In this document: in pieces, positions 1 through 64,000 of the stretch | How positions within the stretch are numbered: position 1 is the stretch's first letter | How the letters are laid out: each line of letters opens with the position of its first letter | Assembly (NCBI GenBank): GCA_965261595.1 | Contig: CBDHDG010000007.1 | Location: 1,280,001 to 1,344,000, forward strand | Source: a bacterium | GTDB taxonomy: Bacteria; UBA8248; JACPRG01; G963555815 | Length of the DNA stretch: 64,000 nucleotides | Direction: 5' to 3' | Translations under genes and position numbers: made by a program | The notes under the pieces: generated by a model | What the model saw: the letters and a program-made list of their open reading frames with translations, nothing else | Told to the model about the DNA's origin: nothing | The model's database searches: none

Positions 1-130
1 CTTTAATGGAAAAAGGTGGCTCGACCTCGCGGGAAAATGGATCGAGGATTACGTGGGCGTTTACGAGATCTGGCGGCATGGCGGTGGACCGCCCCTGGGT
101 TATTGGACACTCGGGTGAGGGTATTCGACC

Positions 131-1048
131 TCATGCGGCCTCCGCAACTTGAGCGAGTTTTTCCTGCCTTGCCTGGGCCGGCGTTCGGTAGCCGTAGCCC
201 TCGAGAATCCAATGATGGTTGTACAGGTTTTTGAACTCAAGCAGCGCCCACCGCAGTTCCTCTACGGTGGCGAAAGAGCGCACCCACAGGAGATTCTCCT
301 TCAAGATGCGGATAAACCACTCACAGTAGCCATTTCCCTCGGGCGCCCGCACGAAGCTGGGCGAACTGGTCATGCCCAGGTAGGCGATCTCCCGCTGAAA
401 GTCATCGGACAGATAGGCGGGGCCGTGGTCGTGACGAACTTTAAGCCCCTCGGCGACGTCCGCCTCCAAGCCGGCGAAGCGCTCGGCGACCCCCTGCCGG
501 ATCGGCTCCAGGGCCTCGAAGCGGTTGCCGCTCTTGGCCGCATGGATCCCCACGCAGTCCACCGAGCAGTGATCCACCGCCACGAACACCGAGGCCATCC
601 CCTCCTCGGTGGTCACCGTCGTCGTCATGTCCGTGCCCCACATTCGGTCGGGCCGCTCGGTGCGGATGGTCCCGTTGTGGGCCTTGGGACCTCGGGGTTT
701 GCCCACCCGGTGAGGGGCCTGAAGCCCCGCCTCCCGCATCAGGCGACGCACCCGCTCCTTGCTGGTGCGGATGCCCGCGAAGCGCAGCCTCGCCCACACC
801 TTGCGGTAGCCCTCGCCATGGAAGGGAGAGTCCTCCAGGACCTGCCGGATGTGGCCGAGGAGTTCCGCATCGGTGCACGGGCCCACAGGGCCGCGCTTAT
901 TGGGCGTGGGGCGTTCATGAACGGGGACCGCCTCTCGCCGCCGTTGCGCGTAGACCGTGGAGCGCGCCAAGCCCCAAAGGGCGCACACCCGCTTCAGGCC
1001 GTAGGCTCTGCCCGTGGAGGTGAAGCGGGCCTGACTCATCGCCTCCAC
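131..1048 (-). CDS. IS3-family transposase OrfB (DDE/rve)
   Basis: GYRKVW, WGTD, HDHG, PEGNGYCE motifs. Confidence 0.9.
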   Translation of the reverse strand: MEAMSQARFTSTGRAYGLKRVCALWGLARSTVYAQRRREAVPVHERPTPNKRGPVGPCTDAELLGHIRQVLEDSPFHGEGYRKVWARLRFAGIRTSKERVRRLMREAGLQAPHRVGKPRGPKAHNGTIRTERPDRMWGTDMTTTVTTEEGMASVFVAVDHCSVDCVGIHAAKSGNRFEALEPIRQGVAERFAGLEADVAEGLKVRHDHGPAYLSDDFQREIAYLGMTSSPSFVRAPEGNGYCEWFIRILKENLLWVRSFATVEELRWALLEFKNLYNHHWILEGYGYRTPAQARQEKLAQVAEAA

Positions 1049-1422
1049 CTCCTGCCGGCTAAAGGGCGGCCGGCCTCCAGGCGGTCGATCTTCTCCCGCA
1101 GGACCTCGCCCTCCATCGTGAGTTCGCCCACCTTGGCCTTGAGCCGGGCGTTCTCCTCGTCCCGCTCATCCGCCGGGCGGGCTTTGAGCGCCGCCTCGCC
1201 CCCGCGAAGGAACGCCTCGCGCCAGGCGGAAAGCCGAGCCGCTGTCGTGCCCAACTCGCGGCAGAGCGTCTCCAGGCTCTCGCCCCGCAAAAGACGCAGG
1301 ACCGCCTCCCGCTTGCGCTGGCAGGAGAACCGACCCCGCTCACTGCGATGCCCTGGGGCCTTGGCTCCGTTCGCCCTACGGGCGCCCTCCGCCAAAGCCC
1401 CCTCTTGCTTTTGTTCGTTCAT
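1036..1422 (-). CDS. IS3-family transposase OrfA (HTH plus leucine zipper)
   Basis: KREAVLRLLRGE...LSAWRE...LKAKVGEL; overlaps the orfB start. Confidence 0.85.
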   Translation of the reverse strand: MNEQKQEGALAEGARRANGAKAPGHRSERGRFSCQRKREAVLRLLRGESLETLCRELGTTAARLSAWREAFLRGGEAALKARPADERDEENARLKAKVGELTMEGEVLREKIDRLEAGRPLAGRRWRR

Positions 1423-2146
1423 CGCGACACCCCTTTCTCCATGAATCATGGATCAATCGAGTGTCCAACAAAACCCTAGAGCGGGGGAGCGGTTTCCTAT
1501 TTGTTGGGATGTATAAGAATCGATTGGGCAATGGCCATGTATACCGTTATGATGGAAAATCATGGGAGAAAGTCGGTGGAGATGGAATCCGTGGTAGCTG
1601 GATTAATAAAGACATGTATCTAGTGGAGGCATTTGCCAGTTACCAGGGACGTCTGATTGCGTCATTGACCCGTTACCCAGCTGTGCCGGGAAGCTTCTCG
1701 TCTGTTTGGGCATTTGATGGGGACAATTGGAAGCCAATCGAGTTGGCCGATGAACAAAAATCTTTGCAAAGAATCCATAACTATAATCGCCATATTAGTC
1801 TACAAAGAGCATTTGTATATTGGCGTTGGGGGTTATCCTGATGCTGATGGCAAAGCAGGGGTTTGGGAGCTATCCAATGGCGATGTTTGGTTGCAGGTTG
1901 GTGGCAATGGAATATTTGGATCATGGACCCCGAAAAGACCGATGATTACACAGCCTGGGGGCGGGATGGAGTACGTTTACCGAATGATCGAATATGATGG
2001 GACACTTGTCGCCGGTTTCGGCGACAGCCCGGGTATGGCGAAGGTTTGGCAATATCGTCCAGCATCCGATTAATCCCATGTTTCACGGAGCAAATATTTT
2101 ACCCCCCCGCTATCGAAATTAGGACACTACCGGAAAATCGCTCGGC

Positions 2147-2176
2147 TTGACTTGGCCGAATTCCCCCAACTATTCT
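2147..2176 (+). promoter_or_regulatory. Candidate sigma70 promoter of rarA
   Basis: TTGACT-N18-TATTCT upstream of the ATG at 2214. Confidence 0.4.
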
Positions 2177-2213
2177 CGTTTCACCGATTTGCGCGGATCA
2201 ACGGGAGTCCGCG

Positions 2214-3608
2214 ATGGACGAGCCGATGGAGCTTTTTGAATCCCAGGAACCGTACGAATTAGGGAAAACCGGCGAAGAAGACCGGCCGGATGCCGAGACC
2301 TCCCGGCCTCTCGCCGACCGGGTGCGTCCGGAGCGGCTCGAGGAGTTCGTCGGCCAGGAGGAAATCCTCGGGGAAGGCCGGGTCCTGCGGCGGATCATCG
2401 AGGCCGACGAGCCGACCTCCATCCTTCTCTGGGGACCCCCGGGATGCGGCAAGACCACCCTCGCCCGGGTCATCGCGAACCGCACGGGCGCACACTTCAT
2501 CCCCTTCAGCGCCGTCCTGGGCGGGGTGAAAGAGCTTCGGGAGATCATCGAAATCGCCCGGAAGGTCCGCCGCGCCCAGAACCGCCGGACCGTTTTGTTC
2601 GTCGATGAGATCCATCGCTTCAACAAGGCCCAGCAGGACGCCTTCCTCCCCCATGTGGAGTCGGGGCTGATCACCCTCATCGGGGCCACGACGGAGAATC
2701 CCTCCTTCGAGATCATCTCGGCCCTCCTCTCCCGGTGCCGGGTATTCGTCCTGGAGACCTTGACCCACGACCAGATCCGGACCCTTCTGGCTCGCGCGCT
2801 CGAAGCCCAAGAGGGTCTCGCCCCGCTGCGCGTAGAGGTGGACGGGGAGGCCCTCGAGCATCTGGCCAGGATGTCCAACGGAGACGCCCGCATCGCCCTG
2901 AACGCCCTGGAGATGGCCGTGCTGGCCGCCGAGCCGGACGGCGGGGGACGACGGAGGGTCTCCCTGGAGGATGCCGAGGGCGCCCTTCAACGCCGGGCCC
3001 TGCTCTACGACCGGGCCGGCGAGGAGCACTTCAACGTCATCTCGGCCCTGCACAAGAGCCTCCGGGGAAGCGACCCCGACGCGGCTCTTTACTGGCTGGC
3101 CCGGATGATCGATGCGGGGGAGGACCCCATGTACATTGCCCGGAGGATGGTCCGCTTCGCCTCGGAAGACATCGGAATGGCCGACCCAGGCGCCCTCGCG
3201 CAGGCCCTCGCCGCAAAGGACGCTTTCCACTTCATCGGTCCGCCCGAAGGTTATCTGGCCCTGGCCCAGGCGGCCGTCTACCTGGCCACCGCCCCCAAGA
3301 GCAACGCCCTCTACCGGGCCTACGGGGCGGCGACGCGCGACGTTCAAGAGACGATGAACGAGCCGGTCCCCCTCCACATCCGCAACGCGCCGACCCGCTT
3401 GATGTCCGAGCTGGGATACGGAAAGGGATACCGGTACGCCCACGACGAGGAGGACGCCTTCGCGCCGGAGCAGACGCATCTACCCGATAATCTCGCGGAC
3501 CGGACGTACTACCGCCCCACGGACCGGGGTTTCGAGAAGACCGTGGGGGAGCGCCTGGCGAGCTGGCGGGCGCTGGTCCGCCGGGCCCGAGAGAAAGAGA
3601 ACCCCTGA
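2214..3608 (+). CDS. rarA: Replication-associated recombination protein A (MgsA/RarA AAA+ ATPase)
   Basis: PLADRVRP, GPPGCGKTT, DEIHRFNKAQQD, SALHKSLRGSD, VPLHIRNAPT. Confidence 0.97.
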   Translation: MDEPMELFESQEPYELGKTGEEDRPDAETSRPLADRVRPERLEEFVGQEEILGEGRVLRRIIEADEPTSILLWGPPGCGKTTLARVIANRTGAHFIPFSAVLGGVKELREIIEIARKVRRAQNRRTVLFVDEIHRFNKAQQDAFLPHVESGLITLIGATTENPSFEIISALLSRCRVFVLETLTHDQIRTLLARALEAQEGLAPLRVEVDGEALEHLARMSNGDARIALNALEMAVLAAEPDGGGRRRVSLEDAEGALQRRALLYDRAGEEHFNVISALHKSLRGSDPDAALYWLARMIDAGEDPMYIARRMVRFASEDIGMADPGALAQALAAKDAFHFIGPPEGYLALAQAAVYLATAPKSNALYRAYGAATRDVQETMNEPVPLHIRNAPTRLMSELGYGKGYRYAHDEEDAFAPEQTHLPDNLADRTYYRPTDRGFEKTVGERLASWRALVRRAREKENP

Positions 3609-3726
3609 CGCCTGTTCCTCGGAAACCATTGGACGCAAGGAAAGGCGGGGCAGGGAGGTCCGAGAGGGAATCCACCCATTCGCGAAAGTGGTGTGGCGCG
3701 GGGACGGGAATTGTCTCGGAGGCCCT

Positions 3727-4143
3727 CTATCCCACGACCTGGACGATTACCCGCCGGTCCCTGGGCCGGTTGTCGCAATCGAGGAGGACGATCTGCTGCC
3801 AGGTTCCCAGGAGGAGGCGACCCTGGACGAAGGGGACGGAGAGCGCGGGGCCCAGGAGGGCGGCCCGGACGTGGGAGAAACCGTTTCCGTCCCCCCACCG
3901 CGCGTCATGCTCATAAGGGATGTCACGGGGGGCGATGCGCTCGAGGGCGGCCTTCAGGTCCACGACGGCGCCGGCCTCGAATTCAATCGTCGTCACGCCC
4001 GCTGTCGACCCCGGGACGAAGACCGTCGCGGTTCCGGCCTCGATTCCGGATTCCGCGACGCACCCGGCGACCCGCTCCGTGATGTCGTGGGCGTCCCCGA
4101 AACCCCGGGTGGACAGCGAGAATTCAATCGCGCGCGCGGTCAT
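3727..4143 (-). CDS. yjbQ: YjbQ/UPF0047 family protein
   Basis: YEHD...NGFSHVRAALLG...LGTWQQI. Confidence 0.93.
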   Translation of the reverse strand: MTARAIEFSLSTRGFGDAHDITERVAGCVAESGIEAGTATVFVPGSTAGVTTIEFEAGAVVDLKAALERIAPRDIPYEHDARWGDGNGFSHVRAALLGPALSVPFVQGRLLLGTWQQIVLLDCDNRPRDRRVIVQVVG

Positions 4144-5600
4144 GGCCTTCCCCGGTGATCGCTCGACTCCGATCGCGCGCCCTCCCGGTCGATCTTCAGG
4201 GTCAAAGGCGTGCAGCCGATCCCCCGATCCTTGTAAGGGGTGGCCATGGCCTGGGCGATCCGGAGCGGGTCCGCTTTCCCCGCGATGGACAGGGCGATGA
4301 CCGTGGGCCCGGCCCCGCTCAAGGCGACCCCGGCCGCCCCGGCCTTTCGCGCGGCGGAGAAGGCGTCGTCGATCGGACCCATGAGGTGGGCGCGATGGGG
4401 CTGGTGCAGCCGGTCCTGCATGGCCAGCGGCAAGAGGGCGCCGTTTCCCTCGGCGAGGGCGACCATCAGAAGCGCGGTCCGCTGGACGTTGAAAACCGCT
4501 TGGTCGTGGGGCAGGGATTCGGGGAGGGCGTCGCGGGCCTTGGGGGTGGAGACCTCGAAATTCGGGACCGCCAGCGAGATCTGAATCTTATCCGACAGGG
4601 CCGCGCGCACGGCGAGAAGATCGCTTCCCGCGCCCGCCGCCACTGTGAGCCCGCCCAGGAGGGAGGGGGCGGCGTTGTCGGCGTGGCCCTCCAGGGCCTC
4701 GGCCCGCTTCAGCACCTCCGCCGGCTCGACGGAGAGGCCGCACCAGGTCCGGGCCGCCAGCAGCCCTCCGACCCGGGCGGCCGCGCTGCTTCCCAGGCCC
4801 CTCGCCAGGGGGATGGTGTTTTCGAGCGTCAGCCGAAGCGGGGGCCGCTCGATCTTCGCGTCCTGAAAGACGGATTCAACGGCCTGAAAGACGATGTTCG
4901 TCGCGTCCGCCGGAAGGGCCGATTCGCCCTCGCCCGAGATCCGGACTTCGTCCCGTTCGGATTCCTCGAGGCTCACGCGGTTATAGAGCTGGAGGGCGAG
5001 CCCGAGGGTGTCGTACCCGGGGCCCAGATTGGCCGCCGAGGCCGGGACGACGACCCGGACCCGGCGGGCGGGGGCGGATCGTCCGCGCTCCGCCGGAGGC
5101 GTCCGGGGTCCGGGAGAAACAGGCGCGGGGCCCGCCGCGGAGAAGGTCTCGTCATAGAACGCCTGAACGGCCTGGGTGATGGTGGCGTAGCTGCTTCGAT
5201 AGTGAAAGGCGGACCCCCCGAGCGGATCGGCGATCGTATCGTCACCCGCCCCGATGACGCGGCGCGCCAGGAACTCAACCTTGCCCGCGGCTTCGGGAGC
5301 GTGGGATTGGATGAAATCGAGGTGCTCGGGCGCCATGACGATGATGCGGTCGGCCTGTTTCAACAACTCGGGGGTCAGGGGCCTCGCCCGGTGAGATTCG
5401 AGATTCAGCCCGATGTGCGCGGCGGTCTGGATTCCCTCCTCGGGCGTCCGGTTTCCCCGCATGGCATGGGTCCCCGCCGAAGAGACGGTGACGCCCGGCG
5501 GTCCCCCCTGCTGGATGAGACTCCTCAGGTAGACCTCCGCCATCGGGCTTCGGCAAATGTTTCCCGTACAGACGAACAGGACGTTTTTGGGTTCCGTCAT
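4140..5600 (-). CDS. thrB: Fusion of an LMW phosphatase domain and homoserine kinase
   Basis: N-terminal VCTGNICRSPMAE and IADP; C-terminal PASAANLGPGYD, IPLARGLGSSAAA, EGHADN, LSGAGPT. Confidence 0.9.
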   Translation of the reverse strand: MTEPKNVLFVCTGNICRSPMAEVYLRSLIQQGGPPGVTVSSAGTHAMRGNRTPEEGIQTAAHIGLNLESHRARPLTPELLKQADRIIVMAPEHLDFIQSHAPEAAGKVEFLARRVIGAGDDTIADPLGGSAFHYRSSYATITQAVQAFYDETFSAAGPAPVSPGPRTPPAERGRSAPARRVRVVVPASAANLGPGYDTLGLALQLYNRVSLEESERDEVRISGEGESALPADATNIVFQAVESVFQDAKIERPPLRLTLENTIPLARGLGSSAAARVGGLLAARTWCGLSVEPAEVLKRAEALEGHADNAAPSLLGGLTVAAGAGSDLLAVRAALSDKIQISLAVPNFEVSTPKARDALPESLPHDQAVFNVQRTALLMVALAEGNGALLPLAMQDRLHQPHRAHLMGPIDDAFSAARKAGAAGVALSGAGPTVIALSIAGKADPLRIAQAMATPYKDRGIGCTPLTLKIDREGARSESSDHRGRP

Positions 5601-5673
5601 GGGTTCCGGCGTTGTTTGGCGTGCGGCGGGTCAAGGTTCCGGAGAGCCTGATGAGACGCGGCCGAATCTTTCT

Positions 5674-6498
5674 TTACGGTCTGGACAGCGTGAGCCCCAG
5701 GCGGTCCTCACCCCGGTGGATAGAGAGCCGGACGGCTTCGTTTCGGGATCGGGCCGAGCGCATCAGGTGCAGGAAATTCTTCAACCCCCGCACCGAGAGG
5801 TCGTTGGCCTGAAGAACAACGTCCCCGCGCTTTAGACCGTCCCGCGCTCCCCGGCTTTCGAGCCTCACATGGGTGATCAGGATGGAGCCGATCCTGGCCC
5901 CGCGAAAGTGGGGAAGCAGCTCGCCTGTGATTTCCTGAACCGATAGGCCGTACCCCGGCACCACGGATGTCATCGAGCCGTCCTCGGGCTGGATGTGTCC
6001 GGCGCGGGCCAGCACCCCGGTGGACACGAAAATGGGGGCGTCCGTCCTCAACGCCAGGGCCACCGCGTCGCTCGGCCGGCTGTCCACGCGAAGAATTTTG
6101 TCGTCCGCCCGCAGGGTCATGGCGGCGATAAATGTATTTTCCCGGAGCTCGGTGATCGTGATCCGGAGCACCCTTGCTTTCAGATCCTGGAGAAGGTTCC
6201 GCAGCAGGTCATGCGTCATGGGCCGCGGGGCGCTCACATGACGAAGCGCCATGAGGATGGCTTTCGCCTCCGAGGCGCCGATCCAAAGGGGGAGGATTTT
6301 TCGGCCGGTCTTGACGTCTTCCAGAACCAGAACGGGCGTCCGGCGTCGGGGATCGGAAATCACGCCCCGGACCTTCATCCGCTCCACGGCCGGCCCGGCC
6401 CCGTCGGCGGAAAGCGCGAGGAAGAGCGGGATCGCGCAAACGGCCGCGGCCACCGGCCCGATGGCACTCATCCGGCCGGTGGTCCCCTTCGTTCCCAT
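5674..6498 (-). CDS. Bifunctional nuclease (DUF151) with N-terminal hydrophobic segment and C-terminal PDZ-like domain; start uncertain
   Basis: LPLWIG...EAKAI, PRPMTHDLL, DSRPSDAVALALR; PDZ-like YGLSVQEI...GLKRGDVVLQAN. Confidence 0.85.
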   Translation of the reverse strand: MGTKGTTGRMSAIGPVAAAVCAIPLFLALSADGAGPAVERMKVRGVISDPRRRTPVLVLEDVKTGRKILPLWIGASEAKAILMALRHVSAPRPMTHDLLRNLLQDLKARVLRITITELRENTFIAAMTLRADDKILRVDSRPSDAVALALRTDAPIFVSTGVLARAGHIQPEDGSMTSVVPGYGLSVQEITGELLPHFRGARIGSILITHVRLESRGARDGLKRGDVVLQANDLSVRGLKNFLHLMRSARSRNEAVRLSIHRGEDRLGLTLSRP

Positions 6499-6529
6499 CC
6501 GTTGAGGCCGTCCGCTCCGCATGGTCCGC

Positions 6530-8473
6530 TTATTCCGTCTCCGGCGGCGGTCCCGGATCAGATTCGAGCACATCGCCCATGTGATGGACCTGATAGCCGC
6601 CCAATGAGAGGACCTTCTCACGATACGCCGCATGTTTCAGGATATCAAACAGGGGGCCCAGGAGGGTGGATTCCAGCGAGGCCCGAGGCGCCACCAAGTC
6701 ATACCGCTCCCAGCCGATGGGGAGGAAATCCAGGTCCAGAACGCGGGCGGCCGACAGGACGCCCAGCCCCGCGTCGGCCGCTCCGCTCGAGACCGCGGCC
6801 GCGACCGCCATGTGGGTGGTCACGACGCGGTCGTAGCCCTGGATGGCGTCCGGGTCGATTCCCGTCTTTTCCAGCCGGTGGTCCAGCAGGATTCTTGTGC
6901 CCGCGCCGCGCTGCCGGTTGACGAACCGGATGTTTTCCCGGGCCAGGTCGGCGAGGCCCGCGATGCCCAGTGGGTTTCCCCGGGGGACCAAAAGCCCCTG
7001 TTGCCGGTAGACCAGGTTCACCAGGGCCATCTCGCCGGGAGGGAAGTGCTCGGCGACAGAGGGGAAATTGTACGCGCCCGAATCCGGGTCCAGCAGGTGG
7101 CAGCCCGCCAAGTGAGCCTCCCCCCCTTTCAGGGCCAGAAGGCCGTCGAGGCTGCCCATGGGCGCCTTGGACAGATAGACGCCGGGAACGCGCTCGGCCA
7201 GGGCGACCCCGAGAAGGTCCAAAGCCAGGTCGTGGCTTCCCGCCAGAAGGATGTTTCGGCCGATGTCCTCCGCGCCCCGGAAAAGCTCGACCTCGACCTC
7301 CGTCCCCTTACCGAGGCCTTCGACGTTTCGGGGGATGCGGACGACGCCGTCGGCCTCCGCCATTGAGGTGGTTAAGGACGAGGCTCGGGGGAGGGGCAGG
7401 GCGATGGTCCGGCCGTTGACGGTCCCGACCTTGACGCGGACGTGCTCGATCAGACCCAGCCGGGACGGCAGCTTTCGGCCGATCTCGGCCCGGACGCGCG
7501 GGCCCGACGGCGGGGCGACGCCCATCAGCCGGCCGAGCAACGGCCGGACGAACTCGTTGAAGATGACCACGCCCGAGACCGGGAATCCGGGACAGCCGAT
7601 CAGCGGTTTCCCGTCGGCGTGCGCAAAGATGGCCGGCTGTCCCGGCGCGAGGGCGACGCCGTGTTGGATCACCTCGCCGACGGTCTCGAAGACATGGACG
7701 GTGTAGTCCTCCTCCCCGGCGGAGGAGCCGGCGTTGACGACGACGACGTCGTTTTCGGCCAGGGCCGCGCGCACCGCTTCAAGCAGTGCGTCCGGGTCGT
7801 CCGGAACGATGGGGTGGGGGACCCACTCGGCGCCCCACTCCCGGACGAACGCGCCCAGCAACCGGGAGTTGAACTCGATGATGTCACCCGGCTTGAGCGC
7901 CTGCCCGGGCTGAACGAGCTCGGTGCCGGTCGGGAGGATCACCACCCGCGGTTTTCGACGGACGGAGATTTCCGTGAGGCCGCCCGCCAGGAGGGCGCCG
8001 ATGTCATAGGGGCGGATCCGGTGTCCGGGAGGCAGGATGAGCTGGGAGGCCACCAGGTCCTCGCCCAGGGTCCGGACGTGCTGCCAGGGACGGACAGCGG
8101 AGAGGATCTCGATGCGGTCTCCGTCCAGCGGTTGGACGTTCTCGATGATGACGACTGAATCGGTCCCTTCCGGGAGGGGACCGCCCGTATCCACATAGGC
8201 GACCTGGGGGCCGAGCCGCAGCTCGAGCGGATGGCTCTCGCTCGCGCCGACGGTGGCGGCCGCCTCGACGGCCACGCCGTCCATGGCGGCCCCGTGATAA
8301 TGGGGCGAGGAGACTTCGGCCAGGATGGGTTCCCCGGTGACCCGCCCGAGGGCGTCCTGGATGGTAACCCGCTCGGCGGGAATGGGATCGGGGACGCGGA
8401 CGGCTTCCAGAAACGCGGGGAGAACCTCCTCCAGCGGTTTACGGTCCAGGTACATCTTCCGCTTGGTTTTCAT
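6530..8473 (-). CDS. moeA: MoeA-like molybdopterin biosynthesis protein with C-terminal PBP domain
   Basis: AAMDGVAV, PTGTEL, GSSAGEED; PBP part AGSHD, GSLDGL, VNRQRGAGTR. Confidence 0.93.
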   Translation of the reverse strand: MKTKRKMYLDRKPLEEVLPAFLEAVRVPDPIPAERVTIQDALGRVTGEPILAEVSSPHYHGAAMDGVAVEAAATVGASESHPLELRLGPQVAYVDTGGPLPEGTDSVVIIENVQPLDGDRIEILSAVRPWQHVRTLGEDLVASQLILPPGHRIRPYDIGALLAGGLTEISVRRKPRVVILPTGTELVQPGQALKPGDIIEFNSRLLGAFVREWGAEWVPHPIVPDDPDALLEAVRAALAENDVVVVNAGSSAGEEDYTVHVFETVGEVIQHGVALAPGQPAIFAHADGKPLIGCPGFPVSGVVIFNEFVRPLLGRLMGVAPPSGPRVRAEIGRKLPSRLGLIEHVRVKVGTVNGRTIALPLPRASSLTTSMAEADGVVRIPRNVEGLGKGTEVEVELFRGAEDIGRNILLAGSHDLALDLLGVALAERVPGVYLSKAPMGSLDGLLALKGGEAHLAGCHLLDPDSGAYNFPSVAEHFPPGEMALVNLVYRQQGLLVPRGNPLGIAGLADLARENIRFVNRQRGAGTRILLDHRLEKTGIDPDAIQGYDRVVTTHMAVAAAVSSGAADAGLGVLSAARVLDLDFLPIGWERYDLVAPRASLESTLLGPLFDILKHAAYREKVLSLGGYQVHHMGDVLESDPGPPPETE

Positions 8474-8584
8474 CCTTCTATTTCCCTTGCAAGGTCAAGC
8501 TTGTTCCGGCGTCCGAACGTCTCCGTCCGGCGACCAGCCTTCAGCGGGCGGATTTTCCGGACCGGTTTTGTTCGGGGGGGATGG

Positions 8585-9811
8585 TCAAAAGGAGTGTACG
8601 CGGACGCGCTCTCCCTGGACGAGTCCCTCGGAATCCACCCCGACGATGATGAATCCGTCGGCTTTCACCATGGTGGAGATCATGCTCGAGCTCCCCAGCA
8701 CCGGGTACGCGAGGAGGCCGTCCTCGGTCCGGTCCAATCGGACGCGGATGTAATCTTCCCGGCCCGACGCGGAAGGGAGGTTGCGGGACAGCGCCGCCTC
8801 CGTCCAGATCGCCTCGGCATCGGACCGTCTTCCCTGCAGCCGGTGCAGAAGCGGTTTCAGGAAAACCTGAAAGACCATCATGTTGGAGACGGGATGTCCC
8901 GGAACGCCGATAACGGCCTTCGGCCCGATGCGGCCCACGATGAGCGGCTTGCCGGGTTTGATGGACACCCCGTGGATGAGAACCCCGGGCTCGCCGAGGG
9001 AGTCGATGATCTCGACGCTGTGGTCCCGCTGCCCCATCGAGCTGCCGCCCGACATCAGGACGACGTCATGGTCGCGGTGGGCCTTGCGCACGGTGGCTTC
9101 GAGGGCCGCGGGGTCGTCGCCGACGATTCCGAGAGAAACCGGGACGCCGCCCGCCGCGGCGGTCAGGGCGCTGAGGGTGAACCGGTTGATGTCGCGGATT
9201 TGGCCCGGCTTCGGCGTCTCGGCGGGGTCGACCACCTCGTCTCCGGTGGCGAGGATTGCGACCCGGGGCTTTTTCCGGACCGGGACGCTCGTGATCCCCA
9301 GGCCGCACAGCGCGCCCAGCTCCTGGGGGCGGAGCACGTCCCCGGCGGACAGGATCTTCTCGCCTTGCCGGATGTCCTGTCCGACGCGGACGACGTTTTC
9401 CCAGGGGGCCGCTCCGCGGGCGAGCTGAACGGTCCGGGCGTCGGCGAAAGAGGAGTATTCGTCCATCACGACGGCGTCGGCGCCTTGCGGAATCATCCCG
9501 CCTGTGGGGATCTTGGCCGCCTGGCCGCGCTCGATCGCGAACCCGGGCGCTTCCCCCATGCGGACTTCGCCGATGAATTCGAACTGGATTGCCGAGGAGT
9601 CGCTTGCGCCCGTGGTGTCGGAGGCGCGGACGGCGAAGCCGTCCATGGTCGCCCGCTCGAAGTCCGGCAGGTCCACGGGAGAGCGGACCTCCTCGGCCAG
9701 CACCCGGCCCAGGGCGTCGGCCGTGGGGACGCCCTCCGATGAGAGGGGCTCGAACTGTTCGATGACGGCCAATACCTCGGCCGGCGCGGCCACTTTGAAA
9801 AAGTCTTTCAT
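8585..9811 (-). CDS. moeA: Molybdopterin molybdotransferase MoeA (Glp)
   Basis: ATMDGFAV, IPTGGMIP, ATGDEV, SGGSSMG, IKPGKP, GVPGHPVS; start taken at MKDFFKV. Confidence 0.95.
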   Translation of the reverse strand: MKDFFKVAAPAEVLAVIEQFEPLSSEGVPTADALGRVLAEEVRSPVDLPDFERATMDGFAVRASDTTGASDSSAIQFEFIGEVRMGEAPGFAIERGQAAKIPTGGMIPQGADAVVMDEYSSFADARTVQLARGAAPWENVVRVGQDIRQGEKILSAGDVLRPQELGALCGLGITSVPVRKKPRVAILATGDEVVDPAETPKPGQIRDINRFTLSALTAAAGGVPVSLGIVGDDPAALEATVRKAHRDHDVVLMSGGSSMGQRDHSVEIIDSLGEPGVLIHGVSIKPGKPLIVGRIGPKAVIGVPGHPVSNMMVFQVFLKPLLHRLQGRRSDAEAIWTEAALSRNLPSASGREDYIRVRLDRTEDGLLAYPVLGSSSMISTMVKADGFIIVGVDSEGLVQGERVRVHSF

Positions 9812-9902
9812 GGAGGTTCCACAGGAAACGCCCGCGGCAGGCCTTGGCTCGGGCCGTGCGGGAGTGAGCGAAAGGGTCGAGTCCCTGTTCCCGAGGCGCT
9901 GG

Positions 9903-10115
9903 CTAAGTTTTCTTCGGCTCCCCCGCCTTTTCGGGGGACGACTCTTCAAGCCGGTCGGTGTCCGGGGCATCTTCCTCTTTCCCCAGCATGCCCGACTTGA
10001 AGCTTTTGATTCCCTTTCCGAGTCCGGATCCAATCTCCGGCAGCTTTCGGGCGCCGAAGACCACGAGGATGATGATCAGAACGATCATCAACTCGGTCAT
10101 GCCGATGCCAAACAT
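9903..10115 (-). CDS. tatA: Twin-arginine translocase TatA/TatE
   Basis: [40 protein letters not shown]. Confidence 0.95.
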
Positions 10116-10176
10116 GGTTTTTAACTCCCGGTCATGAATCGAATCACAGGCCGATTCAATTCTGGGCTTTGGCCGA

Positions 10177-11346
10177 TTACAAATATACTTCCTGTGCGGC
10201 CGCCATTCCCGCGCCCGGCTGTGTCGGACGAAGGCCCGCTTCCGTCAACAAGGTTTCCAGGACCGAAAGCAGGTACAAGACGTTGCTGCGATTCGAGGCG
10301 TAGCCCATCATGCCGATTCGCCACGTATCCCCCTTCAGGGGTCCGAGGCCCCCGCCGATCTCGATATTGAACTCATTCAACAGCCGGCCCCGGAACCCGG
10401 CGTCATCGACGCCCTCGGGAACCCGAACCGTGGTGAGGGATGGCAGGCGGCGACCCGCCTCGGCGTGCAGAACCAGACCCAGCGCCTCCAGGCCGGCGCA
10501 CAGCGCGGAGCCGTTCAACGCATGCCGCGCCCAGCGCGCCTCAAGCCCTTCCTCCTTGACGATTCGAAGGGCCTCTTGCATCGCGTACACCATGGACATC
10601 GGGCCGGTGTGGTGATAGACGTGCGCCTCCCCCCAGTATTCCTTGATGAGCGACAGGTCCAGGTAGTAGGAGGCGGGCGGCGTCTTCCGCTCGGCGACCA
10701 CGCCCAAGGCCCGGTCGCTGATGGTGACCGGCGCCAAGCCGGGAGGCACGCCGAGACACTTCTGGGATCCGCTGTAGCAGATATCGATTCCCCAATCGTC
10801 CACGGCCAGCTCCACCCCGCCGACCGAGGTCACTGCGTCCACCAGGAGCAGGATTCCGTGTTCCCGGCAGAGCGCGCCGATCTCCTGGAGGGGTTGGAGG
10901 GCGCCGGTGGAGGTTTCGGCGTGGACGATGGCCAGGAACTTTGCGTCCGGGTTGGCTTTGAGGGCCTCCCCGATGGTTTCTGGGTCGAACGCCTTGCCCC
11001 ATTCCTGGTCCAACCGGACAATCTCGGCCCCGTAGCGCTCGGCCATCTCGCACATCCGGGTCCCGAAGAAGCCGAGGACCGCGATGATGACCTTGTCGCC
11101 CGGTTCGATGAGCGTGCCGAAGCAGGCGTCCATGCCGGAGAACCCGGTTCCTTGAACGGGGAAGGTCGCTGTGTTCTTTGTCTGGAGCGTATCCCTCAAG
11201 TTCTGGGCCACCTCGTTCATGATGTTCAGGTAGGCCGGGTCCAGATATCCGATCATGGGCTGGTTCATCGCGCGGAGCACGCGCGGATCGGCCATGCTGG
11301 GACCGGGGCCCAGCAGGATTCTTTCGGGGATGGCTGCGGGCGTCAT
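10177..11346 (-). CDS. Alanine-glyoxylate / serine-pyruvate aminotransferase (class V PLP)
   Basis: [32 protein letters not shown]. Confidence 0.93.
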
Positions 11347-11442
11347 CGAACCTCTCCTTGCGTCTATTCTTTCCGGTTGCATTTTTCCGTGGATGACTTT
11401 CCCTATTTATGATAGCTCAGCGGCGCGTCCGGGGCAAAGCGT

Positions 11443-12675
11443 TCACGGCGCTGGCCCAAGGAATTTTTTCGCCACGGCGTCGGCCAACAGCCTTCCGGAA
11501 TCGGACAGCCGAATGCGGCTCCCATCCTGAATGAGTCGGCCGTCGTCCACCATCTCCCTGAGGGGGCCGGCGAAATCCTCCAGGGGCCGCGACCCGGTTC
11601 GATCCCCCAGGGCGGCCAGGTCGATTCCCTCCCTGATCCGCAACCCGAGCATGACCGCTTCTCCGGCCGCCCGCCGGGGGGGCAAGCGCTCGGTTTCTTC
11701 CACAGCGTGTCCTTGTTTGAGGACCGAAGCCCGATAATCCTCCGGCAGCCGGACGTTTCGGGACCGCACCCCATTGAGGTAGGAATGGGCGCCCGCCCCG
11801 AGACCGAGGCATTCGCCGCCGGTCCAATCATGGATGTTGTGTCGGCACCGAATTCCCGGCCGGGCGTAGTTGGAGATTTCATAATGCTCATATCCCGCCG
11901 CTTCGAGCTTTTCTTCAGCCCGGAGATGCATTTCGTTCAGCCGGTCTTCGTCCAAGGTGAAGTCCAGGCGTCCGGCGAGGGGGGTTCCGGGCTCCAGGGT
12001 CAGCTCATACGCCGATACATGCGGGGAGGAAAATTCCAAAGCCCCTTCGAGGGATTCTTCCCAGTCCCGAAGGGCCTGGCCCGGCAGGCCGTAGATGAGG
12101 TCGATCGAATAATTTTCAAACCCGGCTTCGCGGACGCAATCGACCGCCCGCCGGGCCGTATGGGCATCGTGCAGCCGCCCGAGAAAGCGAAGCTCCGTGT
12201 TTCGCAGGGATTGAACCCCCAGGCTCAGACGGTTGATTCCCGCTTTCCGGAACGCGCGCAAGCCCTTGGTGGAAACCGTCCCGGGGTTTGCTTCCAGGGT
12301 GATTTCCGTGCTCTGGGACACCGGCAGAAGATTTCCGATCAGGGCGATCATCTCCTCGATCATCTCGGGCGGAGTCAGGGAAGGGGTCCCGCCGCCGAAG
12401 AAGATGGAACCCGCGCTCAAAGGCCGAGCGCCCATCCTTTCGTGGATTTGGCCGAGTCGTCCTTTGAGCTCGGTCTTGAGGGCTGTCTGGTAGTCATCGA
12501 AAAGGCCGGACGGATCTCGGCCGACGGCGTATGCGTTGAAGTCGCAATAGTGACAACGGCTTGGGCAATAGGGCCAATGGATGTAGAGAGATAAGCGGGT
12601 CAATGGCTGAGCTTCAAGGCGCGAGGGGATGTATGGATCGGGCTCATTCCGCGATCGGCGCATCGAATCCGGCAA
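11443..12675 (-). CDS. hemW: Radical SAM heme chaperone HemW (HemN-like); start uncertain
   Basis: LYIHWPYCPSRCHYCDFN, GGGTPS, EANP, YEISNYA. Confidence 0.92.
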   Translation of the reverse strand: MPDSMRRSRNEPDPYIPSRLEAQPLTRLSLYIHWPYCPSRCHYCDFNAYAVGRDPSGLFDDYQTALKTELKGRLGQIHERMGARPLSAGSIFFGGGTPSLTPPEMIEEMIALIGNLLPVSQSTEITLEANPGTVSTKGLRAFRKAGINRLSLGVQSLRNTELRFLGRLHDAHTARRAVDCVREAGFENYSIDLIYGLPGQALRDWEESLEGALEFSSPHVSAYELTLEPGTPLAGRLDFTLDEDRLNEMHLRAEEKLEAAGYEHYEISNYARPGIRCRHNIHDWTGGECLGLGAGAHSYLNGVRSRNVRLPEDYRASVLKQGHAVEETERLPPRRAAGEAVMLGLRIREGIDLAALGDRTGSRPLEDFAGPLREMVDDGRLIQDGSRIRLSDSGRLLADAVAKKFLGPAP

Positions 12676-12917
12676 GAGGTCATTTTTCCGTGTAAGATAG
12701 GGGCCGGGTCAAGGGGTGTCAAACGGCCCGGAAAAGGTCCGGCGCATGGCCGAGATCCGGTGAGTCGATTGTTTGCGTCCGATTTTATTTTCTTTGCATT
12801 GCCTTTACGTGAATGATACATTGACTCTCGGGTGAGTTTCAGTAACCAATGAGCAGCGAATTTCTGCGGATTGGATGGTGGCTGGATATTTAAAATTCTG
12901 AGTGAGGAGACAGCCGC

Positions 12918-13454
12918 ATGTGGTCGAAATCTTCCAGCCGAGAGAAGGCGCCTGAGCAGTCCACGGAGCCGATTGTGACTGTCAGTGAAGCGACCCCTTC
13001 TCCCATTGAGCCTGTGTCCCGGCAGACCGACCTCCAGGTGAAGATTGGCAAAACCATCGTGGTTCGAGGAGAGTTGAGCGGCGGTGAAGACCTGACCATT
13101 GAAGGCCGGGTCGAGGGGAAAATCACCCTGGAAGGACATCATCTCACGGTTGGCGAGACCGGAAACATCGCGGCCGATGTCGTTGCCAACACGGTGACGA
13201 TTATCGGCCGGATGGAAGGGAATCTCTACGCGAAAGAAAGGGCCGAGCTTTCCGAATCGGGCACATTGACCGGCGATATCCGCTCACCTCGCGTGATCAT
13301 CGCCGATGGCGCAAAGTTCAAGGGCTCCGTGGACATGTCCAGCGGAGACGGTTCTTCTTCCGGACTCTCTCTATCGGCTTCCTCGAAGCGCAAGAACGGG
13401 GAGACTCCTCAGAATCGCGAGAGGGAAGATGTCACCGCGCAGAAAGGGTCTTGA
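12918..13454 (+). CDS. Bactofilin (polymer-forming cytoskeletal protein)
   Basis: IGKTIVVRGEL...DLTIEGRVEGKI...GAKFKGSVDM beta-helix. Confidence 0.92.
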   Translation: MWSKSSSREKAPEQSTEPIVTVSEATPSPIEPVSRQTDLQVKIGKTIVVRGELSGGEDLTIEGRVEGKITLEGHHLTVGETGNIAADVVANTVTIIGRMEGNLYAKERAELSESGTLTGDIRSPRVIIADGAKFKGSVDMSSGDGSSSGLSLSASSKRKNGETPQNREREDVTAQKGS

Positions 13455-13564
13455 AGAGGCCGCGGCTGATTCCCCTCCCAATCGTAAAATTCACCTCTAC
13501 GGGAAGTCCTGCCTTGCACCGAATGGGGGATGTCTCCACCCAAAGGTCTGGAGGAGGTTGAGGG

Positions 13565-14329
13565 TTGTCTTTGGGACGCCGCAAGAACGCCCACGGCTGG
13601 AACGATAAGGTCACCAACGAACTCTTCCTCTGGAAAAAGTTGGTCGACGAGGAAGATCCGAAAAACGGTGACTTGTCCGGCTCGGAGGATGAAGAGACAG
13701 GATTCTGGACCTCCAAGGTGATCGGTCCCTTCCTGGAATCGCTCGACCGCCTGGACCGCCCCTCGATTCTCGATCTTGGGCCGGTCACGAACTGCAATGT
13801 CTCCTTCTATGGAGAAATGGGTTGGAAGCTGTACGCCTACGACCTTCTACAGGAATACCGGGAAGCGGTCGAAGAGATCATGGCCGAAGACTCCGAAGAT
13901 GGGCAGGCGGAGACCGACCGGCCGAATCCGATTGAAGATATCCTTCAGCAATTGAACTATGAGCCGGGTTCGTTAAGCGGGATCCTTTGTTGGGATGTCT
14001 TGGACAGGCTCCCCTTGATCTGGACCCGGGAGCTGGTTCGGCGGATCTCATTGGCCCTGGATGAGGGGGGGATGATCCTCTCCATGTTCGGGATGAAAGG
14101 CCTGACCGAGGTTGCCGAGAATCACCGCGGGTTCATGATTCGGGACCAGAACCACCTTGAGCCCATCCCGGACAAGGGAAGAAAACTGGAGCGGTACAAC
14201 TATGGAAATGGCGAGATCATGAGCCTGTTCTCGGGTTTCAAGGTCCTGAAATTCTATGTGATGAAAAACAACGTCCGTGAGATCCTCGTTCAGAAGCAGC
14301 CCCAAGCCAGCCTGAAAGTTTCCGTTTAG
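13565..14329 (+). CDS. Class I SAM-methyltransferase-fold protein
   Basis: ILDLGP, ILCWDVLD, LDEGG; GAGGAGG RBS before a TTG start. Confidence 0.6.
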   Translation: MSLGRRKNAHGWNDKVTNELFLWKKLVDEEDPKNGDLSGSEDEETGFWTSKVIGPFLESLDRLDRPSILDLGPVTNCNVSFYGEMGWKLYAYDLLQEYREAVEEIMAEDSEDGQAETDRPNPIEDILQQLNYEPGSLSGILCWDVLDRLPLIWTRELVRRISLALDEGGMILSMFGMKGLTEVAENHRGFMIRDQNHLEPIPDKGRKLERYNYGNGEIMSLFSGFKVLKFYVMKNNVREILVQKQPQASLKVSV

Positions 14330-14491
14330 CCCGTCTGTCTCGCCACCCATTGATTTTTTCGTCTTATGCATCACGGGGGGGGGCGTCCCGATGTGAGGGG
14401 GAGGGGTGATTTCGGCGGGCTCGCCGTTCCGGCGCACCCGTCGGGCCGGCCGGACCTCGCCTTCTCTGGGCCGAGCCCGAAGGCAGGGCCG

Positions 14492-15181
14492 CTACGAGAT
14501 CCCCGCGAACGCCCGGCAAGGCGCGCCCGTCCCGTGCTTGATCTTGATGGGAACCGCGAAGAACCAAAAATCCTTCCCGATCAGCTCCCCGACGTTTCTG
14601 AGCATCTCGACCATATACACCCGGTTGCTGCCGCAGATTTTCATATGGACGGGCCGGTCCTCGGGTGTGATCTCGGGGGCTTCGACACTGACCAGGTCCA
14701 CGCCGATCAGCCGCAAGCCCCGCTCCAGCACCCAGTCCGCCGCGCCGGCGTCCAGATAGGGCCGCGGGACGGCCTTCTCCGGGTCGTCGAACTTCTCTCC
14801 CCAACCCGTATAGACCAGAATCGCGTCCCCCGGTCTCACCCGGAAGCCCGCCTTCATGCAGCCGGCCTCCAGGTCCTCCCCTGTGATCGCTTCCCACTCC
14901 CCCTTGTGCGACATGTCCACCGCGTGTCCCGGCAGGATGAGCTCCTCGATGGGGATTTCCGCGATCTTCTTCCCCTTGGGGTTGAAGTGGTAGGGTGCGT
15001 CCAGGTGGGTGCCCAGGTGTTCTGTGGCGAAGAAGCAATGACCCTCCAGCGAGACCCGGCCGCCGAACTTTTTCGCCGTCTCCTCGTGGGAGTACCACTT
15101 CCAGAACGTTGTCTTGGGACTGCCGTAGCACGTCATGCCGTCGAAGATCTCGTTGGACAGGTCGACAATTTCCTTGAACAT
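14492..15181 (-). CDS. Cyclase family (kynurenine formamidase-like) metallohydrolase
   Basis: EHLGTHLDAPYHF, VYTGW, IGVD, PIKIKHGTGAPCR. Confidence 0.92.
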   Translation of the reverse strand: MFKEIVDLSNEIFDGMTCYGSPKTTFWKWYSHEETAKKFGGRVSLEGHCFFATEHLGTHLDAPYHFNPKGKKIAEIPIEELILPGHAVDMSHKGEWEAITGEDLEAGCMKAGFRVRPGDAILVYTGWGEKFDDPEKAVPRPYLDAGAADWVLERGLRLIGVDLVSVEAPEITPEDRPVHMKICGSNRVYMVEMLRNVGELIGKDFWFFAVPIKIKHGTGAPCRAFAGIS

Positions 15182-15439
15182 CGGAACCCTCCGGTTGGGT
15201 TGGAAAACGGGGGCGGACACAGGGCGTCCGGTTTTCTCGCAAGAGCGCCAAGCCGATCGACTCATACTTGGCGCGCGCCAATGACGTTTTTATCAGCACG
15301 GGCGCCTTCATCCGCAACCTGGCCGGCGCGCAAGCGCCCCCCCCGGCAATTCGTTGCGAACTTTGGTAAGATTTCCCGGCGGTCTGAGCCGCGCGGCTCC
15401 AAGCATAGATCAACCCGCATCTTCGAGGGAACTTGACCC

Positions 15440-16483
15440 ATGAGAGCGATGGTGCTTCACGAACTTGGCGGGCCGGTTATCCTGGAGGAGCGCGAGCCGC
15501 GTCCGCCGGGACTTGGCGAAGTGTTGGTCAAGATGAAGGCGACGGGCGTGGGCCTCACCGTGGCCATCATGAAGGCCACGGCGGAGCTCGTCACCGAGCT
15601 TCCCCGCATCCCCGGCCACGAGATTGCCGGCGACGTCGTCGAAGTCGGCGAGGGCGTCACGAATGTTCAGCCCGGTGACCGGGTGACGTGTCATTTCTAC
15701 CTGACGTGCGGAAACTGCAAATTTTGCCGGAGAGGGAAAGAGACCCTTTGCGAGAACTGGGAGGGGTACGTCGGCATGGCGTGCGACGGGGGCTACGCGG
15801 AGTACGCGACCCTGCGGGCCCGCAATCTCATCAAGATCCCCGAAGGCGTGTCTTATCGGGACGGCTGCCTCGCCGCGGACGCCATTTGCACGCCGTATCA
15901 CAACTGCCGGGAAGAGGCGCAAATCGGCCCGGGGGACAACGTCCTCATCATCGGCGCGGCCGGGGGCGTGGGCGTTCACGCCGTCCAGATGGCCAAGCTC
16001 ATGGGCGGGCGCGTCATCGCGGCCGACATCAACGAAGAGAAGCTTGAATTCGCCAAGCGACACGGGGCCGACGAAATCATTCTCTCCGGGCGGCAGTCCA
16101 TCCCGGAGGAGGTTCTCCGGCTCACGGACGGACAGGGGGCCGATTCCGCCATCGACTATGTCTCCAACCGGGTCACGTTGGAGGCCTGCATGGCGAGCCT
16201 CGGCAAAATGGGCCGCCTCGTCATCGTCGGCGCCAACCCGAAGCACGTCTTCGGCAAATCCCCCGACTTCACCGTAAACCCGGGGGCCGTCCTGGAGAAG
16301 ATGCTGGAGATCCATGGCTCCCGCTATGCCAACCTGTCGGAGATCGAAGCCACCCTGGAGATCGTCCGGCGGGGCGGGATCCAACCCGTCATCACGGACG
16401 TCGTCGCCCTGGAAGAGATCGAGGCCATCCACGAGAAACTTCTCAACCGGGAGATCTCCGGCCGGGTGGTGGCGGAGTTTTGA
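15440..16483 (+). CDS. Zn-dependent alcohol dehydrogenase (MDR family)
   Basis: PGHEIAG, CGNCKFC...C, GAAGGVG. Confidence 0.93.
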   Translation: MRAMVLHELGGPVILEEREPRPPGLGEVLVKMKATGVGLTVAIMKATAELVTELPRIPGHEIAGDVVEVGEGVTNVQPGDRVTCHFYLTCGNCKFCRRGKETLCENWEGYVGMACDGGYAEYATLRARNLIKIPEGVSYRDGCLAADAICTPYHNCREEAQIGPGDNVLIIGAAGGVGVHAVQMAKLMGGRVIAADINEEKLEFAKRHGADEIILSGRQSIPEEVLRLTDGQGADSAIDYVSNRVTLEACMASLGKMGRLVIVGANPKHVFGKSPDFTVNPGAVLEKMLEIHGSRYANLSEIEATLEIVRRGGIQPVITDVVALEEIEAIHEKLLNREISGRVVAEF

Positions 16484-16534
16484 CAGGCCGCCGGGCGGCG
16501 TCTCCCGGGGGAATACCCAAGGAAGGAAATCAAC

Positions 16535-18094
16535 GTGGCCGTAGCCTTCCGCGTCCAAGCGGGCGCGTATCAGGATTCCGTCAAGCTCATGCGGATCTCC
16601 GCCGCCGGAAGCGAGCGCTTCGGCGTGGAGGTCGCCGTCGCCGTCATGGCGACCGAGACCAACCTGGAGAATCTCGCGGGCGCCGGGTTTGACCCGGCCG
16701 TTGCAGCGGACGCCTCTCCCACCGACCTGATCCTGGCCGCGCGCGCGGACGCCGCCGAGGCCGCCGAGGCGGCCCTCGACGCGATGGAGGCGATGCTTTT
16801 ATCGGCGATCGCCTCGGCCGGGGAGGACGACGCGCGCCCCCGGACGCTGCGCTCGGCCCTCGACCGGCGGCCCGACGCCAATCTCGTCCTGATTTCCGTT
16901 CCCGGACCTTACGTGCGTCGGGAGGCCGAGGCGGCGTTGACCGCCGGCCTCCATTGCATGGTTTTCAGCGATAACGTATCCGTCGAGGACGAAGTCCGCC
17001 TGAAGCGCCTCGCGGAGGAGAAAGGCCTTCTCCTCATGGGGCCCGACTGCGGAACGGCCATCATCGGCGGCAAGGCCCTTGCGTTCGCCAACGTCGTCTC
17101 GGCCGGTCCGGTGGGGATTGTCGGCGCCTCGGGGACGGGGATTCAGGCCGTATCGGTCCTCATCGACCGGCTCGGCTCCGGCGTCAGCCACGCCATCGGG
17201 ACCGGGGGCCGCGACCTCTCCCGGTCCGTCGGCGGCCGGACGATGCTGAGGGGGATCCGGATGCTCGCGGAAGATGAGGCGACGAAGGTCCTGCTCCTGG
17301 TCTCCAAGCCTCCGGACCCCGAGGTCATGAAGCGGGTTCTCCAGGCGGCGTCGGAAACCGGAAAACCGGCTGTGGGGATCTTTCTGGGGGGGGACGCGGC
17401 CGCGGACGCGGCCGCCGGGACCGGGGTTCATGTGGCGGGGGACCTTGAAGAAGCGGCCCGGGCGGCCGTCGCCCTCGCTAGCGGAGAGCGCCCTCCATCG
17501 GCCGGGGCGGAAGCGGCCGCGGAGTGGACGCCCTGGATCGAAGAGGAGCGCCGTCGGCTCGCCCCCGGTCAACGGTTCATCCGCGGACTTTTTTCCGGAG
17601 GGACCCTCTGCGACGAAGCGATGCTCATTCTCGGGGAGCGCCTGGAGCGAATCCACTCCAACATCGCCCTGGAAGAATCCCTTCGATTGGCCAACCCGAA
17701 CCGAAGCGTCGGACACACGGTGGTTGACCTCGGGGAGGATTTTTTTACGCGGGGGCGCCCGCATCCGATGATTGACCCGGGGATGCGGAACGAGCGGATC
17801 CTCCGCGAGGCCGAGGATCCGGAAACGGCTGTTCTGCTGTTGGACGTTGTGCTCGGCCACGGGGCGCATGACGACTCGGGAGGCTCCGCGGCGGCCGCCG
17901 TCCGGGAGGCCGTGAAAGTCGCGGCGAAGGCGGGGCGGGCGCTTGCGGTGGCGGCGTTCGTGTGCGGAACGGAAGGCGACCCTCAGACCCTCTCCGTTCA
18001 GGAGGCCGCGCTGCGGGATGCGGGTGTCAGGGTGTTCCCGACCAATGCCCAGGCAGCCCGATTTTCCGCCGCCCTGGCGGGGATGATCGCGTAA
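16535..18094 (+). CDS. fdrA: Acyl-CoA synthetase FdrA
   Basis: YQDSVKLM, FSDNV, MGPDCGTA, GTGGRDL, GLFSGGTLC, GRPHPMIDP. Confidence 0.93.
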   Translation: MAVAFRVQAGAYQDSVKLMRISAAGSERFGVEVAVAVMATETNLENLAGAGFDPAVAADASPTDLILAARADAAEAAEAALDAMEAMLLSAIASAGEDDARPRTLRSALDRRPDANLVLISVPGPYVRREAEAALTAGLHCMVFSDNVSVEDEVRLKRLAEEKGLLLMGPDCGTAIIGGKALAFANVVSAGPVGIVGASGTGIQAVSVLIDRLGSGVSHAIGTGGRDLSRSVGGRTMLRGIRMLAEDEATKVLLLVSKPPDPEVMKRVLQAASETGKPAVGIFLGGDAAADAAAGTGVHVAGDLEEAARAAVALASGERPPSAGAEAAAEWTPWIEEERRRLAPGQRFIRGLFSGGTLCDEAMLILGERLERIHSNIALEESLRLANPNRSVGHTVVDLGEDFFTRGRPHPMIDPGMRNERILREAEDPETAVLLLDVVLGHGAHDDSGGSAAAAVREAVKVAAKAGRALAVAAFVCGTEGDPQTLSVQEAALRDAGVRVFPTNAQAARFSAALAGMIA

Positions 18095-18347
18095 CCCGAA
18101 TTCCCTTCAAACATTCCAAGCGCCGGTTTGGCAGGGGGCGCGTCCTTCGTGCTTCGCTCACGGCGCGCTTTGAAATCTCTCTCCCCCCCCTCCTCCCCCC
18201 CCACCCCCCCGCCCGCGGGAGTGGGTCTCAGCGGCCCTTCCCGCGGAGGGCGCGGGTTGGGGACCTCATTGAAATCTTTTGTCGGGCGAAAGACGCGCTG
18301 CCGTTTTGTCGAGAGCCGTTTGCGCGCCGGCCGGAAATCCGTGCGCT

Positions 18348-19277
18348 CTACTTGGCCTCCCGCTTCCGCAACGCGGCGATTTGTTTTCGCAACGCGGCGA
18401 TCTCCGCGCTCATCGTGTCGTTGCGATTTTCCAGCTTTCCGATTTCTCGCTTGGCGTCGTCCAGGGCGGCGGCGGCCTTCGTGGCGGCAGCGGCGCGTGC
18501 GCCGAGCTCGGCGGTTTTCGCGCTCAACGCCTCTCCGACGGCCGCGTTGTTTTTGCGCAGCCCGGCGATCGTTTCATTCAGCCCCGCGATGGTTGAACCG
18601 AGCGCGGTCTTTTCCGACCGCAGCTCGGCGGCTTCCCGGTTGACCTTGGCCAGTCCCGTTCGGGACATCGCCAGGGAGTTGTCGGAGCTCCGCAAGAAGG
18701 TCTGAAGCAACTCCACGATTGATTTCTGTGCGGACTCGCGTTCGGCGGCATGACGGTTCGCTTTCGCCAGCTCCGACTCGCGGATTTTCAGCCAGGAGGA
18801 TGTTTTCTTCATCTCGGCGCCGGACTCGGAGAGCTTGGCTCCGGCCTCGGAGAGCTCTTTCCGGCTGGCTTCCAGGGCTCCGGCCAGGCTGCGGTTCTCG
18901 GTCTCACGCGAGTCCAGACGCTCCCGGAGGGTTTTCAGCTGATCTCCGCCGGTTTTCAGTTCATCGCCCCGCGTTTTCAGCAGGGCCTCCCGCGTTTCGA
19001 GCTGTCCCTTCCATTGCGAAAGCTGAGTCGTTTGCTCCTTGATTCGGCTCGCCTGTTTGAGGAGCCGATCCGCCTGGGCCTTCAGTTTTCCTCTCAGGGT
19101 TATCAGCGCGTCCGCCTGCCCTTTTGATTTGGCGGCCTCCGTATTCAGCTTCGCCTCCAAACCCGACACCTGCTTCTCGTAATCGCCCGAGCGTGACGCG
19201 GACCGGGATCCGACAACCGCCAAGGAAATCGCCAGGACTCCGGCCACCGCCCAAGCGACTTTGACGTGTGCACTCAC
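18348..19277 (-). CDS. Membrane-anchored long coiled-coil protein
   Basis: N-terminal hydrophobic helix, then an L/E/K/A heptad-rich region. Confidence 0.7.
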   Translation of the reverse strand: MSAHVKVAWAVAGVLAISLAVVGSRSASRSGDYEKQVSGLEAKLNTEAAKSKGQADALITLRGKLKAQADRLLKQASRIKEQTTQLSQWKGQLETREALLKTRGDELKTGGDQLKTLRERLDSRETENRSLAGALEASRKELSEAGAKLSESGAEMKKTSSWLKIRESELAKANRHAAERESAQKSIVELLQTFLRSSDNSLAMSRTGLAKVNREAAELRSEKTALGSTIAGLNETIAGLRKNNAAVGEALSAKTAELGARAAAATKAAAALDDAKREIGKLENRNDTMSAEIAALRKQIAALRKREAK

Positions 19278-19470
19278 CGCATGCCCTCCTATCTGCAGTT
19301 TTTTTTCCAGAAGATTCGTCGTCCCCTATTCTCCGGCAGAGGGAACAGTCACGTCAAGAAGCTTCTGGGTGAGGTGATGTACCGTTTTGTGTGTAGAAAG
19401 TGTTTTCGGGCAAAAAGAGAGGGTGTACTCTTCCTGGGAGCAAGAAACCCATTTTGGAGGAGCACACCCA

Positions 19471-20263
19471 ATGCAACCGAAGTTGCTTTTTGGGGATAAG
19501 GATTTGGGCCGGGCATTTCAAGAGCTGAATGAGACGTGGGAGGTGGAGTTGCCCATCGAGGCGAGCCTGAAAGGGTTTTTGGAGGGCCTGATGGCCGAGG
19601 AGCGGGCCGTCTACCTGGCGGCCGGGTTCCGGGAGCGCACGCCCAAGCGGCGCGACTGGGCCAACGGCCACTACGTCCGGGACCTGGGGACCGAGGGGGG
19701 GCTGATCCGCGCCCTGCGTGTGCCCCGGGTTCGCGGCGGCGGCTTTCAGAGCCGGGCGTTCGCGCTACCGGCGCCGCCGGGCGGTGGTGGACCGCACGCT
19801 TCGCGATTGCTTCCTGGCCGGGGTGTCCACCCGCCGGGTGGGGGCGTGCGTGAAGGGGTTGTTGGGTGAAGCGGTGAGCGCCTCCACCGTCTCGCGGGTG
19901 TGCACGGCGCTCAGCCGAGACGTTGCGGCGTTCCACGACCGCCCTTTGAGCGACCACTACCGTTGTGTGTTCCTGGATGGCCTGGCTTTCAAGGTGCGCG
20001 GGGCGTCGAGAAGCCGGCGCAAGGTCCTTTTGTGCGCGATGGGCGTCACACTCGCGGGCCGGCGGGAGATCATCGACTTCCGTCTGGCCGACTCGGAGAG
20101 CGAGGCCACGTGGACGAAGTTCCTCGACGACCTCTACCACCGGGGGCTTTTGGGTCACTCCCTTCGCCTCATCATCACCGACGGCAACCCGGGGCTGTTG
20201 GCGGCGCTGGAGGTGGTCTACCCCTTCACGCCCCATCAGCGGTGCTGGTTTCACAAGATGTAA
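19471..20263 (+). pseudogene. IS256-family transposase, frameshifted (~19760), nonsense stop, truncated
   Basis: NGHYVR, LRVPRVR, GVSTRRV, FLDG, ESEATW, ITDG, HQRCWFHK*. Confidence 0.88.
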
Positions 20264-20484
20264 AACGTGGTTAAAATATCTCACCTCGCCAATGGTGCGA
20301 CCGAGAACGCTGTGCTGAGATAAAGTGCTGTAAACATTGAATTTATTTTTCATTATCCCGTCTCTTGCTCCTTGCATTCCCGCCACGCTTGTGCTCAAAT
20401 ACGCACCGATTTGATGCAGCGTGTGTTCTATTTGATTACGGAATTGCATACCGAATCACCATAGAACAAAGGCAAGGAGCGACC

Positions 20485-21669
20485 ATGCCCAGAAGGAGCG
20501 AGCTCAGGATCACCAAACGCACCGTGGATGCACTCACCGTCGATGCCAAGGATGGCGTCTTCTGGGACCGGGACCTGGCGGGCTTCGGGGTGCGGGTCCA
20601 TGCCACGGGCCGCAAGGTCTACGTAGTGCAGTCCCGGGGGCCGGCCGGACCGAAGCGAGTGACCCTCGGACGGCATGGGGACATGTCGACCGAGGAGGCG
20701 AGGAAGCGGGCGGCCGTGGTCATCGACCGCATCAAGCGGGGGGAGGACCCCGTGCCCGCGCCGCCCGAGCCGGAGCTCACGTTGGCCGAACTGTCCGAAC
20801 GGTTCCTGCGCACCCATGTCAAGGTGCATTGCAAGCCGAGCACCGTTGCAACGTACCGGTGCGTGCTCGACAAGCACATTCTTCCCACCCTGGGCGCGAT
20901 GTCAATCAACGAGGTAGGACGAAGGGAGATTTCCGCGCTGCATCACCGGCTTCGTGACACGCCTGCAATGGCCAACCGGACGGTCAAGGTTCTGTCGAGA
21001 ATGTTCTCGTTGGCGGAAGCCTGGGAAAGACTGCCGCCCGGCCGGAACCCGTGCCGGTCGGTGCGCCGCTACAAGGAGAGGTCGTGCGAGCGGTTTCTGA
21101 CGCCGGAGGAGTTCCGGCGGCTGGGCCGTGTGTTGAGGGACGCGGAAACGGACGGCTCGGTGTGGCCGCCGGCGATTGCGGCGCTCCGGCTGCTGCTGCT
21201 GACCGGATGCCGGAAGAGCGAGATCCTGACGTTGCGCTGGGACGACGTGGACCGCACGGCGGGCGAGTTGAGGCTCAGGGACGCCAAGTCGGGTCCGCGC
21301 ATGGCGCCCCTAACCGGGCACGTGCTGAGAGTGCTTAACGGCATTCCCCGTATCGAAGGCACTCCCTGGGTGCTTGTCGGACAAAGGCCGGGGACCGGTC
21401 TGACGAACCTCGACCACTACTGGCAACTCATCCGGGCGCAGGCCGGCTTGGATGACGTCCGGATTCACGACATCCGGCACAGCTATGCATCGAGGGCCCT
21501 GGCGCTGGGCGAGAGCCTGCCCACGATCGGCAAGCTGCTCGGTCACAGTCAAGTATCAACGACAGCACGTTATGCGCACTTGATGCGGGATGCGGAGAAG
21601 GAAGCCGCGACCCGGGTGGGCGACAGCATCGGCGCCCACATCGGGCCGCGGAGCACCGAGGCGGCATGA
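20485..21669 (+). CDS. Tyrosine integrase with N-terminal arm-binding domain (copy 1)
   Basis: WDRDLAGFGVRV...GRKVY; TGCRKSE, DAK, HDIRH, LLGH, TARY. Confidence 0.95.
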   Translation: MPRRSELRITKRTVDALTVDAKDGVFWDRDLAGFGVRVHATGRKVYVVQSRGPAGPKRVTLGRHGDMSTEEARKRAAVVIDRIKRGEDPVPAPPEPELTLAELSERFLRTHVKVHCKPSTVATYRCVLDKHILPTLGAMSINEVGRREISALHHRLRDTPAMANRTVKVLSRMFSLAEAWERLPPGRNPCRSVRRYKERSCERFLTPEEFRRLGRVLRDAETDGSVWPPAIAALRLLLLTGCRKSEILTLRWDDVDRTAGELRLRDAKSGPRMAPLTGHVLRVLNGIPRIEGTPWVLVGQRPGTGLTNLDHYWQLIRAQAGLDDVRIHDIRHSYASRALALGESLPTIGKLLGHSQVSTTARYAHLMRDAEKEAATRVGDSIGAHIGPRSTEAA

Positions 21670-22883
21670 GGCTGGATGACATGGCGAAGCTGGAATACAA
21701 GACGCTCTCGAACCGCACGGTCGAGAAACTGAAGGTAGAAAAAGACACGGTGTTCTGGGATCACGAGCTCACCGGCTTCGGGATGCGGGTCTATCCCGCG
21801 GGCGGCAAGGTCTATGTCGCCCAGGCCCGGGGACCGGGGGGACCGAAGCGGGTCACGGTGGGCCGGCACGGGGTGCTCGGCGCGGAGCAGGCACGTCAGC
21901 GGGCGGCCCTGATCATCGCCCGGGTCAAGGCCGGCGAGGAGCCGGTGCCCGAGCCCATGGCGGTGAAGCTGTCCGGTGGGCCGACAGTGGGCCAGCTTGC
22001 GAGGCGGTTTCTCGAAGAGCACGTGGCGGTGCGCTACAAGCCGAGCACCATGAAGTCGACCCGCACGGTGGTGAATCGTCATATCGTGCCCGCCCTCGGT
22101 CAGCTACCGCTGGAGGCGGTCAGCCGCGCACGGGTCATGGAGCTGCATGACGAACTCTACGAGACCCCTGCGATGGCGAACATGGTGGTCCGCACCCTGT
22201 CGCTGATGTACAGGCTGGCCGAGAGCTGGGGGCTCGTTCCGGAGGGATGCAACCCCTGCCGGCTGGCGGTCAGGTTTCCCGAGCGCAAGCGGGAAAGGTT
22301 TCTGACCGATGGAGAGTTCACCCGCCTGGGAAAGGTACTGGATGAGGTTGAGACCCGGGGCGGCGCGTCGGCATCCGCGGTGATCGCTCTCCGTCTGCTT
22401 ATGCTGACCGGATGCCGGAAGAACGAGATCCTGACCCTTCGGTGGGAGGACGTGACGCTGGATCAGAACGAATTGAGACTGCCCGACGCCAAGACGGGCG
22501 CACGGGTGGTTCCATTGTCGCCCTCGGCGGTGAGGCTTCTTTCCGGTCTGCCGCGAGAACCGGGCAACCCGTGTGTCATTCCCGGGCGGAAGCCGGGCAC
22601 GCATATGAGCAACGTGGATCAGGCCTGGCAGGTCATCCGGGCGAGGGCTGGCCTGGAGGACGTCCGGATCCATGACCTGCGTCACAGCTTTGCGTCCAGG
22701 GCCCTGGCGCTGGGGGAGAGCTTGCCGATGATCGGAAAGCTGTTAGGCCACAGCCAGGTCGAGACCACGGCGCGCTATGCCCATCTGGCGCGGGATTCGG
22801 TGCAGGAGGCCGCAGCCCGTATCGCCGACAGTATCGCGACCGACATTCTGGGCGAAGGCTGGAGGCCGGCTTCCGGTTCATGA
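21666..22883 (+). CDS. Tyrosine integrase with N-terminal arm-binding domain (copy 2); start 21666 or 21681
   Basis: WDHELTGFGMRV; TGCRKNE, DAK, HDLRH, LLGH, TARY. Confidence 0.95.
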   Translation: MRLDDMAKLEYKTLSNRTVEKLKVEKDTVFWDHELTGFGMRVYPAGGKVYVAQARGPGGPKRVTVGRHGVLGAEQARQRAALIIARVKAGEEPVPEPMAVKLSGGPTVGQLARRFLEEHVAVRYKPSTMKSTRTVVNRHIVPALGQLPLEAVSRARVMELHDELYETPAMANMVVRTLSLMYRLAESWGLVPEGCNPCRLAVRFPERKRERFLTDGEFTRLGKVLDEVETRGGASASAVIALRLLMLTGCRKNEILTLRWEDVTLDQNELRLPDAKTGARVVPLSPSAVRLLSGLPREPGNPCVIPGRKPGTHMSNVDQAWQVIRARAGLEDVRIHDLRHSFASRALALGESLPMIGKLLGHSQVETTARYAHLARDSVQEAAARIADSIATDILGEGWRPASGS

Positions 22884-23053
22884 TCTTTGCCACACTTATG
22901 CAGTTCTAGAGAATTTCCACGCTCTCAAATATCGTTTATCTATTTGTTTTTCCATGTTGTTTCCGTGTTCGCTGCAACTCGCCTGATTATGTCCTACTGG
23001 GCTGGGTGATCGTTTCGCAACCGGATTTGATCAATATGCAGGCATGACATGTC
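22879..23053 (+). repeat. Conserved junction sequence, copy 1 (related to 41416-41548)
   Basis: CATGATCTTTGCCACACTTATGCA...ATTTCCACG...TATCTATTTGTT...TCGCAACCGGATTTGATCAATATGCAGGCATGACATGTC. Confidence 0.8.
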
Positions 23054-23067
23054 TGCGCTTGTCGGTT

Positions 23068-23731
23068 ATCGCTCCCGGGACCCTGATTCCGACATCCCCG
23101 CACCGCGGCCCGTCGCACGGCTCCATTCACGCAAAACGATCCGCTCGAGCTCCTCCACGCTCCGAACTCCTCAGACCGTCCTCACGACGGCCCTCGTCCC
23201 GATCGGCTTGGCGTACCCAGTTGCGAATCGCCGAAGCGGAGCACTCAAATTCGCGAGCCAGCTCCCCGGGCGTGCGCCCCGCGCGGACCCGCTCGACCAT
23301 CTGGCGCCGTTACGCCGGCGCGTAAGGGGAATGAGTCTTTGTCATCTGAACACGTCCTGCGCACAGTACGAAAGTGTCCACCGAAATGGGTCAAGTCCAA
23401 TCGCTCCCGGGATCCTGATTCCGACATCCCCGCACCGCGGCCCGTCGTACGGCTCCATTCACGCAAAACGATCCGCCCGAGCTCCTCCACGCTCCGAACT
23501 CCTTAGACCGTCCTCACGACGGCCTTCGTCCCGATCCGCGTGACGCACCCAGTTGCGAATCGCCGAAGCGGAACACTCGAACTCCCGGGCCAGCTCCCCG
23601 GGCGTACGGCCCGAGCGAACCAGCTCAACCATCTGGCGCCGGTATTCCGGCGCGTAGGGTGAATGAGTTTTCGGCATCTGAACACCTCCTCCGTACAGTC
23701 TGAAGGTGTCCACAAAAACGGGTCAATTCCA
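23068..23731 (-). repeat. Tandem 2 x 332-bp unit, each an IS3 left end/orfA fragment plus ~90 bp of non-IS sequence
   Basis: Units start ATCGCTCCCGGGA at 23068 and 23400. The IS part matches the left end of the IS at 42579. Confidence 0.85.
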
Positions 23732-23754
23732 TTCACTAGATTTCATATCTGACT

Positions 23755-24094
23755 CTCAACGACATCGAGCATCGCAGGACGAAGGTGGCCAGCCTCAGAG
23801 GAACGGGTTCGTGGAGCGGCTGCACAGAACCCTGCTCGACGAGCACTTCTGGATCATGGGAAGGAAGAAGTTCTACGAAAGCATCGGAGAGATGCAGAAC
23901 GACTTGACGCCTAACTGATCACCTAAAACACCGAACGCCCCATCAGGGCCACGGTATGCAGTGAAGGACACCCACCGAGGTCTTCGTCCGCTGCCTGCCA
24001 AAATCCAAGAGATCGAAGGAGGAAAATGGAAAAAAACGCCTGAACTGATCGCGAACAGGAACTGCAACTGTCACGCAAATACCCTATCTGTACA
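23755..24094 (+). mobile_element. IS481-family 3' remnant
   Basis: PQRNGFVERLHRTLLDEHF...KFYESI; ends ...ATCTGTACA. Confidence 0.75.
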
Positions 24095-24161
24095 CCCTAG
24101 TTAACAAGATCCCCAGTACAACCGGATCGACTTGGTCCACATTCCAACAACAAACACCCTG

Positions 24162-26921
24162 CTAATTCTTCTTCTGTTTTCGCTTTTTGGTTTGCCTTCG
24201 ACGCTTCCGGAGATGTTTTGGATCCTGTAGATTCCGCAGCCTCGCCTCTAACTGTTCTTGCACCCGTTTCTCTCGTGTTCTCCATGCTTTCTCTTTCTCC
24301 GACTCCAGCTTCTTTACCTGCTCTTCCGCTTCACCGGCACGGCGCATGGCCAAAGCTTCCCGTCGCTCCGACTGCCTCGCCCGATGCCACCCCATCTGCG
24401 CAGAAAAGAACGGTTTATCAAGATCCGGAGTTTGTTCAAAGATCTCATCTACATTCCTGGCAAAAGTATCCTCTAGATCCGCAACATAGTTATTCCGCTC
24501 CATTTGGAACGACGTCTTGGCCGCGTTAATACTAGGACCAAAGAAATGTTCATAACGTTTTTTGTCAATAAAGGAGATTCCAGCATAAAAGTATTCATGA
24601 AGCATACACTGTTGCAACAAGTCAGCGCTAATCTGCTTAGGCGACAAAGCAGACAGATATCTGTATATCGCCTCAGGAGACCAAGTCGTGACGGTCTGTT
24701 CCTGCGACACTCGCTCAATGATACGGCTTTGTGAAATAAAGTAAAATTGCTCGGCATTCTCAAGACCATCCACGGAATACTTTCTGGACCTTAAGTTACG
24801 TAAGAGGACCAATATCTCAGCTTCAGACTCGACTTGAAGTGGGGAGCGATATGTTCCACTTTTCTCCCGTGCCTTCTGAACCTCCGTTTTATAATATTCA
24901 ATATCTCCCAAATCAGCCTGATCAAAGCCAGTAAGTTCTGAAATCCTGACTACCTGCACACCTTTTTTGGTAATGTTATCTTCGAAAGCAACCCGATCGA
25001 TATCTCCCGAAGGAAAGAGCAACTTAACATAGTCACTAAATGTACCAATGTCCCCGTCTGCACTAAGCCTTATATATCCGTCCAAAAATAGATTCTGCTT
25101 GTAGCTTCCTCTCACCGTAGCGGCGCGCAAGAAGTCGAGAGAATCGGTGGGATATCTCTCTACGAAACGTAAAGCCCATTTAAAGTGGTCCCAAGCCTCT
25201 CGAAGTAAGTTCGATGTTGTACAGAGTAACGCCTCTTCATGAGCAAAGGAGCTAAAGAGGTCAACAGCATAGTCGTGATTGTGGCACGCCGTAGCGACAA
25301 GAGGAAGTATTATGCTAGAGTCACAGAGCCACAGTGTCTTCCGAAATATATCTCTTCTCACCTCTCCGCACTTTGGGTCTAGTCCAAGTAGATGATAAAG
25401 GAAGTAGCCCTGAGAAACGGATGCAAGATAATTCCTTTGCGGTGGATTTGGTTCAACAATAAACTGATATACCGCTTCAACAAATGCGGATTGAAGCCTC
25501 AGGTCCTCGATTTTGACGGCTTTGTCCGAGACGTATCCAAACACGTCCGATAGCTCGTCTGGACGTGCCGTTTGCCCCGAATAAATGTTGTTGGCGATCA
25601 CCAACCCACGTTTGGAGAAGTTCTCTACTAAAACCTCTTCCGCGAATCTCTGACACTCAGCGATCTGCGATTCGTCTACCTCCTTATAAAAACCTTTTAG
25701 TGTAAGCTGGAACTGGCCGTAGGCTTGATCCTTCTCCGACTCTCTGATCGCATGATATTCCTGAACCTTCTCACGTCCGGCCTCGGTAATATGGATTTGA
25801 TCCGCAGTGGCCTTCAGCAAACCCTGGGCCCGGAGACTTTTTATTGTCTCTTCGATCGCCTCACCATATTGCGTCGGTGGTTCCGTGATATTTTCCAATA
25901 CAAAAGAGGACGATATCGCGTCTAAAGCCAACCGGCCCGAATCAACCGCGTTCAACTGCGACAATATTAACGGTGAGAGGTAGTCTCCAGGCTGGACACC
26001 TTGTAGTCGTCTATAAAGAGAAAGTGCAATAGCAGCCTCGACTTCCTTGTCCGATGTTACCTTTCTTGCGCGACTCTCTACTCGACGATCTCTGGACACA
26101 ATAAAGTGGTCCATCGTCCTTAACATTTGAATTAGTTTTGAGTGACGTCCATCAGAGTTAGAATATTGGACGAGTACAATGTTGTACTGCTCTAATAGTT
26201 CCTTCTCATCTGCTTCTGTGAAATCTGCAGCGATCAGATAAATTGGGTGGCAAGGATCGCCAGAACGTTTTGCCATATTCAATATTGTATCAATGTCAGG
26301 ATCAGACAAACTGTGGCCTACTATGAGTACATCGAACATGGCGAATATACTGCAAAGTCGATCGCGAAAATACCCTGCCGAACCGTCCGTCTGAAGTCGT
26401 TTGTAATCGGCTGAGGTAAGGATAACCTCTTCTGGATGGTCCAAGTCGGAATGAAGCTTCTGGATTATGTGGCTGACTCCATCTCGCCATAAGATGAAAT
26501 CCTGAGGACGATTCCTAATAACCTCGAAATGTTCATTTAAATTGGAGAGATATTCATTGATCTCGTTATCGTAATTAGTGGTAAGATAACATGCGAAAGG
26601 CCACTTGCTGAGTAGATCGTAAAGATAGCCGTGTGTCTTATTCGGAGGAATTAGCAGCGGTTTGAGGAAAGTTATAAGGGCGTTACGGTCGTCTCCAAGA
26701 TCACGCTCCACTTGACGAAAGAACTGGGGATACTCTTTTTTGTGGAGGTATTTCTCGTATGACTGGAAGTCGGAGACGATATCTAGCGCTGTAAGATTCT
26801 CATATGCTAGTTTGGCCAAATTGCCCCATGATGGATAACCTACCTCGCACGATGGGCCAGATCCAACAAGGACTAGGCATCTTCCGTTATTGATTTTCCG
26901 TATGAGCTGCTTATCAAACAT
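24162..26921 (-). CDS. SIR2-like domain protein with central winged helix and degenerate PIN-like domain
   Basis: VLVGSGPS..GYPSW, TTNYD, KLHS, VGHSLSDPDI; AT-richer than the flanks. Confidence 0.85.
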   Translation of the reverse strand: MFDKQLIRKINNGRCLVLVGSGPSCEVGYPSWGNLAKLAYENLTALDIVSDFQSYEKYLHKKEYPQFFRQVERDLGDDRNALITFLKPLLIPPNKTHGYLYDLLSKWPFACYLTTNYDNEINEYLSNLNEHFEVIRNRPQDFILWRDGVSHIIQKLHSDLDHPEEVILTSADYKRLQTDGSAGYFRDRLCSIFAMFDVLIVGHSLSDPDIDTILNMAKRSGDPCHPIYLIAADFTEADEKELLEQYNIVLVQYSNSDGRHSKLIQMLRTMDHFIVSRDRRVESRARKVTSDKEVEAAIALSLYRRLQGVQPGDYLSPLILSQLNAVDSGRLALDAISSSFVLENITEPPTQYGEAIEETIKSLRAQGLLKATADQIHITEAGREKVQEYHAIRESEKDQAYGQFQLTLKGFYKEVDESQIAECQRFAEEVLVENFSKRGLVIANNIYSGQTARPDELSDVFGYVSDKAVKIEDLRLQSAFVEAVYQFIVEPNPPQRNYLASVSQGYFLYHLLGLDPKCGEVRRDIFRKTLWLCDSSIILPLVATACHNHDYAVDLFSSFAHEEALLCTTSNLLREAWDHFKWALRFVERYPTDSLDFLRAATVRGSYKQNLFLDGYIRLSADGDIGTFSDYVKLLFPSGDIDRVAFEDNITKKGVQVVRISELTGFDQADLGDIEYYKTEVQKAREKSGTYRSPLQVESEAEILVLLRNLRSRKYSVDGLENAEQFYFISQSRIIERVSQEQTVTTWSPEAIYRYLSALSPKQISADLLQQCMLHEYFYAGISFIDKKRYEHFFGPSINAAKTSFQMERNNYVADLEDTFARNVDEIFEQTPDLDKPFFSAQMGWHRARQSERREALAMRRAGEAEEQVKKLESEKEKAWRTREKRVQEQLEARLRNLQDPKHLRKRRRQTKKRKQKKN

Positions 26922-26929
26922 TGCTCACC

Positions 26930-28187
26930 TGACTTGCCCCCACCAACGAGACCACCTGCTACGTTAGACTTGGGATCCTTTGAAGTCCACTCCGGGGGAC
27001 CGGCGCCAGGGCTTGGGATCTTGGGAATCTGGCCTTTGGCGCAGGCGGCCGGTAGGCCAAGACGCTGTGAGGCCGTCGCTGGTTGTACGCCCGCCTCCAC
27101 CTCTCCACCAGCACCTGGGCCTCTTTCAGAGTCTCGAAGCTCTCCACGCCCAGGAGCTCATCCCTCAGCTTCCCATTGAAACTCTCCACATTTCCATTCT
27201 CCCAGGGGCTGCCCGGCTCAATGGACAACGTCCTCACGCCAACCGCCTTGAGCCAGTCCCTGACCACCCTGGCCGTGAACTCCGATCCGTTATCTGACCG
27301 GAGGTATTCAGGGACGCCCCGGCCCACAAACAGCTCTGCCAACCGCTCCAGCACATCCTGGTGATTCATCTTCCTTTGGACATCAATGGATAAGCATTCA
27401 AAGGCTGTACTCATCCAAAATGGTCAGCAGCCGGAAAGCCCTCCCTGCTTGGGTGCGCTCATGCATGAAGTCATAGCTCCAGACATGGTTCCGATGAGTC
27501 GGTCTCAGGCGCACGCAGGACCCGTCATGGAGCCACAGTCTCCTTCGTTTCGGCTGTCTGGACGGGACCTTCAGCCCCTCCTGTCTCCAGAGCCTTTCCA
27601 CTCCCTTGGGGTTCACCTTCCACCCCTCTAAAGCAAAGCATCGACGTAATCCTCCGGTAGCCGTACGCGCTGGCCAACTCCACCATCCAGATCACCAGTT
27701 GTGCCTCTTCCTTGGGAATCTGTCGGACTCTTCGTTGGGTCGACCTAGCCTGTCCCAGCACTCGGCAGGCCCGACGCTCACAGACTCGCTCAGGTCCGAA
27801 TCGCTCTCTAACCCATACCAGGACTCGTCTCCTTTTCGCCGGGCCTGGAAGTTTCCCAAGGAGACTTCCCTCAGAATATGATTGTCCAGCGACAGGTCCG
27901 CCACCAGCTTCTTCAGCCGGGCATTCTCCTTCTCCAGGGACTTCAGACGCTTGGCCTGGTCCATCCTCAGACCCCCGTACGCCTTCCTCCACCGGTAGTC
28001 TGCTCGGTCACCCCGATCTGCTTACACACCTGGCCTACCGTCCTCCCTTGGAACTGGGGCACCTCCGCCTCGCGCAGCTTGATGACGAGCTGTTCCGCTG
28101 TAAACCGCTTCCTGGCCAGCCTTCCCCTCCTTCTCGATTCCAGGAATACTCTTTTATAAACTGGACTCGCTTGAAGGGGGCAGGTCA
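26930..28187 (-). mobile_element. Degenerate IS3-family element (multiple frameshifts, no TSD)
   Basis: Ends TGACTTGCCCCC and GGGGGCAGGTCA; fragments DQAKRLK, HVWSYDF, RSDNGSEF, PGSPWENG. Confidence 0.88.
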
Positions 28188-28311
28188 TCGATTTCTCAAG
28201 TCTCTGTTTTGCGATCTTCCATGTGTCGTAGAGGGGACTTATCGCTGCCAGGTCGATACCCCTGTCTTCGTCCGAGAGAGGCTCAATCTGCTTCCAATTG
28301 TAATCTGGCAT
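28188..28311 (-). pseudogene. N-terminal 41 codons of a probable Fic-family gene, cut by IS3
   Basis: MPDYNWKQIEPLSDEDRGIDLAAISPLYDTWK with GAGGTGA RBS. The Fic call is recalled similarity only; the Fic motif is not present. Confidence 0.45.
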
Positions 28312-28492
28312 TGTTCACCTCACGAACACTAGAGTCTGTCGAAATCTTATGGTGGAACACGATATCATGTGATCCGCCTAGCGGCGGCGGGATGCTACTT
28401 GCCTTCTCATTTAATGCCATATAGCTCACAGTGACCGGAATGATCAATCAGTCCGGACGATCTGGTGAACCCCTACATATCCTTATGTTTAT

Positions 28493-30161
28493 CCGGAATT
28501 TCCCATATCAACTTGCTTGGGTGGTTTCCGGTCCCCTTTCCCGATGAAAACCAGTTGATCCCCTTCCGATGGGTTTGTCAAGAGCCTTCCAACCCTCCGC
28601 AACAAGGTGCTGACGGCCATCGACTGCCCCAAAAGGCGGACCCTCGCCCTTCGGTCCCCTTTGTTCGCGGTTCAACCCGTTAACCAATCACCTCATGCTG
28701 CCGGGAACCCTCTGTACAAGGTTAGACCGGCACCGGCCGTAATCGGTTGATTCGGTCCAGGATGATGGCGAACTCTTCCCTGGACACCGCTACTTCGGCC
28801 AATTGAAAGATGATCTACCGGGCGTGCCGCACAATCCTCCCGCCCATTTTGATGAGCTTGACCTGGAGGCTTCGCAGCGACCAGTGCTTGAGCCCCCTGG
28901 GCAAGGCTAGCCTGCGCAGGAAATTGCCCAGGTTGTACGCCAGGACGAAGAGAAGGAGCCGCACCTGGTTGCACACGAACCGGTGACAGGAAAGGCGTGT
29001 CCAGTTCAGGGCGTACTTGCCTTCCTTGATCCATTGCTCGGCTGTGCCTCGCTGGTTGTAGAAGTGCACGACCCCCTCGGGTCGAGCCGTCAGGTTCGTG
29101 ACAATGAATCCGACGCGAGGGAAGAGTTCGCCTGAGTGCCATTCCACCTTCGCCACGACCCGCCGGGAACGGTCCCAGCTTCCAGCCTGATACCGGAAGT
29201 CGTAATAGAAGATGATGGGTCTCTTGGGCGGGCGACCGACCGGGCGGGTGAGGAGGAAGTCGATCTCTCGCTGCACCACGTCGTTGGCGGGAAGGCGGAT
29301 GGCGTAAAGGAAGCTGTGCGCTTCCAGGCACTCATAGACCTCCGGGCGCGCAAAGGCGGCATCGGCTCGGAAGTAACGGCGAACACCCGCCCGCTCATAC
29401 CGGGCCGCGATGGGCGAAAGCAACTCGCGCCAGCCATCGGCGCTGTGCACGTTGCCGGGGCGCAACATCGCCCCTTCGCAGTCCCCAAACTGGTTAAAGC
29501 AAAAAAGAGGGTGATAACAGGTGCAACGAAAGTGGCCGTTGTAGGCCGTACCTTCCTGCTCCCCATGGACGGGGCTTTCCGAGCTGTCCATGTCCAGGAT
29601 GATTCGCTGATGGGGTGAGTGTGCCATGGCCCGGTCCACCCACTCCCGGTTTAGCTCGCTCAACCCCTTGAGATTCTCCTCCCTGGTGAGAACCTCGGTC
29701 TCGAACCGGCTCAGGGTGTTGGCGCCCGCCGCCTGCTTCTCAAGCGCTCGGCGGTCAACTACGGCTTGCATAGCAGGGTCCTGGGCCAACCGCGCTCGGC
29801 ATCGTTGGTGTCTTCATACCCTGCCAAGCGGCTATAGACCGACTGGCGCAATAGCGGCGCCAACTCATGCTGGATGTTCCGGCCATGACGGATCTCTTGC
29901 AATTGCACTGGCGCTCTCACCGTCAAACCCAGCGCATCATCCAGCTCCCGGCAGGCCAGCAATCCCGCATCCGAAGTGATTCTGGTTCCGTGAAACTCAA
30001 GCCTGAGCCGACGGTCAAAACGGATCTTCAAAGCCCCCTTCTTCGCTTCACCCATTGGGTCCCCTCGCAAGATGATGGCAGGGGGAGGCCAACACCTTGA
30101 TCTTACACGAGAAAACGGCATTCGGTCCGACAAAACTTATGATCCATATGGGAAATGCGGG
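28493..30161 (-). mobile_element. IS1380-family element; transposase pseudogene 28722..30055 (frameshift ~29790, stop 28815)
   Basis: IRs CCGGAATTTCCCATAT and ATATGGGAAATGCGGG; ITSDAGLL, LDMDSS, RADAAF, YNQRGTAEQWIKE. Confidence 0.9.
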
Positions 30162-30455
30162 TCTAAATGGCTGCTGGTAGTAATCGCGAGCCACGTAGCA
30201 TTGGCACTTAGCCTTTACCGAGGAATGAAGATTTCCGAGAATATGAAAGCCTTTCGCCATGGTGAGTCAGAATTTTATGACATCTATCGCCGCTTACTTG
30301 ATCGTCCCCATCTCTTTGGAGCCGGCGAGGATGAACAGCTAGACATGTACTTCTCGGAAGTTGAACGAATTAGAAGACTTGTTCGCAGCGCTGAAACGGA
30401 GAGTTTTCCAGATGTGGAAAGTATTAGTCGACAAACTAACATTAATGCTCGATAG
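30162..30455 (+). pseudogene. 3' remnant of a small membrane protein whose 5' end was lost at the IS1380
   Basis: Hydrophobic WLLVVIASHVALALSLY followed by a charged helical tail; AT-rich. Confidence 0.45.
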
Positions 30456-30466
30456 CCATCGGTCGT

Positions 30467-31675
30467 CTAACGATTCGGCTCATCTCCTGGATCGCGTTCT
30501 CCATCCAACGGTGTGCGCGTTACGGCAAGCTCTCTCGACCATGATCCTAAATTCGCCTTCGTCAACTGCGTCTTGTCCAGGTTTCGTCCAACAGCCTCCT
30601 GCTCGCTAAGCATATCTACTATGTTTATCGCGTCTGAGCCTGGGACGCCGCCCTCTGGACAGAATGGTAGTGCCACAAACTCTCCCATCTGGTGGAAAAC
30701 CATAACAAAGATCCATTCTTCCTTGTCAGTGGGAAACGGCCCGCCAACAGTACCTGCAAGAACAGTACCTGCAAGAGAAACTCTCGACTCGTCCGTTGCT
30801 TCTCCTACAGTGCCCGCGATCGAGGAGGAACTATTAAATCTCCTTGATACCCAACCGACCAAACAGCCGGACGGGATATTGGCTTCCGGTGCGTTTATTA
30901 CCAACTTATCGATTGGCTCTTCGGCTCCGCTCGTTAGGAAAACAACCTTGTCGTCCCACATGGGAACGATCCAAAATGGAAGATCGTCGGTGCGACACAT
31001 GAATACAACGGGTCTGTCGATTTTTCTATATTCTTCGGATTCAAGACGCATCGTTCCGACGAATCCGCCCCTTAGTATCTTTTCCCCAGGATTCATAATT
31101 TGTTGCCGTACAGGTTGAAGGCCAATGTTCTCAGCGAATTTGAATCCATTCTCACCCAACAGAGAAAATACCATCAGATAAGCGGACTTGATCATGCTGA
31201 CGAATTCGTAGTCGTCTCGTTGCGGAATCCTGAAGTTCATCCCTTTGCTTGCATCCAGGCCATGCTTGGGAGGCAGTGGACCTAACTCAATGGTGCCATT
31301 CCGAAACAAATGCTTGCGAGCCGGGAAGGGCGCGCTTGGATCGTGCGGAATGAATCGTCGCGATCTCTTGTGGCCAAACAAATCAACTACGATGGGAGCT
31401 CCTTTACCCTCCGCCCATTCATTTCTGGCTTTCATGGATAGATATGCGTGCTGGTCGACAAGACTCGCCTTGTTGTTGCATGACTTACATGTCAAGCAGA
31501 TTACGGCCCCGCCAAGAGACTTCGGCGGCGCATGTTCCAACGTCACATTTGTACCCGCCAGCACATCGGACCTGTCAAAGTCAGAAAGACATATGGGACA
31601 TCTGGTATTCCCGGCATTAAACAGCCGTTGACGTAATCGCCGCTCTCGTCCGCGTCCATGGCTCGTTCTTGCCAT
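30467..31675 (-). CDS. HNH endonuclease with uncharacterised C-terminal region
   Basis: CPIC...TLEHAPPKSLGG...CKSCNN; GAGGAG RBS; perfect 15-bp tandem duplication at 30746-30775. Confidence 0.8.
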   Translation of the reverse strand: MARTSHGRGRERRLRQRLFNAGNTRCPICLSDFDRSDVLAGTNVTLEHAPPKSLGGAVICLTCKSCNNKASLVDQHAYLSMKARNEWAEGKGAPIVVDLFGHKRSRRFIPHDPSAPFPARKHLFRNGTIELGPLPPKHGLDASKGMNFRIPQRDDYEFVSMIKSAYLMVFSLLGENGFKFAENIGLQPVRQQIMNPGEKILRGGFVGTMRLESEEYRKIDRPVVFMCRTDDLPFWIVPMWDDKVVFLTSGAEEPIDKLVINAPEANIPSGCLVGWVSRRFNSSSSIAGTVGEATDESRVSLAGTVLAGTVGGPFPTDKEEWIFVMVFHQMGEFVALPFCPEGGVPGSDAINIVDMLSEQEAVGRNLDKTQLTKANLGSWSRELAVTRTPLDGERDPGDEPNR

Positions 31676-31945
31676 CGTCGAAGGTGCTCCTCGACCGCTT
31701 AGGGTTCTTAACCCGGATATCGCCAGGACGGGTGCAGCCATGGGCTTCGTCTACGTCGCCCAGCCCTTGCCATACGGCCTGATTCTGACGTCCATTCCAT
31801 CGCGCTCATGCGGCCATATATACGTCGCCGTTCCCGACTTCTCCATCCCAATGGCCGCTCATGGGTTGTCCCCTGGCAAATCCGGGCTCACCCCATGGTA
31901 TATCGCAAATCACGACAGTTGGCTTTGTTTTGTTACATTTCATGG

Positions 31946-31975
31946 TTGACTTCTCGCCTCAGTATCTGATATGAT
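31946..31975 (+). promoter_or_regulatory. Candidate abiE promoter
   Basis: TTGACT-N18-TATGAT with extended TG, followed by the palindrome TTTCGTCGAAA. Confidence 0.45.
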
Positions 31976-32010
31976 TTTCGTCGAAACACAGGTCACTATG
32001 AAGTTTCGCG

Positions 32011-32880
32011 ATGGACAAGACCATGCCTTTCCCCACCCGATCGCTGTCGGCCCAGGAAAGCCGCGTCGTCCTCAGCATGGCAGAGCACGGCAGCAAGGAA
32101 ATAGAGCGCGGGGAGATCATCGACATGCTCGGCGTCAGCCCGCAAGCCGCCGACCACGTGATCCGCTCGCTGCGCCGGAAGGGATGGCTGGAGCGCGCCA
32201 GTTGGGGCCGCTACCTCCTCATTCCTCCCGAAATGGGCCCTGACGCTCTCGGAGAAAGCAACGTCCTGGCGCTCGCCAGCCGGATCGCCGAACCCTACTA
32301 CTTCGGCTACGGGACGGCCGCGATGCACCACGGCCTCACAACGCAGCACCGCCAGGTCATTCGACTGGTCACGCCGATGCGCGCGCGCAACCGCCGCGTG
32401 CTCGATACCGAGGTCCGCATCGTCAATCCGGTCCCAGGAAAGTTCTTCGGATTCGGCCCGGTCGACGTCCTGGGCTACACCGTCATAATGTCCGACCGCG
32501 AAAAGACCGCCATCGACTGCATCGACCGTCCTGACCTCGCCGGCGGTGAAGGAGAAGCGGCGACCGTCCTGGCGACGGCCTGCCGCCGCATCGACTGGCA
32601 CAAGGCAGCCGGCTATCTGGGGCGCATGTCCTCCAAGACGCTCACGCGACGCTTCGGATGGCTGGCAGAGCGTGCCGGCGCCACCATCCCCGAAGACGTG
32701 CGCACGCATCTCCAAGACCTTGCGAAGGGTAGCGGCCGAGCATATTTCGGCCCGAGAACCCCCAAGTCCAGCGCAATCGGCTATCAGGAGAGTTGGCAGC
32801 TCACCGCCAACGTCGCCAGCCACGAATTGACCGACAGCGCCGGAATCGCGCGGCCGCGATCGGTCGACCGGGAGCGCTGA
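32011..32880 (+). CDS. abiEi: Type IV TA antitoxin AbiEi (wHTH plus C-terminal domain)
   Basis: LRRKGWLERASWGRY, YFGYGTAAMHHGLT, KFFGF, SDREKTAID. Confidence 0.88.
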   Translation: MDKTMPFPTRSLSAQESRVVLSMAEHGSKEIERGEIIDMLGVSPQAADHVIRSLRRKGWLERASWGRYLLIPPEMGPDALGESNVLALASRIAEPYYFGYGTAAMHHGLTTQHRQVIRLVTPMRARNRRVLDTEVRIVNPVPGKFFGFGPVDVLGYTVIMSDREKTAIDCIDRPDLAGGEGEAATVLATACRRIDWHKAAGYLGRMSSKTLTRRFGWLAERAGATIPEDVRTHLQDLAKGSGRAYFGPRTPKSSAIGYQESWQLTANVASHELTDSAGIARPRSVDRER

Positions 32881-33671
32881 GCCATTCTCACCCGTCCCCA
32901 GGTCCAGCGCTACTCCGCCGAAGCCGGACTGCGCGACATCATGATCGCCGAAAACGAGATCGTGCTCACCTACTTGCTCCAGCTGATGGCGGAGCGCGGC
33001 ATCCTGGACAAGCTCGCCTTCAAGGGCGGAACCTGCCTTCGCAAGATGTTCATCGGCAGCGGGGGGCGCTTCTCAACCGATCTGGATTTCACGCGGGTCG
33101 AAGAACACGACCACGAAGACGTGATCCTCGCCATGATGGAGGCATTCGAGCAGCCGTTTCACGGGATCCGGTTCGGCGTACCCGATGACAGTTACTACGA
33201 AACCCAGGACGGCCTGTCTTGGGGCGTCAATCCGGTCTACGCCCACGACTGGAACCCGGGCGGGCAAAGCCAGATCCGGCTCCAGGTGAGCCGCCGCGAG
33301 GTCCCCACCCTTCCCCCGTCGCGGAACGCTCAATGCGCGCAAAGCTACTTCCGGCACCTGCCTTTCGATCCGGTGGACATCACGTGCCTGGCCCTGCCCG
33401 AGATCATCGCCGAGAAGGTCCGGGCCTGCTACCAGCGCAGCAAAGCACGCGACATCTACGATCTCAGCGTCTTTGCGACCCGCCCCCTTGACCGACCGCT
33501 CATCCGCCGGCTCGTCGTGCTCAAGCTCTGGCAGGCGGGCGACGCGTTCGATCCGGAAGCCCTCATGGCGAAATTCGACGATGCCACCGCATTCGATTGG
33601 GAAGATCTCCGGCAGCTGGTTCGCCGAACACAGCCCATCGAGCCTGCCCGGATCACTGCCGCCTGCCTGAA

Positions 33672-35313
33672 CCCGCATTCCCCAAGTGACCGATCCATCT
33701 GATGCGGTTTCCGTCTGATTCCTGTATAAGAATCAGTGGATTAGATCAGACGGAGGGTGAGTCGAATGCGGAACCTGGAGGGTGAGTCGGATCGGGGGCT
33801 TCTGCGGGCGTTTTTCGACCGAAGACTGAAGTTCGAGTTCCACGGTTCGCGGATCACGTCAGACGCTGGTCTGCACGCCTATCGTGAACTGGACGAAGCC
33901 CTCGGCCTGACCACGCTGGCCGGTGACGTTATTGCTGACAGCCGGACCGGCAAGAACGGTTGGCACGGCATCATCGGTCTCCTTCGCCAATCCGTCTATG
34001 GTCGTCTCGCCGGGTACGAGGACGTGAACGACGCCGACCGGCTGGGGCGCGATCCTGCGATGCGGTGGATCGTCGGCGGCAGGGCTGTCGAGCGCGGCGG
34101 CGCATCGACCAGCCAGATGGGCCGGTTCGAGACGGAGTTACTCGCCACCAATGACAACCTCGCCGCGCTCGCTGACCTTTTGGGCATCTGGATCGACCAG
34201 GTTAACGAGCGCAAGCCGCCGAAGATTATCGTGCTCGACATGGACAGCTCCGTCAGCCCGACCTACGGTGACCAGGAGGGCACGGCCTACAACGGTCACT
34301 TCGGCTGCACGTGCTATCACCCGCTGTTCGTGTTCAACCAGTTCGGCGATCTGGAGCGTTGCGCCCTGCGTCCGGGCAACGTGCACAGCGCCCATGAATG
34401 GCGCGATGTGTTGGACCCGGTGGTCGCTCGATACCGGAACAAGACACTCCGGCGTTATTTCCGTGGTGACGCCGCCTTCGCCTCGCCCGAGGTTTATGAG
34501 TTTCTGGAAGCGGAAGGCTTCAAGTACGCCATCCGGCTTCCGGCCAACAAGGTGCTGCACGACAGCATCGCGCACCTGCTCAAGCGCCCCGTCGGTCGGC
34601 CGCCGAAGGAAGTTCGTCGGTATTACGCGAACTTCAGCTATCGGGCCGGTAGCTGGACGGAGCCCCGCCGGGTCGTCGCCAAGGTAGAGTGGCACTCAGG
34701 GGAACTGTATCCCCGCGTCGGCTTCATCGTCACCAACCTGAGCCGTCCTGCCGAGCGGGTTGTTGCGTTCTACAATCAGCGCGGCACTGCCGAGCAATGG
34801 ATCAAGGAAGGCAAGAACGCCATCAAGTGGACGCGGCTGTCATGCCGTTCGTTACGCAACAATGCCGTCCGGCTCCAGCTGCATGCACTCGCCTATAACC
34901 TCGGCAACTTCATGCGTACCCTGGCGTTGCCCGATGCCGTGGAGCAATGGTCGCTGACGACGCTGAGGGAGAAGCTGGTCAAGATCGGTGCGAAAGTTGT
35001 CAGCCATGGCCGGTACGTCACATTTCAATTGGCCGAGGTTGCAGTCCCAAGAAGCTTGTTCCAGAAAATCTTGAGCCTGATTGATGATCTACGACGAAGT
35101 CCCGCTCCGGCGTAGGCCGAGGGAATCGACGGCAAGGAGATTGCGACACGAGAGGTGTGTCTGGATGGCAAGAGAAACGACCAAATGGCCTTCCACGCGC
35201 TGGCCGATTACCAAAATCATGTCATCGGATGGCTGCAATGGGAACAGAGTGCCCTTGGAGATGGGGCCGTGGTACGATTTCCGCGAATTTGGATGTCATC
35301 TGGGGAATGTCGG
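33672..35313 (+). mobile_element. IS1380-family element with 5-bp TSD CTGAA
   Basis: IRs CCCGCATTCCCCA and TGGGGAATGTCGG; CTGAA at 33667-33671 and 35314-35318. Confidence 0.93.
33757..35115 (+). CDS. IS1380-family transposase, intact ORF
   Basis: ITSDAGL, GYEDVND, LDMDSS, RGDAAF, YNQRGTAEQWIKE. Confidence 0.95.
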   Translation: MSRMRNLEGESDRGLLRAFFDRRLKFEFHGSRITSDAGLHAYRELDEALGLTTLAGDVIADSRTGKNGWHGIIGLLRQSVYGRLAGYEDVNDADRLGRDPAMRWIVGGRAVERGGASTSQMGRFETELLATNDNLAALADLLGIWIDQVNERKPPKIIVLDMDSSVSPTYGDQEGTAYNGHFGCTCYHPLFVFNQFGDLERCALRPGNVHSAHEWRDVLDPVVARYRNKTLRRYFRGDAAFASPEVYEFLEAEGFKYAIRLPANKVLHDSIAHLLKRPVGRPPKEVRRYYANFSYRAGSWTEPRRVVAKVEWHSGELYPRVGFIVTNLSRPAERVVAFYNQRGTAEQWIKEGKNAIKWTRLSCRSLRNNAVRLQLHALAYNLGNFMRTLALPDAVEQWSLTTLREKLVKIGAKVVSHGRYVTFQLAEVAVPRSLFQKILSLIDDLRRSPAPA

Positions 35314-35758
35314 CTGAATGGATTCGCATTCCTCGCAGAGCTTGATCCCACGGAGACAGAACTCGCGGCGGATCCTCATCAGCGCGATAACGCCTTGTGG
35401 AGAGTACTTCGAGACCACCTCCCGGTCAGCCGGCATTGAAATCAATCACGATCCCTGCCACTCTTGTGCGGCATAGTCACCTAACCCACCGTAATCATTG
35501 AGATATTATTTCTGATGCAAATTCCGGAATCGGATAGTCACCGGATTCGATCATATTCCAGACCTTGCATGCCGCATGCCGCACCTACCGCGTCAACCCC
35601 ACAATTCTTGAATCGGGCGCGCAACAGTACACTTGCGCTGAGCACCCCCGGAGTAGTTGTTCCACCAGACCGTGATCCTCCGGTAGGGTTCATCGCCGTA
35701 GGAGCCCGCTCTCGCGTCCAGCATCCGAGGTATCGTGGCAGGATTCATCCCAGCCTTA

Positions 35759-36713
35759 GTGTCCGGCCCGAAATGAATTGAGTGACTTCAGCGTGTTGTG
35801 ATTCACTGGATGTGTTGAAGCAATCAGCGAGGCACAAGATGTGGACTGAAATCACTCGCCCGAAATATGCTCGCACGGGCCTTCGTTACGCAAGCGATCT
35901 GAGCGATGCGGAGTGGCGGGTGATCGCCCCTCATATGCCGCCGGCGAGGGCTGTGGGCCGGCCGCGGACGACGGATTTGCGGGAGGTGGTGAACGCCATC
36001 CTGTATGTTTTGCGTTCGGGCTGCCCCTGGCGGATGTTGCCGAAGGAGTTTCCGCCCCGTTCGACGATACAGCGCTATTTCGCCGCGTGGCGGGACGGCG
36101 GTCTGTGGACGCGGATCAATCGTCATCTCCTGATGGCGGTCCGCGTGGCGGCCGGGCGCGAAGCCAGCCCTTCGGCCGGCGTCATCGACAGCCAGAGCGT
36201 GAAAACCACGGAAAGCGGCGGCCCACGGGGCTTCGATGCAGGCAAGAAGGTCAAGAGCCTGCCCCGGACCCGATCCGGGGGCCGCAAGCGTCATATCCTC
36301 ACCGACACCGGCGGCCTGCTGGTAGCCGCCCGGGTCCACGCCGCCAACATCCAGGATCGCGACGGCGCGCCCGCCCTGCTCGCCTCCATCCGGTACAGCT
36401 TCCCGTGGCTGCGCCATGTCTTCGCCGACGGCGCTTATGCCGGCCCCAAACTCGAAGCCGCCCTGAAGCGGGTCGGGCGATGGACCCTCGAGATCGTCAA
36501 ACGCCCGAACGGCGCCCAAGGCTTCGAAGTCCTCCCCCGCCGATGGGTCGTCGAACGCACGCTGGCGTGGCTAAACCGAAACCGGCGACTGGCGAAAGAC
36601 TTCGAGGCAATGATCGCCACCGCGCAAGCCTGGCTCTTCATCGCCTCCGTTCAACTCCTCACCAGAAGAATCGTAAGATACTGAAAAACAAGTGTTCTTT
36701 TTGGGCCAGACTC
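35759..36713 (+). mobile_element. IS5-family element with 3-bp TSD TTA
   Basis: IRs GTGTCCGGCCCGAAA and TTTTGGGCCAGACTC; TTA on both sides. Confidence 0.9.
35839..36684 (+). CDS. IS5-family transposase with an 8-aa in-frame insertion
   Basis: YASDLSDAEW, GCPWRMLP, IDSQSVK, ADGAY, RWVVERT. Confidence 0.93.
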   Translation: MWTEITRPKYARTGLRYASDLSDAEWRVIAPHMPPARAVGRPRTTDLREVVNAILYVLRSGCPWRMLPKEFPPRSTIQRYFAAWRDGGLWTRINRHLLMAVRVAAGREASPSAGVIDSQSVKTTESGGPRGFDAGKKVKSLPRTRSGGRKRHILTDTGGLLVAARVHAANIQDRDGAPALLASIRYSFPWLRHVFADGAYAGPKLEAALKRVGRWTLEIVKRPNGAQGFEVLPRRWVVERTLAWLNRNRRLAKDFEAMIATAQAWLFIASVQLLTRRIVRY

Positions 36714-36802
36714 TTACACCTCGACCGAAACTGTCGAGGGTGTTGTTCACCTACCATGAGGAGGCTCGACCGTGACCAAGGGGATAAGGGTCATCTGGCC
36801 CG

Positions 36803-37579
36803 ATGAGAACGGTGACATCGACGAAATCGAGTACTTCTGTGGAATCGATGTCTAACCTCGACTCCATTCCCGCCTTCTCATCGGTCCGGGCTGACTGGCC
36901 CCGATACGAAGGCGGAACCAGGGTCGACTACACCATAGACGTCGGAATTGAACGCCCGCGCGGTGGGGAGGTAAATCTCGTCGTCGACTACCACGAGGCA
37001 AAGAATCCAAAACTGGCTGAGCGATACGACATCCATTGGGGCACGAACACTATCGTCCTCAAACAGGGATATCGCACGGGTCACTGTAGATGGTTGCGGT
37101 TGGGCACCAAACGGCCCGAGAAAGCCCGCTGGGAAGCAAGCGGTCTCGGACAGAGCCAAGACAGGCCTCTTGATCGATACTGGAGATCGCGTCGGTATGC
37201 GCAGTTCAGAAAGATCATCATGGCTGCGGACAGCCTTAGCTGCGTCATCACCGGAGAACAGACGCTGGAGGCGCTGGAGGCTGCGCATCTCGTTCCGGCC
37301 AAGAACGGAGAGAATGACATATCTTGCAACGGTATCGCGCTCAGAGCCGACCTCCATCGGCTGTTCGATGCCGGCCTGTTCACGTTCGGCAACAGCGGCA
37401 AAGTGAAGATGCGCGCCGCGACATCGTCATCGTTTGATGCATATCGCCAGTTGCTTCGAAAGAGGCGGCTACCGAAGGCGACATTGGCAAGGGTGAAGGC
37501 GACACTCGCTCTTCCGCAGTTTCGAGAACGATTGTGCGCGAAGCCTGACCCCACAACAAGCCCACGGGCACCCAGTTGA
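36803..37579 (+). CDS. HNH endonuclease (C-terminal HNH); start uncertain
   Basis: CVITG...LEAAHLVP...NGIALRADLHRLFD. Confidence 0.85.
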   Translation: MRTVTSTKSSTSVESMSNLDSIPAFSSVRADWPRYEGGTRVDYTIDVGIERPRGGEVNLVVDYHEAKNPKLAERYDIHWGTNTIVLKQGYRTGHCRWLRLGTKRPEKARWEASGLGQSQDRPLDRYWRSRRYAQFRKIIMAADSLSCVITGEQTLEALEAAHLVPAKNGENDISCNGIALRADLHRLFDAGLFTFGNSGKVKMRAATSSSFDAYRQLLRKRRLPKATLARVKATLALPQFRERLCAKPDPTTSPRAPS

Positions 37580-37687
37580 AGCGGACCAAACTTGGCAGGT
37601 TCTGCGGGCCACAGCGAGTCCAGTTTCTTCCACTGCCCGTCTGTCGCCTTCACCGCCGCAACGTGATTCGGTCCCAAGTAACGTTCT

Positions 37688-38044
37688 TCAACTCTGCCTG
37701 CCCGGCTCTTCGCACGCTGGCGGCTTCGTTCCTGTGCTTGCGCCTTGTTGTGGCCACTGGGCATTCGAGAATTGTCTTTCCGGAAAGGGGTCGGACCTCG
37801 GAAACTCGGTGGCCAGCAATTCCATCGAGTCCAGAAAGGTGTTCAAACTGCAGAATTCGCTCGCTTCGTCGGCCAGTTGCCAAAAGATTGCGTCAGGTTC
37901 CTCGTACCAACCAAGAATGTCTATGAGCAGACGCCGCGTTTGGATCGCGCGCGCGGCGATAACGTAATGTTCACCCGCTTTCTGGGGCTCCGACTTAAAC
38001 TCGTGGTAGAGGACATTTACCTTCCTGATATCTGACGTGCGCAT
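37688..38044 (-). CDS. Hypothetical protein
   Basis: Protein-like composition in an AT-richer stretch; no motif recognised. Confidence 0.35.
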   Translation of the reverse strand: MRTSDIRKVNVLYHEFKSEPQKAGEHYVIAARAIQTRRLLIDILGWYEEPDAIFWQLADEASEFCSLNTFLDSMELLATEFPRSDPFPERQFSNAQWPQQGASTGTKPPACEEPGRQS

Positions 38045-38452
38045 GATGCGTCGGGCTACCCACAAGCCGTTCGCTGCTTTTGTCCGATTCCACGACCAGG
38101 CAGCTTTAGTGATGTTCAACAATATGCTCGATATTGCTGAAAACGTCGGCACAATCGATGCCTCCTCAAGATGCCCGAAGGCGGCGCTCTCGTTCCTGCT
38201 AGCCACCACTACCATGTTGTGCCTGGAGTGGGATGTCGAAGAAATCGTTAGATAATTGTTCCCTGACGACGGGTGGTAGGCCAGTTCTCCAACCTATCAC
38301 GAGGCAATCCTCAGGAACAGCGCCAGCGCTAAGTTGACGGGGGTCAGGTCCAAGGGGCCAAACGCGACGTGCCCAAGCGCCGACAAGATGAGCGACAGCG
38401 CGATGACCTTCCAGGCCAGTCCGGGCGCGGCGCCGGTGAGTGTGCTCCCGGT

Positions 38453-38859
38453 ATAGTCCATGGCCTTCGCCACAGAGGAATGACGCGACAGCTTGGCCCG
38501 CTCGGCCTGCATCCAGTTGTTGAGATCGGCCAGCACCGGCGTACTCAACTCCTGGCGCATGGCGAGGCGTTCCCCGGCCGACTTGCCGTTGATCCCGCGC
38601 TCGATGTCGAACAGCACGTCGATCCGCTGCACCGCCTCCAGCGCGAGCGGCGAGATCTGCGGCGCGGTCTGGCCGCGATGTCGGCGAGCTCGTAGAACTT
38701 CCTCCGAGAATGTGCCCAACACGCCCCGCCGATGACGGGCCCCGGCGATCTGCCGGCCACATACAGCCGGTTGAACCCGGCGTAGATGTCGGCCTGGAGG
38801 ATGCCGGCGAAGGTCTTCAGATGCTCCACCGAGTGATCGCCGGACCGGTCGCGCGAGTA
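38453..38859 (-). pseudogene. IS66-family transposase (TnpC) internal fragment
   Basis: GILQAD.YAGFN, CWAHSRRKF, LFDIER, AKAMDY. Confidence 0.88.
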
Positions 38860-39042
38860 TCCGGCTCCTCTTCCAACCATCAATGGCTGGTCTTGCCCCG
38901 GCACGCAAAGCCCGCGCTCCTGAAGCACATCAAGTGCGATGCGGCGACCGCTTGATGGCCGCGCGGCATCGTCCCGCTCCTGCCGCGCCCGAAGCCCATG
39001 CACCCAATCAACATGCTTCAATGTGCAATCTTCACGTCGTCC

Positions 39043-39912
39043 CTACAATTTCGTGTTGTCAAGACTGGATGCCAACTGGCTCAATCCTTCCGCCCACGAA
39101 CATCGCAATAGCTTCTTGTCCACTACAGCAAGAACGTGACCCCACTCGAAGTCTCCCTCGTTAGGAAATTTCTCTGTGTCAGCAGGTACGTTTATCAGTG
39201 CCAGATATTTTCCTAAAATTCCAACCGACACCAGTAGACGTTCTTTTTCAGGTATGAGAACGACTACAGAACCCCTTATCCCATCACAAAACTTCCGAAT
39301 GCATCGAAGTCGCCAATGCTTTTGAGAGGGAGTCTCGTTTAGATAGTCGTCCGCTAGAGCCGTATATCCGTATTCGTCCAGTCTTCTTTCAACATCTTCT
39401 TGGTAAATATTCGCGAGATTCATCTGCATTATTTTACGTAGTTGGTGGTGGTCCACGTGATGTCGGAAGTGGTCACCGTAGACCAAATAGCCCGCGGTTA
39501 GAGCTACCTTGGCTGTAAAACGAATTGGCAGATAGATGTCTAGGTGGGTAACGAATTGGATGTTCCCGGAACCCCATGTCAATTCGCACTCTTTGGCGTC
39601 CCACAACTTGAGGCCGTGCCTACGGTGAAGATGTACTTGCGCTGGACGGGCCTCGTCGCCGTGACTCGCGTTCCTTGAAATTGCCCAAGGTTCTTTACCG
39701 CTGTGACCGCGTGCACCATATTCTGATCGACGCAACGCCACCAGGAAATCATTGGCTAGTGCGCCATCAAGCTCGCGTCCCAGCTGAGAATTGGATTCTC
39801 TGTCAACATCTATCGTCAATTCATTTGTTCCGCCGAGAGATAGCGGTATGATGTGTTCGGGGTTGGATCGAACCTTAGGAATCTCACGATCTGTATATGG
39901 ACAGTAAATCAA
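39043..39912 (-). CDS. HNH-like endonuclease
   Basis: YCPY...PEHIIPLSLGG...NSQLG..LD; AT-rich. Confidence 0.78.
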   Translation of the reverse strand: MIYCPYTDREIPKVRSNPEHIIPLSLGGTNELTIDVDRESNSQLGRELDGALANDFLVALRRSEYGARGHSGKEPWAISRNASHGDEARPAQVHLHRRHGLKLWDAKECELTWGSGNIQFVTHLDIYLPIRFTAKVALTAGYLVYGDHFRHHVDHHQLRKIMQMNLANIYQEDVERRLDEYGYTALADDYLNETPSQKHWRLRCIRKFCDGIRGSVVVLIPEKERLLVSVGILGKYLALINVPADTEKFPNEGDFEWGHVLAVVDKKLLRCSWAEGLSQLASSLDNTKL

Positions 39913-40798
39913 GTTGCTTCACTCCAGATTTACAGGCACTTTCCGTATTTTTTACAATGCGAGAACTACACAATATCCCAAGATGTCCTAGACGGTTGAG
40001 CAGGCGCTATTGTATCCTACTGGCGAACTTGCCATGCGGTGCAGCCCGCAGAATGGCCTTTAGCGCTCGCTGCACAGCCTCAAGTGAACCGAGATTCCCC
40101 ATGTGGATGCTTCCAGCGTCTTGAACATGTCTCGACATTGGCCACGTGGCAAGTCGCCGGGCCATTGCAGAGCATCATCGAGCCGATTCCATGCGACGAA
40201 TGTCCGATCGCGGCGTTGGTTGGCGAAACTGACGTTTGGGCTGTTTTCGAGACACATCGCGTCTCTTGTCTATATGGATGCGCGGTATCCCGTGCAACGC
40301 GACAATCACCGTGGGCTTGGCGCGCGCCTGACGGAGACAATTCGGTATCCGTCCACCTTGTGCAGCATAGCCAGCTAAGCCACCGTATTCATTCCACTCA
40401 AAGCGCATTGCGGGTTCCCGATCATCGAACCTACCTCCACGATATCTTTGCCTCTTATGCAATCGCGCATCCAAGCGGCCAGTCGCCAAGCCCGCAACCC
40501 GGCAGCCACGCTGGGTTTTCTCCGCAGCAGGCCGGCAAGGCACCGCGCTTCCGTCATCGCATAGCAATCGGCCCGTTTCCATAGCGGGAGCGTGCATGGC
40601 GTCTTCGGTCGAAATCGGCGCACGAATTCCCCTTCACCGCCGCGGCGTGTCGCGAGGACCTCAGGAACGCGGTTTCATTCATCCCCTTCACGGCGCGCCT
40701 CCATTCATCAAAGCCCTCCGCGCAGTTCCTCGATCGCCAGGGCCCTGTGGTTCTCTCGCAGACATACTCCATGATCGGCATCGTCTCCAGCGCCCGGC

Positions 40799-41161
40799 CG
40801 TCCCCGGCCGGCAATTCACTTCCAGATGCGCCTCGACATAGCGCTCCGCCAGGTCGGCCACGGTCGGCTCAGGCGCGGGCTGCTCCGGAAACGCCTCCTC
40901 GCCCTTCTTCAGACGGTCGATGACCTCCGCGGCCACACGCCGCGCATCCTCGACCGTGATATCGACCTTCCGGCCGATCGCCACACGCTTCAGCGCGCCG
41001 CCCGGCGCCCGCGCGTGGACCACATAGACCTTGCGCCCGCTGGCATGGATCCGCACACCGAACCCGGTGAGGTCGCAGTCGTAGAACACCCGGTCGCCGC
41101 GCTCGACCGCGAGCGCCTCGACCACGCGCCTGCTCAGCTTGAGAGTGCTCCTTCGAGGCAT
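40799..41161 (-). pseudogene. Truncated third tyrosine integrase (arm-binding N-terminus only)
   Basis: MPRRSTLKLSRR...DLTGFGVRIHASGRKVY; paralogous to 20485. Confidence 0.88.
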
Positions 41162-41415
41162 GCGCCGCTCTCCCATCCTCCCGTGACCGAACGCACCGTC
41201 GCCCGGAGTTCCGCCGCCGACCCGTCCGGCCGCCGGGAATTCCGTGAACACCCAGATACCAAACGGTGTGCAATGCCAGTGTATGAGAGTCCATCCGTGA
41301 CGCAAATGCAAGCCCTAAGTGGGCTTTCTCATACATCGTAACTTATTGTAAATGATAGTATTTGACCCCTCGTTGTAGCCCGGAAGCATCCGAACCTATC
41401 ACTCCTTCAGGTTTC

Positions 41416-41548
41416 CATGATCTACGGCACTCTTGTGCAATATACGGGGATTTCCACGTGCTCAAAAGTATCGTATCTATTTGTTATCACTTGTTATTCT
41501 CACCAACATCGCAACCGGATTTGATCAATATACAGGCATGACATGTCC
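41416..41548 (+). repeat. Conserved junction sequence, copy 2 (related to 22879-23053)
   Basis: CATGATCTACGGCACTCTTGTGCA...ATTTCCACG...TATCTATTTGTT...TCGCAACCGGATTTGATCAATATACAGGCATGACATGTC. Confidence 0.8.
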
Positions 41549-41594
41549 GTGAAAGTCGTAATCATTCGGTTGTGCCGTGATGGGCGGGCTGACT

Positions 41595-42422
41595 TTAGCG
41601 GTTGAGAGTTCGTTTCCAATTTTTTCTGAGAGGGCGAAGCCAGATGTCCTTTTTCGGTTGGGCGCGTCTCGTGTACCTGTCGTAGCGCCCACGTCCCTGA
41701 GTGGTTCCGACGTGGATCCAGCCCGATGCCCTGTAGACGGCGCCAGTGTAGCGCAGGGTCTGGACGAAGGTCTCGATGGCACGGGGGTTCTGTTGTAGCG
41801 CCCGGCTCAGTCCTCGGGCAGGCGCTGGCGGACGATGGCGAGGATGAGCGAGCCCAGGTTGGGGATCGCGATCCAGGGCAGGATGAGGAAACTCGGGTTG
41901 TCGACCACGAGGGGGAGGTTCTTCTCGCGCAGTTGCGGCGTCCAACCGATGAAGCGGTCGCGTGGCGCGAGCTTCCACGCGGCGGTGTAAAGCCGAGCAT
42001 GGCGACCGGTCGTGGACGGCGTAGCGCATCTGGGTGCCGACGAGGGTTTTGTAGCCGAGATAGTGGTAGCGGGCGACGAACTCGTTCCACCGCTTGCCCT
42101 CGCGGGTGTCGCGGACGACGAGCCGCAGGTCGAGCGGGTGGACCTCGTCGAGGGTTGCCGGCGCCGGGATCAGCGGCGGTTCGATCTCCGGCCCGAAGAC
42201 GATCGGGCCGGGCCGGTTCTGCCGCCACTTCGGCGGCGGCAGGGCGATCAGGCCGTCGGGCTTGAGCCAGCGGATGTTGAGCCAGCGGATGCGCCGACAG
42301 AACTCCTTCGACAGCGCATGGCGGTTCAACGCCGGAGGGCCGCCGATCAGCGAGCACAGCAACCCCATCTCTTGCGTCGTGAAGTCACGGCCGTAATAGT
42401 GGCACTCGACCGCGCCGCTCAT
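41595..42422 (-). pseudogene. DUF4338 (DruA-like) domain gene, frameshifted, next to an IS66-like end (GTAATCATTCGG at 41558)
   Basis: WNEFVARYHYLGY, MRY, AWKLAPRDRFIGW (other frame), ETFV...YRASGW..VG.T.GRGR. Confidence 0.8.
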
Positions 42423-42578
42423 CCCGGCGCCATGAGGGCGCGCCTGCGTTCCCCGCTCATCGACCACGGCAACCATGGCGATGGGTTGTCCGGTGTGGGG
42501 TTCGTATAGATCATTTCAATTCGTGCAGATTCTGATCCATCACGTAGTTCTGGTCCCGGATTCGCTCCTTGGTCGGAT

Positions 42579-43763
42579 TGGAGTTGCCCCGTTTTTGTGG
42601 ACACCTTCAGACTGTGCGGAGGAGGTGTTCAGATGCCGAAAACTCATTCACCCTACGCGCCGGAGTACCGGCGCCAGATGGTTGAGCTGGTTCGCTCGGG
42701 CCGTACGCCCGGGGAGCTGGCCCGGGAGTTCGAGTGTTCCGCTTCGGCGATTCGCAACTGGGTGCGCCAGGCCGACCGCGACGAGGGCCGTCGTGAGGAC
42801 GGTCTGACAAGCTCAGATCTCGAGGAGCTACGGCGGCTTCGTCGGGACAATCGCCAGCTTCGCGAAGAGCGGGAGGTCCTAAAAAAGCCGCGGTCTGGTT
42901 CGCACGGGAGACCGGCTCGGTGCCGGGGAGGTCTTCGGGCTCGTGAAGGCGAACCAGGCCTGTCATCGGGTGGCCACGATGTGCCGGGTGCTGGGTGTCT
43001 CCTCCAGCGGGTACTACACGTGGCGAAGCCGTGGGCGTTCCAATCGTGCGAAGCACGACGAGGCGTTGGGGGGCACGATACGGGCCATCCACGAGGCATC
43101 TGGCGGCACCTACGGGGCGCCTCGGGTCCATGCCGAGCTGATGGCCGGCGGCTGCCGGGTGAGCCGCAAACGGGTGGCTCGTCTGATGCGCGAGGCGGGC
43201 TTGGCCGGGGTGAGCCGACGCCGAGGCACGCGCACTACGCGGGTGGACCAGAGCCATTGTGTGGTCCCGGACCGGGTCGAACGCCAGTTCCAGGCCGATG
43301 CGCCGGATCGGCTTTGGGTGGCCGACGTGACCTACGTGCCGACCTGGACGGGGTTCGTGTACCTGGCCATCGTGCTCGACGTGTTCAGCCGCCGGGTGGT
43401 GGGATGGCCCATGACCCACCATCTTCGCACCGAACTGGTGCTCGGGGCGCTGAACATGGCGTTGGGACAGCGCCGCCCCGACGGGGTCGTACATCACTCC
43501 GACCAGGGCTCGCAGTACACCGCGCTTGCCTTTGGGAAGCGGTGCCGGGAGATGGGGGTGGTTCCGTCGACCGGGTCGGCCGGGGATTGCTTCGACAACG
43601 CCATGGCCGAGAGCTTGTTCGCCACGCTGGAGTGCGAGCTCATCGACCGGCGCTCGTTCCGTACCCAGGCCGAAGCGCGCATGGCGATCTTCCAATTCAT
43701 CGAAGGCTGGTACAACCCACGCCGTCGTCATTCGGCCCTGGGTTACCTCAGCCCCAACGACTA
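42579..43763 (+). mobile_element. IS3-family element, right end lost
   Basis: IRL TGGAGTTGCCCCG; orfA MPKTHSPY from 42633; orfB YGAPRV, WVADVTY, HSDQGSQY, DNAMAES. Confidence 0.9.
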
Positions 43764-44940
43764 TGACCTGCCCGGCGTTTTTTGTACCATCAGAAGTGAG
43801 AGAGGATCTCACGAAGGAGGAAGCTGGACATGCCGGTCCGAAAGTACAAAGCAGAGCAGATTGTGACCTTGCTGCGGCAGATCGAAGTGCAGATGGCAAA
43901 CGGGAAGACGGCTCCCGAAGCCTGCAAGGAAGCCGGCATCCACACCCAGACTTATTACCGCTGGCGGAAGGAATATGGAGGGCTGAAGCTGGATCAGGCG
44001 AAACGGCTGAAGGAGCTGGAGAAGGAAAATACGCGGTTGAAGCGACTGGTGGCCGAGTTGTCGCTGGACAAGCAAGTGCTACGGGACGTAGCCCAGGGAA
44101 ACTTCTGAGCCCTGAGCGGCGACGTTGCGCGGTGGAGTGTGCGCGGGGGAAGTATGGCCTGTCGGAACGGCGCGCCTGCCGGCTGCTGGGGCAATGGAGG
44201 GGAACACAACGATACCGGCCGATGGATCGGTTGGACGAGGATGAGCTGACACGAGCGGTGGTGGCTCTGGCGGCGCAGTACGGGCGGTACGGTTATCGAC
44301 GAATCACGGCGTTGCTGCAGAGCTCGGGCTGGCCGGTGGGGAAGGATCGGGTGCAGCGAATCTGGCGGCGGGAAGGTTTGAAAGTGCCGCAGAAACAAAG
44401 GCCCCGAAGACGGCTCTGGCTGAACGGCGGTTCCTGTGTGCGACTGCGGCCGGAGCATCGGAACCACGTCTGGAGCTATGATTTTGTCAGCGCCAGAACG
44501 CACGATGGAAGAACGCTGCGGCTTCTGACGCTGCTGGACGAGGTTACGAGGGAGTGCCTGGCCATCCGAGTCGAGCGGAGGATAGGCAGCCCAGCGTTCC
44601 TGGCCCGGGACTTGCGCCAGTGGCTGGGGAAGGTCGGAACCGGAACGTTATACATCGAACCCGGTAGTCCCTGGGACAATGGGTATTGTGAGAGTTTCAA
44701 TGGGAAGCTGAGAGACGAATGCCTGAATGGTGAGATCTTCTATTCGTTGAAGGAGGCCCAGATTGTGATTGAGCCATGGCGGGAGGAATATAACACCCGG
44801 AGACCGCACTCGGCGCTGAATTATAGGCCCCCGGCGCCGGAGGTCTGCACTCCATTCCTTCCCCCCAAACCGGGTTCACAGCCTCAGGCTGTCATGTAAA
44901 CTCTCTCCCAATAAAATGGTACAAAAAATCGGTCTGGTCA
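43764..44940 (+). mobile_element. IS3-family element (orfA 43830..44108; orfB with internal deletion), no TSD
   Basis: IRs TGACCTGCCCGGCGTTTTTTGTACCA and TGGTACAAAAAATCGGTCTGGTCA; the RSDNG catalytic segment is missing. Confidence 0.9.
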
Positions 44941-45935
44941 CCCCCTCGGAACCCGCGAAACGAAGCTCTGGCCCGCAGAAACACCCGGCGATCGTTGCTC
45001 TCTGGTCGACCATTCTGCAGGTAATCGGCGATTGCTTCCCCGATTTGCTCGGTCAGGGGATACACACTGCGTCGTCCGCCCTTGAGCGTCACAGTCAGTG
45101 TTCCAGCCCTCCAGTCGACATCATTCAGTGTCAGGAAGGCGATCTCACTGGCACGCAGTCCAAGCCGGGCGAGCAGCAGCAAAATAGCGTAGTCGCGGCG
45201 TCCTACGGGCGTGCTGCGGTCCACGCTTGTCAGCATCTTCTGTACCTGGTCGGCTGCAATGCCTCGTGGAACCGATGTCATGGCCCAACCGGCGACGGTC
45301 GGGACCTGGTGAGCCAGGTCCGGCATCCTCGCGGCATGGGCATGCACATAACGCAGGAAAGCGCGTAACGAGCCGGTCACCGACTTCATGCTCCCCCGGC
45401 TGGTCAATCGGGCCGTCTCATGGCGCACAAACGCAATCAGATCGCCAGCGTTCAGCTGCGACAGCACCACCTCTCCGTTACCAAACCGGTGCTGGAGAAA
45501 ATTGCGGGCTCGGATGACGTAATTCACGATGGTGCCGTCGGCCAGATCACGCTGCTCGCGCAGATACTGCGCGTACTTTTGTACACAGCGTTCAGCCGGT
45601 GTCGGGGGACGGACGGGTTCCTCCGGGGAGATCACGCCCACGCATCGCAAGTAATCCATCAGATGCCTGAGAGAAGGCCGGGCGCTCAGTTGTTGAGAGC
45701 GCAGGCTCCTTGTCCGCAAGTATTGAGTTACGTCTTCAGACGACAGGCTGGGCAGCTCGATTTGCTGCTGCTCAAGCCATTCGCTGAAAAGAACTATCCG
45801 TCGAAGCTGTTGATGGATCGTGTCGTGAGAATACTTCCGGGCGTTCAATGCTTCTGCAAGTCCCCTCAGCCACGGGACCAGCGGCCCGACTGGGCGTCGT
45901 TGCAAGACAAATTGGTCGTTGATCGGATACCTCAT
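44941..45935 (-). pseudogene. RitA-like tyrosine recombinase of a RIT element, C-terminally truncated by IS3
   Basis: GRRDYAILLLLARLGLRASEI, LKGGR, YLQNGRP..RRVFLR; the HxxR/Y region is lost. Confidence 0.8.
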
Positions 45936-45977
45936 AGCAGGCTCCTTTCCCCTCAGGGGTTGTTGTTGGAGCCTTTA

Positions 45978-46082
45978 CTATGTCGCGTAATTGGGGGCGC
46001 CGATGGCGTACTTCTGAAACCTTTTCAATCAGATATCACCACGCATTCCTGATTACGCCACATAGGCCGGTTCGCGAAATAG
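45978..46082. repeat. RIT element end: three CTATgTcGCG(T)AA boxes
   Basis: CTATGTCGCGTAA on + (45978-45990); inverted copies at 46053-46065 and 46071-46082. Confidence 0.65.
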
Positions 46083-46351
46083 TGGTGCAACTGGGGGCCG
46101 CCGCCGGGGACAGGGAACCGCGAGCCCTGGGGCGAGCGCATCGACATCAAGATGGCGTGAGTGTGGGACGGTGCGCCGTTTCCCGCCCTGTCCTCCACTT
46201 GGTCGGCATGTCCATTCACCGGCCGGTTTCCCGAACGCGCCGATCCCCGCCGCGAGACCGAGGCCGGGCGGCGGCCGGGCGAAGCGCGGGCGCGGAGGCG
46301 AGGCAGGCGCCATGCCCCGGCCCCGCGCGCCGTCCCAACGGAGGAACCGCC

Positions 46352-46594
46352 ATGACCGATACCAACATCACGGAGGAGCACCGACGGGCCTTCTCGGCCC
46401 TGACCAGCGGCGACTGTGAGAACCTCGCTCTCTTTTCCTGCTTCTGTGACGGCCGGCCCACGGCGGCCATCGCCGCGGTGACCGTCCACCCGCCGGCCCA
46501 CGAAGACGGCGAGGCGGAATACCGCGTCAGCCCGCTGTTCATCGGCCTCACGCCGGACATGATATTAACCGACCATGACGGGCGCGAGGCATGA
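46352..46594 (+). CDS. Small acidic protein (DUF6117-like)
   Basis: GGAGGA RBS; NLALFSC..DG.P...Y.VSPLF; ATGA-coupled to the next gene. Confidence 0.65.
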   Translation: MTDTNITEEHRRAFSALTSGDCENLALFSCFCDGRPTAAIAAVTVHPPAHEDGEAEYRVSPLFIGLTPDMILTDHDGREA

Positions 46595-47487
46595 GCGCCG
46601 ACGTCATGCGCCGCCGGTCTCCGGCCGATCCGGGCCGCATCCCGCACATTCCCTTGCCGCCGGAATGCCGGGAGATGATCCGGCGCGGCGCGCTCTTCGC
46701 CCTGAACCACAGCGGCGGCAAGGACAGCCAGGCGATGACGATCCTTCTCGCCCGGATCGTCCCCCGGCAAAACCTTCTGGCGGTTCACGCCCCGCTCGGC
46801 GAGGTGGAATGGCCTGGCACCATCGAGCACATCGAGGCAACGATCCCGGGCGGCGTGCCCCTCGTTTTCGCGCCCGTCGCTTCCGGCAAGACGCTTCTCG
46901 ACAGGATCGAGGAACGGGGCCGGTTCCCCTCGGCGTCCGTTCGCTGGTGCACTTCCGATTTCAAGAGATCGCCCATCGAACGCGAGCTACGGCGTTATCT
47001 CAAGGCCCATCCCCGCTTCGGCAGATGCGTCGTGAACTGCATGGGGCATCGCGCCGACGAAAGCGCCGCCCGCGCCGTGCGGGCCGCCTGGAGACGCAAC
47101 GCCCGCAACAGCAAGGCGGGCCGGGAGTGGGTGGACTGGCTTCCGGTCCATGCCCTCTCGACCGCCGACGTGTTCCGGGTCATCCGCGACGCCGGCCAGT
47201 CGCCGCACTGGGCCTATGCGGCCGGCATGACGCGGCTCTCTTGCAGCTTCTGCATCCTCGCGTCCCGCCAAGACTTCCGCACCGCGGCGCGGCTCCGTCC
47301 GGCGCTTTATCGCCGCTACGCCGCGCTCGAGCGGCGCATCGGCCACACGCTGTCGCCGTCGCGAATCCCCCTGCCCGAACTGACGGGCGTGCCGGCCGAG
47401 GCCGGGCAAACCCCCTTCGGAGGAGTCTCGCATGCCGCTCGATACCGCCGTGACCGAGCGCGCCGCCCGCATCCTGATCGAACGTGA
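46591..47487 (+). CDS. PAPS-reductase family protein
   Basis: SGGKDSQAM, RWCTSDFK, GHRADESAAR, RLSCSFC. Confidence 0.9.
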   Translation: MSADVMRRRSPADPGRIPHIPLPPECREMIRRGALFALNHSGGKDSQAMTILLARIVPRQNLLAVHAPLGEVEWPGTIEHIEATIPGGVPLVFAPVASGKTLLDRIEERGRFPSASVRWCTSDFKRSPIERELRRYLKAHPRFGRCVVNCMGHRADESAARAVRAAWRRNARNSKAGREWVDWLPVHALSTADVFRVIRDAGQSPHWAYAAGMTRLSCSFCILASRQDFRTAARLRPALYRRYAALERRIGHTLSPSRIPLPELTGVPAEAGQTPFGGVSHAARYRRDRARRPHPDRT

Positions 47488-47934
47488 TCCGGGTCCAGGT
47501 GACCGGCTCGACGCCTTTCTGCTGCTCACCGGCCAGGAGTATCTGTGGCGCCGCCGAGACCGCCTCGGCGCCGACTTCGGCGAGGCGGTCCGCATGTACG
47601 AGCCGCGGCCGGCCGGCGCCTCCCGAGGCCCACGTCGCTCCCCTTCTTCGGCGCGGTCAAGCGGCGGCGCATCGAGCGTCGCCGGGAAGTCGCCGTCTGG
47701 CTCGCGGGCCGCTTCCTCGACTGGCTGTACAGCCCCGATGGCCGGGGCCGCGCTTCCGACACGGACTGGCGTCCGGGCCCCAGCCTGTCGATTGGCCTGG
47801 AGCTGCCGTACGAAACGGCCCTGAAGGAGCCTCCCCGTTCGCTTCCCCATGCCGAGCGTCGCGTGACCGAGCTCGCCCTCGCGAACGTGGTCGACCCCGG
47901 CGTTGAGGGTGTCGCCCGTGAGCCGCACCGTTGA
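47432..47934 (+). pseudogene. Hypothetical protein, frameshifted near 47610
   Basis: GGAG RBS; protein-like sequence switches from ORF 47432 to the frame of ORF 47545..47934. Confidence 0.5.
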
Positions 47935-48119
47935 CGGCACGCCGGCGCCGGCGCCGCTTCCCCGCCGAGCCGACCTGCCGCCCGGCATCCTCCCGCAATC
48001 CGCCTCGCGGTCCCGCGTGCGCGCCCCCGCGAGGCCGAGCCGGGCCGGGGCCGGTCGCAGGCCGGACGGCCGGAGCGGCCGTTCCCCGCGCCATCCACTT
48101 TCATCCATGGGAGATACGC

Positions 48120-50438
48120 ATGAACCACATCGCTTCCCCGCCCGAACCCGTCATCCGAACCATCCCGCTGAGCCGGCTGGACCTGGCCCCGGAGAACGTG
48201 CGCAAGACCCCGGCCGGCTCGGCTGGGATCGCCGAGCTCAAGGCCTCCATCGCAGCCCACGGTCTGCTCGAGAACCTGGTCGCCCGGGCCCAAGGCCCCG
48301 GTCCGGACGGCATCGGCCGCTACGCGGTCATCGCCGGCGGGCGCCGTCTCGTCGCCCTGCAGGCTCTCGTCAGCGATGGTGTGCTCGATGAGGACCACCC
48401 CGTGCCCTGTTTGATTGCCGTCAATGGCGATTGCGGAGAGCTGTCTCTCGCAGAGAACGTGGTCCGCATCGCCATGCACCCGGCCGACCAGGTGATCGCG
48501 TTCTACAGGCTCGCCGAATCCGGCGTGACGATATCCGCGATCGCCGCGCGCTTCGGCATCTCCGAGCGCCTGGTCGAACAGCGCCTGCGGCTCGGCCGTG
48601 CGGCCCCGGAACTGCTCGACGCCTACCGGGCCGAGGAGATCGACCTGGAGACCCTGAAGGTCTTCGCGGTCACGACCGACCACGGCCGCCAGAGGGCGGT
48701 CTGGGCCCAGGTGAAGGACCAGGGCTGCCGGCCAGGGGCCTGGCAGGTGAGGCGCATGCTGACCGAGGACCGCGTGCCGGGAACCGCCGCCATCGCGCGC
48801 TTCGTCGGTATCGATGCCTACGAGGCCGCGGGCGGGGCCATCACCCGGGACCTCTTCGCACAGGAGGACGACCGTGGGATCTGGTTCGACGACCCCGCGC
48901 TTCTGAACAAGCTCGCCATGCAGAAGCTCCAGGACACGGCGGACGAGCTGGACACCTGCTGGAAGTGGGCCGAGGCGGCGCCGGAGTTGGACTGGAGCGC
49001 GACCGCGCGGTTCGGGCGCATCCGGCCCGAGCCCGCGGAGCCGACCGACGAGGAGCGGGCCGAGCTCCAGCGGCTGAGCGCCCGCCATGACGAGCTCGCC
49101 GACATGGACGACGAAGACTGGACTGGGGAGCTCGTGGAAGAGGCGGAAGGCATCGAGAGGCGTCTCGACGAGATCCACGCGGCCGTGGAAGCGCGGGCCA
49201 CCTTCCGGCCCCAGGACATGGCCATGGCCGGGTGCATCGCGACCATCGGCCAGGACGGCGCGCTCCAGGTCATCCAGGGCCTGGTCAGGCCCGAGGACAT
49301 GCCCGAGAAGGCCGGCAAGGACGCAGACGGACTGGAAGCCGACACCGGGGACAGCGGCGCAGCCGAGCTTGGCCGCGTCGATGGCCCCGAGATCTCGGCC
49401 CCCATCGCTTCGCCTCCCGACCCGCGCGCCAAGGCCCGGGAGGAGGCCGGAGTGGGCATCGGCCTCGCCGACGACCTGCGGGCGGTCCGCACGGCCCTGG
49501 TCAAGGCGCATCTGGCCAAGGACTACGAGGCGGCGTTCGATCTCATGCTGTTCCAACTCGCCCGGGCCGTGTTCACGAACGTCCACAGGGCCGACGCCCT
49601 CGACGTCGCCGTCAAGGAGACCGCCGACCGGCCCACATCGCGCATGAACGACGAGGCGTTCGCCAACTGGAGCCCGGGCGAGGCCATGCTGGCGGACCGC
49701 TCCGGCCTCTCCCTCGACTGGATGGAGAAGGAGGACGAGGGCGAGTCCTTCGCGGCCTTGCAGGCCCTTCCCGAGGGGGAGAAGCAAGCCCTGTTCTCAG
49801 CAGCCGTGGCGCGCACGGTCAAGGGCCAGCTCGCCTTCGAGCCCGACGCCCGGCCCGAGCTGGAAGCCACCATCGCCCGGCTCGACATCGACTTCGCGAA
49901 GCACGTGCGCCCGACAGAGGACATGCTCTGGTCGCGCATCAGGAAGGACCGGATCCTCGCCGTGGCGCGCGAGACCCTGGGCCCTGCCTGGGCCTCGGCG
50001 CGCTCGAAGTACAAGAAGGCCGACCTCGCCAAGGCGATGGAAGGGGCTTTCGCGGCCGGAGACCCGCCCGTCGGACTCACCGCCTCTGCCAGAGCCGCCG
50101 CTCTCGCCTGGACTCCGCCCGGCTTCGCGCCCTTCGACACGGGCCGCGTGGAGGAGCCGGACAGGGACGTCCCGCCGGCTGGCGAACCCGAACCGGATCC
50201 CGCTCCGGTTCCGGACACCATGGAAGTCGTTGATGACGGCGTCCCCGATACGGTCGGCGGCGATGCGTCGGAAGCCTCGGGTCCCGGTGTGCCGGCAGAC
50301 AAGGACCCCGGCCCGGAGACCGCCAATGGCGGCCCCAGCATCGACGTGTCCCAGGAGAACGTCCTCACCCCGCCACGGACCAACGGCCGTGACAGCGGCG
50401 ACGGGCTGGACATCCCCGAGTTCCTGCGCCGGGCCTGA
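48120..50438 (+). CDS. Plasmid/ICE-type ParB N-terminal domain protein with FtsZ-like C-terminal peptide
   Basis: NVRK, GLLENLV, AGGRRL, SLAENVVR..MHPADQ, HTH; ends LDIPEFLRRA. Confidence 0.92.
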   Translation: MNHIASPPEPVIRTIPLSRLDLAPENVRKTPAGSAGIAELKASIAAHGLLENLVARAQGPGPDGIGRYAVIAGGRRLVALQALVSDGVLDEDHPVPCLIAVNGDCGELSLAENVVRIAMHPADQVIAFYRLAESGVTISAIAARFGISERLVEQRLRLGRAAPELLDAYRAEEIDLETLKVFAVTTDHGRQRAVWAQVKDQGCRPGAWQVRRMLTEDRVPGTAAIARFVGIDAYEAAGGAITRDLFAQEDDRGIWFDDPALLNKLAMQKLQDTADELDTCWKWAEAAPELDWSATARFGRIRPEPAEPTDEERAELQRLSARHDELADMDDEDWTGELVEEAEGIERRLDEIHAAVEARATFRPQDMAMAGCIATIGQDGALQVIQGLVRPEDMPEKAGKDADGLEADTGDSGAAELGRVDGPEISAPIASPPDPRAKAREEAGVGIGLADDLRAVRTALVKAHLAKDYEAAFDLMLFQLARAVFTNVHRADALDVAVKETADRPTSRMNDEAFANWSPGEAMLADRSGLSLDWMEKEDEGESFAALQALPEGEKQALFSAAVARTVKGQLAFEPDARPELEATIARLDIDFAKHVRPTEDMLWSRIRKDRILAVARETLGPAWASARSKYKKADLAKAMEGAFAAGDPPVGLTASARAAALAWTPPGFAPFDTGRVEEPDRDVPPAGEPEPDPAPVPDTMEVVDDGVPDTVGGDASEASGPGVPADKDPGPETANGGPSIDVSQENVLTPPRTNGRDSGDGLDIPEFLRRA

Positions 50439-50465
50439 ACCGTCCCCGCATTCCCATCCCTCATG

Positions 50466-50503
50466 CGCCCCGCCGGTCCCGCGCCGGCGGGGCGCTTTTC
50501 GTT
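50466..50503 (+). terminator. Intrinsic terminator after parB
   Basis: GCGCCCCGCCGG-loop-CCGGCGGGGCGC followed by TTTTCGTTT. Confidence 0.8.
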
Positions 50504-50530
50504 TCGGCCGCTTCCACGGAGACCGTCCCC

Positions 50531-52273
50531 ATGAACGACATTCCCGTCACGGCGCCCCGGCCCTGGCCCGGCCGCATCCGGGCGCGGATCCATGACAGCG
50601 CCCTCCAGCGCGTCACCCGGCTCTGGGCCGCCACAACCATCGACACCCTCGTGGAGAGTTTCCAGAATGGCAGAAGGGCCGGCGCGACGCGCGTGTCGGT
50701 GATCGTTACCGATCCCGCCGGTGAGCCATCCGACAACAGCGCCCTGACCGTCACCGATGACGGCATCGGCATCGCCGATCCCGCCGTGCTCCTGAGTCTT
50801 GGCGAGACCGGATGGGACGGGGAGCTTGCCGGCCGAGAGGACGCGGCCGGGATGGGATTCGCCAGCCATGCCCGCCAAGGCTGCCGCATCGTCTCGCGTC
50901 CCCGCTCCCGTGGCGGCGAGCCCGGCCCCGGCTGGCGCGTCGATCTCAGCCCCGCGCATTTCCTGGGGGAGGAGGAGGCGACCGTCGTCCCGGAGGACGG
51001 CGCGCCCTGGCCCCATGGCACGGCCGTCAGCTTTACGGCCTCGGGCGACCGCGATTCGATCCGCCGGGCGGTCGAAGCCGCGGCCCGCCATTATCCGCTC
51101 CCGGTCACGCTGGACGGGGAGACCGTGCCCCGCCGGGCCTTTCTCGACGGGGCCGTTGACGCCGAGCCTTGGCGGGGACTCGTCTTCGGCGTGTTCGTGG
51201 GCCGCAGCCGCGGCTACAACGAGCCCGACCTCAACTTCCACGGCCTCACCCTGCCGGTGCGCCTGCCCACGGTCGATCCCGTGACCGGCCAGACCTGGTC
51301 GGTCCGCGCCGAGGTCGTGAGCTGTCCCGAACTCGAGCTGGTGCTGCCGGCTCGGAAGGAGGCGGTCGAGACCCCTTTCCTGAACGAGACGCGAGAGGCC
51401 GCGCGGCTCGCCGTCTACCGGGCCATGGCGTCGACCGAGGCGCCGCCGCGCATCGCCTTCGAGGACTGGACCCGGGCGCGGGAAGCCGGGATCGAGCTTC
51501 CGATACCGTCCCCCCAACTGCGTCCCTGGCGTCCCTGCATCGCCGATATCGACGATTGGCGCGAGGCGCCCGCTCTCGCATCCGTATCCAACGATGCGCT
51601 CGTGATGCACGTGGATCCGGAACCGCCCGAAGCCCAGGCTCTCTGGCGCGCCGCCGAACATGGCGGGATAGCCCCACGGCTCTTCGAGGCCGACCGCCGG
51701 CTCGACGGCTACGGCTGGTACGACGCGCTTCCCCGCGTCACCGATGTCCGCACCGAGATCGTGATCAACAACGAGGCCCGTCCGCCGGAGGACTACCGGA
51801 CTCCGTCAGAAGGGTCCAGCCCCGTCGAGCCGCCTCCACGGCCGGATGGGATCCGCATGCGTCTCGATGTCGAGGGCCGAGGGGGAAAGACCGGGACTCT
51901 CGATCTCGATACCGATCTCGCCTTCGCCGGCGAGGCCTGGGCCTGGCTTCCCGATGCGAAGCCGCTGGTCATGGCCGAGAGCGCCCTTGAGCCCGCCGAA
52001 CTCGCCGAGCTGCTGCGCGCCGCCTGGTTCTCTCCGTCGGATGAAGCCGATTCGGACAGTTGGGAGACCCAGCGCCTGCGCTTCGACGAAGAGGCCATGC
52101 ACATAGCCGTGAAGCTCCTTTGCTCGGCGGACGAGGCCCGCCGGACATCCATCGCCGAAGCGGTCAGGCGCGAGCTGTTCTGGCTCATCCCCCGGGACCG
52201 CGAGGTCACCATTGCCGTGCGCGGGAGGGAGGTCAGCGTCGATCTCGGCGCCGCCAAGGAGACTGCGCGATGA
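50531..52273 (+). CDS. GHKL (HATPase_c) ATPase domain protein
   Basis: ESFQNGRRAGA, VTDDGIGI, AGMGF, HGTAV. Confidence 0.85.
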   Translation: MNDIPVTAPRPWPGRIRARIHDSALQRVTRLWAATTIDTLVESFQNGRRAGATRVSVIVTDPAGEPSDNSALTVTDDGIGIADPAVLLSLGETGWDGELAGREDAAGMGFASHARQGCRIVSRPRSRGGEPGPGWRVDLSPAHFLGEEEATVVPEDGAPWPHGTAVSFTASGDRDSIRRAVEAAARHYPLPVTLDGETVPRRAFLDGAVDAEPWRGLVFGVFVGRSRGYNEPDLNFHGLTLPVRLPTVDPVTGQTWSVRAEVVSCPELELVLPARKEAVETPFLNETREAARLAVYRAMASTEAPPRIAFEDWTRAREAGIELPIPSPQLRPWRPCIADIDDWREAPALASVSNDALVMHVDPEPPEAQALWRAAEHGGIAPRLFEADRRLDGYGWYDALPRVTDVRTEIVINNEARPPEDYRTPSEGSSPVEPPPRPDGIRMRLDVEGRGGKTGTLDLDTDLAFAGEAWAWLPDAKPLVMAESALEPAELAELLRAAWFSPSDEADSDSWETQRLRFDEEAMHIAVKLLCSADEARRTSIAEAVRRELFWLIPRDREVTIAVRGREVSVDLGAAKETAR

Positions 52274-52761
52274 AGAAGCCATACACGGTCCAGTGCGCCC
52301 ATGCGGCGTATTACGGCAACATCGTCACCGTCGAGGCCGATACCCTTGACGAAGCCCTGGACAAGGCGATCCAGGAAACCGACGGCGATGCGGCCGGCTG
52401 ACGTTCCATGGACGACGCCGGCCCGACCTTCGTCGTCGAAGTCCGCGAGGGAACCCACCTCGATCCCTTGGATCGTAAGACCCCGGCGCTTCCCATTCCC
52501 GACCGGTTCACCGAGCAGGGCGAGCCGCCGGTGGTCACCCTTATTGATCCCGGTCAGCCAGGCGGCGGCGCCATCGAGGTTTCCCGGGGCCGGATTCTGC
52601 TTTGCTTCACGACCCGGAACGGAACGGTCACGGGCGAGGTTTCCGATCCGCCCCATCCCCCGGCCAACCACCCCCTCGTCGTCATTCGGCGCCGCGCCGA
52701 CGGCGCGCCCGACGTCACCGTGACCGAGGGCCGGGCCCGGGTCCGCATCCTCTACCCCTGA
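52270..52761 (+). pseudogene. Hypothetical protein with an in-frame TGA at 52399-52401
   Basis: ORFs 52270..52401 and 52408..52761 share a frame. Confidence 0.6.
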
Positions 52762-52854
52762 CCCCGGCTTCCCGCCGCCGGCCGGACGGGCGGAGGCGCT
52801 GGAGCGTCTCTGGCCTCTCCACGTCCGTCCTTCACGTACTGGAGAACCCGACCC

Positions 52855-53256
52855 ATGAAACTCATGACCGAAAAGCAGCGCGAAAAACTGCTCGCCAACG
52901 GCGCCGACCGCGGGGCCGACCGCGGGGCCGACCATGTCCCGGTGGTCAAGCTCTTCAACCCCTGCGGAGCGGGAACGTGGATCGTCACGGAGCTGGATCC
53001 CGAAGAACCCTCCGTGGCTTTCGGACTCGCGGATCTCGGCTTCGGCTTTCCCGAGCTGGGCAGTTTCAGCCTGGAGGAACTGTCCGCCTTCCGGGGCCCC
53101 TTCGGCCTCGGGATCGAGCGGGATCTGCATTTCGAGGGCAAATACAGCCTCGCCACCTACGCCGACGCCGCCCGGGCCGCCGGCCATATCGTCGAGTACG
53201 GTCCCGAGCTCGACGCCGCCGCGCACCGCCGCACCCACGCGGCAGCCGGTGCCTGA
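52855..53256 (+). CDS. DUF2958 family protein
   Basis: PVVKLFNP.GAGTW..TELD...FGLADLG.GFPELG..S..EL...IERDLHF. Confidence 0.9.
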   Translation: MKLMTEKQREKLLANGADRGADRGADHVPVVKLFNPCGAGTWIVTELDPEEPSVAFGLADLGFGFPELGSFSLEELSAFRGPFGLGIERDLHFEGKYSLATYADAARAAGHIVEYGPELDAAAHRRTHAAAGA

Positions 53257-53415
53257 CCCTGGCCTCCCGTCGCCAGCCCACACCGGGATTCAGCGGCGAC
53301 GCGCCTTGCGTCTCTATAAGACGAGCCTGGCCCGGCCGGGTCGATCCGTGAGGCCCGGGGGCGTTTCCCCCCCGCCAGCCCCCGACTTCCAAGACTTCCG
53401 AGGAGAAGACCCCCC

Positions 53416-56400
53416 ATGCCCCACGCCCTGACGGCGGTGGAGGGCGGGCCTGTGAACGCTCGTTCGCACGCCCCCCGGTCCATTCCGTCCATGCCCACGG
53501 CCGCCCTGTTCGCCGCGGCCCAGACCCTGTTGCCTGTACTGACAGCCGGCCGGCCTCTCGACGCGGCCACCCTCCGCCAAGCCATGACCCAGGCCTTCGG
53601 GGCCACCGACGCCGAGGGGGCCTGGGTCTGGAAGGACGCCTACGAGGCCGCCGAAGCGGCCGTCGTGCTCTTCCTGAAGCGCTACGGCCGGGCCATGTGC
53701 CGCCGGGCCGGAGCCGGCGGCCCGCCCGCCATGCTGGCCCTGCTGCAAAAGATCGCGGCCCTGGAGCCCTCCCACACGAAGCGATCCGAGTCCCAGGTCC
53801 GGCTCCAGCAGTTCTCCACGCCCCTGGGCCTCGCCTATGCGGCCTTGCAGGCGGCCGCCATCCGGCCCGGCGACATCGTGCTCGAACCCAGCGCCGGGAC
53901 CGGGATCCTCGCCGTCATGGCCGAGTGCGCCCTCGGGGCCGGCGGCGAAGGCGCGCTCCATCTGAACGAGATCGCCGGGGCCCGGGCCGGCCTCCTGTCC
54001 CGGCTCTTCCCCAAAGCCTCGGTGACCGGGTTCAACGCCGAGGCCATCGCCGACCGTCTCCCGGACGTCCGGCCGACCGTGGTGCTCATGAACCCGCCGT
54101 TCTCCGCGAGTCCGGGGGTGCATCGCATCCGCCATGACGCTGACCTGCGCCACCTGCGCTCGGCCTTCGCCATGCTGGGGCCTGGGGGCCGGCTCGTGGC
54201 CGTCACCTCGGCGGGCTGCATGCCCGGGGACAGCGCCTGGAAGGACGCCTTCGAGCGCCTCGATCCCCCGGCCCGCGTCGTCTTCTCCATGGCCATTGAC
54301 GGCCGGGCCTATGCCAGACGCGGGACCACCTTCGACACCCGCCTGACCGTGCTCGACCGGAGCGGGGACCGCGAGCATGCCGCGATCGATCCCGCGGCCC
54401 GGGCGGACAGCTCCGCCGAGCTCCTCGAAGCCGTCATGGCGGGCGTGCCGGCGCGCCTCGCCACTGGCGCTGTCGAGACCCCGGACACAGCCGCTCCGAT
54501 CCGGGACCTCTTCGGCGACACGGCCCCGGTCAAGTCAAAAGAGCGCACGATCACGGCCAGGCCCGCCCACCGGCCAGCCGAAGACAAGGACCGCCGTCAC
54601 GACTGGGGGCCTGTGTCCGAGCTCGCGTATGCGACGGCCCCGGTCTCCGGCGATGCCCCCGCCGGCTCCGAGACCGCTACCGGCCCCTATGCGCCCTGGA
54701 AGCCGGGCATTGTCCATGTCCCGGGCGCCGTCGTCCATCCCACGCCCCTGGTCCAGTCCGCGGCCATGGCCGCCGTACCGCATCCCGGCCCGTCCTACCG
54801 TCCGGTGCTGCCCGCGCGCGTGGTGACCGACGAGCTCCTGTCCGACGCCCAGATCGAGAGCGTCGTCCTGGCCGGCGAGGCCCACAACCGCCATCTTTCG
54901 GCCCGCTACCGGATCGGCTCGGGCTGGGAGACGGTCCACCGCTGCAATGATGACGGTGGTGACGGTGACGCCACTAACGACGACGGAGAAGTACTCTCCG
55001 AACCCGTGCGCTTCCGCCGCGGCTGGATGCTGGGCGACGGCACGGGATGCGGCAAGGGCCGGCAGGTCGCCGGGTTCCTCCTCGACAACCGGCTCCGCGG
55101 AAGGAAACGGGCCCTGTGGCTGTCGCAGTCCGACAAGCTCGTGGAGGACGCCCGCCGGGACTGGGCCGCCCTCGGGGGGAACGAGGACGATGTGATCCCC
55201 TTGGGCAAGTTCCGCCAGGGAGCGGAGATCCCGCTCCCGGAGGGCATCCTGTTCGCGACCTACGCCACGCTGCGCTCGCCGGCCCGCCAGGGTAAGGCCT
55301 CGAGGCTCGAGCAGATCGTCTCCTGGCTCGCGGGGGGAACGGAAGAAGACCAGCGTCACGCCTTCGACGGCGTGATCGTGTTCGACGAGGCCCACGCCAT
55401 GGCCAACGCGGCCGGCTCCAAGGGAGCGCGCGGGGAGGTCAAGCCCTCGGCCCAGGGACGGGCCGGACTCAGGCTTCAGAACGCACTGCCCGACGCCCGT
55501 GTTCTCTACGTCTCGGCCACCGGGGCCAGCACCGTGCCCGGCCTCTCCTACGCCGGACGCCTCGGCCTCTGGGGAGCGGAGGAGACGCCCTTCGAGACCC
55601 GGGGGGATTTCGTGTCGGCCATGGAGGCGGGAGGCGTCGCCGCCATGGAGGTGGTCGCCCGGGACTTGAAAGCCCTCGGGCTCTACCAAGCCAGGGCCCT
55701 GGCCTATAACGGCGTGGAGATCGACATCCTGCAGCACCCGCTGGCGCCTGAGCAGCGGCGTATCTACGACGCCTATGCAGGCGCCTTCAAGGTGATCCAC
55801 GCCAACCTCCAGGACGCGCTCGAGGCCACCGGCGTCATGCAGGGAGACTCGACCCTGAACAGGAACGCCAAGTCCGCGGCCCTGAGCGCCTTCGAGGGGG
55901 CGAAACAACGCTTTTTCGGCCACCTGCTGACCGGCATGAAGTGCCCGTCCCTGATACGCGCCGTCGAGGCCGATCTCGATGCCGGCCGGTCGGCCGTGAT
56001 CCAGCTCGTGTCCACGGGCGAGGCCCTGATGGAGCGCCGCATCGCCGAGATCCCCGCGTCCGAATGGGACGACCTCTCCATCGATCTCACGCCCAGGGAA
56101 TACGTTCTGGACTTCCTGGCCCACGCCTTCCCGGTGCAGCTCCAGGAGCCCTTCACCGACGAGGAGGGCAACCTCATGAGCCGGCCCGTGTTCGATGAAA
56201 ACGGCAACCCCGTGCTCTGCCAGGAGGCCCTGGCCAAACGCGAGGCCCTGATCGGGAAGCTGGCCTCGCTTCCGCCCGTGCAGTCGGCCCTGGACCGGAT
56301 CATCCACCACTTCGGCCACGAGGCCGTGGCCGAGGTCACGGGCCGGTCCCGCCGGGTGCTCAGGATCGCGGACGGCCGGGGCGAGCGCCTGGCGCTGCGC

Positions 56401-57900
56401 AGCCGGCCCGCCTCCGCAAGCCTGACCGAGACCGCCGCCTTCATGGACGGGGAGAAGAAGATACTCGTCTTCTCCATGGCCGGCGGCACGGGACGCAGCT
56501 ACCATGCCGATCTTGCATGCGGCAACACCGCGCGCCGGGTCCACTACCTGCTTGAGCCCGGCTGGCGGGCCGATCAGGCCATACAGGGGCTGGGCAGGAC
56601 CCACAGGACCCACCAGGCGTCGGCCCCCGTGTTCCGGCCCGTGACCACGGACGTGAAGGGCGAGAGGCGGTTCATCGCCACCATCGCGAGAAGGCTCGAC
56701 TCCCTCGGGGCCATCACCCGGGGCCAGCGGGACTCCCAGACCGCCATGGCCGGCGATGACGCGGCGCTGTTCCGCGAGAGCGACAACCTGGAGAGCCCCT
56801 ACGCCAAGGCGGCGTTGAGAAGGTTCTACATCGCCCTGTGGCGCGGCCGCATCCCGGACTGGTCCCTCAGCCGCTTCGAGGAGGCCACCGGCCTCGCCCT
56901 CACCTGGGAGGGAGCGCTCAAGGACGACCTGCCGCCCATGTCCAGGTTCCTGAACCGCCTGCTGGCGCTGCCCATCGACGAGCAGAACGCGCTCTTCGCC
57001 GAGCTGGAGTCCCTCATCGCGGAGAACGTCGAGCAGGCGATCGAGGCCGGCGCCCATGACATCGGCGTGGAGACCCTGCGGGCCGAATCGCTCGCGGTGG
57101 CCGGCCGCGAGACCCTCTACACCCACCCCGGGACCGGAGCCGCGACCGATCTCGTCGAGATCCTCCTCCGCGACCGGCTGGAGCCGACCCCGGCGGACGC
57201 GGCGCTCGAGATCGGCGCCCTGGGCGGGGACAGCCGGCCTGAACTCGTCGTCAACAGCCGCTCGGGACGGGGGGCCGTTGTCCTGCCCGCGCCGTCCAGG
57301 ATGCTCGACGACGGCGGGGTGCAGGAGCGGGTGCGCCTCCTGCGGCCCACGGCCCGGGAAGCCATGGCCAGGGCCGAGCTCGAGGCCTCGAACTGGCGCA
57401 GGGCCTCGGAGGGGGAGTGGCGTTCCCGCTGGGAGGAGGAGATCGCCGGCCTGCCGACGCATACCGAGTCCCGCTTCTGGCTCGTCACCGGGCTGCTCCT
57501 GCCGATCTGGGACCGGCTCGGAATGGAGAACATGCGCGTGCGCCGGCTGTTGACCGACGCCGGCGAGGCGATGATCGGCCGCGTGCTCGACGCCGAACAG
57601 GTACGGGCCGCGCGCACCTCTTTCGGCCTTGCCGGCGGTCCCGGCATGACCCCCCTCGAGACCTTCGAGGCGGTCATGGGGCGAGGCGCGTCCTTCGGCC
57701 TCGCGAACGGCTGGCGCCTCGCGCGCCGGCGCATCATGGGGGCCGACCGCGTCGAGATAGAGGGTCCCGTTGACGGCGACATCGCCGCGCTCAAGCGCAT
57801 GGGGTGCATCGTCGAGATCGTCTCCTGGCGCTCACGCCTCTTCGTCCCCGACGCCGGCGTGCTCGAACGCGTCATCGAGCGCTGGCCCATCGCGGCCTGA
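53416..57900 (+). CDS. Strawberry-notch family methyltransferase/helicase
   Basis: QQFSTP, LEPSAGTG, NPPF, GDGTGCGKGR, DEAH, SATGA, QGLGRTHRT. Confidence 0.95.
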   Translation: MPHALTAVEGGPVNARSHAPRSIPSMPTAALFAAAQTLLPVLTAGRPLDAATLRQAMTQAFGATDAEGAWVWKDAYEAAEAAVVLFLKRYGRAMCRRAGAGGPPAMLALLQKIAALEPSHTKRSESQVRLQQFSTPLGLAYAALQAAAIRPGDIVLEPSAGTGILAVMAECALGAGGEGALHLNEIAGARAGLLSRLFPKASVTGFNAEAIADRLPDVRPTVVLMNPPFSASPGVHRIRHDADLRHLRSAFAMLGPGGRLVAVTSAGCMPGDSAWKDAFERLDPPARVVFSMAIDGRAYARRGTTFDTRLTVLDRSGDREHAAIDPAARADSSAELLEAVMAGVPARLATGAVETPDTAAPIRDLFGDTAPVKSKERTITARPAHRPAEDKDRRHDWGPVSELAYATAPVSGDAPAGSETATGPYAPWKPGIVHVPGAVVHPTPLVQSAAMAAVPHPGPSYRPVLPARVVTDELLSDAQIESVVLAGEAHNRHLSARYRIGSGWETVHRCNDDGGDGDATNDDGEVLSEPVRFRRGWMLGDGTGCGKGRQVAGFLLDNRLRGRKRALWLSQSDKLVEDARRDWAALGGNEDDVIPLGKFRQGAEIPLPEGILFATYATLRSPARQGKASRLEQIVSWLAGGTEEDQRHAFDGVIVFDEAHAMANAAGSKGARGEVKPSAQGRAGLRLQNALPDARVLYVSATGASTVPGLSYAGRLGLWGAEETPFETRGDFVSAMEAGGVAAMEVVARDLKALGLYQARALAYNGVEIDILQHPLAPEQRRIYDAYAGAFKVIHANLQDALEATGVMQGDSTLNRNAKSAALSAFEGAKQRFFGHLLTGMKCPSLIRAVEADLDAGRSAVIQLVSTGEALMERRIAEIPASEWDDLSIDLTPREYVLDFLAHAFPVQLQEPFTDEEGNLMSRPVFDENGNPVLCQEALAKREALIGKLASLPPVQSALDRIIHHFGHEAVAEVTGRSRRVLRIADGRGERLALRSRPASASLTETAAFMDGEKKILVFSMAGGTGRSYHADLACGNTARRVHYLLEPGWRADQAIQGLGRTHRTHQASAPVFRPVTTDVKGERRFIATIARRLDSLGAITRGQRDSQTAMAGDDAALFRESDNLESPYAKAALRRFYIALWRGRIPDWSLSRFEEATGLALTWEGALKDDLPPMSRFLNRLLALPIDEQNALFAELESLIAENVEQAIEAGAHDIGVETLRAESLAVAGRETLYTHPGTGAATDLVEILLRDRLEPTPADAALEIGALGGDSRPELVVNSRSGRGAVVLPAPSRMLDDGGVQERVRLLRPTAREAMARAELEASNWRRASEGEWRSRWEEEIAGLPTHTESRFWLVTGLLLPIWDRLGMENMRVRRLLTDAGEAMIGRVLDAEQVRAARTSFGLAGGPGMTPLETFEAVMGRGASFGLANGWRLARRRIMGADRVEIEGPVDGDIAALKRMGCIVEIVSWRSRLFVPDAGVLERVIERWPIAA

Positions 57901-58080
57901 GCCTGTCCGTACAGCCGGCCCGCCGTCCGCCCGCGGGGGGGGCCGTTCCACCGCCTTCATCCGTATCGCCGTCCGCCCGGATACGTATCGGCCCGGAGCC
58001 GTCTGGAACCCGTATGGCCGGGGGGGGGGCATCACCCACGCCCCCCGGCACACCGCCGACACCTCACGGGAGACCCGAAC

Positions 58081-58350
58081 ATGACCGCGCACACCCTGCC
58101 GGACAACCCCGACTACGCCTTCTGTCCCGCCTACGGCCTCGCCGACGAGCCGCAGCAGATCCGAATCGTCATCGACGGCATGGCGGGCTACGTTCCCACC
58201 GCCCTGGTCGCGCTCACCCTCGAGGACGCGGAGCGCATCTGCGACCGATTGAACGCTCGCCTCGGACTCTCGCGAAAGGACTGGACCGAACTCGCCGCAC
58301 GGTCCATGCGCGCCGAGAACGGTGCACCGGACAACGAGACCGTGCACTGA
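58081..58350 (+). CDS. Small hypothetical protein
   Basis: GGAGA RBS; globular-like sequence. Confidence 0.65.
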   Translation: MTAHTLPDNPDYAFCPAYGLADEPQQIRIVIDGMAGYVPTALVALTLEDAERICDRLNARLGLSRKDWTELAARSMRAENGAPDNETVH

Positions 58351-58392
58351 GTCGCCCGCCATGCTGCGCAGCCGGCCCGACGTCCTCCGGCC

Positions 58393-58773
58393 TCAACCCC
58401 GCCGCTTGAGCCACCACCACGCCGCCCAGACCGGAAGGCTGAGCACCGCCGCGTAGACGGCGATGGCGACCGGGCCGAGCAGTCCCGCCACCAGCGACGC
58501 CGCCACCGTGACGGCGCCGAGCCCGATCCCCGCCGTCCAGGCGGCGCGCCGGTAGCCCAGCCGCCACAGTCGCCGGCATCCCAGCGCCAGCGGCAGGCCG
58601 CACGGCGCAACCGGCACCAGCGACCCCGCCCACATCAGCGCCATCCACAGCCACATCCCGGGCTCCATCTCCGGCGCGAAGCGCACCGCCGCCGTCGCGA
58701 CCACTCCGGCGGGCAGCCACAGGAGCGCCAGCAGCCAGAAGCCGCGCCGCTTGATGAGTCCCTGGTCGTCCAT
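58393..58773 (-). CDS. Small multi-pass membrane protein
   Basis: About four hydrophobic segments from MDDQGLIK. Confidence 0.6.
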   Translation of the reverse strand: MDDQGLIKRRGFWLLALLWLPAGVVATAAVRFAPEMEPGMWLWMALMWAGSLVPVAPCGLPLALGCRRLWRLGYRRAAWTAGIGLGAVTVAASLVAGLLGPVAIAVYAAVLSLPVWAAWWWLKRRG

Positions 58774-59035
58774 GCGCCTTATCCGACTCGAAACTCGCAC
58801 CGCACGCAAGCCCGAGCGGGTCCGTGTTCGACGACAGCCGGGCGAGGGCGAAGACCGCGCAAGGTCGGCGAGCGGCTGCCGGCGTCCGTCGCGCCCTCTG
58901 AGCTCGCCCAGGGTCCCGTCACCGTCCTTCGAGCCAGAGGGAAGCAAGGGCCGGGCAAACGCCCGGCAGGGAAGAGGGAGACGGTCTCCCGGTCCCGATG
59001 CCGGGAACTGCAATCCCGGAACAGGAGACAAGCCC

Positions 59036-59176
59036 ATGATCGACCAGGACCTCGACCTCGAACTCCCCACAGGTGACGAACTGCTCGCCGAGATCGGCCT
59101 CGACTCTTACACCATCCGCAGGATCCTCACCGAAGCGGTCCATGCCGACACCGGCGAAGGAGAGGAGCTTTTCTAG
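59036..59176 (+). CDS. 46-aa acidic peptide
   Basis: AGGAGA RBS; MIDQDLDLELPTGDELL...EGEELF. Confidence 0.6.
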   Translation: MIDQDLDLELPTGDELLAEIGLDSYTIRRILTEAVHADTGEGEELF

Positions 59177-59266
59177 GGGGTGAACCAAGGGGCCGGAGAG
59201 AGAGGCTCTCCCCCCTTTTTACATCACCCGTTGTCTTCCACACCCTTAACTCTAAGGAGAATGATC

Positions 59267-59692
59267 ATGGCCTTCGGACTCAATCGCGCTGAAGTGATCG
59301 GCCGCCTCGGCGCCGACGTCACCGTCAACCACCTCACCAGCGGCGGACGCGTCGCGAACCTGTCGATCGCCACCGACGAGGGCTACATCGATAAGCAGAC
59401 CGGAGACCGGGTCGACAAGACCGAGTGGCACCGGGTCGTGACCTTCCAGCCCGGGCTGGTGGACATGTTCGAGAAGCACGCGACGAAAGGCCGGCTGGTC
59501 TATGTGGCGGGCAAGCTGCAGACCCGTCGCTGGAAGAAGGACGACGAGGACTCCGACCGGTTCTCGACCGAGATCCTGCTGGTTCCGGGCGGGCGCGTGC
59601 AGTTCCTCGACAAGCCCAACGGCAACGGCGCGCCGGTCGCGGAGGCGGAGACGCCGTCCGCCGAAGCGCCCATCGACGACATCCCGTTCTGA
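59267..59692 (+). CDS. ssb: Single-stranded DNA-binding protein
   Basis: LNRAEVIGRLGAD, TEWHRVV, GKLQTRRW, C-terminal DDIPF. Confidence 0.97.
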   Translation: MAFGLNRAEVIGRLGADVTVNHLTSGGRVANLSIATDEGYIDKQTGDRVDKTEWHRVVTFQPGLVDMFEKHATKGRLVYVAGKLQTRRWKKDDEDSDRFSTEILLVPGGRVQFLDKPNGNGAPVAEAETPSAEAPIDDIPF

Positions 59693-59720
59693 GCGCGCAT
59701 TCCGTTTCCTCCCTCTACCT

Positions 59721-59750
59721 GGGCCGGCGCTTCGCGCGTCGGCCCTTTTT
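59721..59750 (+). terminator. Intrinsic terminator after ssb
   Basis: GGGCCGGCGC-TTCGC-GCGTCGGCCC followed by TTTTT. Confidence 0.75.
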
Positions 59751-59886
59751 CTTGCTGCCCGTTCCGAGACAGCGCCCGTTCGGGCCTCGCGCCAGCGCTG
59801 CGCGCGGCGCTTCGCCCTCCGGCGCCGGCCGGAGGCGGAGGCCGGCCGGTATCGGGCGTTCCCCGTCCATCCAGAGGAGGCCCGTT

Positions 59887-60900
59887 ATGCCGCCCCCATC
59901 GTCCCGTTCCGTATCTCCCGCCGCCGACATCGCCGCCGCGCTCGGCGCGTGCGCCGAGGCCGTCTGCCGGCGTTACCTGCCCCAGGGCAAAAAGCAGGGC
60001 CGGTACTGGGTCGCCGGCGATCTCGAAGGCGCTCGCGGCCGCTCGCTCTTCGTCCGCCTGCACGGTCCCGGCGTCCCCGGCAAGTGGACCGACGCGGCCA
60101 CCGGAGAGCACGGGGACCTGCTCGATCTCGTCCGGCATCGCTCGGGCGCGCCGACGCTTCGCGCGGCGCTCGCCGAGGCCCGCGCCTTCCTCGCCCTGCC
60201 GGCTCCGCCGGCGCCGGGCGAGGGCTACGACGCAACAGAAGCGGCCCGCCGCCTCTGGCGGCGTTGCCGCGCCATCGGCGGCACCCATGCCGAGGCCTAT
60301 CTCCGCGCCCGCGGTCTCGCGCGCTGCCGGTTCCCGGCATTGCGCTTCCATCCCGAGCTTCGCTATCGCGAAGGCTCTTCCCTACGCCGTTTTCCGGCGC
60401 TGGTCGCCGCCGTGACCGGCGACGACGGCGCCATCCAAGGCGTGCAGCGCACCTGGCTCGATTCGCGCTTGCCCGCCAAGGCGGACGTCGCGGCCCCGCG
60501 CAAGGCGCTCGGCCGCATCCACGGACGCGCCGTGTGCTTCGGCAAGCCCGCCGACGGCGCTTCGCTGCTCGTCGGCGAAGGCATCGAGACGGTGCTGTCG
60601 ATCGTCACCGCGGCGCCCGGGGTCATTTCGGCGGCCGCGCTCTCGGCCGGAAGCCTCGGCGCCTTCGCTCCGCCTGGCGGGCTCAAACGGCTCGTCATCG
60701 CCCGCGACAACGATTCCGAGGGGGAGCGGGCCGCCCAACGCCTCGCCCGGCGCTGCGCGCGGGCGGGCGTCGCCGCCCACGTCATCGTCTCCGAATACGG
60801 CGACTTCAACGACGACCTCGTTACCCTCGGACCCCGGGCCCTGGCCCTTCGGCTCGCCGCCCTGTTCCCCGCGCCTCAGCGGGTCGGAGAGAGGGAGTGA
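59887..60900 (+). CDS. TOPRIM-domain primase-like protein of conjugative elements
   Basis: W.D.ATGEHGDLLD, AEAYLRARG, GVQRTWL, VGEGIET, ARDND, DFNDDL. Confidence 0.9.
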   Translation: MPPPSSRSVSPAADIAAALGACAEAVCRRYLPQGKKQGRYWVAGDLEGARGRSLFVRLHGPGVPGKWTDAATGEHGDLLDLVRHRSGAPTLRAALAEARAFLALPAPPAPGEGYDATEAARRLWRRCRAIGGTHAEAYLRARGLARCRFPALRFHPELRYREGSSLRRFPALVAAVTGDDGAIQGVQRTWLDSRLPAKADVAAPRKALGRIHGRAVCFGKPADGASLLVGEGIETVLSIVTAAPGVISAAALSAGSLGAFAPPGGLKRLVIARDNDSEGERAAQRLARRCARAGVAAHVIVSEYGDFNDDLVTLGPRALALRLAALFPAPQRVGERE

Positions 60901-60941
60901 AGAGCGGGGGAGGGGTGAACGGCTCCAAAGGAGAAGAGAGC

Positions 60942-61256
60942 ATGGCGCACATCGTCAATCTCAGGCATGCGCCCACCCTGCGGGCGGCGCTCGACGGCAA
61001 GGCGGAGCACGGCGGGACCGTGCGGATCGACCGCCTCTCTCAATGGGGAAACCGGTTCCGCATCGGCCCGGACGGACCGCGCGATGAAGTGATCGCGCGC
61101 TATCGCGCCGATCTCTGGCGCCGCATTCGCGCCGCCGAGGTCAGGCTCGACGAACTCGCCGCCCTTCACGGCAAGCCGCTGGCCTGCCATGGGCAGGTCC
61201 TCGCCCGCGCCGCGGCATGGGCGGCCTCCGTCCTGGCGGAACGGAGGGGAGAGTGA
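60942..61256 (+). CDS. DUF4326 family protein, possibly with an internal deletion
   Basis: RIDR.SQWGN.F...RDEVIARY...L.GK.LACHGQVL. Confidence 0.8.
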   Translation: MAHIVNLRHAPTLRAALDGKAEHGGTVRIDRLSQWGNRFRIGPDGPRDEVIARYRADLWRRIRAAEVRLDELAALHGKPLACHGQVLARAAAWAASVLAERRGE

Positions 61257-61964
61257 AGCGCGAGAGGGGCGAACGCCGCGAGGAGGGAGAGAGAGGGCCC
61301 CGGGCATCGGCAACACGGAAGGAGAACCGAAATGCAATCCGTTACCTTCAGGAGCATCGCCCGTACGAGTCGAGGGTCTACCACGATGGCAATCTCGCCT
61401 GCGAGGTTGCGGAGCCACTCGTCGATACGCGTCCGTTGCGGTGACGGGCCATGCCGTCTTCGGGCGATCCCTTCGGGCCGGGCTCTCCGCTTCGATTTCC
61501 GCTCCGCTTCGATTTCCGCTTCTATCCCTATCGCCTCCGCTCGCTGGCGCTCGCTGCGCGCTACGCTTGCCGGGCCGGCGCCCGAGACCCGGGTCTCAAT
61601 CCCGGAACCGCACAGGGCGTCCGGGACAGTGGCTAACAATATCCCTCTCGACGTGATGGCCCATTGTCCCACACGTGCTCGCTGCGCCAACCCCGCCTCC
61701 GGCGGGGTCCTCCTCTTCGTTCCGGCCCTGGCTCGCAAGGCTACGGCGCTGAAGCGCCTAGGCGTGGCGAGAAACGCGACCGAGGCTCCGCGCTCCCTGC
61801 GGTCGCTTGTGCGCCCGCACCACTCGCGCCCCTCGCCGCGCCAAGCCTTGCGGCCACGGTGACTTTGCTGCGCGCGCGTGGGCCACTCAACCATCACGTT
61901 CGGAGACTCTCTCCGCACAACGAACCATAACGGTTCTCAACCCTCTACCCGGAAGGAGAGCATC

Positions 61965-62888
61965 ATGCACGATATCGACAACATCTCAGAACAGAACCAG
62001 TCCGTCACCGCCACCGTCTGCGAGCAGGCGGCTCTCTTCGGCGCAACCCCGGAGCGCGACGAATTCGATAACCGGGAGGTCTGGGACCCGGAGAACGCCC
62101 TCTCCGCCGTCACGGAAGCCTTCCGCATCATGGCACACGGCGTCGCGCCCGACGGAACGCAACTCGCCGACGAGCGCGAGAGCCTGCTCTGGGGATTCGT
62201 CAACATGCTCGACGCCCAGACCCAACGCCTCGACCGCGCGGCCGACAGGCTCCTCCCCGACATGCGCGACCTCCAGCGAGAGCAGGACGGCTCGGAGATC
62301 CGGTCCCGAGAGCTCGAACTCGTCACCGACCGAACCAAGAACCTCACGGACCGGCGGGACGCCTTCGAGCAACTCAGAGATGCAGCGGCCGAGGCCTACC
62401 GGGTCGAGACCGGAGACCTCTGGCGGCCCCGGCGCGGGTCCCACACCTCCCAGACCGGCAAGCTCACTTCGGCCATGATCGACGCCCGCGACTTCCAGCG
62501 TGCCCGCAGGGACCGCGAGAACAAGGCGCTCCTGCCCCAGGGAACCCTCGTGGCGGTGGCAGGCGGCAAGCAGGCCGGCGACGCAGGCGCCATCATCCGC
62601 ACCCTCGAAAAGCTCAAGGCCAAGTACGACGATGTGGTCCTGGTCCACGGCGGTGGTCCGGGCGTCGAGAAGGTCGCGGCCAAGTGGGCGGACCGCAACG
62701 GTGTCCACCAGATCGTCTGCAAGCCCAACTGGAACGCGCACGGACGCGCGGCGCCCTTCCGGCGCAATGACGAACTGCTCGATCTCCTCCCCAAGGGCGT
62801 CATCGCGTTCCCGGGTTCCGGCATCACCGACAATCTGGTCGACAAGGCGCGCAAGCTCGGTATCCCGGTCCAGTGCGTCGCCGCCTGA
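61965..62888 (+). CDS. DUF2493/YspA-like SLOG-domain protein with helical N-terminus
   Basis: LLWGFVN; VAVAGG, LVHGG.PG.E..A..WA, GRAAPFRRN, IAFPG.G.T. Confidence 0.88.
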   Translation: MHDIDNISEQNQSVTATVCEQAALFGATPERDEFDNREVWDPENALSAVTEAFRIMAHGVAPDGTQLADERESLLWGFVNMLDAQTQRLDRAADRLLPDMRDLQREQDGSEIRSRELELVTDRTKNLTDRRDAFEQLRDAAAEAYRVETGDLWRPRRGSHTSQTGKLTSAMIDARDFQRARRDRENKALLPQGTLVAVAGGKQAGDAGAIIRTLEKLKAKYDDVVLVHGGGPGVEKVAAKWADRNGVHQIVCKPNWNAHGRAAPFRRNDELLDLLPKGVIAFPGSGITDNLVDKARKLGIPVQCVAA

Positions 62889-62904
62889 GTCGAACGACCT
62901 CGCG

Positions 62905-62945
62905 GGTCGCGTCGCCACCCGGCGGCGCGGCCCGTTCTTCTTCCG
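62905..62945 (+). terminator. Probable terminator hairpin
   Basis: CGGGTCGCGTCGCC-ACCC-GGCGGCGCGGCCCG followed by TTCTTCTT. Confidence 0.55.
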
Positions 62946-63481
62946 CGTTGCCCGCTGCCTCACCGCCCGCCGCTCTTCGCACCGCACCGGTGCGGACCCC
63001 ACTGCTCGCACCGCCCCGCACTGCTCCATGCACCATGCTCCGCACGGCCGTCCGCTCAATCGCCGCGGCGGCTCCCCCGCGCGTCACGCGCCCGCGGAGA
63101 TCCCCTCTTCGCTCGTTCCTCACATTTTGGTCTGTCGGACGCCGGTCGGCGCTTTTACTCTCACACCCCACGCACCGTTGGTGCCCTGGCAACCGGGCGC
63201 GCGCTTGTCATGCGGTTTGTTGCGCTAATACCGAAACAAGCTGCCTGGATGTTGTTGGATCGAGCGTATACCGCACCGATATACGGACCTAAGACATTGA
63301 TATTGTGATATTCTGACTCGAGCTGATATGAGACCAGCATACGTCCCTGTCGCGGTTGCGACGGCTGTGTATGCTGCACCGACATACGGGAAATCGGTGG
63401 CAACGATGACCCCAAGTCTTCAGTTACCTGCGTGAAGTTTGAGCATTCCCGAACGAAAACGGCCACCGGAGGGGTAGGATA

Positions 63482-63865
63482 ATGAACGAAAACGACCGAA
63501 CTGACGCCGAAACCGGCGCGCTTCCGGACGAAAAACAGACCGACGCGCGAACGCCCCGGGCGATCAGGTTCTCGGATGCCGAATGGGAACAAGTCAAAAT
63601 GACTGCGGCGGAGCGTGGAATACCGGCGGCCGAGTTCGTGCGCAATGCGGCGCTGAGCCTCGCCAGCGACAAAGCCGGCGTGGATTCCGCCTCAATGCTG
63701 GCTGGAACCACTGCGCTGATCGAGCGCATCTATCGCGGCGTCTACCTCCTTTCGACACTAAAGCGCGATGAAATGATCCGGCAGGGACGCCAAGGCGAGA
63801 TCGACCGAACCATGAAGAACGCCCGCGACTCGCAGGATTCAATCCTGAACGATGTCTCGTTATGA
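63482..63865 (+). CDS. Ribbon-helix-helix protein (relaxosome accessory-like)
   Basis: PRAIRFSDAEWEQVK..A..RGI..AEFVRNAAL. Confidence 0.75.
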   Translation: MNENDRTDAETGALPDEKQTDARTPRAIRFSDAEWEQVKMTAAERGIPAAEFVRNAALSLASDKAGVDSASMLAGTTALIERIYRGVYLLSTLKRDEMIRQGRQGEIDRTMKNARDSQDSILNDVSL

Positions 63866-64000
63866 ATCCGAACGGTCGGAACGGCAATCCGATGCAACTG
63901 CTTCAAAAGGTCCTTTCCGACACCGGATTGCCGGCTCCGGATCGCCGTCCCCTTCACGACTACTCCTGTTCTCCCGAAACATTCGCCGAGCTGGAGAAAG

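Follow-up and report, generated by a model that had tools for sequence, protein, structure and literature searches.

In bacterial immunity SIR2 NADases recur as a killing module, and to our knowledge each known one has a sensor of its own: SLOG, a tail-tube binder, Argonaute, HerA or STAND. Three of them, ThsA, KomC and DSR2, carry the SIR2 domains closest to that of the protein studied here. Thoeris ThsA (6lhx, 7uxt, 8bto) joins sensor and NADase in one chain. DSR2 (8wye and others) is a single-gene NADase of about 1000 aa that binds the phage tail tube protein through a C-terminal helical repeat. KomC of the Kongming system (8zsf) is a SIR2-only protein of 264 aa which acts with partner proteins. 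The killing step of BREX-type systems is still debated. Effectors embedded as a back-up in BREX and DUF499 systems are a published concept; their predicted action is suicidal, and the classes listed in the main text of that source (PMC12839542) include PIN endoRNases.

A single gene in the window, by which we mean the whole stretch of 64,000 nucleotides that was analyzed, encodes a protein in which a predicted NADase of the SIR2 type is followed by a winged helix-turn-helix (wHTH), a helical spacer, a predicted PIN-fold domain and, last, a long helix that ends in a basic tail. The features of the locus are the following.

24162..26921, minus strand: whole ORF of the SIR2-wHTH-PIN protein (P0001), 919 aa plus stop, ATG start; the reading frame is real and intact
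26925..26930, minus strand: Shine-Dalgarno-like AGGTGA, 3 nt ahead of the ATG, read from the sequence
26082..26921, minus strand: ThsA/KomC-type SIR2 (NADase-type) domain, aa 1-280, with GSGPS loop, N116 and H157 (Pfam, PDB profiles, Foldseek, residue counts)
25764..25976, minus strand: PadR-like winged helix-turn-helix, aa 316-386 (hhalign, PADLOC, weak Pfam, model)
25353..25763, minus strand: helical region, aa 387-523, a long hairpin (380-447) and then a bundle (secondary structure of the model)
24630..25352, minus strand: predicted PIN-fold domain, aa 524-764 (approximate), with a helical insertion of about 60 residues (about 590-652); D534, E575, N610, E700, S730 (VIA-align, hhalign, residue counts)
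24426..24629, minus strand: conserved helical segment, aa 765-832, with CMLxEY, FIDxxRY and PDLEKPFF motifs (alignment, model; structure matches generic helical only)
24165..24425, minus strand: long charged helix and conserved Lys/Arg-rich tail, aa 833-919 (model helices 833-899 and 901-918)
26959..27414, minus strand: boundary, IS3-type transposase fragment (Pfam rve_3, E 3e-24) that stops 37 nt upstream of the gene
23459..23918: boundary, IS3-type fragments about 240 nt downstream of the gene, an HTH_Tnp_1 ORF (minus strand) and an rve_3 fragment (plus strand) (Pfam)

Comparison with described systems

Both the window protein and ThsA have an N-terminal SIR2 domain with TTNYD and KxHxD motifs, ThsA is the closest SIR2 by sequence profile, and the design of sensor plus NADase in one chain is common to both. 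Unlike ThsA, the window protein has no SLOG/STALD but a wHTH, a PIN-fold domain and a long helix, and Foldseek superposes only the SIR2 part (TMq 0.23-0.25). Pfam found no match to SLOG/STALD or Macro in 53 family members at E<=0.2. DSR2 resembles the window protein as a single chain of similar size with N-terminal SIR2 and a large C-terminal part, and gave the best Foldseek E for the full model (1.2e-10). However, only aa 11-280 match it by sequence, the full-length superposition is poor (TMq 0.24, rmsd about 36 A), and the C-terminal part of the window protein contains the wHTH and PIN instead. In structure, the SIR2 domain superposed best on KomC, to which the window protein adds 640 fused residues. 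No full-length match to ThsA, DSR2, KomC or other solved systems was found by sequence or structure, and PADLOC recognized no model beyond the SIR2 and winged-helix parts except for HEC-06 at chance level (aa 821-857, E 0.013). No paper on a SIR2-wHTH-PIN protein was found in the literature searched. The ‘sole-Sir2’ protein (bioRxiv 10.1101/2024.12.27.630466) was considered and set aside; in the part of the preprint compared, it is a protein of about 440 aa with a different layout.

Genomic island

The gene is present in one copy in its genome and sits in a low-GC, IS-flanked, strain-specific island. GC content is 45-48% in the island and about 60-68% in the surroundings, synteny with a same-genus genome ends at about 19.4 kb, and AbiEi/AbiEii lie 5 kb off. 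The gene had no match in four relatives and was present in one of 51 genomes of the phylum. A promoter and terminator scan at the gene gave nothing above shuffled expectation. An AlphaFold model of the 919-aa protein is confident, with a mean pLDDT of 89.7 and a pTM of 0.85.

Domain organization

Pfam SIR2_2 (PF13289) matches aa 111-249 with E 1.3e-18 and 67.9 bits against a cut-off of 24.5, and is found in 54/54 family members scanned. The TTNYD and KLHSD motifs line up with their counterparts in ThsA. N116 is conserved in 97 and H157 in all of 98 diverse family members; we take them to be the counterparts of the catalytic N112 and H152 of ThsA. PDB profile matches were obtained to ThsA (E 3e-38, with a range to 2e-31), KomC (1e-28) and the SIR2 part of DSR2 (3e-25), whose PDB entries bear the titles NAD(+) hydrolase or NADase. 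The Foldseek superposition on KomC reached TMt 0.76 with rmsd 4.1 over 284 columns, and PADLOC assigned ThsA with E 2.8e-20, the ThsA models spanning aa 3-238 only. Judged by sequence, this is a SIR2 domain of the NAD-destroying type with intact catalytic Asn and His, a predicted NADase.

The winged helix is real, as denoted by a whole-domain profile match and by the wing in the structure model. The family alignment at aa 319-386 matched PadR positions 1-76 of 77 in hhalign (probability 91.6%, P 8.3e-7), a score reached by 0/100 column shuffles. PADLOC gave a WH_III-A match there (E 5e-4), and weak Pfam wHTH matches at aa 316-386 comprise HTH_45 in 9/54 members and other winged-helix families in single members. 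The model displays helices and a two-strand wing (helix 353-365, strands 369-371 and 375-378). The helical region that follows (aa 387-523) matched nothing in Pfam or the PDB profile search.

The region of about aa 524-764 is predicted from the model to adopt a PIN fold. In VIA-align its best matches were 1y82 (Z 9.9, 146/147 residues aligned) and VapC 5x3t (Z 9.4, 135/137), and nine VapC/PIN chains had Z>=8 (9.9, 9.4, 9.1, 8.9, 8.6, 8.6, 8.3, 8.1 and 8.0), values of 8-10 being only moderately above the stated background of 7-8. In these nine chains 129-149 residues were aligned, covering nearly the whole targets. The top rows of Foldseek were PIN proteins as well, with probability 0.97-0.99 and a best E of 0.099, which is not significant. 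By profile, the N-terminal half matched VapC in hhalign (P 6.3e-5, 0/100 shuffles; P 0.0016 in a second run), in an alignment where D534 falls on the first Asp of the PIN site and E575 on its Glu.

Other sequence searches gave little. The C-terminal half had no signal against VapC profiles (hhalign E 0.16-0.65). PIN_12 matched the region weakly (hhalign E 0.013-0.067), with no match beyond the N-terminal half in full-length PIN_12 proteins, and a PDB hmmsearch with the region profile returned chance-level matches (E 0.45-1.2). No Pfam PIN model matched the window protein at E<=1; PIN_12, PIN_3 or PIN matched 5/53 relatives at the homologous strand with E 0.011-0.13, all under the cut-off. In a mean-field DCA of aa 505-775 (278 rows, Meff 219) strand pairings were lost in noise. 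The best ESM Atlas match (0.91) was a 628-aa cluster with unnamed Pfam, auto-named ‘VapC family toxin’, which we regard as a lead only; a query with the PIN region reached 0.79.

The putative active site is strictly kept among 98 sequences. D534 and E575 are present in 98/98 and N610 is invariant. Position 700 holds Glu in 92 sequences and Asp in the other 6, and position 730 holds Ser in 90 and Thr in the other 8; the two were assigned to PIN motifs 3 and 4 by co-linearity with the strands of the model and by reading the VapC alignment, not by a significant profile match. The fourth PIN acidic position, which is the least conserved one, is Ser (732), with D/E four residues downstream in 64/98. 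Compared with the VapC toxins (5x3t, 3zvk, 4chg), the domain has the whole-length fold (Z 8-9.4 over 129-141 residues) and the first Asp and Glu align by profile. It differs from them in the helical insertion, which follows helix 2, in Glu as the third acidic residue and Ser at the fourth canonical position, and in the lack of an antitoxin partner.

In the C-terminal segment the model has one long helix, made up of 833-899 and 901-918, and 12-15 of the last 25 residues are K/R in 62/62 intact family proteins.

The earlier note, made from the sequence alone, had named SIR2 motifs that keep the catalytic N and H, a wHTH-like wing, a PIN-like domain and a coiled coil with a basic tail, and these calls were borne out, the last as one long helix with such a tail. 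It had also taken the acidic positions in ESEAE and FISQS as apparently replaced and the PIN as catalytically dead. This part does not stand up: position 700 in ESEAE is always acidic and position 730 in FISQS always Ser or Thr, as in canonical PIN sites. With three acidic positions and the Ser/Thr kept throughout, the site is, by sequence, apparently live and not degenerate, and a dead PIN acting as sensor is therefore no better founded than a second effector.

Distribution and conservation of the family

The C-terminal module was matched by at least 512 cluster representatives from many phyla, nearly all of uncultured organisms, which is perhaps the reason that screens in model bacteria have missed the family. 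Members are rare and patchy over at least nine phyla, with 50-60% identity between phyla. The order of SIR2, wHTH, spacer, PIN and long helix is fixed across the family. A search for the C-terminal module fused to other effectors, as the earlier note had proposed, found SIR2_2 in 55/55 distant full-length relatives scanned. Effector swapping was rejected, with no case among the best 150 of the 512 representatives and with 54/54 shorter matches being fragments of the same family. The family adds a sensor or effector part absent from the literature searched, namely a winged helix combined with a basic tail and a PIN site that is apparently live, and large ‘SIR2 family protein’ entries can conceal a second enzyme.

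The proteins are 914-948 aa long in the BREX-3, Hma and short-flank classes described below, and 900-938 and 770-937 aa in the other two. Key residues are kept in 61/62 intact locus proteins, alike in all contexts. Since 59 of the 67 complete non-redundant copies are intact, purifying selection is indicated. The family is horizontally mobile and conserved: its loci travel with IS elements, integrases, relaxases and Tn3. No full-length match was detected in 50,697 phage and 72,556 plasmid records, and a scan of viral contigs was also empty.

Genomic contexts

A total of 81 non-redundant locus groups were classified by their neighbors, identified with PADLOC and Pfam. BREX type 3 was found in 17 groups, Hma/BR in seven, other defence or mobile neighbors in 21 and none recognized in 26; the flank was too short in ten, which leaves 71 informative groups. 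The 26 of 71 without a recognizable defence or mobile neighbor count against a defence role.

In the 17 BREX type 3 groups the gene lies inside the operon between pglXI and brxH, with a gap of 1 nt after pglXI in most loci. Of the seven groups within a DUF499/Hma operon, six have it next to or in between the genes for helicase and methylase. Together the embedded genes make up 24 of the 71 informative groups and mostly occupy the junction of methylase and helicase. This repeated tight insertion links a predicted NAD+-depleting activity to BREX-type systems. Like the published back-up effectors (PMC12839542), the gene is placed within the core operon with core genes on both sides; unlike the PIN effectors as the main text lists them, the PIN here shares one chain with a wHTH and a predicted SIR2 NADase, and many of the genes occur as solo copies. 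SIR2, sirtuin and NADase have 0 occurrences in the main text of PMC12839542, whose supplementary tables, outside this comparison, may count the family under PIN.

No partner gene is conserved over all loci. In the window there is no conserved partner gene, nor a ThsB (TIR) gene or any BREX or Hma remnant (tblastn of eight neighbor families against 19-36 kb of the window, best E 0.01), in agreement with the earlier note, which had seen none of the partners of described SIR2 systems. The proposal of a stand-alone single-gene system holds for the window copy but not for the family as a whole, given the embedded groups.

Proposed function and alternatives

A defence association of the SIR2-wHTH-PIN protein is plausible, and its most likely function is predicted to be that of an NADase which acts autonomously in abortive infection and may be a nuclease as well. 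We favor, with moderate confidence, a self-contained abortive-infection protein that depletes NAD+ through SIR2 and has often been recruited as a BREX back-up effector. In the uninfected cell the NADase would be held off. During infection the winged helix, PIN site and basic tail would engage a nucleic acid or nucleoprotein cue derived from or induced by the phage, and SIR2 would be switched on, probably through oligomerization by analogy with ThsA, KomC and DSR2. NAD+ would then be depleted and the infected cell would no longer support the phage. Because its site is strictly conserved, the PIN domain is most likely a second effector that cuts RNA or DNA, or would at the least bind metal and nucleic acid in sensing. 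In BREX-3 and Hma operons the protein may serve as a back-up effector, firing once the restriction-like first line has failed. The copy in the window, from a BREX-associated clade and now presumably lone cargo in an IS-ridden island beside an AbiE system, would act alone.

PrrC fires when a phage disables type I restriction, and PARIS responds to Ocr. By analogy, NADase and PIN nuclease might form a two-enzyme guard over BREX type 3 and DUF499/Hma, silenced by or sensing the methylase-helicase machinery or its DNA and firing when a phage disables it. We put this forward tentatively, as a possibility on the unlikely side; if true, BREX would gain an NAD+-depleting arm, and solo copies would be constitutively armed to sense a nucleic-acid cue of the phage.

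That the protein is instead an obligate accessory subunit of BREX type 3 or DUF499 (Hma), for example the missing effector of the methylase and helicase, and the window copy a stranded functionless remnant, appears quite unlikely. The mostly fixed junction and near-zero gaps of the 24 embedded groups speak for it. So does the clustering of context labels on the tree, where BREX-3 requires four changes versus a shuffled mean of 9.5 (0/500 shuffles that low) and the window copy nests within the BREX-3 clade, with no BREX genes nearby. The window's genome has no PglZ, though it has two DUF499 loci away from the gene; if the protein depends on BREX or Hma partners, this copy could be inert. However, solo copies equal embedded ones in length and key-residue conservation and are mostly intact. 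Among 401 Bacteroidota genomes sampled, a PglXI-type methylase was found in 14 and the SIR2 gene behind it in the seed genome only, so BREX-3 does not need the gene. The two host systems of the family also have opposite gene order, and in a Halomonas Hma locus Septu, itself a complete system, occupies the same HmaA-HmaB slot (PMC11232893, in the part compared); together these denote the behavior of an independent passenger.

Slim prospects are likewise given to a toxin in which the PIN nuclease is the main killer and SIR2 a regulator or sensor, acting by NAD+-dependent modification or an NAD-derived signal. The PIN site is conserved as strictly as the SIR2 site, and the main text of PMC12839542 lists PIN endoRNases as BREX back-up effectors with SIR2 absent from it; the close relation of the SIR2 domain to ThsA, KomC and DSR2, with the catalytic Asn and His kept, argues against this assignment of roles.

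We attach a low probability to a role outside antiviral defence, either as a toxin for addiction or selfish-element maintenance or as a housekeeping NAD-dependent regulator of nucleic-acid metabolism. It would suit the 26 of 71 groups lying among housekeeping or unannotated genes and the association with mobile elements, but not the rare and patchy occurrence over at least nine phyla, the repeated embedding in defence operons or the lack of a small antitoxin-like neighbor conserved across loci.

A Thoeris-like effector that needs a TIR (ThsB-type) partner and senses its product through the C-terminal module is very improbable despite the ThsA-like SIR2 domain, as TIR neighbors occur in only 2/95 loci and not in the window, and the C-terminal fold is predicted to be PIN, not SLOG. 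Both of these loci belong to distant members; one (L022) has a single ThsB gene next door and the other (L027) has two, which are the only ThsB matches of its genome.

Domain architecture of the SIR2-wHTH-PIN protein

The gene is a single ORF of 919 codons in the window sequence, with an ATG start and AGGTGA upstream of it by sequence reading:

24162-26921, minus strand, SIR2-wHTH-PIN gene (919 aa)

A SIR2_2 domain is found by Pfam at aa 111-249 (E 1.3e-18), and the PADLOC matches to the SIR2 part are ThsA (2.8e-20, aa 3-238), LmuA and PDC-S25. PADLOC also gives a small winged-helix match, WH_III-A (aa 332-394, E 5e-4), and beyond residue 394 nothing except a single weak match, to HEC-06 (aa 821-857, E 0.013); NCBIfam offers no useful match for the protein. 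A family profile built from 98 diverse relatives matches the solved structures of ThsA (3e-38), KomC (1e-28) and DSR2 (3e-25), the DSR2 match being confined to its SIR2 part, aa 11-280. The ThsA motifs align with TTNYD and KLHSD of the protein. The catalytic Asn and His, which the earlier note had read as kept, are indeed conserved, N116 in 97 of the 98 diverse sequences and H157 in all 98.

The proposed winged helix was confirmed with a PadR profile of 77 columns, built from seven genome hits. Family aa 319-386 align to PadR positions 1-76/77 in hhalign (probability 91.6%, P 8.3e-7, score 32.0), above all 100 column shuffles (highest at most 12.2) and the rest of the protein (scores 8-14). 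At the other end, the final 87 residues are modelled as a single extended helix that ends in a Lys/Arg tail, in agreement with the coiled coil and basic tail expected there.

PIN domain and its active site

Comparison of aa 522-600 with a 29-sequence VapC profile gives a score of 27.9 (P 6.3e-5), while 100 column shuffles all stay at or below 14.9 and the reversed sequence reaches 10.4. In this alignment the first PIN Asp is D534 and the PIN Glu is E575. A second hhalign run, with the 515-765 alignment against VapC, scores 26.9 (P 0.0016), and sub-threshold Pfam PIN matches occur in 5 of 53 relatives (E 0.011-0.13), all at this homologous strand of the fold and with profile start 2-4. Profile comparison gives no signal in the C-terminal half of the PIN region. 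The full-length model has a mean pLDDT of 89.7 and pTM of 0.85, and the model of aa 488-850 a pLDDT of 88.3 and pTM of 0.86.

Secondary structure of the PIN region in the model
529-533, strand
535-542 and 549-561, helices
565-569, strand
570-589, helix
595-652, insertion with four short helices
656-658, strand
669-688 and 694-711, helices
725-729, strand
734-738, helix
746-747, short strand
749-759, helix

When the PIN domain model was searched against 48,161 chains, where Z 7-8 is common background, nine chains reached Z of at least 8, with 1y82 at the top (Z 9.9, 146/147 residues aligned), followed by VapC 5x3t (Z 9.4, 135/137), 1w8i (9.1), and then VapC2, VapC15, VapC21 and VapC20. Among the top 25 rows, twelve carry the title VapC/VapBC, PIN/PilT-N-terminus or protein-only RNase P, and most of the remaining ones are PIN proteins too. 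In Foldseek, proteins of this kind also come first, with probability 0.97-0.99 but E about 0.1. Since Z lies somewhat over the background, whole targets are covered and the sequence profile agrees, the modelled fold is accepted as PIN, as had been proposed.

Canonical PIN domains have a third acidic residue after strand 3 and Thr/Ser at the end of strand 4, the usual signature being three acidic residues plus Ser/Thr. In the model, position 700 is the start of the helix after strand 3 and position 730 the end of strand 4; both were mapped to the PIN site by co-linearity with the model and the VapC alignment, without significant alignment.

Residues at the putative PIN site in 98 sequences (identity down to 21%)
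534, D 98
575, E 98
610, N 98
700, E 92, D 6
730, S 90, T 8
732, S 81, T 13, G 4
736, D 58, N 21, E 6

Only the fourth, least conserved acidic position is replaced, and the three acidic residues and Ser/Thr are kept, so the earlier reading of a degenerate, catalytically dead PIN is unsupported; judged by its residues, the site looks live.

Family size and distribution

At least 229 relatives of the full protein were found, the best 120 of them with 51-70% identity and mostly 915-920 aa long. With the C-terminal 639 residues alone, 512 cluster representatives (clusters at 50% identity) are matched, 221 of these at E<=1e-30. The architecture is fixed: SIR2_2 is present in 55/55 scanned distant full-length representatives, and the 54 shorter hits are all pieces of family members and bear no further domain. 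No copy of the C-terminal module was thus seen fused to a different effector, and the search for such fusions suggested earlier came out empty.

The family is represented in MAGs with the labels Desulfobacterota-like symbiont, Nitrospirae, Treponema, Rhodothermales, Bacteroidetes, Verrucomicrobia, Planctomycetes, Acidobacteria and Chloroflexi. Its members are rare: within the window's phylum one genome in 51, the window genome itself, has the gene, and in one planctomycete order 3 of 201 genomes do. Plasmid and phage collections gave no full-length match. Of 67 complete copies 59 are intact. In seven non-redundant copies (loci L009, L020, L024, L127, L128, L143 and L160) the gene is broken up into two or three ORFs, reflecting either decay or MAG/metagenome assembly errors.

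Comparison with known systems

Like DSR2 and ThsA, the protein is a single chain with SIR2 at the N-terminus and a predicted sensor at the C-terminus. However, it has no SLOG domain and no ThsB, unlike ThsA of Thoeris, and no DSR2-type C-terminus, and therefore belongs to neither. In Foldseek comparison of the full model with solved structures, the SIR2 domain alone is common to both (DSR2 TMq 0.24, rmsd about 36 A; KomC TMt 0.76). The C-terminal part is assigned to the PIN superfamily by modelled fold and site, not by any curated sequence model. No description of the protein was found in the literature searched.

Association with BREX type 3 and Hma operons

Among the first 23 loci no gene besides the SIR2 gene is common to all, and several lie inside BREX-like or DUF499/DUF1156 clusters. 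In four loci tested with PADLOC, neighbours were identified as BrxC, PglXI, BrxHI, PglZ and BrxA (E 0 to 1e-105) and as HmaA (1.5e-188), HmaB and HmaC. A metagenome scan found 159 relatives, the best 80 of which gave 79 loci; the 72 analysed and the earlier 23 make 95 loci, which form 81 groups at >=95% nucleotide identity.

Genomic context of the 81 groups
BREX type 3 operon, 17
DUF499-centred BREX-related (Hma) operon, 7
Other defence or mobile genes adjoining, 21
Nothing recognised in flanks, 26
Too little flank, 10

The gene is repeatedly embedded in these operons, in the order BrxC - PglXI - [SIR2-wHTH-PIN gene] - BrxH - PglZ - BrxA in BREX type 3, where in most loci it starts 1 nt after the pglXI stop and its own stop is the beginning of brxH, and HmaA - [SIR2-wHTH-PIN gene] - HmaB - HmaC in most Hma operons. 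Neighbours in the class with other defence or mobile genes include restriction systems of type I and type IIG, BrxL, BrxA/B, ThsB/TIR, AbiE, OLD-like ATPase, Cas1, integrases, Tn3 and relaxases.

In a tree built from 62 non-redundant proteins, 4 changes suffice for the BREX-3 label, where shuffled labels need 9.5 on average; for the Hma label the figures are 4 and 6.8, and 0/500 label shuffles are as low in either case. The window protein has that of locus L006 as its sister (support 99), and both belong to a clade of 18 rows (support 99) in which nine rows, including both basal ones, are BREX-3-embedded. Operon-embedded copies cannot be told apart from solo ones by key residues or tail, and hardly by length. 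The gene does not belong to the BREX core: only one (the seed genome) of the 14 Bacteroidota genomes with a PglXI-type methylase, among 401, has it behind that gene. Septu occupies the HmaA-HmaB slot in the Halomonas Hma locus described in PMC11232893.

Schlafen-ATPase genes are co-embedded in six BREX-3/Hma loci (L091, L094, L098, L131, L153, upstream of pglXI, and L014) and Fic-domain genes in three (L093, L118, L150); such operons stack several accessory effectors. ThsB/TIR genes adjoin distant members (29-32% identity, Pirellulales MAGs) at L027:1137-2442 and L022:5415-5843, the two at L027 being the only ThsB matches of that genome. These loci may represent a Thoeris-like offshoot with the SIR2-wHTH-PIN protein replacing ThsA.

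Proposed function

The protein would act as an abortive-infection effector, in which the predicted nucleic-acid-binding C-terminal parts detect an infection cue and the SIR2 domain then depletes NAD+, activation probably occurring by oligomerisation as in the closest SIR2 relatives. The PIN site may act as a further, nuclease effector or else form the ligand-binding core of the sensor. The earlier observation is largely upheld and its interpretation partly so: the SIR2-wHTH-PIN-fold architecture without a described match is retained, and two points are corrected: the PIN site looks live, and the family, rather than simply standing alone, is embedded in BREX/Hma operons.

This context fits a published proposal in which suicide effectors embedded in BREX and DUF499 systems serve as their back-up (PMC12839542). 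The effector list in the main text of that paper comprises HNH, HKD, PD-(D/E)XK, OLD/TOPRIM, HEPN, PIN and Schlafen, and SIR2, sirtuin and NADase have zero mentions in that main text; the present family may be counted under 'PIN' in the supplements.

Setting of the gene in the window

The single copy in the window genome (G000) has a GC content of 45-48%, against about 60-68% on both sides, and is enclosed by insertion-sequence debris:

ending 37 nt upstream of the gene, IS3-type integrase-core fragment
about 240 nt downstream, IS3-type HTH and rve fragments

The gene is absent from all four relatives examined. Synteny with a same-genus genome (93% identity from 8000) breaks at about 19.4 kb (about 19372), and from there to at least 48 kb relatives match only multi-copy IS-like pieces, indicating a large and mosaic island. 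No BREX/Hma remnant was detected within 19-36 kb of the window (best E 0.01), PglZ was not found in the window genome, and its two DUF499 loci are on contigs other than the window's. The window copy is therefore a lone cargo gene, and stand-alone, as first described, holds for this copy though not for the family. AbiEi/AbiEii lie 5 kb away.

The DUF499 (HmaC-like) genes, at C2:15575-26340 and C5:750827-764121, each have a SNF2-type helicase about 10 kb away, so that the genome may hold two systems of BREX-related/Hma type with no linkage to the window. Other features of the island are as follows.

18348-19277, island edge, 309-aa coiled-coil ORF
20365-22883, two tandem tyrosine-recombinase genes (434 and 405 aa), about 73-86% similar repeats 1205 nt apart
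23068-23699, 300-nt direct repeat in tandem (2 copies, 90% identical), separating the integrases from the IS3 fragment
28815-30133 (broken) and 33757-35115 (intact), inverted IS1380-type (DDE_Tnp_1_4) copies
30467-31741, low-GC 424-aa HNH_5-like ORF
32011-33702, AbiEi/AbiEii pair

The last two are bracketed by the IS1380-type copies, and the arrangement at 28815-35115 resembles a composite transposon. The weak JetC/LmuB-like (SMC-type) PADLOC matches of the 309-aa ORF (E 8e-6 to 4e-4) are probably compositional. The tyrosine-recombinase pair has at least six copies (83-89% identity) in the same-family genome G006, and thus behaves as a mobile element itself.

Follow-up and report, generated by a model that had tools for sequence, protein, structure and literature searches.

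The ParB-like protein of a bacterial conjugative element ends, behind a long disordered tether, in a short peptide whose resemblance to the C-terminal peptide of FtsZ exceeds chance, as judged from sequence scores. This tip is under purifying selection, and no C-terminus in the host proteome resembles an FtsZ tail more closely. Mimicry of the FtsZ tail is the best-supported reading of the tip; it is unproven, and we hold it to be plausible while falling somewhat short of probable.

The ParB-like protein and its conjugative element

The stretch of DNA analysed (the window, 64,000 nucleotides) carries the ParB-like gene together with the module that surrounds it. The features are as follows.

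46591..47487, + strand: PAPS-reductase-family gene of the same element module, upstream of the ParB-like gene (Pfam PAPS_reduct 1.5e-7, above cut-off)
48120..50438, + strand: ParB-like protein assigned to the HerB/YfjB family, 772 aa (translation, homologues, match to an IncFII ParB)
48156..48719, + strand: ParB N-terminal CTPase-type domain and HTH, about residues 13-200 (G-x-R-R-x-x-A box at residues 73-79)
48720..50126, + strand: two more folded, mostly helical regions, about residues 201-669 (AlphaFold2, alignment to IncF ParB2)
50127..50399, + strand: disordered Pro/acidic tether, residues 670-760 (composition, AlphaFold2, homologue identity)
50382..50387, + strand: Asn-Gly mini-motif N755-G756, 11 residues ahead of the tip proline (main-clade tail counts)
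50400..50435, + strand: FtsZ-C-terminal-peptide-like tip DGLDIPEFLRRA, D761-A772 (translation, conservation, FtsZ-only matrix)
50531..52273, + strand: GHKL-type ATP-binding protein, 580 aa, beginning 93 nt past the ParB stop
52855..53256, + strand: DUF2958 gene of the module (Pfam 1.9e-43)
53416..57900, + strand: Strawberry-notch-type helicase of the module, 1,494 aa (Pfam AAA_34 4e-107, Helicase_C_4 3e-90)
59180..59692, + strand: element-borne ssb (Pfam SSB 1.8e-22)

The 772-aa open reading frame starts with an ATG at 48120, a choice supported by homologues, and stops at 50436-50438; its C-terminal end reads ...NGRDSGDGLDIPEFLRRA followed by the stop codon. Two homologue searches with the protein returned 3,564 and 10,778 sequences. 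Foldseek matched the N-terminal half to ParB, Noc and KorB structures with a probability of 1.0, and Pfam ParB_N and HTH_ParB both gave matches below their cut-offs. The Arg-rich box that marks ParB-type CTPases was located by regular expression as G-G-R-R-L-V-A at residues 73-79; among homologues, G73 and R76 of this box are invariant and R75 is kept in at least 90%. AlphaFold2 predicts residues 201-680 to be folded at high confidence, as pLDDT mostly exceeds 90 until around residue 680, and W664-F669 is the last conserved motif of the core. A sequence search of the PDB with residues ~201-669 gave no match. In a tblastn comparison, residues 12-641 aligned with the ParB gene that lies between ssb and psiB of an IncFII plasmid (28% identity, 82% coverage, E 1e-42). 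From the ParB domain with its Arg-rich box, the homology that runs through the extra C-terminal domains (D3 and D4) and the location in a leading region, we assign the protein to the recently described HerB/YfjB family, the ParB-type CTP clamps of conjugative leading regions.

Two other ParB classes were considered and rejected. For a canonical ParABS ParB, the ParA-binding motif [LFI]-G-[KR]-G-[LFI] (as defined in PMC12704722) has no match anywhere in the protein, parA is not adjacent, and the TIGR00180 score of 32.7 bits lies under the cut-off of 58.45. The PRTRC-system model (TIGR03734) scored 60.1 bits against a cut-off of 278.6, with the match limited to the N-terminal 160 residues.

The gene sits in an F-type conjugative element present in about six copies in the host genome. 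The TrwC relaxase, a TrwB/TraD-type coupling protein, TraG_N, TraU and TraC are encoded 16-35 kb past the window end. Close to the ParB-like gene lie the element ssb, the Strawberry-notch helicase and DUF2958, a leading or establishment-region context in which the nearby ssb parallels the ssb-parB2 linkage of IncF leading regions. The neighbours of the ParB-like gene are the PAPS reductase, found upstream of ParB in 8 of 83 related loci, and the GHKL ATPase, found immediately downstream in 48 of the 83. The preliminary description had called the protein a mobile-element ParB, and this label is borne out by the position of the gene in the leading region of an F-type conjugative element and by its homology to the IncF ParB of the ssb-parB2-psiB region (HerB/YfjB).

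HerB of the F plasmid (YfjB, 'ParB2') is the closest known counterpart in design. In both proteins a ParB CTPase domain and HTH are followed by two further domains, and for both the gene lies in a conjugative leading region alongside an element ssb. For F HerB, experimental work is reported to show CTP binding, D4-mediated dimerisation, nucleoid foci and reprogramming of host transcription, and homologues are reported in Alpha-, Beta- and Gammaproteobacteria and beyond (PMC13370423, bioRxiv 2026, in the sections consulted). The two differ at the C-terminus. F HerB has a short extension, a predicted helix at residues 635-652 (PMC13370423, same sections), whereas the present lineage carries a 40-160-residue tether and the FtsZ-like tip. 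The main text of the preprint reports the function of HerB and contains the name FtsZ 0 times (PMC13370423).

A disordered tether and a conserved tip

Between W664-F669 and the tip lies a tether of 91 residues with 17 Pro, 13 Asp, 8 Glu and 12 Gly and a net charge of -16. The preliminary description had put this linker at about 85 residues, which was about right (its interval 50140-50438 corresponds to residues 674-772), and the FtsZ-like end that it placed after a Pro/acidic linker is confirmed by the ORF translation. Tail length ranges from about 20 to 164 residues among homologues. AlphaFold2, run with a 57-sequence alignment, gave pLDDT below 50 at residues 693-764 and a short helix at residues 767-771. 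The same model leaves the tip undocked on the body (pLDDT ~55-60 at the tip, below 50 in the linker), which counts against a regulatory fold-back contact of the tip with the clamp itself (cis or trans) that would control CTP-dependent closing or clustering. Such a role has a precedent in the autoinhibitory tail-core contact proposed for FtsZ itself (PMC12747378, in the part consulted); tail-less relatives are nevertheless frequent, and we consider fold-back very improbable.

Conservation is concentrated at the tip. The pattern [LF]-[DE]-[ILV]-P-E-F-L-R is kept in 116 of 121 homologues at 60% identity or above, and identity to homologues is 0.79 for the tip, 0.70 for the core and 0.32 for the linker. 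The check proposed in the preliminary description, a constant motif behind a drifting linker, thus comes out clearly positive. In a set of 40 homologues reaching down to 36% identity, P766 and F768 never vary and L769 is kept in at least 90%. The tip occurs in 29 distinct nucleotide versions, with synonymous codons under the invariant P, F and L; it is under purifying selection. Within the host genome all six paralogues share the 11 residues D-G-L-D-I-P-E-F-L-R-R, and the linkers differ among the five of the six that were compared. A second conserved element stands upstream: Asn-Gly occurs at most 24 residues ahead of the tip in 110 of 116 main-clade tails, 10-12 residues before the proline in 95 of these 110, against 15 of 116 tails for a control window farther upstream.

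Tip and tether behave as a module. The tip ends 159 of 169 tails of at least 25 residues versus 1 of 48 short ends, showing that the two are gained or lost together. At least 13 changes of tail state were counted on a 117-row tree, and the tail is dispensable in evolution. According to the taxa given in the sequence records, tip carriers belong to Alpha- and Gammaproteobacteria, Binatia, Thermodesulfobacteriota, Dehalococcoidia, Vicinamibacterales and Gemmatimonadota, about six phyla in all.

The residues beyond the core of the tip vary (-RRA, -RRVH, -RGD, -QK and others), and many tails of distant clades finish in Ala-Ala or Ala-Ala-Glu. Terminal Ala-Ala resembles known ClpXP tags. These endings would suit a tail that acts mainly as a proteolysis tag or timer for ClpXP or another AAA+ protease and limits the clamp to the establishment window. 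Also in line with such a timer, ClpX is among the reported binders of the E. coli FtsZ tail (PMC4117426, in the part consulted), and the action of HerB after transfer is described as transient in the consulted sections of PMC13370423. A degron of this kind, however, would need neither a 90-residue tether nor the upstream flank, and the invariant P, F and L stand several residues from the end while the terminal residues themselves vary; we regard it as quite improbable.

Likeness to the FtsZ C-terminal peptide

The tip follows the FtsZ-peptide consensus [LF]-[DE]-[IVL]-P-x-[FY]-[LI]-[RK]-[RK], and it is placed as the FtsZ peptide is, right at the C-terminus behind a disordered linker whose length varies. 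The ParB-like protein and FtsZ have in common a three-part layout of variable disordered linker, conserved peptide and short variable end, with [LF]-[DE]-[IVL]-P-x-F-L-[RK]-[RK] near the C-terminus of both. They differ in what the tail is attached to, here a DNA clamp of ParB type and not a tubulin-like GTPase; the tip is a look-alike and not a true FtsZ peptide.

For a quantitative comparison, a matrix of 12 columns was built from FtsZ alone, using 19 distinct C-terminal windows from 28 other genomes, and 1,524,574 windows in 4,717 coding-like ORFs of the host genome were scanned. The tip scored 20.1 bits and took ranks 2-6 of the 1,524,574, the five ranks being five copies of the ParB-like gene; the top-ranked window lies inside a 328-aa ORF that is unrelated. 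On the same matrix the FtsZ of the host itself scored 15.7 bits at the terminal peptide and 19.3 bits at an internal repeat, and the best C-terminus in the host proteome outside ParB and FtsZ scored 13.5 bits. All 116 main-clade tips lie above the 99th percentile of the proteome, with a median of 18.6 bits. The likeness that the preliminary description had noticed is, for the main clade, quantitatively strong.

The residues that matter in FtsZ are among those retained. In E. coli FtsZ, I374 and L378 are crucial to binding ZipA, FtsA, MinC and SlmA (PMC4117426, consulted in part); the main-clade position matching I374 is I, V or L in 116 of 116 tips, and that matching L378 is L in all 116; P and F are invariant in these tips. 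Of the 30 carrier genomes examined, 28 yielded an FtsZ with a canonical tail. The ParB tails also depart from those of FtsZ. Glu occupies position x in 114 of the 116 main-clade tips, as against Ala, Thr, Pro or Asp in the 19 FtsZ windows; the conserved Asn-Gly 10-12 residues upstream of the tip proline has no counterpart in the FtsZ tails compared; and remoter members of the ParB family lack the basic pair. Comparison host by host showed no covariation of the tip with the FtsZ tail of the same host.

The remoter homologues bear on another possible partner. Below 60% identity the tip is reduced to [DE]-[LV]-P-A-F-[LM] without the basic pair, and scores on the FtsZ-only matrix drop to a median of 3.0 bits, with 18 of 44 tips above the proteome 99th percentile; it follows that the ancestral tip is much less FtsZ-like. 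What persists family-wide is only hydrophobic-P-x-F/W-L/M after acidic residues. The tip might accordingly bind a different conserved host protein, such as a component of the transcription or replication machinery, with the FtsZ-like basic pair as a clade-specific embellishment. Recruitment of this kind would be within reach of an acidic tether whose tip is bulky and hydrophobic, and HerB is reported to reprogram host transcription (PMC13370423, sections consulted). Our analysis yielded no candidate for this partner, and main-clade tips also agree with FtsZ in the flanking L/F, in the acidic residue and in R-R, an agreement that a different partner would leave unexplained. We judge this reading improbable.

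Searches for the tip outside the family returned little. A protein search with the tail alone (residues 733-772) gave 9 scoring matches among 12 candidates, all close copies from the same ParB lineage, two of them 446-aa fragments with no recorded Pfam domain; as only same-lineage copies were returned, the search is uninformative on the tip in other families. No further ORF ending in an FtsZ-like peptide turned up in the regions flanking 82 related loci, where the only other high scores came from split ParB genes. A loose tip scan of the host genome picked up one more tip-like end, in a 575-aa ORF (C7:978477) that presumably encodes a folded enzyme of MmgE/PrpD type; since the sequence looks like that of a folded enzyme, this end was set aside as chance.

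Candidate partners and possible consequences for the host

The GHKL-type ATP-binding protein encoded just downstream is a candidate element-encoded partner of the ParB-like protein. Its 580 aa gave no match in Pfam and NCBIfam scans; its Atlas neighbours carry the name 'ATP-binding protein', with HATPase_c_3 on 22-24% of members. Where a basic residue follows F-L in the tip, 41 of 43 loci carry a GHKL gene no more than 600 nt downstream; the corresponding counts are 0 of 13 for non-basic tips and 2 of 12 for tip-less loci. This co-occurrence sits within one clade and is confounded by phylogeny. The tip may thus dock onto a partner encoded by the element, most likely the GHKL-type ATPase, or else the type IV coupling protein, for which it would serve as a translocation signal, and the FtsZ likeness would then be coincidental. 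A translocation signal would agree with the transfer of a leading-region ParB2-Cre fusion of the F-like pED208 through the T4SS at ~1e-3 per donor (PMC8406263, in the part consulted), and the conserved upstream Asn-Gly is not an FtsZ feature. Against an element-encoded partner, 13 tip-bearing loci and two plasmid homologues have no GHKL gene nearby, from which it follows that the tip is older than the GHKL linkage. The same tip is seen with MOBF and an F-type T4SS (MPF_F) in this element, with MOBQ/MPF_T on an Agrobacterium plasmid and with MOBP on a Phaeobacter plasmid; the tip does not follow the type of transfer machinery. A plasmid homologue in Phaeobacter inhibens has the non-basic form of the tip. 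Moreover, the IncFII (F-plasmid-type) relative examined, counterpart of the translocated pED208 ParB2, is without tail and tip, and a chance origin of an eight-position match to the FtsZ tail is improbable. Docking onto an element-encoded partner is in our estimate unlikely.

We return to mimicry of the FtsZ tail, which the preliminary description had proposed as a system acting on host division. That proposal holds up in part. It gains from the likeness, the conservation and the identity of the carrier as a mobile-element ParB, and its simple form is weakened by the remote tips, the Glu at position x and the GHKL linkage; the missing host tracking, the Asn-Gly element, the tail-less IncF relative and the evolutionary dispensability of the tail also count against it.

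Under the mimicry model, a HerB/YfjB-type ParB-like CTP clamp is made from the leading (establishment) region of an F-type conjugative element. To the folded body of this clamp the lineage has added a C-terminal module, an acidic, Pro-rich disordered tether of ~90 residues and a 12-residue short linear motif. The motif would copy the FtsZ peptide in its L/F-acidic-I/V-P-x-F-L-R-R core, in a nascent helix that starts from the proline and in the 1-4 residues beyond. DNA-loaded dimeric clamps would display many tips, and these would dock in the pocket or pockets that normally take the FtsZ tail. Affinities of FtsZ tail peptides are weak (Kd 20-81 uM; PMC4117426, consulted in part), which fits a need for multivalent display of the kind that a DNA-loaded dimeric clamp would provide. 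In the host genome (rated 96.7% complete) MinC (PF03775) and SepF (PF04472) were not found, leaving FtsA as the only classical receptor detected among those sought in this host. Two consequences may follow, singly or together: close to DNA-bound clamps, FtsZ could lose its membrane anchor to competition, so that division would be delayed briefly and locally during establishment, or clamp-bound DNA could be tethered to membrane-bound FtsA or the divisome. Since the FtsZ tail and its receptors are conserved across phyla, the tip would work in every host of a broad-host-range element.

This model can be extended to an 'inverse nucleoid occlusion', in which arrays of DNA-loaded clamps would display FtsZ tails on long tethers and capture FtsA and other receptors, septation would be held off or membrane and divisome tied to the DNA during establishment, and the arrangement would be unchanged from Proteobacteria to Chloroflexota, given that the peptide mimicked is universal. 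We offer this fuller picture as possible, if rather doubtful.

Were the tip to bind FtsZ-tail receptors, this would be the first example found of a mobile element that copies the FtsZ docking peptide. The HerB family would gain, beyond transcription, a second and mechanistically explicit handle on host physiology, through division or through DNA-membrane tethering, and the tip would be a natural, portable competitor peptide for studies of FtsA-FtsZ coupling in many phyla. It would also help to explain how a single element family gains a foothold in such dissimilar hosts as Alphaproteobacteria, Binatia and Dehalococcoidia. Should the tip have some other target, it remains a short linear motif under strong selection and points to another partner of the HerB/YfjB family. 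Our search of the openly accessible literature found no account of a motif resembling the FtsZ tail on ParB-like or other mobile-element proteins; literal motif strings matched FtsZ papers and one unrelated paper, with none for the Glu form.

Several known proteins invite comparison, among them division inhibitors of phages and mobile elements. KilR of Rac is reportedly a mobile-element protein for which a delay of host division has been proposed. KilR and CbtA/YeeV, which share with the present protein a mobile-element origin and a proposed role as division delayers, differ from it in acting directly on FtsZ or MreB polymerisation, and none is described as an FtsZ docking-peptide copy in the texts examined. 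For CbtA/YeeV the proposed delay of host division is set out in PMC5512222 (in the part consulted). Noc and SlmA are nucleoid-occlusion factors. Noc, itself a ParB-like CTP clamp, links DNA with the membrane and ranks among the nearest structural matches for the N-terminal half of the ParB-like protein, and SlmA acts, while bound to DNA, through the FtsZ tail (PMC4117426, consulted in part). Like both, the ParB-like protein would be a DNA-bound protein that links the position of DNA with division; unlike them it is encoded by a mobile element, and it would carry a copy of the FtsZ tail instead of binding that tail.

A disordered C-terminal tail on a ParB-like clamp

The ParB open reading frame on the forward strand is listed from a TTG at 47931; comparison with homologues places the start at ATG 48120, giving a protein of 772 residues with its stop codon at 50436-50438. 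The C-terminus reads ...NGRDSGDGLDIPEFLRRA, as given in the preliminary description. Between the last conserved core motif (W664-F669) and D761, the first residue of the tip, runs a linker of 91 residues containing 17 Pro, 13 Asp, 8 Glu and 12 Gly, with a net charge of -16. In an AlphaFold2 model built on a 57-sequence alignment (mean pLDDT 85.7 overall), residues 4 to ~680 fold with high confidence and residues 693-764 have pLDDT <50. The tip forms a five-residue helix at 767-771 (pLDDT ~55-60), and no docking of it onto the ParB body was seen in this model.

In Pfam and NCBIfam searches only the first 200 residues gave signals, for ParB_N, HTH_ParB and parB_part, all of them weak and below threshold; PDB sequence and fold searches matched the CTPase-plus-HTH structures of ParB, Noc and KorB over ~210 residues with probability 1.0. 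The G-x-R-R-x-x-A box is conserved at residues 73-79; the ParA-binding motif is absent, and parA is not among the neighbouring genes. The family is very large, with 3,564 matches among 8,000 scored candidates, 10,778 cluster representatives (E up to 0.001) in a second count and at least 5,000 matching records in a plasmid collection. An IncFII plasmid gene between ssb and psiB matches ParB residues 12-641 (28% identity, E 1e-42). This gene is YfjB or 'ParB2', renamed HerB in a 2026 preprint (PMC13370423), according to which it encodes a CTP-binding clamp of the ParB type that has domains D3 and D4 in addition and forms dimers by way of D4. The preprint reports that the protein is induced immediately upon transfer, gathers in foci on the nucleoid and changes transcription in the host. 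ParB2 of pED208 is also reported to be a T4SS substrate (PMC8406263). The IncFII relative lacks a tail. The HerB family is already known; no report of the tail module or of its likeness to FtsZ came up in the searchable literature, and the supplements of the HerB preprint might show tails.

Conservation of the tip and drift of the tether

We aligned 233 homologues of at least 600 residues, 217 of them full-length, and defined the tip as a hydrophobic residue, P, x, F/W and L/M/I near the end. It was found in 160 of the 217 full-length sequences, at frequencies that are listed below by core identity to ParB.

Occurrence of the tip by core identity to ParB
Core identity at least 80%: 9 of 9
Core identity 60-80%: 107 of 112
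Core identity 50-60%: 5 of 10
Core identity 40-50%: 19 of 52
Core identity 30-40%: 20 of 34

Tails of at least 25 residues carry the tip at their end in 159 of 169 cases, against 1 of 48 shorter ends, so that tether and tip come and go as a unit; several of the 10 tip-less long tails have Arg/Pro-rich, frameshifted-looking ends. Set against ParB, the 107 homologues in the 60-80% band have an identity of 0.70 for the core, 0.32 for the linker (counting aligned columns alone) and 0.79 for the tip; the earlier check, whether the tip is kept while the linker drifts, thus comes out positive. The 116 tips of the main clade (core identity at least 60%) follow [LF]-[DE]-[ILV]-P-E-F-L-R-[RG] and then 1-2 residues, with P, F and L invariant and E in 114; the 29 different nucleotide versions collected at related loci keep P, F and L but vary in the codons used for them. 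The remoter logo (43 tips, core identity below 60%) is [DE]-[LV]-P-A-F-[LM], followed by 0-33 mostly non-basic residues. In 95 of the 116 main-clade tails the Pro of the tip is preceded, at a distance of 10-12 residues, by a conserved Asn-Gly (window 50382-50387), often read as V-N-G-H/R-D, so that the conserved segment extends to ~20 residues, longer than the FtsZ-like core.

A FastTree phylogeny of 117 core sequences requires 13-14 changes between tip and no-tail states, at least six of which are made unavoidable by branches with good support. Tip-bearing sequences fall on either side of the midpoint root, and the tree does not give the direction, loss or gain. Named genome records supplied 80 loci, of which 55 encode the tip, 17 end without it and 8 run off the contig. 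The tip is a real feature: a strongly selected short linear motif on the disordered tether of a HerB-family clamp.

Likeness to FtsZ tails and the recorded hosts

FtsZ was located in 29 of 30 genomes carrying a ParB homologue. From 28 complete FtsZ with a recognisable tail, 19 distinct windows and no ParB sequences were used to build a 12-column matrix, with which we scanned the window's own genome (1,524,574 windows in 4,717 coding-like ORFs). Five ParB copies passed the ORF filter; they score 20.1 bits and take ranks 2-6, behind an internal stretch of an unrelated 328-residue ORF (20.6 bits). In the host FtsZ itself, a tail-like repeat that lies 33 residues before the end reaches 19.3 bits; the terminal peptide, with Thr at the position held by Ile, Val or Leu in other tails, reaches 15.7 bits. 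Apart from ParB and FtsZ, no ORF scores above 13.5 bits in its last 45 residues. All 116 main-clade tips (median 18.6 bits) exceed the proteome's 99th percentile of 5.4 bits, as do 18 of 44 remoter tips, whose median is only 3.0 bits; for tail-less homologues the median falls to -6.5 bits. Judged by sequence, the main-clade tip is a close copy of the FtsZ docking peptide.

One study lists ZipA, FtsA, MinC, ZapD, ClpX and SlmA as partners of the E. coli FtsZ tail; I374 and L378 are the critical residues, and binding by the free peptide is weak (Kd 20-81 uM; PMC4117426). The counterparts of these two residues are conserved positions in the ParB tip; points against are the main-clade Glu at position x, the tail-less IncFII relative, and the upstream Asn-Gly, which belongs to the ParB tail and not to FtsZ. 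The best-supported mechanism, which we hold tentatively, is that the ParB tip would work by engaging FtsZ-tail receptors. The window's genome has ftsA immediately upstream of ftsZ; MinC and SepF were not detected in it. Host FtsZ tails all fit [DE]-[ILV]-P-[ATP]-[FY]-[LI]-[RK]-[RK] or nearly so, and the ParB tip does not track host-specific tail differences across the carrier hosts compared. Ala-Ala or Ala-Ala-Glu is a frequent ending of remote tails, a few residues past the tip (for example at loci L068, L074 and L079-L084 and in proteins P0170, P0205 and P0214); such endings resemble ClpXP tags and could serve as a protease tag, a reading that they keep in play.

Tip-bearing loci are recorded from Alphaproteobacteria (including Defluviicoccus, Paracoccaceae, Rhodospirillales, Roseovarius and Fulvimarina), Gammaproteobacteria (including Pseudohongiella), Candidatus Binatia, Thermodesulfobacteriota and 'Deltaproteobacteria', Dehalococcoidia, Vicinamibacterales and Gemmatimonadota, which we take to be about six phyla. 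The contigs are mostly 0.4-7 Mb long; the Gemmatimonadota locus is seen only on a contig of 5.6 kb. ParB genes 60-67% identical to that of the window (loci L005-L084) occur on chromosomes recorded under phyla as far apart as Alpha- and Gammaproteobacteria, Binatia, Thermodesulfobacteriota and Dehalococcoidia, which points to recent cross-phylum spread of the element family. The host FtsZ (contig C5:538813-539935, minus strand, locus L001) is short, ~380 residues, with one internal and one terminal tail-like peptide.

The conjugative element and candidate partners

The window copy of the ParB module spans 46100-63800 and includes, besides ParB (48120-50438, forward strand):
46591-47487, PAPS reductase
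50531-52273, GHKL-type ATP-binding protein of 580 residues, from atlas comparison, without Pfam or NCBIfam match
a DUF2958 gene
a Strawberry-notch helicase of 1,494 residues
ssb

Past the window's end, the same contig encodes a 2,014-residue DEAD/MZB helicase, a TrwC relaxase, a TrwB/TraD-type coupling protein, TraG_N, TraU and TraC; together with the module genes, these identify the module as the leading region of an F-type conjugative element. The GHKL-type gene nearly always adjoins main-clade ParB genes on their 3' side. The PAPS-reductase-family gene upstream of ParB is paired with it in 8 of 83 related loci, a pairing that may resemble the IbrA/IbrB-type two-gene arrangement.

The main rivals to engagement of FtsZ-tail receptors invoke other partners. 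Docking onto an element-encoded protein is rather unlikely. In its favour, a GHKL gene directly follows ParB in 48 of 83 loci. ParB is complete and has at least 1.5 kb of sequence after it in 68 loci; in these the GHKL gene accompanies 41 of 43 tips that are followed by a basic residue, but 0 of 13 tips of the non-basic kind and 2 of 12 tip-less genes. This association is strong, but it lies within one clade and the tip is clearly older. A coupling-protein signal is argued against by the tip's occurrence with different relaxase and T4SS types. Binding to some other host partner is less probable again.

The module occurs about six times in this 6.2-Mb genome at 75-97% nucleotide identity: at 95-97% on three other contigs, at ~82% elsewhere on the same contig and at ~75-79% at a sixth site. 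Besides the window copy, the sites are C4 ~917-930 kb, C5 ~1049-1060 kb, C6 ~1320-1340 kb, C7 ~57-67 kb and C2 ~53-65 kb (contigs of the same genome), so several related conjugative elements or their remnants coexist. All six ParB copies carry the same 11 residues, D-G-L-D-I-P-E-F-L-R-R, and the linkers of the five copies compared differ from one another.

Upstream of the module, at 24162-42476, defence-type genes (a 919-residue SIR2-like protein, an AbiEi/AbiEii pair, several HNH proteins and a DruA-like fragment) are interrupted by transposases. The genome is heavily IS-laden: a 1.4-kb insertion sequence has apparently hundreds of copies at >99% identity, including two past the window (C7:1354286-1355690 and 1356675-1358079), and a second (window 42579-43762) has dozens.
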